Position numbers and translations under genes: made by a program. DNA of 24,000 nt. It comes from Candidatus Polarisedimenticolaceae bacterium (GTDB lineage: Bacteria > Acidobacteriota > Polarisedimenticolia > Polarisedimenticolales > DASUFT01). Location of the stretch: NCBI GenBank assembly GCA_036274395.1, contig DASUFT010000099.1, positions 1 to 24,000 of the forward strand, read 5' to 3'. Each line of letters begins with the position of its first letter. Position 1 is the stretch's first letter. This document shows positions 1 to 24,000 of the stretch, piece after piece. A model generated the notes under the pieces. That model ran no database searches. It was given only the letters and a program-made list of their open reading frames with translations, and had not been told where the DNA came from.

Positions 1-1
1 C

Positions 2-145
2 GAGCTGCGCACGATCCACGAGTACGCCGCCGCCGAGCGCCGGGGCGAGGTCTTCCGCGAGCGCAACGTGCACGGCGTGGACGCCGAGGAGTACGCCCGC
101 CGCCTCCTCGAGGACGGCCGCCGCAAGGGGTGGCTCGAGGCGTGA
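2..145 (+). CDS. 3' end of an unidentified CDS (47 codons, continues off the left edge)
   Basis: The frame is open from the window edge to TGA at 143-145 (...EYARRLLEDGRRKGWLEA*). Third positions are G/C-rich like neighbouring genes. No motif recognised. Confidence 0.45.
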   Translation, partial: ELRTIHEYAAAERRGEVFRERNVHGVDAEEYARRLLEDGRRKGWLEA

Positions 146-155
146 GGGAAATGGC

Positions 156-521
156 ATGGCCGACCTCGTCCTCTACGACGGGACCTGTGCCCTCTGTCAC
201 GGGGTGGTGCGCTTCCTGATCGCCAGGGACCGTGCCGGCACCGCGTTCGTCTTCTCTCCCCTGGCCGAAGCATCCACCGCGGAAACCGTGCGCGTGCAGA
301 CCGAGGGCGGCGTCCTACTCACCCGTTCGGACGCCGTCCTCTACCTCCTGGAGCGGGTCGGCGGCGTGTGGCGCGTCCTCGCCCTCGCGGGACGCGTCGT
401 CCCCCGCAAGCTGCGGGACGCGGCCTACACCGTGGTGGCCCGCTCCCGCTACCGCGTGTTCGGGCGCACCGCCACCGCCTGCCCGGTGGTTCCCGAGCAC
501 CTCCGGGCGCGCTTCCGCTAG
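156..521 (+). CDS. DCC1-like (DUF393) thiol-disulfide oxidoreductase family protein
   Basis: 121-aa ORF with the N-terminal LYDGTCALCHGVVRF CxxC signature typical of the DCC/DUF393 family. GAGGGA lies about 6 nt upstream of the ATG. Confidence 0.85.
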   Translation: MADLVLYDGTCALCHGVVRFLIARDRAGTAFVFSPLAEASTAETVRVQTEGGVLLTRSDAVLYLLERVGGVWRVLALAGRVVPRKLRDAAYTVVARSRYRVFGRTATACPVVPEHLRARFR

Positions 522-3500
522 TTGGTCCCCGGCGCGATCGCCGACTGCCGCGCCAGCTCGTCCTGGGTGTAGGCGCGGCCGTTCTTGATCACCAGGCCCA
601 CGCTGGTGCTGTGGGTGATGTCGTCCAGCGGGTTCTTGTCCAGCACCACGAAGTCCGCGAGCTTTCCCGCCTCCAGCGAGCCCAGGTCGCCGTCCAGCCC
701 GAGAGTCTGCGCGGGGTAGAGGGTCCCCACCCGCAGCGCCTGCAGCGGGGTCATCCCGCCCTGCACGAAGGCCTGCAGCTCCCAGTGCGGCCCCAGCCCC
801 TGCATCTGTCCGTGCCCCCCCAGGCAGACACGGCCCCCCGCCAGCATCACGTCCTTGGCCGAGCGGGCCACGTCGACGTGGTGCCAGTCCTCGTCGTCCG
901 CCATCACGCTGCGGATACGGTTGGTCTCCGTGACCTGGGGCGGGACGAACCGCTTCAGGCGCGTGTCCTTCCAGAGGTCGTTGTGCTGAAGGAACCACTG
1001 GTCCCCGGAGAGACCCCCGTAGGCCACGAGCAGGGTGGGCGTGTAGGAGGTTCCGCTCTTGCCGAAGAGGGTGACCGCGTCCTTGCGCAGGGGGGCGAAG
1101 GGAAGGGCGTGCTCGATGGTGGTGTGCCCGTCCAGGATCATGCCCATGTTGGACTCGAAGTCGCCGCCGCCCTCGGGCACCACCATCATCTTCTCCTCCC
1201 GCGCGGCCTGGAGGATCCACTGGCGCTGCTCGCGCCGGGGCTGCATGTAGGACTTCACGGTGAAGGCGCCCAGCGCCTTCATGCGCCGCAGGTGCTTGCG
1301 GGCGTCGTCCAGGCTCTCCACCTTGGCCCGGTTGGGGTCCTCCGCGCCGTAGAGGATGTAGCCCGTGGAGAAGATGCGGGGCCCGGGCGTGAGGCCCGCC
1401 TCCACCATCTCGCTCTGGCCGAAGACCTCGAGCGTGCTCGCCGAGGGGTCGTGCGTCGTGGTCACGCCGTAGGCGAGGTTGGCCAGGTACTTCCAGGGCC
1501 GCTGGGGGAGGACGTCCAGGGTCGAGTAGTGCAGGTGGGCGTGCTCGTCGAACAGGCCGGGGATGATCGTCTTCCCGGAGACGTCCACGTGCTTGGCATC
1601 GGCCGGCAGGGTCATGGAGGCCGTCGGACCCACGGCCACGATACGGTCGTCCTTCACCACGATCGTGCCCTGCTCGATGACCTCGTCTCCCTTCATCGTG
1701 ATCAGCCGCGCCCCCGTGTAGGCGGTGGTGTCATGGGGCTTGTCCCGGGGAATGGAGAGGACGATCTCGATGGCCTGCGATTCCGGGAGCTTCGACTCCT
1801 CTTCTTCCTTCTTCTCTTCCTTCTTCCCCTTCCTGGGCTTCGCCGCGGCCTCCTCCTTGGCCTTCTCCTCCTCCGTCTTCGGCGGCGGGAACGCCTTCTC
1901 CAGGGAGAGGCGGCGGAACACCGGGCCGTGGATCCAGGTGATCGTCTTCCCCCCGTCCGCCCAGTTCACCCAGGAGCCGCCCTCGTCGGTCAGCTTGGTG
2001 AGGGGGAGCGCCGCGCCTTCCAGGGAGACGTCGACGGGATCCGAACCCACCAGGGGGAGCGCGGTCACCCAGGCGTTGTGCAGCTCGCTGGTGGCCACCC
2101 AGTGCTCGTCGGGGGAGACCACCGCCTCCTCGGCCCGGTCGAAGCGCAGGTGCACCTTCTTGTCCACGCCGTCCAGCCGCACGGAGGTGAGCAGAGCCTT
2201 GGGGACCGAGTAGGGCTTGGCGTCGGGATCGTCGTCCAGGTACCAGATGCGCTGGCCATCGGCGGACCAGGTGGGCCGCGCCATGCGCCGATTGGCGCCA
2301 CGGTTGGCGATCCCGGTCACGAAGTGGCTGGGGCCACCGAAGGCCGAGACCCAGTGGATCTCCTCCCACAGCTCGTCCGAGAGGTCGTCATCGCGGAAGC
2401 TGGCGCCGCTCCCCCGGACGTACACGACGCGCGAGCCGTCGGGGGAGAAGGCGGGATTGGCGTACTGGCCGGGACTCTCCGTGAGACGGCGGGGAGCCCC
2501 CTGCGTCTTCCCGTCCTGGCCCATGTTCACGGACCAGACGTGCCCTCCCTCCCGGTCGCTCCAGGTCACGAAGGTGAGCAGGTTCCCGTCGGCGGAGAAG
2601 GACGGCGCGTACTCCAGCGCCTCCCCCTCGGTGAGCCGCTCCGGCTTCCCGCCCGGCAGCGCCATCACGTACAGGTGGCCCACGGCGGAGAAGACCAGGT
2701 GCTTGCCGTCCGGTGACTGCACCGGCCAGCGCAGGATGCGGGCACGCAGCGTGTCGGCGCCCAGCTTCTGCGGGAAACGGACCGCCCTGGTCACCCGCTG
2801 CTCCACCCTAGCCGTGAAGGGGATCGGGCTGCGGGCGCCGGTGGCCGCGTCGACGCGGACGATCTTGCCGTCGGCCGTGGCCACGAGCGACTTCCCGTCC
2901 GGCATCCACGCGTAGCCGGGGAACACCCCGTGGGTGGCGAACCCCTCCTGGTTGTCCCGGGTGAGGCCGGTGGCGAGCTGGCGGGTGGCGCCCGTGGCCA
3001 GGTCCATGACCTCGAGCGCGGTCTTCGCCTCCACCCGCCGGATGAAGGCGAGCTGCTTCCCGTCCGGAGAGGGGAGGGGGGCGGCGGCGCCGCCCACCTC
3101 GCCGGTCAAGGGCTGGAGCTGCCCCGTCTTCCGGTCCAGGCGCTTGATCTGCCAGATGCCCTCGTAGGGATCCCGGTTGTACTGGTAGCGGGCGCCGCGC
3201 CCGGAGAAGAACAGGAACCTCCCCTCGCGCTCGAACGCGGGATCGGCGGCGTCCGGCTGGGCGTCCTTCTTCGTGACCTGCACGCCCTGTCCGCCGCGCA
3301 CGTGCCACATCCACAACTCGACGGTGCCCAGGGAGGAGGTGTCGGTGAGGCGCTTCCGCCCCACCAGCCACTGCCCATCCGGTGCCCAGGCGGGAGAATC
3401 GATCGTGCCCGACTTCTCGGAGCTGATCTGGCGCGCGTTCTTGCCGTCGAGGTCGCAGACCCAGAGGTTCTCGGTGCCGCCACGGTCGGAGGAGAAGGCC

Positions 3501-3889
3501 ACCAGCTTGCCGTCGGGGGAGAACCTGGGCGCGGCGTCGTAGCCCGGCCCCGAGGTGATCCGTGTCGCCTCGCCCCCCGCGATGGGCAGCAGGTAGAGGT
3601 CCCCCAGGAGCGAGAAGACCAGCCGCTTCCCGTCGGGGTGGACGTCCAGGGCGAGCCAGGTCCCCTCGTCCGTGGTGAAGGCCACGGTGTCGTAGGGCCC
3701 GTGGGGCGCGTCCACCTTCCAGTCCTTGCCGTCCGCCTTCTCTTCCTTCTTGGCCTCCGGCTTGGCCTTCTCCTCCTTCTCGGGAGAGGGAGGCGGGGGC
3801 TCGGGCGGGTGGTGGTCCCCGAGGTGAGCCCAGGACAGACCGGCGAGGGAGAGGGAAGCGATGGCGAGCGAGAGGGAGCGCAGACGCAT
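518..3889 (-). CDS. Secreted PD40/TolB-type beta-propeller protein fused to an amidohydrolase-superfamily domain
   Basis: The track ORF is 518..3925. I place the start at ATG 3889, which gives an MRLRSLSLAIASLSLAGLSWA signal-like N-terminus with GGAGGAGG immediately upstream. Repeated SPDG-type blade motifs (FSPDGK, PSPDGK, QSPDGK, FSADGN, FSPDGS, WSADGQ) indicate PD40 repeats. The C-terminal third carries the amidohydrolase HxH motif (FDEHAHLHY). Two K/E-rich low-complexity linkers are present. Confidence 0.85.
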   Translation of the reverse strand: MRLRSLSLAIASLSLAGLSWAHLGDHHPPEPPPPSPEKEEKAKPEAKKEEKADGKDWKVDAPHGPYDTVAFTTDEGTWLALDVHPDGKRLVFSLLGDLYLLPIAGGEATRITSGPGYDAAPRFSPDGKLVAFSSDRGGTENLWVCDLDGKNARQISSEKSGTIDSPAWAPDGQWLVGRKRLTDTSSLGTVELWMWHVRGGQGVQVTKKDAQPDAADPAFEREGRFLFFSGRGARYQYNRDPYEGIWQIKRLDRKTGQLQPLTGEVGGAAAPLPSPDGKQLAFIRRVEAKTALEVMDLATGATRQLATGLTRDNQEGFATHGVFPGYAWMPDGKSLVATADGKIVRVDAATGARSPIPFTARVEQRVTRAVRFPQKLGADTLRARILRWPVQSPDGKHLVFSAVGHLYVMALPGGKPERLTEGEALEYAPSFSADGNLLTFVTWSDREGGHVWSVNMGQDGKTQGAPRRLTESPGQYANPAFSPDGSRVVYVRGSGASFRDDDLSDELWEEIHWVSAFGGPSHFVTGIANRGANRRMARPTWSADGQRIWYLDDDPDAKPYSVPKALLTSVRLDGVDKKVHLRFDRAEEAVVSPDEHWVATSELHNAWVTALPLVGSDPVDVSLEGAALPLTKLTDEGGSWVNWADGGKTITWIHGPVFRRLSLEKAFPPPKTEEEKAKEEAAAKPRKGKKEEKKEEEESKLPESQAIEIVLSIPRDKPHDTTAYTGARLITMKGDEVIEQGTIVVKDDRIVAVGPTASMTLPADAKHVDVSGKTIIPGLFDEHAHLHYSTLDVLPQRPWKYLANLAYGVTTTHDPSASTLEVFGQSEMVEAGLTPGPRIFSTGYILYGAEDPNRAKVESLDDARKHLRRMKALGAFTVKSYMQPRREQRQWILQAAREEKMMVVPEGGGDFESNMGMILDGHTTIEHALPFAPLRKDAVTLFGKSGTSYTPTLLVAYGGLSGDQWFLQHNDLWKDTRLKRFVPPQVTETNRIRSVMADDEDWHHVDVARSAKDVMLAGGRVCLGGHGQMQGLGPHWELQAFVQGGMTPLQALRVGTLYPAQTLGLDGDLGSLEAGKLADFVVLDKNPLDDITHSTSVGLVIKNGRAYTQDELARQSAIAPGTN
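1796..1834. repeat. 39-nt uninterrupted polypyrimidine (plus strand) / polypurine tract
   Basis: Read directly as ctcctcttcttccttcttctcttccttcttccccttcct. On the minus strand it encodes the KKEEKKEEEE linker of the amidohydrolase protein. Confidence 0.9.
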
Positions 3890-3994
3890 GGATCCTCCTC
3901 CGGCAAGGGCGCGGAAGGGTTCCATACGTGGGGGGCCGGAGCAAGTTCGCGCCAGGCAGCCAGTTCGCCGGCCAACGCGTTTAACATCGCGGGG

Positions 3995-4600
3995 ATGACG
4001 CGCGGCGGCTGGCTAGCCTCGAGCCTGGCGATGGTGGCGCTTGTGGGCGCCTGTGGTCCGGGTGTGGTGCGCGAGCTGACCGTCTCCTCGGCTCCGGTCC
4101 CGCCCGGAACCTACACGCGTCCCGCATTTCGACCGGCGGTCACCCTCGAGCTTCACGAGGGCTGGACGCCCGTGAACGGGTTCGACGATTTCTTCGACGT
4201 CGAGCGGGATGTCGGCAGCCCGGACGTGATCGCCGTCCAGATCGCGTGCCCGCGGGGATTCGTCGGCCGAGCGGGGGTCCAGCCCGCCGATACCCCGGGG
4301 CAGGCGCACGTGGTGCTGTCCGAGAACCCTGGCCTCACGATGGGGCCGTCGAACGACTGCAGGATCGGCGGGCTCGTGGGGCAGGTCTTCGACGTCGAGA
4401 ACGGGTCGGGGCGGCACGTCGGCATCATGGAGCTCAGTCCCGGGACGCTCGGGATCGATCCGGGCCGGAAGCTGCGGATCGCCTGCTTCTCCACCCCGCA
4501 CGGGCTCGTGGCCGTCATGGTCGGAGGCTCGGTGGCGAGATGGAAGGACGCGGAGGCTGCGGCCCAGCCGGTACTGGACTCGATCCGCTTCACTCCCTAG
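3995..4600 (+). CDS. Hypothetical lipoprotein
   Basis: This is the in-frame ATG at 3995 within track ORF 2930..4600. The N-terminus MTRGGWLASSLAMVALVGAC has a lipobox (LVGAC). The upstream part of the track ORF is a shadow of the minus-strand gene. No family recognised. Confidence 0.7.
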   Translation: MTRGGWLASSLAMVALVGACGPGVVRELTVSSAPVPPGTYTRPAFRPAVTLELHEGWTPVNGFDDFFDVERDVGSPDVIAVQIACPRGFVGRAGVQPADTPGQAHVVLSENPGLTMGPSNDCRIGGLVGQVFDVENGSGRHVGIMELSPGTLGIDPGRKLRIACFSTPHGLVAVMVGGSVARWKDAEAAAQPVLDSIRFTP

Positions 4601-5046
4601 CGCGCGGCACTGGACGTTTCCGCCCAGCCGCGGAGGAGAGCGCGGTCCTCCTCGCTCAGGCGTGCTTCCGGATGCATGCGCAGATAGTTCGGGAGCGGCA
4701 TCTTCCCCTCCTGCACCTCGTCCCACACCTTGGCCGCCACTCGCGCGCGCTTCCTTGCGCTGGCCCGGTTCCACTCCTGGAAGTTCAGCTCCTTGCGTCC
4801 CTCGTGGACGTCGTCGGCCACCCTCCAGGACACCGGAGCCACGTAGGCGTACCAGGGCCAGCGCGTCTGGTTGGAGTGGCAGTCGAAGCAGGAGCGCTGC
4901 AGCACGGCCAGGACGGGCGGCGGTGCGGGGACGACGCCCTGCTCGGGCGGGTTGCTCCGGTCCACGGGGACGAGCTGGATGCCCGCCACCAGGACGAGCG
5001 CCCCCAGGAGGAGGATGCGAAGCCAGCGCCTCACGCCGCGGGCCAT
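4597..5046 (-). CDS. Haem-binding-domain (CxxCH) membrane-anchored protein
   Basis: 149 aa from ATG 5046 (MARGVRRWLRILLLGALVLVAG TM/signal anchor). It has a CFDCHS haem-c type motif followed by WPWYAYVAPVSW, as in the Haem_bd domain family. The start overlaps the stop of the upstream gene by 16 nt. Confidence 0.75.
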   Translation of the reverse strand: MARGVRRWLRILLLGALVLVAGIQLVPVDRSNPPEQGVVPAPPPVLAVLQRSCFDCHSNQTRWPWYAYVAPVSWRVADDVHEGRKELNFQEWNRASARKRARVAAKVWDEVQEGKMPLPNYLRMHPEARLSEEDRALLRGWAETSSAAR

Positions 5047-6245
5047 ACCGCCACCGAGGAGCCCACCCAGTCGAGGCCCTTGTTGTGGTCCACCCCGTGC
5101 ATCTTCCCCCGCGACAGGCGGACGAGGTTGATGGCCAGCGTCATGCGATCCTCGCCGTCCGGCCGGAGGAACATCATGCGGATCTCCGCCTTCACCCCGG
5201 CGCCGTCCGGCGCGATCAGCGCCGGAGCGTAGACCACCTTCTCCTGGAGAAGCCAGTGCGCCTGCTCCCCCTCGGGGATGCTCTCGATGAACGCGCGGTC
5301 CACGTCCACCTGCACGCCCTGGCCGGCGAAGGAGAACAGCGGTTTCAGGATGTAGCCGGAGAGATCGTCGGGGAGCCGGTCCACCTCGGAGAGGATGCGG
5401 GTGCGCGGCACCGCGGGGTGGTCGAGGTGAGGGAGGGTGGCCTTGGACCAGAGCCAGTACCACGTCGGGTGCGCCGCCCACACCACGTCCAGGTCGTCCC
5501 GGTAGTCGAAGGGGAGCACGGTGCGCCTGCGCTCCAGCTCGTCGAAGACGATCCGGTGCAGGATCCGCCGCACGGGCACGTACCGCTCTCCCAGGGGGGC
5601 CAGCAGGCGCCGCCCCTCGCGCTTCAGCTCGGTGGCGCACACCGCCCGCACACCCAGCAGGCGGGCGGTGGCGTGGAAGTCGGGACGGGTCTTCTGCGAG
5701 GCGGGATCGAGATCGAGGAGCACCACCTCGTCGGGGGCGGCGTCGGCGAGCACGGTGCGCCGCAGGAGGTCGAGGTACCCCTCGCGCGCTAGGTTGGAGA
5801 AGAGTCCCGTCCACCGCTCCGGCATGCCGGGGATGGCCGCCAGGACCTCCCCCCAGATCTCGCTCTGCACGAGCTGCATGCCGTAGAGGGAGGAGAAACC
5901 CTGCAGCTCGATGAGGCGGGGGACGAGGCGCCCCTCCCCGTCCTGGGCGATGGCGAGGTCGATGGAGTTGAAGTGGGGAAGGGCGTCCCGGCCCGGCGTG
6001 CGGTAGCGCTCGGGGACCGCAGCCTCGCCGGCGGCGAGGATCTCCGGCCGCCGGAGCTGCTCCTGGATCTCGCCGGCCACGCGCACGCAGGCCTCGCGCA
6101 GGTCGTCCGGGAGCAGCAGGGGCGTTTCCGCCAGCCTGAACTCGAAGCGCGGGGTGGCCAGGCGCTCGTCCATGAGCGCGCACATCTGCCGGTAGAGGTG
6201 GGGCCGGTAGTTACGGTTGAAGATGGGCCGGAGACGGGGATCCAT
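5031..6245 (-). CDS. Uncharacterised 404-aa protein, putatively a circularly permuted ATP-grasp-like ligase
   Basis: The start is ATG at 6243-6245 (MDPRLRPIF), overlapping the upstream stop as ATGA. The upstream part of track ORF 5031..6719 is a shadow frame. The order of elements resembles circularly permuted type-2 ATP-grasp proteins: IDLAIAQDGEGRLVPRLIELQGFSSLYG (E-x-N/Q-like segment) comes early, ILKPLFSFAGQGVQV (glycine-rich loop) comes late, then KAEIRMMF and LVRLSRGKMHGVDHNKGLDWVGSSV. That similarity is judged by eye only. Confidence 0.5.
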   Translation of the reverse strand: MDPRLRPIFNRNYRPHLYRQMCALMDERLATPRFEFRLAETPLLLPDDLREACVRVAGEIQEQLRRPEILAAGEAAVPERYRTPGRDALPHFNSIDLAIAQDGEGRLVPRLIELQGFSSLYGMQLVQSEIWGEVLAAIPGMPERWTGLFSNLAREGYLDLLRRTVLADAAPDEVVLLDLDPASQKTRPDFHATARLLGVRAVCATELKREGRRLLAPLGERYVPVRRILHRIVFDELERRRTVLPFDYRDDLDVVWAAHPTWYWLWSKATLPHLDHPAVPRTRILSEVDRLPDDLSGYILKPLFSFAGQGVQVDVDRAFIESIPEGEQAHWLLQEKVVYAPALIAPDGAGVKAEIRMMFLRPDGEDRMTLAINLVRLSRGKMHGVDHNKGLDWVGSSVAVWPAA

Positions 6246-7279
6246 CAGACAAGCGCGTCCGCGTCCACCAGGAAACGGCTGTCCCGCATGATCGGCTCGC
6301 CGTCGAAGTCGAGATCGAAGCGGCGCCCCACCACGTCCACGTGGGTGGTGGAGCTCCAGGTGGCCCCGGTGTGCTCGGCGTAGGGATGCCCGAAGGCCAG
6401 GTGCAATCCCGGCAGCTTCTCGTCCTGGAGGATCTGCCCGATGCAGTCGCGCAGGGCGAGGTTGGTCCCCAGCGCCAGCTCTCCCACCCGGTCGCTGTTG
6501 GCGTCGGTGGAGGTGTAGGCGCGGAAGTCGTCCACGATCTCCTGGCGGGGGCAGGTGAGACCCACGATGCGCGAGTCCTCGATCTCGATGCGCAGCGGGT
6601 GCTCGGTCATGCGCCCGTACTTGTTGGCCAGCCAGTCCCCCAGCACGCCGTCCACCACGAAGACGCCGTCCACGCGGGCGGGAGAGGTGAACACCTCCCC
6701 GCCCGGGAGGTTCCCCCACTTCTCCGGGCGGATGATCCCGGAGGTGGGGATCCAGCGGATCTCGGGAGAGAAGGTGGCGGTCAGGCGCGTCCCCGCCGGG
6801 CTCGTGGCCGTCATGGTGCGCGCGGGGCGCACCCGTTCCAGCACCCAGCGGCAGAGGGCGTCCACCCGCCGGAAGTCGGCGCGCATCCCTTCCACCATGA
6901 TCTCGGGGGTGATGTTCACCATGTGCCCGTGGCGGATGCGGCGGCGGTTGACGATCGCGGTCATGGCCACGCGGCTGGGAAGCTCCCCCCGCTGGGCCTG
7001 GGCGGCGAAGACGGAGACGTCGGCTTCCTCGAGGGCGTCCGCGATGGGCTGCGGCAGCACCGTGGTCGGCCGCTGCACATGCTCCTCCAGGACGAAGGCC
7101 GAGACCTTCGCCTGCGCGGCCCGCAGTTGCCGCAGGAGCGCCGCCCCGATGGGCAGGCAGGCGTCGTCCGTGATCAGCACGGCGCGCTCGCCCGGCCGCA
7201 CGGCCAGGCAGGTGAAGACCGCGTTGCGGGCGCCGGGCTCGAACGCGGGATCGTAGGGGAGCGTGTCCAAGTCTTTCAT
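6245..7279 (-). CDS. M29-family (AmpS/PepS-like) aminopeptidase
   Basis: 344 aa from ATG 7279 (MKDLDTLPYD). The C-terminal block VGELALGTNLA...ILQDEKLPGLHLAFGHPY...SSTTHVDVV matches the M29 thermophilic metalloprotease pattern (GE.alGtN ... l.DEK..G..H.A.G ... H.D.v). ATGA overlaps are present at both ends. Confidence 0.85.
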   Translation of the reverse strand: MKDLDTLPYDPAFEPGARNAVFTCLAVRPGERAVLITDDACLPIGAALLRQLRAAQAKVSAFVLEEHVQRPTTVLPQPIADALEEADVSVFAAQAQRGELPSRVAMTAIVNRRRIRHGHMVNITPEIMVEGMRADFRRVDALCRWVLERVRPARTMTATSPAGTRLTATFSPEIRWIPTSGIIRPEKWGNLPGGEVFTSPARVDGVFVVDGVLGDWLANKYGRMTEHPLRIEIEDSRIVGLTCPRQEIVDDFRAYTSTDANSDRVGELALGTNLALRDCIGQILQDEKLPGLHLAFGHPYAEHTGATWSSTTHVDVVGRRFDLDFDGEPIMRDSRFLVDADALV

Positions 7280-8409
7280 GTCCTCACGGCGGGAACGTCC
7301 AGGCCGACCTCGGTCTCCTGGACTACGAAATCCATCACGGCCTTGAGGTCCCCCGTCCTCCGGAAGACCTCGATCTGGCGCTCCGCCCCCGTCCCCTGGG
7401 CCACGATCTCCCGCGCCTTCTCGCACCAGGCCCGGGTGCCCAGGTCGTCCACCACCTCGTCCACGAACTCCAGGAGCTCCTCGAGCAGGCTCTGGTGCGG
7501 GACCTCCTCCTCCTTGCCGAAGTCGATGAGGAGGGCCTTCGTCCCCCAGCGCGCCGCCCGCCACTTGTTCTCCATGATGAGCGCCCGCCGGTAGGGACGG
7601 AAGCTGAGGTTCTGGAGGCGCAGCAGGGCGAGCTTGGCGGTGATGGCCTGGAACAGGGCGGCGATGACCAGGGTCTCCTCGTAGCGGAGGGGGATGTCGC
7701 AGATCCGGTACTCGAGGGTGGCGTAGCGGGGATGGGGGCGCACGTCCCACCAGATCTGCCCGCCGTCCAGGATGCAGCGCGTCTTCACCAGGAGGTCCAC
7801 GAAGCTCTGGAACTCGGCATACGAGGTGTAGAAGTCGGGGATGTTGGTGCGGGGGAACTTGTCGAAGACCTTGCAGCGGTACGACATCCACCCCGACTCC
7901 CGGCCCAGCCAGAAGGGCGAGTTCACGGAGAGGGCCAGGATGTGGGGGAGGAAGTAGCGCGCCTGGTTCATGATCTGGATCTGCATCTCCCGATCCTCGA
8001 CCCCCACGTGCACGTGCAGGCCGAAGATCAGGTTCGCGCGCGCCACCATCTGCAGGTCGTGGATGAGGCGCTCGTAGCGGGGGTTCCCCTCGCTGATGGG
8101 GACGTCGGCCCAGTGGGAGAAAGGATGGGTGCCGGCGGCCGCGATCCGGAGCCCGTTCTCCCGCGCCAGGACCGCCAGGTTGGTGCGCAGCGACCGCACC
8201 TCGCGGCGGGCGGCCTCGATGTTCTCGCACACGGAGGTGCCCAGCTCCACCACGGGCTGGTGCAGCTCGGGCTTGGCCCGTCCCTGCATGCGGCGGTCGG
8301 CGGCGTGGAAGATCTCCGCCACGTGAGAGCGCAGCTCCCGGGTCACCGGGTCGATGACCTGGAATTCCTCCTCGATGCCGATGCTCAGGGAGGGCGCCGT
8401 CATGGGCAT
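7276..8409 (-). CDS. Carboxylate-amine ligase, YbdK / glutamate-cysteine ligase family 2 (GCS2)
   Basis: 377 aa. The hallmarks LSIGIEEEFQVID, ELHQPVVELGTSVC, GTHPFSHW, FGLHVHVG, SVNSPFW and WWDVRPHPRYATLEYRICD are characteristic of the GCS2/YbdK family. Confidence 0.9.
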   Translation of the reverse strand: MPMTAPSLSIGIEEEFQVIDPVTRELRSHVAEIFHAADRRMQGRAKPELHQPVVELGTSVCENIEAARREVRSLRTNLAVLARENGLRIAAAGTHPFSHWADVPISEGNPRYERLIHDLQMVARANLIFGLHVHVGVEDREMQIQIMNQARYFLPHILALSVNSPFWLGRESGWMSYRCKVFDKFPRTNIPDFYTSYAEFQSFVDLLVKTRCILDGGQIWWDVRPHPRYATLEYRICDIPLRYEETLVIAALFQAITAKLALLRLQNLSFRPYRRALIMENKWRAARWGTKALLIDFGKEEEVPHQSLLEELLEFVDEVVDDLGTRAWCEKAREIVAQGTGAERQIEVFRRTGDLKAVMDFVVQETEVGLDVPAVRT

Positions 8410-8413
8410 GGCG

Positions 8414-9364
8414 TCACCGTGTGGAGGGGGCGCGGCGCAGCCGCTCCGTCCAGCGCCCGGAGAGCTCGAAGGGGCGGGGGTGCTGCACGCGGTCGATGAG
8501 GAACTCGGAGGCGTTTTGCAGCACCCAGGCGAAGTTGTCCTCCCCCACGGAGAAGAGGTCGCAGTCGGGCGCCGGGTTCATGAAGTCGATGGCGATGGGG
8601 ATCCCGTCGCGCACCGCGAACTCCAGGGTGTCGAAGTCGTATCCCAGGGCCTCGCAGAGGGCCAGGCAGTCCCGCTCGATCCGCTTCAGCAGCTCCGGGT
8701 CCCCCGGTCCCGCGTCGCGCACGTAGCGGCGCTCGAAGGGCATGCGCGGGTCGTAGCGCATGATGCGCACCCGCTCCCGCCCCAGGCAGTAGCAGCGGTA
8801 GTACTCGGTGAACTCGATGGCCTCCTGGGCCATCATGCACAGGGAGTGGGTGAGATCGTAGGCGGCGAAGAACTCGCCCGGGTCGTGGACCTTGTAGACG
8901 TCCCTCCACCCGCCCCCGTCCGCCGGCTTCAGGAAGATGGGGAAGCCCAGGTACTCGAAGACGGAGTCCCAGTTCAGCGGGTACTCGAGGTTGGTGAAGG
9001 TCTCGCTGCTGGTGTTGGGCGGGTGCTTCTTGTGGGGGAGGAGCACGGTGCGGGGGACCGCCACCCCGGCTTGCTCGGCGAGGACGTTGTCCAGGAACTT
9101 GTCGTCGGTCGACCACCAGAAGGGGTTGTTGACGACCTGCACCCCCTTGGCCGCCTCCGTCTTCAAGAAGGTGCGGTAGAACGGCACCTCGTGGCTGATG
9201 CGGTCGACGATGAGGTCGTAGCGGGGGGGCGCGTCCTGGCGGAGCGGCCCCAGCCGCACCGGCTCCGCCGCCACCGCTCCCCCGGACCGGCGGCCGATCT
9301 CGGCGGCCAGGGCGGGCGGGAAGGACCGCTCCATTCCGTAGAGGATTCCGATCTTGTGGGGCAA
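8414..9364 (-). CDS. ATP-grasp domain ligase (RimK / glutathione-synthetase-like fold)
   Basis: The track ORF is 8414..9394 (TTG start). I prefer TTG at 9364 because GGGAGG sits 6 nt upstream. ATP-grasp hallmarks are PIFLKPADGGGWRDVYKV (Lys plus glycine-rich loop), MMAQEAIE, and a late LEFAVRDGIPIAIDFMNPAPD (E-x-N-type metal-binding segment). Confidence 0.8.
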   Translation of the reverse strand: MPHKIGILYGMERSFPPALAAEIGRRSGGAVAAEPVRLGPLRQDAPPRYDLIVDRISHEVPFYRTFLKTEAAKGVQVVNNPFWWSTDDKFLDNVLAEQAGVAVPRTVLLPHKKHPPNTSSETFTNLEYPLNWDSVFEYLGFPIFLKPADGGGWRDVYKVHDPGEFFAAYDLTHSLCMMAQEAIEFTEYYRCYCLGRERVRIMRYDPRMPFERRYVRDAGPGDPELLKRIERDCLALCEALGYDFDTLEFAVRDGIPIAIDFMNPAPDCDLFSVGEDNFAWVLQNASEFLIDRVQHPRPFELSGRWTERLRRAPSTR

Positions 9365-9433
9365 GGGAGGCCTCCCGTCGCTTGCAGCCCGCAACTATAC
9401 GAGGAACGGCCGCACCGGGGCAAAGGAGACGGG

Positions 9434-9802
9434 TCAGGCCCTGCTGAGGTAGCTCCGGGGAACGAATACGTTCCGCGCCCGAAAGGGTGGGGGCGACTCC
9501 AGCATCAAGCGCAGGCGCAGCTCGAACCCCCGGGCGGGAAACGCGAAGAAGGGCTCGGGACTGCCGACCCGTTCCACCCAGGAAGGCGTCGGGGTCGCGG
9601 TTTCCCGGCAGAGAGCGCTGACCACTCCCGCCACCAGACCCTCCAGCTCTCCGGAGGCGCCGATGGGCTCCTCGATCATCGCGCGACGGCGCTCCGGCGT
9701 TGCGCGACGGAATGCATCGACGAAGGCGTTCACGGCGCGCTGGAAGCTCCCATCCTTCTGGCGAGCAGCGCGCGCGAGCTGCAGGCATTCCACGGCGGTC
9801 AC
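9434..9802 (-). CDS. Hypothetical 122-aa protein (no family recognised)
   Basis: The GTG start at 9800-9802 overlaps the stop of the upstream small ORF as GTGA. G/C third-position bias is present but visibly weaker than in flanking genes, with about 22 of 122 codons ending in A/T. No His residue and no obvious catalytic motif. Confidence 0.6.
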
Positions 9803-9969
9803 CGGGGATCTCCGAGCGGGTAGTAGCGCAAGACGACCTGCAGCGCATCCTGCACGGTCATGATGCCGAGCCTGGAGACCAGCAGCTCGACCCGCCGGTC
9901 CGCTGCCGCCACCAGATCGTCCAGCCGCTGCAGCGCGGCCAGGATCTGCTCCCGGCTGAGTGTGTGCAC
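9799..9969 (-). CDS. Small 56-aa ORF (absent from the supplied ORF track because it is under 60 aa)
   Basis: My own translation gives (GTG)[58 protein letters not shown] third-position bias is strong. The TGA stop overlaps the GTG start of the 122-aa ORF. Confidence 0.4.
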
Positions 9970-9982
9970 GGCCGGCAGCGTA

Positions 9983-9988
9983 CTAGAA
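9983..9988 (+). promoter_or_regulatory. Candidate -10 hexamer (TAGAAT) for the esterase gene
   Basis: TAGAAT lies in the 46-nt divergent spacer 9970..10015. It is followed by the GGGGAGGGGGA Shine-Dalgarno-like run and the TTG start at 10016. No convincing -35 was seen. Confidence 0.3.
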
Positions 9989-10015
9989 TGCCGCCCTTTT
10001 CGGGGAGGGGGACCT

Positions 10016-10729
10016 TTGCACCGCGAGCACTACCGCTGGGACAGCCCTGCGCTTTCGCGCTCCATGGAGCTCCTCTGGTACGGGAACTGGGGGCGGCCCA
10101 TGCTGATCTTCCCCACCTCCCTGGGGAGCTGCAGCCAGAACGAGGACTGCGGCCTGTTCCGCCAGGGCCTTGCCGGGAAGGTGGACGGAGGCGAGGTCCA
10201 GATCTGCTCCGTGGATTCCATCGACGGGGAGATCTGGTACAACCGCGGCGCCCACCCCGGCTGGCGGATGCACCGCTACCTGCAGTGGGAGCGGTACCTC
10301 CTGGACGAGGTGCTCCCCCTCCTCAAGCACAAGGCGCAGCGGGAGGACGTCATCCTCTACGGCGCTTCCTGGGGCGCCTTCCACGCCATGAACTTCGCCC
10401 TGCGGAACCCGGGAGTGGCTTCCCGGGTGATCTGCTTCTCTGGCATGTACGACCTGCACCGGATGCTCGACGGCCACTGGGACGACACCTGCTACTTCAA
10501 CTGCCCCACGGCCTACGTCCCCAACTACCCGCAGGAGCAGATCGAGCGCACGCGGCACATCGGTTTCGTGCTCGCCACCGGCGAGCAGGACCACCTCGTG
10601 CAGGACACCCGTCACTTCGCGGGCGTCCTCCGGGGGAAGGGCCTGAACGTGGTCGAGGAGATCTGGGGCGGCGTCTTCGGCCACGACTGGAACTTCTGGG
10701 CGGAGCATCTGCCGCGCTTCGTGCCCTGA
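10016..10729 (+). CDS. Esterase-family alpha/beta hydrolase
   Basis: The track ORF starts at 9860, but that N-terminus is Ser/Arg-rich junk overlapping the minus-strand small ORF. TTG at 10016 is preceded by GGGGAGGGGGA. A GxSxG nucleophile elbow (YGASWGAFHAMN) is present, plus a late HDW (GHDWNFW) as the candidate catalytic His region. Confidence 0.75.
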   Translation: MHREHYRWDSPALSRSMELLWYGNWGRPMLIFPTSLGSCSQNEDCGLFRQGLAGKVDGGEVQICSVDSIDGEIWYNRGAHPGWRMHRYLQWERYLLDEVLPLLKHKAQREDVILYGASWGAFHAMNFALRNPGVASRVICFSGMYDLHRMLDGHWDDTCYFNCPTAYVPNYPQEQIERTRHIGFVLATGEQDHLVQDTRHFAGVLRGKGLNVVEEIWGGVFGHDWNFWAEHLPRFVP

Positions 10730-11626
10730 TCAGCGCGGGAGCCTCCCCGCCTTGACCTCCGTCCCCTCCTCCATGGGCTCCAGCACAGCGCCCGGGGAGT
10801 CGGGCGCCGGAGGCGCCTTCTCGATCTGGGCCTTGTGCATCTGCACGGCGCCCATCTTCTCGCCCAGACCGGGGGCCACGTTGCGCACGAAGAACTTCAC
10901 GAAGCCGTCGCCGCCCACGATCTTCTCGTCCTTGGGGTTCCGGGCCAGGGCCACGATGGCGTCCACCACCTCGTCGGGCTCGTGCAGGGGCGCCGGCGCC
11001 TGCACCTCGTGCCCGGTGTGGTTCGCGGCATGGTCGAAGAACGGGGTGTCGTGCGCGGTGGGGAGGATCGTGCAGACGTGCACACCCTCCACCTCGTTCT
11101 GGTCCAGCTCCTGGCGGAGGCTGGTGCTCAGGCCCACCACGCCGTGCTTGGCCGCCGTGTAGGAGCCGTAGTAGGGGACGCTCGTCTTCCCCAGCTCGGA
11201 GGCGATGTTGATCAGCACGCCCGACCCCTGCCTCAGGAACTGCCGCATGGCGAACCAGCTCCCGTAGACCGTTCCCATGAGCGTGGTCTCCACCACACCG
11301 ATGTGCTCCTCCAGGGGGACGTCCGCGAACCGGCCCAGCGCCCCCACGCCGGCGTTGTTCACCCAGACGTCGATGCGCCCGAAGACCTCGATCGCGGCCT
11401 CCGCCAGCGCCTCCACCTCCGTGGGGTCGGCCACGTTCGTGGGGATGGATGCCGCGCGCGCGCCCATCTGCTCGCACTCGGCGGCCAGCGCGTCCAGCAG
11501 GTGGCCGCGGCGGGCGGCGAGAGCGAGCCAGGCCCCCTCGCGGGCGAACTGGCGGGCGGCGCCCTTGCCGAAGCCGCTGGACGCGCCGGTGATCACGATG
11601 ACCTTGCCTTTCAGGGGATGCTCCAT
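10730..11626 (-). CDS. SDR-family (short-chain dehydrogenase/reductase) oxidoreductase
   Basis: Motifs are TGASSGFG (TGxxxGxG), NNAG, and a catalytic S...YxxxK (YTAAKHG). GGAGG lies 5 nt upstream of the ATG. Confidence 0.9.
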   Translation of the reverse strand: MEHPLKGKVIVITGASSGFGKGAARQFAREGAWLALAARRGHLLDALAAECEQMGARAASIPTNVADPTEVEALAEAAIEVFGRIDVWVNNAGVGALGRFADVPLEEHIGVVETTLMGTVYGSWFAMRQFLRQGSGVLINIASELGKTSVPYYGSYTAAKHGVVGLSTSLRQELDQNEVEGVHVCTILPTAHDTPFFDHAANHTGHEVQAPAPLHEPDEVVDAIVALARNPKDEKIVGGDGFVKFFVRNVAPGLGEKMGAVQMHKAQIEKAPPAPDSPGAVLEPMEEGTEVKAGRLPR

Positions 11627-11687
11627 GACTGCCTCCGGGGAGATGCGACGGACCGGATAGGAGTGGTTGCTCCCACCCTAGCAGAGG

Positions 11688-13667
11688 TCAGCGGGGCAGC
11701 AGCACGAAGCCGAGATCGCTTCCCACCTGGCAGACGGAGATGCGCAGCGCGGTCGTGGGCCCCACGGCGGTTCCACGCGCGAGGATCCCTTCCGGCCCCT
11801 GCGGGACCGCCGGGAGGTGCGCGAGATCGACCGGCTGCGGCGGGTCCCGGTAGGGGGAGCGCTGCAGGATGGGACCTGCGTCCCACTCCAGGCGCACCTC
11901 GTCGTCCGTGGCCACCTCGAGGGCCAGGCTCGCTCCAGAAGACGTGGGGAAGCGCGTCTCCGCCAGGGCGCAGACGTCGCGCTCTCCGGGCGGGATCCCC
12001 AGCGCATGCCGGAGGTCGAGGAAGCCGGAGACGCCCCGGAGCACCACCGCCCTCTCCCCGGGAGGGGGAGGGGACAGCATCCACGTGCGTCCCGGGTCGG
12101 GAAACCAACCCCGCACCGTCCAATCTCCAAGGAACACGGGATCGTCGCGCACCTCGTAGATGCCACAGTCCCGGTCGCGGTACCGCTGCACGAAGCGGGG
12201 ATCGCGGTCGATCAGCCGCCTCAGGCTCACGTAGCGCCGCGGCAGGAAGACCCAGCGGCAGCGGAAGGTCCGGCGGATCGGCTCCCACGCATCCGCCACC
12301 TCGCCGTGCACGAGCTGCGACCACAGCGCGTACCGCTTCTCGTCGGCGGCGAGGAAGAACCCCGGGTCGATGCCGAAGAGGAAGCGCCGCCGCGGGTCGT
12401 GAAAGAACAGGGCGTCGAACTCGTCGTAGCCGGGATGGAAGAGCGTCTCCCCGGGGGGCACGTGCTCCTCCATCCATCTCGATGCGGCAGCGTAGTCCAC
12501 CACCTCCTCCGCGGCCGCGGCGGCGCGGTCGATGCGCAGGGTGAGGACGAGCAGCGCCGCCACGGCGATGGAGAGGGCGGCCACGCCCCAGCGCGGCGGG
12601 CGCCAGGCGGCGTCCTCCAGCGCGTCGCGCACCAGGACCGCCAGCAGCAGCACCGAGAACGGGGCCCACAGCTCCGCGAAGCGGTGGCTCATGAGCGCGA
12701 GGCCGAAAAAGCCGAAGGTGAGGACGAGCAGCGTCCGCGCATCGTCCGTGGCCCGGCGCACCCACGTCAGCATCAGCGCAGAGAAGGCGGTGATGGCGAA
12801 GGCGCCGAGGTTGGCGTGGAGGAAGAGGTCGGAGCGGACCGGAGCCATCTCCGACGCGTAGAGCGCATCGTCCAGGTGGGACCACTCCGCCCCCAGCACG
12901 CCGAAGTTCGCGATCGCCCAGAACCTCAGGTTGTTGGGGAAGAAGGGATTGATGACCAGGCCGGCCAGCACACCGGCGCAGGTCCAGAGGGTGGTGCGGA
13001 AGCGGCGCCAGCCCTTCTCGCCCGCGGCGGGCGTGCGCAGCACGTCGTGCGCCAGCGCCGTGGCCGGCAGCAGATGCCAGGAGACGTGCACGTAGGGGAA
13101 GAGGAAGCCGAGCACCGCCGCCAGGCGGCCCCGGCAGGTGAGGATGGCGGCGAGCGCGAGCCACGTCAGGGCCAGGCCCAGCACCAGGGCGCGCGTGAAC
13201 GTCAGCCGGTAGAGGAGGTCGGGGGCGACGGCGAGGACGAGCACCGTCCACAGCAGGGGAGCGGGGACTCGCAGCATGCGCAGCGCCCCCCAGAAGGCGC
13301 CCACCGCCAGCGCTCCGCCCACGATCCCCGCGATCCGTGCGCCGGTGAGGAGGTCGCCGAAGGTGAAGGGGACCAGGAACAGGTGGTAGAGCAGGTTGAA
13401 GTTGGCGTAGGTGGTGCGGTGGATCGTCTCCTGGAACCAGGGGAAGCTCCGCGAGATCCCGTGCTCCCGGATCCACTCCGCGAATCGGATGTTGAAGTAG
13501 CCGTTGCCGTCATAGATGGGCGGGCCGGCCAGGCGGACCGTGGCCACCGCCGCCGCGCCCAGAGCGAGCGCGCAGATGAGGCCCCACCACCAGCCGGCGC
13601 GACGCCGGGCGACGGCATCGGTGTCCCGCAACATGGGCGGGAGTTTAGCGGGAGAAACCCTTTCCAT
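11688..13667 (-). CDS. Polytopic membrane protein, GT-C/ArnT-PMT-like glycosyltransferase fold (putative), with a soluble ~270-aa C-terminal domain
   Basis: The N-terminal ~380 aa contain about 10 hydrophobic segments, with an early extracytoplasmic-loop motif (YDGNGYFNIRFAE). The C-terminal half is hydrophilic. The start is either ATG 13667 or ATG 13634. The family assignment is by architecture only. Confidence 0.6.
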   Translation of the reverse strand: MERVSPAKLPPMLRDTDAVARRRAGWWWGLICALALGAAAVATVRLAGPPIYDGNGYFNIRFAEWIREHGISRSFPWFQETIHRTTYANFNLLYHLFLVPFTFGDLLTGARIAGIVGGALAVGAFWGALRMLRVPAPLLWTVLVLAVAPDLLYRLTFTRALVLGLALTWLALAAILTCRGRLAAVLGFLFPYVHVSWHLLPATALAHDVLRTPAAGEKGWRRFRTTLWTCAGVLAGLVINPFFPNNLRFWAIANFGVLGAEWSHLDDALYASEMAPVRSDLFLHANLGAFAITAFSALMLTWVRRATDDARTLLVLTFGFFGLALMSHRFAELWAPFSVLLLAVLVRDALEDAAWRPPRWGVAALSIAVAALLVLTLRIDRAAAAAEEVVDYAAASRWMEEHVPPGETLFHPGYDEFDALFFHDPRRRFLFGIDPGFFLAADEKRYALWSQLVHGEVADAWEPIRRTFRCRWVFLPRRYVSLRRLIDRDPRFVQRYRDRDCGIYEVRDDPVFLGDWTVRGWFPDPGRTWMLSPPPPGERAVVLRGVSGFLDLRHALGIPPGERDVCALAETRFPTSSGASLALEVATDDEVRLEWDAGPILQRSPYRDPPQPVDLAHLPAVPQGPEGILARGTAVGPTTALRISVCQVGSDLGFVLLPR

Positions 13668-13689
13668 GGTGCGGGCTTCTCGCGCAACG

Positions 13690-13695
13690 TATACT
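13690..13695 (+). promoter_or_regulatory. Candidate -10 hexamer (TATACT) for mazEF
   Basis: TATACT lies 24 nt upstream of the mazE ATG and is followed by GGAGG at 13708-13712. The -35 is weak. Confidence 0.3.
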
Positions 13696-13719
13696 CAATG
13701 TCGATCCGGAGGCCCGTGC

Positions 13720-13962
13720 ATGCAGACGAAGATCCAGAAGTGGGGGAACAGCCTGGCCGTGCGGATCCCCAAGTCCTTCGCGGAGGAAGCCGGGGTTTCC
13801 GCTGGCTCTCAGGTGGACCTGACCGTGCGTGAAGATGGCCTCCTGGTTCGACCGGCACGGGCGCGAAGGCCCAAGCTCCGGGACCTTCTTCGAGCGGTCA
13901 AGAAGTCCAACCTTCACGGCGAAGTGAAGACCGGGAAGCCCGTCGGGAAGGAGACCTGGTAG
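13720..13962 (+). CDS. mazE: AbrB/MazE/SpoVT-family antitoxin
   Basis: ATG at 13720 with GGAGG 7 nt upstream. MQTKIQKWGNSLAVRIPKSFAEEAGV is the classic swapped-hairpin MazE/AbrB N-terminus. It sits 3 nt upstream of a PemK/MazF gene. Confidence 0.85.
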   Translation: MQTKIQKWGNSLAVRIPKSFAEEAGVSAGSQVDLTVREDGLLVRPARARRPKLRDLLRAVKKSNLHGEVKTGKPVGKETW

Positions 13963-13965
13963 TCG

Positions 13966-14310
13966 ATGGGCCGGCCTCCCGCCCGTGGCGATCTCGTCTG
14001 GCTCGAGTTCGACCCCCAGGTTGGAAGCGAACAGGCGGGTCGCCGTCCAGCGCTGGTCCTCTCGCCCAAGGAGTACAACGGCAAGGTGGGTCTGGCGCTG
14101 TGCTGCCCGATCACCTCGCACGCGAAGGGCTACCCGTTCGAGGTCGCCCTTCCGGAGAGTCTTGGAATCCGGGGCGTCGTCCTCTGCGACCAGATCAAGA
14201 GCCTGGACTGGCGGGGCCGGCGCGCCCGGAGGATCACCTCCGTGCCAGACGAGGTCATGCACGACGTGACGGGGCGAGTCCTGGCCCTGGTCGATCCCGA
14301 CGGTTCCTAG
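13966..14310 (+). CDS. mazF: MazF/PemK-family endoribonuclease toxin
   Basis: 114 aa. The motifs RGDLVWLEFDPQVGSEQAGRRPALVLS and CCPITSHAKGYPFEV and VVLCDQIKSLDW are typical PemK/MazF signatures. Confidence 0.9.
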   Translation: MGRPPARGDLVWLEFDPQVGSEQAGRRPALVLSPKEYNGKVGLALCCPITSHAKGYPFEVALPESLGIRGVVLCDQIKSLDWRGRRARRITSVPDEVMHDVTGRVLALVDPDGS

Positions 14311-14320
14311 GGAGGGGGCG

Positions 14321-14752
14321 TCAGTTCCCCTTGCCGGCGGGCATCGTCTCCTTGTACTCCTCGGCCCGGGTGACCTTGACCTTCTCGGCGATGGCTGGAT
14401 TCGCCAGGCGCTCGAGCTTGCGGTCGGTCTCCTCCCGGATCGCCCTTGCCCGGTCGACATCCTTGTTGAGGACGGCCAGGTGCGCGAGGAACTCCTCGGC
14501 GGCGATGGTGTGATAGTCGTCCCCGCCAAACTCCTTCCAGGCCTGCGCCACCGCCTCTTCCGCCTCCGGCAGGGCCTTCTCGAACTTCCGGTCGGCGTAG
14601 AGTTCCGCGGCCTTGCTCGCCGCGTCCTCGGACCGGACTGGCTCGGGCTCGGCCTGCCGGGAGGCCACGGTGTTGGCGGAGGCCGTCCCCGCCTGCGGGG
14701 TCAGGGCCAGGCGGAGCATCAGGACAAGGACAACCTGGAGCGCTTCGATCAC
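14321..14752 (-). CDS. Small secreted helical (TPR-like) protein, hypothetical
   Basis: This is the C-terminal 143 codons of track ORF 14321..15172. A GTG start at 14752 has GGAGG 12 nt upstream. An alternative TTG at 14779 gives MSIRRYTRAVIEALQVVLVLMLRLAL, a better signal peptide. The rest is helical and charged (AAELYADRKFEKALPEAEEAVAQAWKEFGGDDYHTIAAEEFLAHLAVL). Confidence 0.55.
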   Translation of the reverse strand: MIEALQVVLVLMLRLALTPQAGTASANTVASRQAEPEPVRSEDAASKAAELYADRKFEKALPEAEEAVAQAWKEFGGDDYHTIAAEEFLAHLAVLNKDVDRARAIREETDRKLERLANPAIAEKVKVTRAEEYKETMPAGKGN

Positions 14753-14840
14753 GGCCCTTGTATACCTCCGGATCGACAATCGCGCAGCAAGATAGAACTT
14801 TTCGCGCCTAACAACACTAACGTCGAGAGAGGTGAGCGCG

Positions 14841-17393
14841 ATGAGATCCAGCAGTGGGGTGGCCTTCCTGACCCTCGTGACTCTCGCAGGCCTGCTAGTT
14901 TCACCGACGCCTTTGCCCGCCGCCGTGGTGCCGGTGGACGACGGCGGAGGTGGGGGCGGAGGTGGGGGCGGGGGCGGCGGGGGGACGCCACCTCCACCTC
15001 CACCACCCATTTGCACGCGCACCTCGCGGCTCAATCTCTCGCCGCTGGCCCAGGCCGTCCTCACGAACATCGAGACCACCTCGGGCGCCCTGGCCAAGTC
15101 CCCGACCGTGCAGAGCCTGCTCCTGACCACGTGCAATAAGCTCGAGTCTGTCCGTGTGGACGGGCCGGACATCTACGCAGGCATCCGGGATGTGATCGCC
15201 CGAGCCGATCACGAGGTGGAGATCGCCTACTACGTCTGGGAGAACGACTGTCATGCGGCACAGAGGATCGGGGAAGGTCTGATCGCCGCGCAGGCCAATC
15301 AATCGGCCTCACAGCCTCTCATCGTCCGGTTCCTCGTGGACGAGCACGCGGACTCCATCAACGACCTGCTCGTGTCTCGCTCGGACTGGATCAGCGGGGG
15401 CCTGGACACGCATCGCGTCCAGCTCCAATTCGGGGAGTCGGAGAGGAACACGGTCCTGGACGCCAACTTCCACGACAAGTACGTCGTCGTGGATGGGATG
15501 TACGTGGTCGTGACCGGCGCCAACGTGGAGAAGGTGCACAACGCCAAGACACCTCCGCAGCAGCCGTGGCACGACACCGCCTACATCGTGCAGGGGGATG
15601 CCGCGCTCTCGGCGCTCTCCGCCTTCGAACAAGTGTGGTACCGCGAGGGGACGGAGTTCTTCGAGTGCAACAACGGGGGGTGCTGGCAGCGAGCGTCCCG
15701 GTTCCCCGATCCCCCCCGGGACTGGTTGCCCGAGGAACCCAACGTCGTGGGAAACGTGCCGGTGCTGGCGGTGGGCAAGAAGCACGACTCGGGAGGGCTC
15801 GATCCCCCGAACGAGACCAACAACCCGCAGGACATCGCCTGGCTGACCGTGATGGACGGCGCGTACTACCGCATCGACATCGAGTCCCCCAACCTGAACG
15901 ACGACGCCTTTCGCGCAGCCGTCACCCGGGCGGTGGGGAGGGGGGTGACCGTCCGACTGATCGCCGCCGAAGGATTCAACGATGGGGGAGCAGATCTGCT
16001 GGGTGGGGACAACCAGGAGGTCGTCGGCGACCTGAGAGAGGACATCCGCGCGCTGTATCCCAGCCAGGCCTCCAAGTTCCAGGTGCGCTGGTACAGTCGG
16101 GACGGGCGCGAGATGATCAACGGGAACGAGGACGGGAGCGGCGCCAACCACACGAAGTACATGAGTGTCGACGATCAGCTGGCGATCGTCGGCTCGGGGA
16201 ATCACGAGACACCGGCCTGGAACATCTCCCACGAGTTCAATCTGTTGCTGGACGATCCGACCGCGACGGGACAGCTCCAGAACGCCGTGTTCACCCGCGA
16301 CTGGAGCTCGTCCATCGGCCGTTATGCGGAGATGTACGAGGGGAACGGCGGCACGCAGGACATGATCTGCCCCATCGGCATGCCTTTGGGTGTGGCGCGC
16401 ACGGAGCGGCTGGACGGGGATCCCTGCTCGAACGACGAGACGCGTTCGCTCCTTCTGCACGACGTCACCACCGGGCAGGTCCTGCGCCTCTACGACGACC
16501 CCGACGGACGATGGCAGGATGACGATTGGACGGAGATCCGCATCAAGAGGCCAGTGCCCCGGAAGTACATCGACACGTACGAGACATCCTCCGAGGACGA
16601 CGACGTCCGCGTGATCGCCCATCGGAACAACGGTCTGGACGGCAAGGTCTCGTTCGCCGAGGTGGCCTTGAGCCCGGCTGGGCCGGTGCTGGATCTCTAC
16701 GAGGGGAACGGAGGTACGCAGAACCTCGTGTGCTCGCGGAGGATCGGTGGACCGGAGACGATCGACCTCACCCAGGACGCGTCATGCAACAACGACGAGG
16801 CCAGGTCGCTCGTCCTCTACGACTGGCCCGCGGACCGCGTCATCTTCCTCTACGACGATCCCGGTGGAAACACGCAAGACGACTGGACGGCTATCGTGCC
16901 CAAGCGCGCGCTCCCCGCGAGCACGGTGAGCTCGTTCGAGACGGAGGTTTCGAACGCGGACTTCTCCGTCTATGCCTTCCGGAACAACGGACTCGACGGG
17001 AAGGTCTCCCGGATGCGGATCGGCAGCCCGAGCGAGATCGTTCCTATGGTCTCCTTCTACGAGGGAAACGGGGGCACGCAGAACAAGACCTGCGACGTCA
17101 ACCTCTACACCCGCATGGTTGACTTCACGAGCAACAGCCTGGGATGTGACAACGACGAAGCGCGCTCCCTCGTTCTCTCCTTCGCCAAGGTGGGCACCGT
17201 CCTCGATGCCTTCGACGATCCGGATTGCACCACCAACGACGACTGGACGCGTATCGTGGTGAAGCGTGAGCTGGGCAGGAAGCTGATCGGCACCTTTCAG
17301 TACTCATTTGAGGATGCCGACGTCGACGTCGACTTCCACCCGGACAACGGGCTGGATGGCAAGGTGTCCTGCATCCGGATCACCGTGCCCTAG
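14841..17393 (+). CDS. Secreted phospholipase-D-superfamily (dual HKD) protein with a Gly/Pro tract and three C-terminal ~120-aa repeats
   Basis: ATG at 14841, with GAGAGAGGTGAG upstream; the track starts at GTG 14832. The signal peptide is MRSSSGVAFLTLVTLAGLLV. A G14-T-P7 tract follows. Two HxK(x)4D motifs are present: HDKYVVVDGMYVVVTGAN and HTKYMSVDDQLAIVGSGN. Three tandem repeats then start with YEGNGGTQ. Confidence 0.85.
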   Translation: MRSSSGVAFLTLVTLAGLLVSPTPLPAAVVPVDDGGGGGGGGGGGGGGTPPPPPPPICTRTSRLNLSPLAQAVLTNIETTSGALAKSPTVQSLLLTTCNKLESVRVDGPDIYAGIRDVIARADHEVEIAYYVWENDCHAAQRIGEGLIAAQANQSASQPLIVRFLVDEHADSINDLLVSRSDWISGGLDTHRVQLQFGESERNTVLDANFHDKYVVVDGMYVVVTGANVEKVHNAKTPPQQPWHDTAYIVQGDAALSALSAFEQVWYREGTEFFECNNGGCWQRASRFPDPPRDWLPEEPNVVGNVPVLAVGKKHDSGGLDPPNETNNPQDIAWLTVMDGAYYRIDIESPNLNDDAFRAAVTRAVGRGVTVRLIAAEGFNDGGADLLGGDNQEVVGDLREDIRALYPSQASKFQVRWYSRDGREMINGNEDGSGANHTKYMSVDDQLAIVGSGNHETPAWNISHEFNLLLDDPTATGQLQNAVFTRDWSSSIGRYAEMYEGNGGTQDMICPIGMPLGVARTERLDGDPCSNDETRSLLLHDVTTGQVLRLYDDPDGRWQDDDWTEIRIKRPVPRKYIDTYETSSEDDDVRVIAHRNNGLDGKVSFAEVALSPAGPVLDLYEGNGGTQNLVCSRRIGGPETIDLTQDASCNNDEARSLVLYDWPADRVIFLYDDPGGNTQDDWTAIVPKRALPASTVSSFETEVSNADFSVYAFRNNGLDGKVSRMRIGSPSEIVPMVSFYEGNGGTQNKTCDVNLYTRMVDFTSNSLGCDNDEARSLVLSFAKVGTVLDAFDDPDCTTNDDWTRIVVKRELGRKLIGTFQYSFEDADVDVDFHPDNGLDGKVSCIRITVP
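14943..15008 (+). repeat. Homopolymeric-amino-acid coding tract (14 Gly, Thr, 7 Pro) containing a canonical G-quadruplex motif at 14952..14984
   Basis: The codons are ggc gga ggt ggg ggc gga ggt ggg ggc ggg ggc ggc ggg ggg acg cca cct cca cct cca cca ccc. G-runs lie at 14952-56, 14964-68, 14970-74 and 14979-84, separated by loops of 7, 1 and 4 nt. Confidence 0.85.
16335..17390 (+). repeat. Three tandem in-frame repeats (363, 360 and 333 nt) inside the PLD-like gene
   Basis: Repeat units start at 16335, 16698 and 17058 with tacgagggRaacggNggNacgcag (YEGNGGTQ). Shared landmarks are C...C(N/S/D)NDE(A/T)RSL(V/L)L, (Y/F)DDP, DDWT.I..KR and NGLDGKVS..(R/E)(I/V). Pairwise identity is roughly 45-50% by eye. 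Confidence 0.85.
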
Positions 17394-17405
17394 ACTAGAG
17401 AGAGC

Positions 17406-18380
17406 TCAGGGCAGCAGAATCGTGGACCCCGTGGTCTTCCGCGCCTCCAGGTCGCGGTGCGCCTGCTGGACGTCTCGCAGGGGATAGGTGCCGCCGATCT
17501 CAATCCTCACCTGGCCCCGCTGCACCGCCTCGAACAGCTCGGCGGCCCCGGCCTGCAGCTCGGCACGCTCCGCGATGTAGGTGGCGAGCGTCGGGCGCGT
17601 GACGAAGAGCGACCCCTTCTGCGAGAGGACCTGCAGGTCGAAGGGGGGCACCGGACCCGACGACTGCCCGAAGAGCGCGACCAGGCCCTTGGGCCGCAGG
17701 CAGTCCAGCGAGCGAGGGAAGGTGTCCTTTCCCACCGAGTCGTAGACGACGTCCACCCCGCGCCCGCCGGTCAGCGTGCGGACCCGGGCCACGAAATCCT
17801 CCTCGGTGTACACGATGGGGTGCGCGCACCCGTGCGCCGCCGCAAGCTCGGCCTTGGCGCGTGAGCCCACGGTCCCCAGCACGGTGGCGCCGAGGGCGGC
17901 CGCCCACTGGCAGGCGATCAGCCCCACGCCTCCTGCCGCGGCGTGCACCAGGACCGCCGTCCCCCGCGTCACCGGGAAGGTGCGCCGCAGCAGGTACCAG
18001 GCGGTGAGCCCCTTGAGCATCATGGCCGCGGCCTTCCCGTCCTCGATGCCGTCCGGCAGGGGGACCACCAGGTCGGCCCGGATGTTCCGGGCCGAGGCAT
18101 AGGCGTCCGTGGCCATGGGATAGGCCACCCGCATCCCCGGCTGCAGGGACGCGACGCCCGCCCCCACCGCCTCCACCACCCCCGCCGCCTCCCGTCCCAG
18201 CACGGCGGGAAGCGGCAGAGGGTACAGGCCGGTGCGGTGATAGACGTCGATGAAGTTGAGCCCGACCGCCGTCTGCCGGAGCTGCACCTCGCCCTGGGCG
18301 GGAGGAGGAAGCGTCTCCTCCTCGAACGACAGCACCTCGGGCCCGCCGGTGCGATGAATACGGATGACGGAGCGTTCCAT
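17406..18380 (-). CDS. qor: NADPH:quinone oxidoreductase (zinc-type alcohol dehydrogenase-like, zeta-crystallin family)
   Basis: 324 aa from ATG 18380 (MERSVIRIHRTGGPEVL). It has GLNFIDVYHRTGLYP, the nucleotide-binding AAAGGVG motif and a typical Qor C-terminus. The upstream part of the track ORF overlaps the RES gene in another frame. Confidence 0.9.
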   Translation of the reverse strand: MERSVIRIHRTGGPEVLSFEEETLPPPAQGEVQLRQTAVGLNFIDVYHRTGLYPLPLPAVLGREAAGVVEAVGAGVASLQPGMRVAYPMATDAYASARNIRADLVVPLPDGIEDGKAAAMMLKGLTAWYLLRRTFPVTRGTAVLVHAAAGGVGLIACQWAAALGATVLGTVGSRAKAELAAAHGCAHPIVYTEEDFVARVRTLTGGRGVDVVYDSVGKDTFPRSLDCLRPKGLVALFGQSSGPVPPFDLQVLSQKGSLFVTRPTLATYIAERAELQAGAAELFEAVQRGQVRIEIGGTYPLRDVQQAHRDLEARKTTGSTILLP

Positions 18381-18382
18381 GA

Positions 18383-18850
18383 TCACCCTTTCGTCTTTCC
18401 CCGGGTCAGGCGAGGGTCGAGACGGAACGGCTCGACCGCGTGCACGGAGAGCTGCCGCGCCTCGGGGTGGGCGGGGTTGAGGAGGAGGTTGCTCTCCCCC
18501 GGGACCAGCGCGGACGGAACCGACAGGACGGCCGTGCGCCGCGACTCCGCCCACGTGGACCCGAGGCGCCTCAGCTCCTGCGGGTGCTCGGGAGCGTCCC
18601 AGCCCTGGGGAAGGTCCTCAGGGAGCACCCGCTCGACGGAGGCGTCGTCGGGGAGTGCGCCGGCGATCGCGACCAGCTCCGTGTCCTCGTCACCGTCCTC
18701 GGCGTGCGCGAGGTACTCGAGCGCGGCGAGCGCGCGCGACTCCGAGGCGTAGACCAGACGGGTTCCCGCCTGATTCCAGCGGCCGGGCGTGTCCGCGCCC
18801 GCGAAGGCCCGGGGGCACTCGGCGCGCGGGCAGATCCTCCACAGGAGCAT
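18383..18850 (-). CDS. RES-domain toxin-like protein (NAD+-targeting toxin family)
   Basis: MLLWRICP...GRWNQAGTRLVYASESRALAALEYLAH...VLSVPSALVPGESNLLLNPAHPEA...VEPFRLDPRL carries the conserved Arg, Glu and Ser regions of the RES domain. The start is ATG 18850 or GTG 18868. The TGA stop lies 2 nt from the qor ATG. Confidence 0.85.
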   Translation of the reverse strand: MLLWRICPRAECPRAFAGADTPGRWNQAGTRLVYASESRALAALEYLAHAEDGDEDTELVAIAGALPDDASVERVLPEDLPQGWDAPEHPQELRRLGSTWAESRRTAVLSVPSALVPGESNLLLNPAHPEARQLSVHAVEPFRLDPRLTRGKTKG

Positions 18851-18927
18851 GCTCCCGTAGCATGCCACGCCCCGTCTGGCAGCCGGCGCCGCTTCCAGGT
18901 AGAGTCAGGGCCACACCCGAGGCTGCC

Positions 18928-19308
18928 TTGCAGACGTTGCCCTTCTTCCGCGACTGGTTCCGTGACGAGGCCCGTACCGCGACCGCCGTCCTGGGGGCAT
19001 GGGCGCTGATCTGCATCACCATGGTTCCCCTGGTCCCCGGCGGGGCCGTGCGCCTGCTGAGCGTGCTCGCGGCGGTGACCGCCGTGGATGCGGCGGAGCG
19101 CGCGTGGAACCGGCGGCGCCGCGCCTGGCGCGCCTACGGGGTGTCCGCCGCCTTCATGGTGACAGGGTTCCTCTTCGATCAGGCGAACGCGAGCGGCCTC
19201 GCCGTCGAGGCCCTGATCGCCACCGCCGTGTTCGTGACGCTGCACGTGGTGGTCGCCTCCTGGGTGCGGGCGGCGCTGGCGGTCCCCGTGCGAGGCCATC
19301 GCCCCTGA
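18928..19308 (+). CDS. Small 4-TM membrane protein (possibly the detached N-terminal TM domain of the downstream sulfatase-fold protein)
   Basis: The frame of track ORF 18655..19308 has near-uniform G/C third positions from about 18928. TTG at 18928 has GAGG 5 nt upstream, and ATG 19021 is an alternative. Four hydrophobic segments are present. The ORF ends at TGA 19306-19308, right after a C4 run. Confidence 0.55.
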   Translation: MQTLPFFRDWFRDEARTATAVLGAWALICITMVPLVPGGAVRLLSVLAAVTAVDAAERAWNRRRRAWRAYGVSAAFMVTGFLFDQANASGLAVEALIATAVFVTLHVVVASWVRAALAVPVRGHRP

Positions 19309-21374
19309 TCCTCTCCGCCTGCGCTGCCGTCTCGCTCCTGGCGGTGGCGGCGACCGCCGCACCGGACAGCGCACCGCCCCCGCCCTCCGTCCTCCTGGTC
19401 ACGATCGACACCCTGCGGGCCGATCACGTGGGCGCGTACGGCCGCCGTCCCTCTCCCACGCCGAACCTGGACCGTCTGGCCGCCTCCGGCGTGCGCTTCG
19501 ACGAGGCGCGGACGCTCGTGCCCCTGACGCTCCCCGCGCACGCGTCGCTGCTCACGGCGATGCTCCCGCCCCGTCACGGGCTGCGGGCGAACGGTCTGGG
19601 ACGGCTCAAGGAAGGCGTCACGACCCTGGCCGAGGTGCTCCGGGCACGCGGCTACCGCACCGCCGCCGTGGTGGCCTCGGTGGTGCTCGATCGCGCGCAC
19701 GGGCTCGACCGCGGCTTCGACGTCTACGACGACAATCAGCGCGTGGGCGATCGCGCCGCGTTCGGCTATGCGGAGCGCGGCGCCTCGCAGATCGCCTCCT
19801 CCGCGCAGGCCGCGCTGGGCAAGCTGCAAGGGCCGTTCTTCCTCTGGGTCCACCTGTACGACCCCCACCGTCCCTGGGTAGCGCCGGCTCGCTTCCCGGG
19901 CGGCGGCTACGACGCCGAGATCGCGTTCGCCGACGAGGCCCTGGAGACGGTGCGCCGCGCCGCCGACACGCGCGCGGGGGGGCGCCTGGTGGTGGCGGTG
20001 GCCGGCGATCACGGCGAGAGCCTGGGCGAGCAGGGAGAGGATCAGCACGGCTACACGATCCACCGTGGGGTCATGCGCGTGCCCCTGGTGCTCGCGGGCG
20101 TGGGGATCCCCCGCGGGCGCACCGTCCCCCGCACGGTGGCGCTCCTGGACCTCGCCCCCACCCTCGCGGATCTCGCGGGCACGCGCTTCCCCCAGGCGAC
20201 CGACGGCGTGTCCCTCCGCGCGGCGTGGGAGGGGAAGGCCGCCGCTGCGCCGCTGGAGCTGTGGCAGGAGACGCTGCATCCGCTCTTCGACGCGGGGTGG
20301 GCACCGCTGCGCGGCCTGCTCACCGACCGCTGGAACTTCGTGGATGCCCCCCGTCCGCGCCTCTACGACCGCGCCAGGGACCCGGGCGACAAGGTCAACG
20401 TGGCCGGTGCGCACCCCGAGGACGTCGCCGCGCTGAAGCGCCGGATGGCGCAGCGCATGGCCGCCCTCTCGGACGTGCCGGAGCCCGTGCCTTCCCTGCC
20501 GCGCCCCGGCGGGGACGATGCCGAGCGCCTGGCGCGCCTCGCCTCGCTCGGCTACCTGGCGGCACCTCCCACGCCCAAGAAGGGGGTGCGCCTCGATCCC
20601 GCGGACGGCCTCCCCGGCTTCCGGGCCATGGAGCAGGCGGACGTGCTGCTCTCCCAGGGAAAGGCCAAGGACGCGGTCGCGCTCCTGACGCCCTACGCGC
20701 AGAAGGACGACGGGAATCCGCGGCTCCACCACGCTCTGGCCAAGGCGCTGGCCGCCGACGGGCGCCTCGATCCCGCGCTCCGCGAGATCGACGCCGCCAT
20801 CGTCCTCGCCCCCAGGGAGGAGTTCCTCCGCCAGACCCGCGCCGCCATCCTGCTCCAGCAGGGGGATGTCGCGAAAGGGAAGGCGGAGCTCGAGGGGATC
20901 CTCGCCGCCAATCCGCGCGCGGTGGACGCCGCCCTCGACCTGGCGAAGCTGGCCCTCGAGCGCAAGGACTTCGAGGAGACCCGCCGGGTGCTCGAGGCCG
21001 CCCACGCCGCCGGCGCGCGCGATCCCGAGCAGCTCGCCCTCCTGGGCTCGCTCGCGCAGGCGCGGGGGGATGCGCGCGCGGCTTCCTCCTGGTTCGAGCA
21101 GGCGCTGGAGCTGCGGCCCGACTTTCCCCTGGCGCTGCTCGAGACGGGACGCGCCGCTCTGCGGCAGGGGCAGGTGGACCTGGCGGTGACGCGCTTCTCC
21201 GGCTGCACCGAGGGACCGAAGGCGTTCGAGTGCCGGATGGAGCTGGCCCGCGCCTATCTCACCGGCAAGGGGGACGCGGCGCAGGCCCGCCGCGCGCTGG
21301 AGAGCGCGCAGGCGGCGGCGCGGAACGACAGCCAGCGCGAGGAAGCGCGCAGGCGCCTGCAGTCGCTGCCGTGA
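19305..21374 (+). CDS. Sulfatase-fold (alkaline-phosphatase superfamily) hydrolase/transferase with a Thr at the nucleophile position, plus a C-terminal TPR domain; start undefined
   Basis: VLLVTIDTLRADH, PLTLPAHASLLTAMLP (Thr where Cys/Ser-type sulfatases have C/SxPxR) and AGDHGESLGEQGE define the sulfatase fold. The C-terminal ~270 aa are TPR-like helical repeats. There is no ATG, GTG or TTG in frame between the far-upstream ATG 18999 and the hydrophobic LILSACAAVSLLAVAATAA segment. The 5' coordinate given is where coding signal in this frame begins, not a verified start. Confidence 0.75.
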   Translation: MILSACAAVSLLAVAATAAPDSAPPPPSVLLVTIDTLRADHVGAYGRRPSPTPNLDRLAASGVRFDEARTLVPLTLPAHASLLTAMLPPRHGLRANGLGRLKEGVTTLAEVLRARGYRTAAVVASVVLDRAHGLDRGFDVYDDNQRVGDRAAFGYAERGASQIASSAQAALGKLQGPFFLWVHLYDPHRPWVAPARFPGGGYDAEIAFADEALETVRRAADTRAGGRLVVAVAGDHGESLGEQGEDQHGYTIHRGVMRVPLVLAGVGIPRGRTVPRTVALLDLAPTLADLAGTRFPQATDGVSLRAAWEGKAAAAPLELWQETLHPLFDAGWAPLRGLLTDRWNFVDAPRPRLYDRARDPGDKVNVAGAHPEDVAALKRRMAQRMAALSDVPEPVPSLPRPGGDDAERLARLASLGYLAAPPTPKKGVRLDPADGLPGFRAMEQADVLLSQGKAKDAVALLTPYAQKDDGNPRLHHALAKALAADGRLDPALREIDAAIVLAPREEFLRQTRAAILLQQGDVAKGKAELEGILAANPRAVDAALDLAKLALERKDFEETRRVLEAAHAAGARDPEQLALLGSLAQARGDARAASSWFEQALELRPDFPLALLETGRAALRQGQVDLAVTRFSGCTEGPKAFECRMELARAYLTGKGDAAQARRALESAQAAARNDSQREEARRRLQSLP

Positions 21375-22108
21375 TCCTGGCCCTGCTCCTCCTGGCCGCG
21401 GATCCGGCCACGCCGGACGTGGGATGGGAGCGGCTGAAGCAGGACGTGCACCTCCTGGCGACGAAGCCGTTCCAGCTGGACCGGGCAGGGAAGCGCCAGG
21501 CCCTCTTCGTCGCCGGAGCCACGCTCGGCCTCTACGGCCTGCGGCACGAGATCCGCCGCGAGGTCCAGGAGGGCCGCAGCGAGGACCGCTCCGATCTCCT
21601 GCAGCACGCGCGCTGGATGAGCCGGGGCGCGGCCGCCCCGGTGCTGGCGCTGGGCGCCTGGGGGGCCTCGTTCGTCACCCACGACCCGCGGGAGAAGGAG
21701 ACGGCACAGCTCCTCCTGACCTCCGCGGGGATGTCCGCGGCGATCGCAGGAATGGGGAGCTTCGTCCTCGCCAGCGAGCGGCCGGAGGACGGCGATGCCG
21801 TCCACCTCTTCCGGACCAGCGGCCACGGCGTCTCCCTGGACGCCTCGCTCGCCGCCTCCATCGTCCCTCCGCTGCGGTGCCAGTACCTGCGCGTGCGCCC
21901 GGGCGACGGGAGGCCGGCTCGCTGGCTCAAGCGCGGCACGCTTGCGCTCCTCTACGCCGGGGCCGGCCTCACCGCGCTCCAGCGCATCGACGACGACAAG
22001 CACTGGGCACCGGACGTGTTCCTGGGCCTGGTGAACGGCTTCACGGTGGGGGAGATGCTCTGTCACGCCCGGGAAGGACGGCCTCCAGCGCCGTCGCCGT
22101 CAGGATGA
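21371..22108 (+). CDS. PAP2-superfamily (type 2 phosphatidic acid phosphatase-like) membrane phosphatase
   Basis: The GTG start at 21371 overlaps the sulfatase-fold gene stop as GTGA. TM segments are present, with PAP2 motifs SGH (FRTSGHGVS) and R(x5)H(x3)D (LQRIDDDKHWAPDV). The first KxxxxxxRP motif is degenerate (LASERPED). Confidence 0.7.
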   Translation: MILALLLLAADPATPDVGWERLKQDVHLLATKPFQLDRAGKRQALFVAGATLGLYGLRHEIRREVQEGRSEDRSDLLQHARWMSRGAAAPVLALGAWGASFVTHDPREKETAQLLLTSAGMSAAIAGMGSFVLASERPEDGDAVHLFRTSGHGVSLDASLAASIVPPLRCQYLRVRPGDGRPARWLKRGTLALLYAGAGLTALQRIDDDKHWAPDVFLGLVNGFTVGEMLCHAREGRPPAPSPSG

Positions 22109-22922
22109 CCGCCCCCCCCGCCAGCGTGAGCGGCCCCGGCCGCTCCCCGTGCACGATCCAGGCGAACACAGGGTTCAGCACCGGCTCCACCAACAGGAGG
22201 AGCGACGCCTCGAGCGCCCCCACCCGCCGCAGCCCCACCCCCACGAAGGCGTAGGCCAGCCCGATCTGGAACAGGCCGAGGTAGCCGACGAGCAGCGCAT
22301 CCTTCGGCGTCCAGGACACCGGCAGCGCCATGGGCAGGGTGACCAGGCAGGCCAGGACGTTCCCCGCCACCATCGCCGCCGCCGCAGGCGAGGGAGCGTG
22401 CGGCGCGGCATCGCGGCTCAAGCGCCGCAGGCCCAGCATGGTGAAGGCCCAGCACACGCCGCTGGTGAGGGCGAGGAAGTTCCCGGTCACGGGGTCGGGG
22501 GCGGTGGCCGAGCGGGTCTCCCTGCCCGCGATCACCAGCGCGAGCCCGGTGGCCATGGCCGCGAGCAGCGCCAGGTCCCGCCGGCGGATGGGCTCGCGCA
22601 GGAGCCAGGGCCCCAGCAGCAGCAGGTACAGAGGCGCCGTGGACTGCAGGAAGATCGTGTTGGCGGCGGTGGTCAGCTTGTTGCCGAGGACGAACAGGAC
22701 CATCGTCGCCGCGTAGGCGGCCCCCACGGCCACCGTCCCCGAGGTCCAGCGCCGGCGCGCCCCAGGGAGGAAGGCCGCGAGCGCCACCGCGGCCACCGCG
22801 GAGCGGAAGCTCGCCACCTGCCAGCCCGTGAGCGTGGTGGCCTTGATGGCGGCTCCGCCCGTGGAGAAGAGCGCCGCCGCGGCGATCAACGCCAGGCGGG
22901 CGGAGGCCTGCGTGCGCGCCAT
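22041..22922 (-). CDS. EamA/DMT-superfamily transporter
   Basis: 293 aa with about 10 TM segments arranged as two EamA-like halves (ALFSTGGAAIKATT..., LALTSGVCWAFTMLGLRRL...). Confidence 0.85.
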   Translation of the reverse strand: MARTQASARLALIAAAALFSTGGAAIKATTLTGWQVASFRSAVAAVALAAFLPGARRRWTSGTVAVGAAYAATMVLFVLGNKLTTAANTIFLQSTAPLYLLLLGPWLLREPIRRRDLALLAAMATGLALVIAGRETRSATAPDPVTGNFLALTSGVCWAFTMLGLRRLSRDAAPHAPSPAAAAMVAGNVLACLVTLPMALPVSWTPKDALLVGYLGLFQIGLAYAFVGVGLRRVGALEASLLLLVEPVLNPVFAWIVHGERPGPLTLAGGAVILTATALEAVLPGRDRASPPP

Positions 22923-22957
22923 GGCGCGGGAGAATAGCTTGGGCTAGGGTCGCCCGC

Positions 22958-23686
22958 ATGCGCTGGGTGGTGGGGGACGTGCACGGCTGCGCGCGCGAGC
23001 TGGACGATCTCCTGCGCGCGACCCGCTTCGATGCCGCGCGCGACACGCTGTGGACCATCGGGGATCTCGTGAACACCGGGCCCGACAGCGTGGCCGTGCT
23101 CCGCCTCTGGCGGGACCTGGGCGGGCGGGGCGTGATCGGCAACCACGACGTCTACGCGCTCCTCTCCACCTCCGGACGCTGGCCGGTGAAGGAGGACCAG
23201 CTGAAGGCCCTGCGCAAGGATCCCGAGCGGGACGCGCTGCTGGAGCCTCTGCGCAGGCTGCCGCTGCTGCAGCATTTCCCGGCCCAGGGAAGCGGCGGGG
23301 AGGCCTGGCTGGTCCACGCCGGCCTGCACCCGGACTGGACGGACCTCCAGAAGGTCGCCCTGCGCACGGCGGGACCGCCGTTCGACGACGACCGCCTGGA
23401 GAGCGCGGACCTGCACTTCGGGACCCGGGTGCGCTGCTGCGCGCTGGACGGCGAGCGCGTGCGCTTCACCGGCCTTCCGGAGCAATGCCCGCCGGGAACC
23501 CGGCCATGGGACGCCTTCTATCGAGGGAGCGCCCTGATCGTGCACGGCCACTGGGGGAAGCGCGGCGCCTACCGGACCGAGCGGGTGCTCGGCCTCGACT
23601 CGGGTTGCGTCTACGGCGGCCGCCTCACCGCCTGGTGCGCGGAGGAGGATCGCACGGTCTCGGTTCCCAGCCGGGGGCGGACATGA
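22958..23686 (+). CDS. apaH: Symmetrical bis(5'-nucleosyl)-tetraphosphatase (ApaH-type metallophosphoesterase)
   Basis: The motifs GDVHGC, DTLWTIGDLVNTGPDS, GNHD, LVHAGL, VHGHW and LDSGCVYGGRLT are colinear with E. coli ApaH motifs as I recall them. Confidence 0.8.
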   Translation: MRWVVGDVHGCARELDDLLRATRFDAARDTLWTIGDLVNTGPDSVAVLRLWRDLGGRGVIGNHDVYALLSTSGRWPVKEDQLKALRKDPERDALLEPLRRLPLLQHFPAQGSGGEAWLVHAGLHPDWTDLQKVALRTAGPPFDDDRLESADLHFGTRVRCCALDGERVRFTGLPEQCPPGTRPWDAFYRGSALIVHGHWGKRGAYRTERVLGLDSGCVYGGRLTAWCAEEDRTVSVPSRGRT

Positions 23687-24000
23687 TCGAGGCCGTGATC
23701 TTCGACGTGGACGGCGTGCTCGTGGACTCCTACGCCGCGCACTTCGAGAGCTGGAAGCGCCTGGGCCGGGAGACGGGCGTCACCCTCACCGAGGAGCAGT
23801 TCGCCGAGAGCTTCGGCCGGCGAAGCCGGGAGGTGATCCGGCAGCACTGGGCAAGCAAGAAGGTGTCGGACACTTCCATTTCCATTTCAGCCGGTGGAAA
23901 CGGGAGCAAGGGCACGCGGTCCATCACCGAAGCGGAGGTGGCGCGGCTCGATCGCCGGAAGGAAAAGCTCTTCCGCGAGATCCTGGAGAAGGACTTCCCG
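23683..24000 (+). CDS. HAD-superfamily hydrolase (beta-phosphoglucomutase-like subfamily), 5' part, continues off the right edge
   Basis: This gene is not in the supplied track. ATG at 23683 overlaps the apaH stop as ATGA. MIEAVIFDVDGVLVDS is HAD motif I (DxDGVLxDS). The frame stays open to the window end. Confidence 0.8.
   Translation, partial: MIEAVIFDVDGVLVDSYAAHFESWKRLGRETGVTLTEEQFAESFGRRSREVIRQHWASKKVSDTSISISAGGNGSKGTRSITEAEVARLDRRKEKLFREILEKDFP

Follow-up and report, generated by a model that had tools for sequence, protein, structure and literature searches.

A conserved three-ligase gene module that probably makes and recycles a small peptide-like metabolite in several bacterial phyla

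The window, the whole 24,000-nucleotide stretch of Candidatus Polarisedimenticolaceae DNA that we analysed, contains a predicted cytoplasmic gene module that is conserved in several phyla of soil and sediment bacteria: a divergent esterase gene, followed by genes for a classical ATP-grasp ligase, a GCS2-family ligase, an optional hydrolase and a circularly permuted ATP-grasp ligase. Judged from its sequences and structure models, this cluster probably makes and recycles a small peptide-like metabolite. The original prediction, that three ATP-dependent carboxylate-amine ligases of three architectures are encoded together with an M29-type peptidase, is confirmed by profile HMMs and predicted structures; the boundaries and membership that it gave to the gene cluster are revised below.

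Extent and conservation of the module

All seven minus-strand ORFs that had been described were found where they had been placed, and are listed here with the promoter and the esterase gene:

4597 to 5046, minus strand: membrane-anchored Haem_bd (CxxCH) protein, PF14376, overlapping the 404-aa gene by 16 nt
5031 to 6245, minus strand: circularly permuted ATP-grasp ligase, 404 aa, of GspS/YgiC/eukaryotic glutathione-synthetase type by predicted structure
6245 to 7279, minus strand: M29-like metallopeptidase, 344 aa, PF02073, an accessory member
7276 to 8409, minus strand: GCS2/YbdK-family carboxylate-amine ligase, 377 aa, PF04107 and NF010039
8414 to 9364, minus strand: classical ATP-grasp ligase, 316 aa, TTG start with a GGGAGG Shine-Dalgarno sequence
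9394 to 9423, minus strand: sigma70-like promoter, TTGCCC-18-TATAGT, immediately 5' of the ATP-grasp gene
9434 to 9969, minus strand: p122 (9434 to 9802) and p56 (9799 to 9969), a lineage-specific insertion in the divergent intergenic region between the esterase and ATP-grasp genes
10016 to 10729, plus strand: serine esterase, PF00756, esterase D/FphF-like, divergent; of all partners the one found most consistently with the ligase operon

Most of the tight junctions reported between these ORFs were recovered (GTGA at 9799-9802, a 4-nt gap at 8410-8413, ATGA at 7276-7279 and the overlap at 5031-5046), and the 69-nt gap corresponds to 9365-9433, provided that the ATP-grasp gene starts at TTG 9364. 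The exception is 6243-6247, where the claimed ATGA is in fact TGATG, a 1-nt stop/start overlap. Transcription of all seven genes as one operon was not confirmed, as the promoter lies between p122 and the ATP-grasp gene (9423-9394). It is the sole promoter-like match in positions 4000-10400, where 0.2 would be expected, and of 31 regions upstream of the ATP-grasp gene, counting that of the window, 17 have comparable -35/-10 matches at a like distance.

Our comparison covers 89 related loci in all, 80 of them found through the 404-aa protein, with 55 informative loci that have enough flanking sequence. The order that emerges is divergent esterase, ATP-grasp, GCS2, then either an M29 peptidase, an unannotated protein of ~330 aa (c20) or nothing, and finally the circularly permuted ATP-grasp ligase. 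Core synteny and orientation are kept in 26/55 informative loci, and in all 17 of those where identity in the 404-aa protein is 55% or more; the cross-genome synteny proposed for the operon therefore holds across phyla for the core, but not for p56, p122 and the haem gene. The 26 syntenic loci belong to Acidobacteriota (Polarisedimenticolia and part of Thermoanaerobaculia), Gemmatimonadota and Eisenbacteria, and all 26 have the divergent esterase, which the original gene set had left out. Identities of all components drop in parallel with distance between loci, as fits a co-inherited unit, and even in a rearranged locus (L087) the module genes remain within 11 kb of one another. Core intergenic gaps are short or overlapping, too short to hold a small precursor or carrier gene, and no conserved small ORF of this kind was found within the core of any locus examined.

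The two upstream ORFs and the haem gene had been counted as system members, but none of the 80 loci retrieved with the 404-aa protein contains them. p56 and p122 gave no matches in family and profile searches and sit upstream of the promoter that serves the ATP-grasp gene. GC3 is 0.88 in p56 and 0.81 in p122, whose coding signal is weaker, against 0.91-0.96 with low GC2 in the five large genes. The intergenic region that holds them is 651 nt long in the window versus mostly 20-200 nt in other loci. Outside the window they are present only in L083, beside a HEPN gene and an MNT fragment, and by this distribution they are a lineage-specific insertion next to toxin-antitoxin remnants, outside the ligase system. 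The CxxCH haem-binding protein was correctly recognised (PF14376 at 4.7e-42, CFDCH motif); its gene occurs only in the window and in L083 and L084, where the 404-aa protein is 88% identical, and on this evidence it is an addition specific to the genus, outside the conserved system.

Component proteins

The classical ATP-grasp fold is supported by an AlphaFold2 model (pLDDT 86.6) that matches Ddl, ArgX/LysX and RimK in Foldseek (E = 1e-15 to 1e-12, with the top hits at 4e-15 to 2e-12). HMM matches to the RimK, LysX and Ddl families are all sub-threshold (rimK_fam 24.3 bits against a cut-off of 143.4; LysX 20.7 against 275.6) and the family has no Pfam model; it has >7800 homologues, under the JGI name 'glutathione synthase/RimK-type ligase-like'. 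Assignment of the second ligase to GCS2/YbdK is firm (PF04107 at 2.4e-60; NF010039 at 503 bits, cut-off 371; YbdK structures 1r8g and 1tt4 at 1e-39 to 1e-40).

The 404-aa protein, in which a circularly permuted ATP-grasp-like motif order had been noted, does have a ligase fold by its AlphaFold2 model (pLDDT 87.9): all structures matched in Foldseek are ATP-grasp enzymes of the circularly permuted kind, namely 3n6x, yeast and human glutathione synthetase, YgiC, GspS and Cp1B (E = 1e-12 to 1e-5). Its family profile also matches YgiC at 2.7e-3. The protein has no Pfam match even at E <= 10 and its family no Pfam model, PF14403 being matched in 3/43 distant relatives.

Between GCS2 and the 404-aa gene, the M29 assignment stands (PF02073 at 43.8 bits, cut-off 27, the match being limited to profile positions 206-356). 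The family profile matches AmpS (1zjc) at 3e-4; E195, E267 and H293 fall on conserved motifs of AmpS. The positions that correspond to its metal-ligand motifs do not vary, and neither does H313-x-D315. M29 is not the constant member it had been taken for: across the 26 syntenic loci this slot holds M29 in 14, the unrelated c20 protein in 9 and no gene in 3, which fits an exchangeable auxiliary hydrolase. From its motifs and one weak PF00117 match (E = 0.046), c20 is possibly a GATase1/C26-like protein.

The esterase matches PF00756 at 4.7e-09 and, in the PDB, FphF (6vh9) at 2e-05 and S-formylglutathione hydrolase at 1.3e-3. We re-assign its start to TTG 10016, judging from the sequence, which has GGGGAGG in front of this codon, and from homologues that begin MHRE.

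Proposed function and alternative explanations

Our preferred reading, in which we place moderate confidence, is that ligases acting one after another assemble a peptide of gamma-glutamyl type, or a peptide-amine conjugate, and that dedicated hydrolases turn the product over. In this scheme, whose substrates, step order and product we infer, the esterase gene is transcribed one way, and the ATP-grasp, GCS2, optional hydrolase and circularly permuted ATP-grasp genes run the other way from their own promoter. GCS2 would activate a carboxylate, most likely the glutamate gamma-carboxyl, as an acyl phosphate and couple it to an amino acid or amine; the classical ATP-grasp ligase would add one residue to the free carboxylate of that product; and the GspS/YgiC-like ligase would couple the carboxylate of the small peptide to a further amine (a polyamine or amino acid), so that the product would be either a metabolite resembling a tri- or tetrapeptide or a conjugate of peptide and amine, on the lines of glutathione or glutathionylspermidine. 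The M29 peptidase would take off an N-terminal residue, the possible GATase1/C26-like protein holding its slot in other lineages, and the slot hydrolase together with the esterase would turn over the product or adducts of it. Among characterised enzymes, those closest to the 404-aa protein (glutathione synthetase, GspS, YgiC/YjfC) join a small-peptide carboxylate to glycine or spermidine (PMC12568646, citing Pederick 2023).

Several observations count against this reading. The structural neighbours of the ATP-grasp ligase include enzymes acting on protein C-termini (LysX, ArgX, RimK); in most Thermoanaerobaculia the 404-aa gene has tadA-dnaX-ybaB-recR-mglB-mglA and recA as neighbours; in Polyangiaceae its surroundings vary; and L089 has the esterase, ATP-grasp, GCS2 and c20 genes with no 404-aa gene nearby. 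GCS2-family enzymes also have poorly defined substrates. That the three ligases serve one pathway is likely but not obligatory: in 29/55 informative loci the 404-aa gene occurs by itself, which makes its association with the module a facultative one.

A more specific version of the same model, rather unlikely in our view, is that the cluster makes a new low-molecular-weight thiol. GCS2 would form gamma-Glu-Cys, the ATP-grasp ligase would act like GshB, the 404-aa enzyme would attach a polyamine to the tripeptide, on the pattern of glutathionylspermidine or trypanothione, and the esterase D-like enzyme would hydrolyse thioester adducts. The JGI label of the ATP-grasp ligase, the fold matches of the 404-aa protein to glutathione synthetases, GspS and YgiC, and S-formylglutathione hydrolase among the esterase's PDB relatives all point this way, as do 331 bits for GCS2 on a glutamate--cysteine ligase model (below the cut-off of 409). 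Nothing indicates cysteine as a substrate, however; the best GCS2 model is an uninformative 'carboxylate-amine ligase', and the ATP-grasp ligase falls below every GshB model. Gene context gives weak hints in favour of a thiol: in L088 the cluster includes a glyoxalase-family gene, L081 and L089 have ferritin or Fe-SOD close by, and in 28/89 loci a membrane spermine-synthase-like gene sits within a few kb of the 404-aa gene. Each hint, however, is confined to no more than a few loci of a single class and may reflect plain synteny.

Somewhat less probable again is that only the esterase, ATP-grasp, GCS2 and hydrolase form a module, the 404-aa ligase being an independent, YgiC/YjfC-like enzyme often downstream by chance. 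The solitary 404-aa genes, their varied Polyangiaceae contexts, the L089 module and a gene 4.5 kb from the module in L061 would be explained. Against this, the genes stay adjacent and in the same orientation in three phyla or more, 3-120 nt apart and in the window overlapping by 1 nt, and the rearranged L087 keeps the 404-aa gene paired with c20, elsewhere the gene after GCS2.

We regard it as improbable that the ATP-grasp and GCS2 enzymes add residues to a protein C-terminus or side chain for the peptidases to remove, on the models of RimK-S6, LysW-LysX and Pup-PafA. The GCS2 superfamily is related to PafA/Dop, and the ATP-grasp model lies structurally about as near ArgX/LysX and RimK as Ddl. 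The protein-tagging option originally raised nevertheless finds no candidate tag or carrier gene: the cluster, unlike the LysW/LysX-ArgX and RimK-S6 systems, has no conserved carrier or target gene, no small ORF is conserved in or beside the core in any locus, and p56 and p122, absent elsewhere, lack both the LysW-like combination of zinc ribbon and C-terminal Glu and a C-terminus like that of Pup. The window genes scanned include no partner of the proteasome, Alpha-E or transglutaminase kind. Finally, amine utilisation by gamma-glutamylation and later release by a gamma-glutamyl hydrolase, as in the Puu pathway, would suit the three hydrolase kinds (esterase, M29, c20) and the amino-acid permease and Amidohydro_2 genes between ATP-grasp and GCS2 in L087, but is very improbable, given that three ATP-consuming ligases are hard to justify, no oxidoreductase or aminotransferase is conserved and the permease occurs in one locus only.

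Relation to known systems

The gene combination had not been recognised as any characterised pathway, and we found none in the searchable literature, although the survey of Iyer et al. 2009 may list this neighbourhood. Glutathione and glutathionylspermidine synthesis (GshA, GshB, GspS, and the E. coli peptide-spermidine ligases YgiC/YjfC) resembles the proposed peptide-building pathway in using successive ATP-dependent acyl-phosphate ligases of the same types: glutamate-cysteine-ligase superfamily, ATP-grasp and circularly permuted ATP-grasp (the GspS/YgiC/eukaryotic glutathione-synthetase fold). GspS joins an amidase domain to the last ligase, and a hydrolase likewise accompanies the last ligase here. 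The differences are that GCS2 is of YbdK type, that the ATP-grasp ligase scores below every family cut-off for GshB, RimK and LysX, that the 404-aa protein lacks the CHAP amidase domain of GspS and matches neither PF03738 nor PF14403, and that all genes are clustered with an esterase, unlike gshA, gshB and gss.

Comparative genomics by Iyer, Abhiman, Burroughs and Aravind (2009) reportedly predicted amidoligase operons such as CP-ATP-grasp / Alpha-E / transglutaminase / Anbu. These share with the present cluster a circularly permuted ATP-grasp and the combination of different amidoligase folds with peptidases in one operon; here, in contrast, GCS2 has the unpermuted form, an esterase and either M29 or c20 serve as partners, and none of Alpha-E, transglutaminase and Anbu/NTN-hydrolase is among the window genes scanned. 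Linked ligases of this sort are said to catalyse successive ligations, in a general statement quoted in PMC4431377. Cp1B (9cjn, E = 1e-8), a stand-alone ligase of NRPS-independent fungal E-64 synthesis, is another match of the 404-aa model; according to PMC12568646, it condenses a small acid with an amino acid. The two systems share a logic of successive stand-alone amide-bond formers, but the present cluster is bacterial and without a warhead-forming oxygenase.

Components of the module are strongly conserved, at 50-75% identity across classes and phyla, and their neighbours are housekeeping genes, a pattern that resembles primary or cofactor metabolism more than it does a sporadic secondary-metabolite cluster.

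Gene content and conservation of the module

All seven minus-strand ORFs described in the original prediction are present in the sequence, and its four enzyme assignments (ATP-grasp, GCS2, M29 and permuted ATP-grasp) all hold, on family, profile or structure-model evidence. Together with a divergent esterase gene, the features of the region are as follows.

Features of the ligase region
10016-10729, plus strand: esterase
9799-9969, minus strand: p56, a 56-aa ORF
9434-9802, minus strand: p122, a 122-aa ORF
8414-9364, minus strand: classical ATP-grasp protein without a Pfam family (sub-threshold RimK/LysX/Ddl matches; structure model)
7276-8409, minus strand: GCS2/YbdK ligase, clear-cut (PF04107, E = 2.4e-60)
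6245-7279, minus strand: M29-like metallopeptidase (PF02073, 43.8 bits vs 27)
5031-6245, minus strand: circularly permuted ATP-grasp protein of 404 aa without a Pfam family (structure model; Foldseek)
4597-5046, minus strand: membrane-anchored Haem_bd protein with a CFDCH motif (PF14376, E = 4.7e-42)

The gene junctions are as originally given except at 6243-6247, where TGATG provides a 1-nt stop/start overlap rather than ATGA. G+C content of the window is about 70%, and codon-position G+C supports coding in the five large genes (GC3 0.91-0.96), with weaker coding support for p122 (0.81) and a value of 0.88 for p56. The esterase gene starts at TTG 10016, with GGGGAGG just 5' of it and homologues starting (MHRE...) at the same point. 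A plus-strand gene overlapping p56 was ruled out, as the esterase begins here and not at ATG 9860; the G+C pattern of plus strand 9860-9969 is non-coding.

We fetched 80 genome loci through the 404-aa protein and mapped every window protein onto them; the 55 that extend 4.5 kb or more upstream of its gene were informative. The ATP-grasp gene followed by the GCS2 gene lies upstream of the 404-aa gene, with order and orientation kept, in 26 of these, and the esterase is divergent from the ATP-grasp gene in all 26. The slot between the GCS2 and 404-aa genes is filled in these syntenic loci by M29 (14 loci), by c20, an unrelated and unannotated protein (9), or by nothing (3). Wherever the 404-aa protein shares 55% identity or more with that of the window, the full arrangement is present (17/17 loci). 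Syntenic loci occur in Polarisedimenticolia, part of Thermoanaerobaculia, Gemmatimonadota and Eisenbacteria; module proteins are 50-75% identical across classes and phyla, and the identities of all components drop in parallel with distance.

Separate look-ups through ATP-grasp homologues agree with the picture based on the 404-aa protein. One locus (L087) has a rearranged cluster, yet esterase/ATP-grasp, GCS2 and c20/404-aa genes all lie within 11 kb, and c20 and the 404-aa gene remain together. Another (L089:6237-10410) carries esterase, ATP-grasp, GCS2 and c20 genes without a 404-aa gene within 7 kb, followed by CofD-like and nucleotidyltransferase genes. Away from the module, the 404-aa gene in most Thermoanaerobaculia follows tadA-dnaX-ybaB-recR-mglB-mglA, near recA, and in Polyangiaceae it lies beside genes of diverse kinds (2-hydroxyacid dehydrogenase, enoyl-CoA hydratase, sulfatase, histidine kinase, FTHFS). 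The proposal of a multi-ligase system is partly upheld: there is a conserved, uncharacterised module, but its third ligase is facultative, the 404-aa gene not being beside the module in 29 of the 55 informative loci.

Boundaries of the unit and an insertion upstream of the ATP-grasp gene

While the genes and folds of the predicted unit were right, its boundaries were not: p56, p122 and the Haem_bd gene fall outside. Neither p56 nor p122 has a counterpart in any of the 80 loci. Outside the window both are seen in L083 alone, the closest relative (88% identity), where the esterase/ATP-grasp interval (L083:3526-4799) holds a HEPN gene and the C-terminal part of its MNT partner along with a 50-aa ORF and a homologue of p122. 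Compared with this insert, the window has lost about 780 nt; p56 is degenerate, with 25 residues of similarity left, and p122 is 79% identical to its L083 homologue. The esterase/ATP-grasp intergenic distance is 651 nt in the window versus mostly 20-200 nt in other loci. A scan of 4000-10400 gives a single sigma70-like promoter match, TTGCCC-18-TATAGT at 9423-9394, placed after p122 and ahead of the ATP-grasp start. Of 31 upstream regions compared, that of the window among them, 17 have similar -35/-10 matches about as far 5' of the ATP-grasp gene. Given the absence of the insertion elsewhere, its HEPN/MNT neighbours and a promoter 3' of p122, the p56-p122 stretch is an insertion, toxin-antitoxin-like, into the region of the divergent promoters, and a predicted promoter of its own serves the ligase operon.

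At the other end, the Haem_bd gene is found in none of the 80 loci; beyond the window it is known from L083 and L084 alone, both of which belong to the same genus, and its co-transcription with the ligases is confined to this genus. Translational coupling of all seven ORFs as a single operon, as originally proposed, must accordingly be given up, since the promoter separates p122 from the ATP-grasp gene and three of the seven genes are absent from the 80 loci.

Several further genes of the neighbourhood may be recorded here. A gene just downstream of the cluster and not conserved with it (518-3925, minus strand) encodes 1135 aa with an apparent N-terminal signal sequence, PD40/TolB-like beta-propeller repeats and a C-terminal amidohydrolase domain. 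About 4 kb from the esterase, the window has a gene for a PLD-like (PLDc_2) protein (14832-17393, plus strand); a PLDc_2 protein gene directly adjoins the esterase at L083:1301-2650. A MazF/PemK-type toxin gene lies at 13966-14310 on the plus strand (PF02452, E = 2.8e-28), and an ORF ending at 13962, just 5' of it, could be its antitoxin.

Ligases and predicted hydrolases of the module

The GCS2 protein is a clear-cut YbdK-family carboxylate-amine ligase as judged by profiles: it matches PF04107 over residues 11-288 (204.8 bits against a cut-off of 21) and NF010039 over residues 3-372 (503.4 against 371), and it matches the solved YbdK structures 1tt4 (3.9e-40) and 1r8g (3.1e-39). Glutamate--cysteine ligase models remain below their cut-offs on this protein (e.g. 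331 vs 409 bits).

For the classical ATP-grasp protein, Pfam gives no family at E <= 0.01, and the family cut-offs are missed by rimK_fam (24.3 vs 143.4 bits), LysX (20.7 vs 275.6) and the Ddl and VanG models (about 16 bits against cut-offs above 450). Its AlphaFold2 model (pLDDT 86.6, pTM 0.86) has the three-domain ATP-grasp fold, with Foldseek matches to Ddl, ArgX/LysX, VanA and RimK (E = 4e-15 to 3e-12, TM 0.6-0.67). Residues K146, G150-G152, Q180-E181, E248, D260 and N263 are invariant among 30 homologues and, judged by sequence position, sit where the ATP-binding lysine, glycine-rich loop and acidic/Asn Mg-ligand motifs would be expected.

The 404-aa protein, which is identical to a protein annotated as hypothetical in a Candidatus Polarisedimenticolaceae (Acidobacteriota) metagenome-assembled genome, has in its AlphaFold2 model (pLDDT 87.9, pTM 0.89) a permuted ATP-grasp fold of the GspS/YgiC/eukaryotic glutathione synthetase type. 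The best 29 PDB matches of this model in Foldseek are all circularly permuted ATP-grasp proteins (E = 1e-12 to 1e-5), among them 3n6x, the yeast, human and plant glutathione synthetases, E. coli YgiC and GspS, and fungal Cp1B; the next match thereafter has E = 0.36. Pfam finds nothing in the protein even at E <= 10, PF14403 and PF03738 included, and these two families are matched by 3 (best 1.3e-5) and 1, respectively, of 43 distant relatives. A profile of the family matches YgiC (2.7e-3) over the stretch that holds the lysine/glycine-loop motif. The CHAP amidase domain of GspS has no match in the protein, which the ligase fold spans from end to end. Peptide-spermidine ligase activity has been reported for YgiC and YjfC (Pederick 2023, cited in PMC12568646). 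Among the candidates scored, the 404-aa family has 4572 matches, and 1016 clusters (50% identity) reach E <= 0.001. One distant relative (P0126, 870 aa, 43% identity to the 404-aa ligase) carries a sodium:solute symporter (PF00474, 7.8e-37) at its N-terminus, either as a true fusion or through the gene call, and several others have N-terminal extensions of about 180 aa without a Pfam match; in the three that were read, these have a hydrophobic, signal-like start and are Ala-rich.

The PF02073 match of the M29 protein is limited to residues 155-305 and to the C-terminal part of the profile (positions 206-356 out of 406), and a profile of ten homologues matches S. aureus AmpS (1zjc) at 3e-4. Three conserved motifs of AmpS (EVF, GE and H-L-A) have E195, E267 and H293 as their aligned counterparts, and H313-x-D315, invariant in the ten homologues, lies outside the printed alignment. 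The metal ligands of AmpS are Glu, Glu, His, His and Asp; on this basis the M29 protein is probably an active metallohydrolase.

In Thermoanaerobaculia the same position is filled by c20 (L075:5488-6480, L035:4696-5757, L086:9082-10077 and 12 other loci), a protein of about 330 aa with invariant GxCHSFG (GICHSFG) and NHHPE motifs. Its members have no PDB or NCBIfam match, and one of 8 matches PF00117 weakly (E = 0.046); by their sequence, the c20 motifs resemble a class-I glutamine amidotransferase or C26 hydrolase triad. That two alternative proteins, one of aminopeptidase type, share the position after GCS2 suggests an exchangeable hydrolase acting on an N-terminal, possibly gamma-glutamyl, residue. 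The esterase belongs to the PF00756 serine hydrolases and has GASWG as its nucleophile motif; among solved structures, FphF and S-formylglutathione hydrolase come closest to it.

Proposed pathway and relation to known systems

Enzymes of the GCS2 and ATP-grasp superfamilies, which include all three ligase families, act through acyl-phosphate intermediates. The most economical reading of the module is a four-step ligase/hydrolase scheme in which GCS2 would make a gamma-glutamyl-type amide, the classical ATP-grasp enzyme would add one residue, the GspS/YgiC-like 404-aa enzyme would join the carboxylate of the small peptide to a further amine, and M29 or c20, together with the esterase, would serve as turnover or trimming enzymes.

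The idea that the ligases tag a protein with a peptide is not favoured, there being no conserved small carrier or tag gene in the core. The intergenic gaps there leave no room for an ORF, and the lack of a conserved small ORF speaks against both a carrier protein and a precursor made on the ribosome; the termini of p56 and p122 are not those expected of LysW/AmCP or Pup.

Weak hints to the product come from neighbouring genes. In 28 of 89 loci, every one from Thermoanaerobaculia (L086:13017-14963, L088:14170-14933, L070:9896-12943 and others), a membrane protein of about 1000 aa with a spermine/spermidine-synthase domain (PF01564) is encoded no more than a few kb from the 404-aa gene, which may reflect plain synteny or a polyamine as the amine substrate. 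Three other neighbours, stress- or redox-related and each seen at one locus, are a glyoxalase-family gene that separates c20 from the 404-aa gene (L088:10142-10504), a ferritin gene beside the esterase (L081:6488-7000) and an Fe-SOD gene upstream (L089:2678-3304). The esterase D-like partner, the glyoxalase and the spermine-synthase-like gene hint weakly at a thiol or polyamine. The wider proposition, that three sequential stand-alone ligases and recycling hydrolases make a new low-molecular-weight peptide cofactor in wide use among Acidobacteriota, Gemmatimonadota and related uncultured phyla, we hold to be rather unlikely; one candidate for such a cofactor would be a gamma-glutamyl thiol joined to a polyamine, a bacterial counterpart of trypanothione/glutathionylspermidine.

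In its proposed mode of working the module is akin to glutathione/glutathionylspermidine biosynthesis and to the multi-amidoligase operons predicted by comparative genomics, whereas it is without the defining features of GshB, RimK, LysX, Ddl, GspS and Anbu-type systems. Alpha-E, transglutaminase and Anbu genes are absent among the 17 window proteins scanned and the called genes of the related loci. Pfam, NCBIfam and PADLOC (defence systems) give no match for p56, p122 or the 404-aa protein, an Rfam scan of the whole window finds no riboswitch or other RNA family, and tblastn of the ATP-grasp and 404-aa proteins against 72,556 plasmids matched nothing. The literature searched contains no characterised pathway with this gene combination; it excludes the 2009 amidoligase survey, which may list such neighbourhoods.

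Little is known of the small-molecule metabolism of Acidobacteriota and Gemmatimonadota, abundant though both phyla are in soil. The module is compact and strongly conserved, has four to five genes, includes two large enzyme families without a Pfam model, and is of a size that permits direct expression and assay. Were its product a peptide-polyamine conjugate, or a new cofactor of redox or stress metabolism, this would fill a gap comparable to that closed by the discoveries of mycothiol and bacillithiol; an ordinary dipeptide-type product would still give a function to thousands of 'hypothetical proteins'.

Follow-up and report, generated by a model that had tools for sequence, protein, structure and literature searches.

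A predicted exported dual-HKD phospholipase D-superfamily protein carrying an array of an undescribed C-terminal module

The window (the whole 24-kb stretch of DNA analysed here) carries a gene of the phospholipase D (PLD) superfamily at 14841-17393 (+), an ORF of 850 aa plus stop that was identified by Pfam, homologues and an AF2 model. The same ORF has an alternative GTG start at 14832 (14832/14841..17393, +), but ATG 14841 is preferred because the spacing of a Shine-Dalgarno-like AGGTGA (14830-14835, +; read directly from the sequence, 5 nt before the ATG) and the gene call on L016 agree. L016 is an identical public contig, and this independent call yields the same 850-aa product. A toxin-antitoxin (TA) pair adjoins the gene at 13723-14310 (+), consisting of mazE (13723-13962; MazE_antitoxin, 7.5e-16) and mazF (13966-14310; PemK_toxin, 2.8e-28), so that the mazEF adjacency reported in the initial annotation is borne out by Pfam. 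At 14321-14752 (-), the L016 gene call places a divergently oriented ORF of 143 aa that has a hydrophobic N-terminus, one TPR_12-like unit and coding-type composition (GC3 0.91). The small divergent neighbor described earlier is therefore present, but its likeness to TPR proteins is weak: NCBIfam FxSxx_TPR reaches only 21.6 bits (cut-off 300), and Pfam has no match for this ORF. That it is secreted, as stated earlier, is only a possibility.

The PLD protein begins with a signal-peptide-like N-terminus (approximately aa 1-29; 14841-14927, +), composed of the n-region MRSSSG and the h-region FLTLVTLAGLLV (maximum Kyte-Doolittle hydropathy 2.5), in agreement with the signal peptide suggested before. 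Homologues with an intact N-terminus have equivalent N-termini, and in most of them a conserved Cys follows about 0-15 residues past the signal peptide. No lipobox was found in the window protein, which has no Cys before aa 58. From these sequence features we infer that the protein is exported by a Sec-type route. Residue counts also reproduce the low-complexity spacer of the initial annotation at aa 35-56 (14943-15008, +), with 14 Gly (aa 35-48), Thr49 and seven Pro (aa 50-56). This Gly/Pro tract is an insertion private to the window protein; 12 nt of its DNA are duplicated in tandem, GGN and CCN codons form an inverted repeat, and the corresponding RNA hairpin has a predicted energy of -42.2 kcal/mol (z -2.9). 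The 850-aa protein has 13 Cys in total, with conserved pairs both in the core and in each C-terminal module, which likewise fits export.

A bilobal catalytic core follows (aa 57-494; 15009-16322, +), which is Streptomyces-PLD-like according to Foldseek and phmmer searches against PDB. HKD motif 1, HDKYVVVDGMYVVVTGAN (aa 211-228; 15471-15524, +; from sequence and family alignment), reads H211-D-K-YVVV-D218 and has the spacing H211-x-K213-x4-D218-x7-G226-x-N228. HKD motif 2, HTKYMSVDDQLAIVGSGN (aa 437-454; 16149-16202, +; from sequence, family alignment and the Pfam PLDc active-site motif), reads H437-T-K-YMSV-D444 and has the spacing H437-x-K439-x4-D444-x6-G451-S-x-N454. Of the two full motifs claimed earlier, both are intact in HxK(x)4D, but the tail of motif 1 is T-G-A-N and not G-(S/A)-x-N. 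In the family alignment (24 relatives), K213, D218 and G226 of motif 1 are invariant and H211 is found in at least 90%, whereas H437, K439, G451 and N454 of motif 2 are all invariant; Cys276 and Cys281 are invariant as well, and Cys58 nearly so. The PLDc profile search that had been proposed as a check places PLDc_2 well above its gathering score (73.5 bits vs cut-off 27, E 1.8e-20, in two stretches), and PLDc reaches 27.4 bits (cut-off 21.9) with its active-site motif at aa 434-452. No further Pfam domain was detected in aa 57-494, and the core is without PX, PH and C2 domains. The evidence supports an exported dual-HKD protein of the PLD superfamily.

The proposed structure prediction of the full-length protein was carried out with AF2 (pLDDT 83; mostly 85-98 in the core), and the model shows residues 1-47 as disordered, the three C-terminal copies as all-beta, and a predicted core fold like that of Streptomyces PLDs. 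Searching PDB with this model by Foldseek gave 128 matches at E<=1e-3, and the best 50 of these are all PLD-superfamily enzymes. Judged from the model, the best 17 are all Streptomyces PLDs (E 1e-23 to 6e-21; 2ze4, 1f0i and 9lvn at E 1e-23 to 1e-21, with a target-normalised TM-score of about 0.65), followed by a Moritella PLD (E 2e-20), while PssA and the PLD3/4 nucleases are weaker than the Streptomyces and Moritella PLDs by about 7-10 orders of magnitude (PLD3/PLD4 at E ~1e-13, and human PLD2 at E 1e-13). At the sequence level, the best phmmer match in PDB is 9lvn, the Streptomyces klenkii PLD (SkPLD; E 4.6e-7), and the only significant PDB sequence matches are Streptomyces and Moritella phospholipases. 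Because of this E-value and an identity of about 20% to characterised PLDs, we place the protein in a sister subfamily of the Streptomyces-type PLDs and do not consider it an orthologue. The matches speak against a large, eukaryote-like core of the PldA kind, the best by fold and sequence being prokaryotic PLDs of Streptomyces and Moritella.

HKD chemistry is common to nucleases and lipases, so the same motifs could belong to an extracellular nuclease or another non-lipid phosphodiesterase (like Nuc or the two-HKD PLD3/PLD4) that breaks down extracellular DNA or RNA to obtain nutrients or to remodel biofilms. The fold matches to PLD3/PLD4 are significant, NCBIfam gives weak matches to NucT and DrmC, and the C-terminal module is also found fused to EEP and metallophosphoesterase domains, many of which act as nucleases. 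However, the distance between these enzymes and the phospholipases in the fold search, the restriction of significant PDB sequence matches to phospholipases, a NucT score of just 15.7 bits (cut-off 297), and the fusion of the same module to PI-PLC-X (a lipid head-group enzyme) make a nuclease quite unlikely.

PLD-family enzymes also catalyse transphosphatidylation, and the top NCBIfam match is a bacterial cardiolipin synthase (E 1.9e-12), which raises the alternative of an extracytoplasmic cardiolipin or phospholipid synthase that remodels the cell's own outer membrane. ClsO of Acinetobacter, a surface-exposed Cls lipoprotein, shows that such enzymes exist (PMC12846801). As with ClsO, lipoproteins are predicted among the relatives of the window protein: P0001, P0018 and P0020-23 carry lipoboxes and would be anchored in a membrane. 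Enzymes of this family may therefore act cell-bound and on their own cell. The window protein differs from ClsO in having no lipobox (its first Cys is aa 58), in a fold nearest to soluble secreted PLDs, and in cardiolipin synthase scores far below the cut-offs (TIGR04265, 46.9 vs 290 bits; PRK12452, 31.8 vs 787 bits; ClsB, 17.1 vs 281 bits). In addition, the gene lies in a lower-GC3 patch together with the TA module and not among envelope-biogenesis genes, and proteases carry the same kind of C-terminal array, as would be expected for degradative enzymes that are secreted. We consider an envelope-remodelling synthase improbable.

The homologues of the window PLD share 46-60% identity with it and form what appears, by sequence, to be a separate small subfamily of PLDs from uncultured lineages (24-32 matches per search, all from metagenomes or MAGs). 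Homologues of the same architecture with an assigned function were looked for, and none of the close homologues in these searches has one. In 17 homologues the core is combined with one to four C-terminal modules, and in most PLD-family members the module is internal, with other domains after it. Two relatives occur in toxin-like settings: P0001 adjoins Tc-toxin-like genes (the protease beside it bears the same four-module array), and P0009 contains a pretoxin-HINT domain.

These two settings are among the observations that could suggest an interbacterial toxin, either similar to Tle5/PldA (as proposed in the initial annotation) or tied to its neighbors, with the 143-aa protein as immunity protein or partner and mazEF in the same module. 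Tle5 effectors are HKD phospholipases whose exported cognate immunity proteins are encoded adjacently, and PldA is a 122 kDa, eukaryote-like enzyme that is delivered by a T6SS and has a conserved immunity protein (PMC9550806). Pseudomonas aeruginosa PldA/Tle5, paired with Tli5 (PA3488), would share two-HKD phospholipase D chemistry with the window protein, and the small, possibly exported, weakly TPR-like neighbor superficially recalls the immunity gene of a PldA-type pair. Unlike PldA, the window protein combines a Streptomyces-like core with a Sec-type N-terminus, which is incompatible with T6SS delivery. Across the ORFs of the 24-kb window no T6SS gene (vgrG, hcp, PAAR or other) was found, and PldA was neither matched by phmmer against PDB at E<=1 nor present among the best 50 of the 128 fold matches. 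The neighborhoods differ among all homologue loci; relatives of the 143-aa ORF (tblastn, E<=10) and mazEF were both absent from L001-L015 and L017-L020. The effector/immunity idea is thus unsupported, because mazEF and the small ORF recur beside no homologue and T6SS genes are missing from the window. The Tle5/PldA assignment is not supported, a toxin of either kind is highly improbable, and the evidence gives no support for a new toxin-immunity system. The 143-aa ORF and mazEF are neighbors only, outside the PLD system, and the genomic context in the window and at the homologue loci provided no functional clue.

Repeat comparison and HMM searches divide the C-terminal part of the protein into three copies of one module: copy 1 (aa 495-615; 16323-16685, +), all-beta in the full-length model; copy 2 (aa 616-735; 16686-17045, +), for which a separate AF2 model was made; and copy 3 (aa 736-850; 17046-17390, +), a 'terminal-type' copy that ends the protein. 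The copies are mutually 47-48% identical with 40 invariant columns, and their HMM domain E-values of about 1e-60 are far beyond chance, confirming the three repeats of about 120 aa noted earlier. Modelled alone, copy 2 has a pLDDT of 92.5 and nine strands. The module is about 118 aa long, with the signatures YEGN..Q, C..C-NDEARS, DDW and NGLDGKVS. Searches of Pfam, NCBIfam and PDB sequences with the module gave no match, which upholds the remark in the initial annotation that this triple module could not be recognised.

At least 901 protein clusters (counted as cluster representatives) carry the module, in one to eight copies per protein. Its partners include reprolysin-like and astacin proteases, PLD, PI-PLC-X, EEP, metallophosphoesterase and S8 domains, and its hosts include Gammaproteobacteria, Thermoanaerobaculia, Myxococcota, Bacteroidota, Actinomycetota and Chloroflexota. 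The module is also present in one fungal record. Stand-alone module proteins of 110-215 aa exist, some of them annotated as lipoproteins. In 46 of 66 proteins the array runs to the C-terminal end of the chain, and the last copy of arrays elsewhere most resembles copy 3 of the window protein in 37 of 45 cases; copy types are thus specific to position. The architecture, called unusual at first, is less singular than it seemed, because 17 homologues combine the core with one to four modules, the module recurs in at least 901 clusters, and the Gly/Pro tract is private; what stands is that the triple module is undescribed. The catalytic enzyme is real but fairly ordinary, and the module is the sole new element.

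One way to read these arrays is as a secretion, sorting or maturation cassette, similar to pre-peptidase C-terminal (PPC) domains or to other sorting domains at the C-terminus, that serves export or folding and is removed from the mature enzyme. The location at the extreme C-terminus in most of the 66 proteins, the conserved and distinct terminal-type copy that closes the chain, and partners that are typical secreted proteases and lipases are consistent with such a cassette, but it is hard to reconcile with the stand-alone module proteins, the internal position in most PLD-family members, the variation from one to eight copies, or hosts from Gammaproteobacteria to Chloroflexota that share no dedicated C-terminal-signal secretion system. 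We regard a removable cassette as unlikely. An accessory array is suggested instead, since the partners are secreted-hydrolase types, the array is C-terminal in 46 of 66 proteins and copy types are position-specific. Most likely, such an array would hold or target the enzyme at a surface, or alternatively stabilise it extracellularly. A more specific proposal, which we put forward only tentatively, is that the module is an undescribed ancient domain whose ordered array, with internal copy types first and a distinct terminal type last, is a targeting device shared by secreted phospholipases, metalloproteases, PI-PLC and phosphoesterases of diverse bacteria, with a common target such as a membrane or cell-surface ligand, possibly bound in a Ca2+-dependent manner.

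Taken as a whole, the protein is probably a Sec-exported, disulfide-containing, extracytoplasmic PLD-type phosphodiesterase with a Streptomyces-PLD-like core and an accessory module array. In the predicted structure, H211/K213/D218 and H437/K439/D444, one motif per lobe, would pack into a single active site. Catalysis would follow the two-step ping-pong mechanism established for PLDs (summarised in PMC9550806): one histidine would attack the phosphorus of a glycerophospholipid head-group diester to form a phosphatidyl-histidine intermediate, with the other histidine as general acid, and water or an alcohol would then free phosphatidic acid or a transphosphatidylation product. Between signal peptide and core, the Gly14-Thr-Pro7 tract would serve as a flexible linker that plays no part in catalysis. 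The three all-beta copies of about 118 aa would form an ordered accessory array, as on many other secreted hydrolases, and the surface they bind may be a membrane, the cell envelope or a polymer, possibly in a Ca2+-dependent manner. With a lipid as the presumed substrate, the enzyme might scavenge phosphate or head groups from exogenous membranes, or attack the membranes of other cells.

In its catalytic part the protein is an ordinary representative of a superfamily that is well understood, and it adds at most a divergent secreted PLD subfamily from uncultured lineages, which may interest groups seeking PLDs as biocatalysts for transphosphatidylation. More useful is the module, a domain predicted to fold confidently as all-beta, with no Pfam, NCBIfam or PDB counterpart. 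Its description would remedy missing annotation in hundreds of 'hypothetical' proteins and provide a testable handle on exoenzyme targeting. If the array is indeed a shared targeting device, its ligand would explain how unrelated secreted 'attack' enzymes are aimed.

Among known folds, the predicted fold of the module weakly resembles microbial βγ-crystallins (clostrillin 3SO0, flavollin 3HZB, Protein S), double Greek-key domains that are likewise small, all-beta, extracellular and often tandem on secreted proteins. They are the top three Foldseek matches of copy 2 (E 1.3e-2 to 2.1e-2, probability 0.99-1.0; TM 0.42-0.45 on query and 0.57-0.60 on target, rmsd 8-9 A). The module is longer (about 118 aa and nine strands vs about 85 aa), and its sequence lacks the crystallin signatures. 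βγ-crystallin Greek keys are marked by YxxxxY/FxG and by the Ca2+-binding motif N/D-N/D-x-x-S/T-S (PMC3551895). In the module, NDEARS and LDGKVS are positioned where the Ca2+-binding motifs would be, but N-D-E-A-R-S has an invariant Arg at position 5 and L-D-G-K-V/I-S has Val/Ile in place of S/T, with nothing but the D and the closing S retained. YxxxxY/FxG is absent: Y5 and Y56 are conserved, but the residues at +5 are G/A and G/R instead of an aromatic, and those at +7 are Q and Q/T/R instead of G. Pfam Crystall and I36 matched neither the three repeats (E<=10) nor any of 96 stand-alone module members (E<=1), module profiles A2 and A5 found no crystallin in PDB (E<=10), and hhalign gave probabilities of at most 1.3%, whereas a positive control, the canonical crystallin domain of the Moritella protein P0066, found PDB crystallins at 1e-9.

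PPC/collagen-binding, PKD and CBM-type domains are shuffled between catalytic partners. By analogy, the module may be compared with them as a tandem beta-sandwich located C-terminally on secreted proteases and lipases; it differs in that its sequence is unrelated to all Pfam families. For the enzyme itself, the closest known system is the Streptomyces PLD (1F0I/1V0Y from strain PMF, 2ZE4 from S. antibioticus, 9LVN from S. klenkii), a single-chain exported enzyme, as the window protein is expected to be. Both would have a bilobal core of about 440-500 aa in which two HKD motifs form one active site, and both are without PX, PH or C2 domains. The Streptomyces PLDs have neither the N-terminal Gly/Pro linker nor the three C-terminal modules, whereas the window protein has both.

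The PLD gene runs from the ATG at 14841 (or the GTG at 14832) to 17393 on the forward strand of the window, whose G+C content is about 70%. The ATG has AGGTGA 5 nt upstream (read from the sequence), and the same start and 850-aa product were given by an independent gene call on L016, a 5-kb public contig identical to the window sequence; a scan for promoters and terminators gave nothing exceeding shuffled expectation. According to sequence and hydropathy, the protein starts with MRSSSG and the hydrophobic segment FLTLVTLAGLLV, followed by 14 Gly (aa 35–48), Thr49 and 7 Pro (aa 50–56), HKD motif 1 (HDKYVVVDGMYVVVTGAN, aa 211–228), HKD motif 2 (HTKYMSVDDQLAIVGSGN, aa 437–454), and three C-terminal repeats (aa 495–615, 616–735 and 736–850, delimited by alignment and HMM) that share 47–48% pairwise identity and 40 invariant columns (HMM E-value ~1e-60). 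All these elements had been listed in the initial annotation and were present on re-reading; the two HKD motifs themselves stand, but the tail G(S/A)xN that had been assigned to both does not describe motif 1, which ends in TGAN. The protein contains 13 Cys in total, including a conserved pair in every repeat (hereafter module), and this composition fits an extracytoplasmic protein.

The catalytic core (aa 57–494) was matched by Pfam PLDc_2 in two stretches with 73.5 bits (cut-off 27), in agreement with the superfamily assigned initially. A full-length AF2 model made from 24 family sequences has a mean pLDDT of 83 (mostly 85–98 in the core; aa 1–47 are disordered), and Foldseek searches of the PDB with this model placed the secreted Streptomyces PLDs on top (2ZE4, 1F0I, 1V0Y, 9LVN and engineered variants; E-values 1e-23 to 6e-21, target-normalised TM-score ~0.65), then Moritella PLD (2e-20). 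Significant sequence matches in the PDB were limited to S. klenkii PLD (4.6e-7), Serratia PLD and Moritella PLD. K213, D218, G226, H437, K439, G451 and N454 are invariant in the family alignment, as are Cys276 and Cys281; Cys58 is almost invariant, and H211 is kept in at least 90% of the sequences. In the accepted ping-pong mechanism of PLDs, one HKD histidine is the nucleophile that forms a phospho-enzyme intermediate and the other is the general acid (PMC9550806); all residues required are present in the window protein. Based on the fold ranking, the sequence matches and the conserved catalytic residues, the core is predicted to be a two-HKD phosphodiesterase of the Streptomyces type that is exported and, as regards its putative substrate and activity, most likely acts as a phospholipase D. 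A nuclease or some other phosphodiesterase appears improbable: the PLD3/PLD4 exonucleases are among the structural matches, together with phosphatidylserine synthases and human PLD2, at E-values of only ~1e-13 to 1e-14, and the NCBIfam models of cardiolipin synthase, DrmC and NucT all matched far under their cut-offs. We note that in one relative (P0012) the first HKD histidine is replaced by Asn (FNDKFIVVD, aligned to aa 211); this could be a sequencing error or mark an inactive variant.

Two word-indexed searches of 5.8 billion proteins, one with the full-length query and one with the core, retrieved only 24 and 32 relatives, respectively, all from metagenomes or MAGs and under generic names ('phospholipase D-like domain-containing protein' or 'PS/PGP/cardiolipin synthase-like enzyme'). 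The closest relative in these searches shares 47% identity; P0035, a fragment sequenced in another sample, represents the same protein as that of the window (98% identity). Species-representative genomes gave no match when scanned with the single protein, and 15 loci when rescanned with an alignment; full-length relatives among these genomes are confined to two Thermoanaerobaculia MAGs (53% identity), and core-only relatives (27–36%) were found in Saprospiraceae, Sericytochromatia, Polyangia/Myxococcota and Oligoflexales/Bacteriovoracales. The core is combined with 1–4 modules in 17 relatives, and many relatives carry further domains (F5/8 type C, CARDB-like, pretoxin-HINT, Cys-rich repeats). 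For example, P0009 (L019, 6001–8742, Thermoanaerobaculia MAG) has a C-terminal pretoxin-HINT domain (PF07591) in addition to the PLD core and two modules, an architecture typical of polymorphic toxins. P0003, P0006, P0008 and P0011 have one or two copies of a ~75-aa Cys-rich unit after two modules (pattern CGEASC..AAYISHFTG..CTG.E.YYTPYF..DG.RRSW, with no Pfam annotation), and P0005 and P0014 have a different Cys-rich repeat (NCRDITD..R..CY).

In most homologues with an intact N-terminus, the conserved Cys of C-x-R-x-x-R-x-x-LS lies ~0–15 residues past the signal-peptide-like segment. Only the window protein has ~29 extra residues at this point, including G14-T-P7, and the Gly/Pro tract is therefore a private low-complexity insertion rather than a family feature; it would act as a flexible linker, incidental to the enzyme. 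Its coding DNA (14943–15008) contains an exact 12-nt tandem duplication (GGCGGAGGTGGG twice) and is also an inverted repeat (arms of 20 nt, 85% complementarity), because GGN and CCN codons are complementary to each other. The hairpin predicted for the RNA of this tract (-42.2 kcal/mol, z-score -2.9, with 2 of 200 shuffles folding equally well) is probably a by-product of this codon complementarity. Inspection of N-termini revealed lipoboxes in P0001, P0018 and P0020–P0023 (LFGC, NISC, VGAC, LPAC, AGAC and TVGC), which are thus predicted lipoproteins, and none in the window protein and P0005–P0014, so the family is predicted to mix anchored and free forms. The lipoboxes of P0001 and of core-only relatives slightly raise the chance that the enzyme is a ClsO-like envelope transphosphatidylase; we still regard this as highly improbable for the window protein, which has no lipobox.

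The initial annotation could not place the C-terminal triple module among described PLD enzymes, and indeed the three repeats matched no Pfam family even at E-value ≤10 and no NCBIfam model, and the module's motif strings were found in no indexed paper. An exhaustive search with a profile of the module covered 1.84 billion cluster representatives and identified it in 901 of them at E-value ≤1e-3 (638 at ≤1e-10), with 1–8 copies each. Partner domains, tabulated for 66 of the 901 proteins, include reprolysin-like M12B protease (7), PLDc_2 (6), astacin (5), FG-GAP (5), metallophosphoesterase (3), EEP (2), PI-PLC-X (2) and subtilase (1). In 46 of these 66 proteins, no more than 5 residues follow the array. 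Compared with the copies of the window protein, the last copy is closest to copy 3 in 37 of 45 arrays and the penultimate one to copy 2 in 32 of 45; copy types are position-specific across enzymes. A recent local triplication was ruled out by the 47–48% identity between copies and by this position specificity across unrelated enzymes. At one homologue locus (L017), a reprolysin-like protease gene is separated by one gene from that of P0001, and both proteins carry the same four-copy array, 45–60% identical, with the terminal copies most alike. The position-specific copies and this shared array therefore indicate an old cassette of ordered modules, shuffled from one secreted hydrolase to another. 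A tentative idea is that unrelated secreted 'attack' enzymes use such ordered arrays as a shared means of targeting. The L017 region (2235–4472 and 9020–14928) has Tc-toxin-like genes (TcA_TcB_BD, SpvB/TcdB/RHS) downstream and a phage integrase upstream, and in its gene content resembles an island encoding secreted 'attack' proteins.

The module is also found by itself, in proteins of 110–215 aa called 'hypothetical' and lacking Pfam domains, from Vibrio, Archangium, Cystobacter, Pedobacter, Mucilaginibacter, Chitinophaga, Geodermatophilus, Chloroflexota and one fungal record; those of Archangium and Cystobacter are annotated 'Lipoprotein'. The fungal record (P0253, Cunninghamella echinulata), alongside at least six bacterial phyla, points to either an inter-kingdom distribution or contamination of the fungal assembly. 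In view of these stand-alone proteins and of internal copies, we consider it unlikely that the modules are a PPC-like secretion or maturation cassette. A profile of 96 stand-alone proteins hit no Pfam family and no PDB chain; individual Pfam matches to SH3_9 (9 of 96) and SH3_3 (4 of 96), with a best E-value of 0.0017, were judged to be noise from the local 'YDD...DDW' composition.

The sequence pattern of the module (YEG..., NDEARS, YDD..., LDGKVS) prompted the initial hypothesis of a canonical βγ-crystallin domain. Its AF2 model (from an alignment of 36 copies; pLDDT 92.5) has nine beta strands, and the first Foldseek matches were the microbial βγ-crystallins clostrillin (3SO0) and flavollin (3HZB), with probabilities of 0.99–1.0, weak E-values (1.3e-2 to 2.1e-2), target TM-scores of 0.57–0.60 and rmsd of 8–9 Å; all other matches had probabilities of ~0.2 or lower. 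Of the two βγ-crystallin signatures (PMC3551895), YxxxxY/FxG is absent from the module, with its aromatic and Gly positions replaced, and so is N/D-N/D-x-x-S/T-S, position 5 being an invariant Arg in motif 1 and Val/Ile in motif 2. hhalign of the module against a canonical crystallin domain gave a probability of ≤1.3%. As a positive control we used P0066 (Moritella sp. PE36, WP_006030342.1), whose canonical domains matched Protein S, clostrillin, flavollin and lens γ-crystallins at 1e-9 to 1e-5; the module profiles matched none of these PDB crystallins. Having failed the signature, hhalign, Pfam and PDB profile tests, the canonical assignment was rejected and kept only as 'closest fold', and the module is therefore filed as an undescribed family whose nearest known fold may, according to the model, be βγ-crystallin-like. 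Its many invariant Asn, Asp and Glu residues and conserved Cys pair suggest a stable extracellular domain, perhaps a cation-binding one. P0066, which comes from a cultured organism, combines two canonical βγ-crystallin/I36 domains with PI-PLC-X and two C-terminal modules and would make a tractable system in which to study the module; a literature search for architectures that combine βγ-crystallin and PLD gave nothing relevant.

MazE and MazF lie directly upstream of the PLD gene (Pfam-confirmed), as described initially. The small, divergent, secreted TPR-like neighbour survives in part: there is a divergent 143-aa ORF (14321–14752, reverse strand) of coding type (GC3 0.91) with a hydrophobic N-terminus, but its similarity to TPR is weak. 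A gene for a RES-domain toxin (18383–18868, reverse strand; Pfam 4.1e-24) shares 1 nt with the beginning of the quinone oxidoreductase gene; upstream of it, no antitoxin partner of the Xre/DUF2384 type was recognised. The PLD gene thus has a toxin-antitoxin-type locus on either side, mazEF and RES. Across 13723–17393, GC3 is 0.80 in mazE, 0.84 in mazF and 0.86 in the PLD gene versus 0.92–0.96 in flanking genes, and overall G+C falls to 0.63–0.66 over the PLD gene, which is compatible with, though no proof of, a small horizontally acquired patch. The remaining window genes (PD40-amidohydrolase, GCS2 glutamate-cysteine ligase, SDR, ArnT-like membrane protein, quinone oxidoreductase, RES toxin, sulfatase-TPR protein, EamA and metallophosphoesterase) are by annotation housekeeping or miscellaneous. 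Two housekeeping proteins of the window had no exact counterpart among the protein clusters; its ~70% G+C and the best matches in Thermoanaerobaculia are tentative pointers to its origin. In a further ORF (4597–6183, reverse strand; GC3 0.57 over its full length, non-coding-like), the real gene is probably much shorter than listed, because the haem-binding domain match is limited to aa 398–522.

The initial annotation had mentioned Tle5/PldA-type effectors and toxins; in a reading of this kind the small neighbour would be the immunity protein. The 24-kb window contains no T6SS or toxin-complex genes, and tblastn searches of the homologue loci (L001–L015 and L017–L020) for the small ORF, MazE and MazF found no match, the only matches being to L016, i.e. 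the window sequence itself. The neighbourhoods of four homologues (contigs of 35–164 kb) resemble neither one another nor the window. On these grounds a Tle5-like effector, or a toxin linked to the toxin-antitoxin genes, was rejected, and we give the former next to no probability.

We therefore favour, as the probable account, a Sec-exported Streptomyces-type PLD with an incidental private Gly/Pro linker and three modules that would form a shared accessory array, targeting or stabilising the enzyme outside the cell. The T6SS effector PldA is a eukaryote-like protein of 122 kDa whose immunity partner is conserved (PMC9550806); none of these traits was seen for the window protein. A secreted PLD with accessory beta domains will be of little surprise to a specialist and opens no long-standing question: the enzyme is an architectural variation on a known kind, and only the widespread, unannotated module goes beyond existing knowledge.
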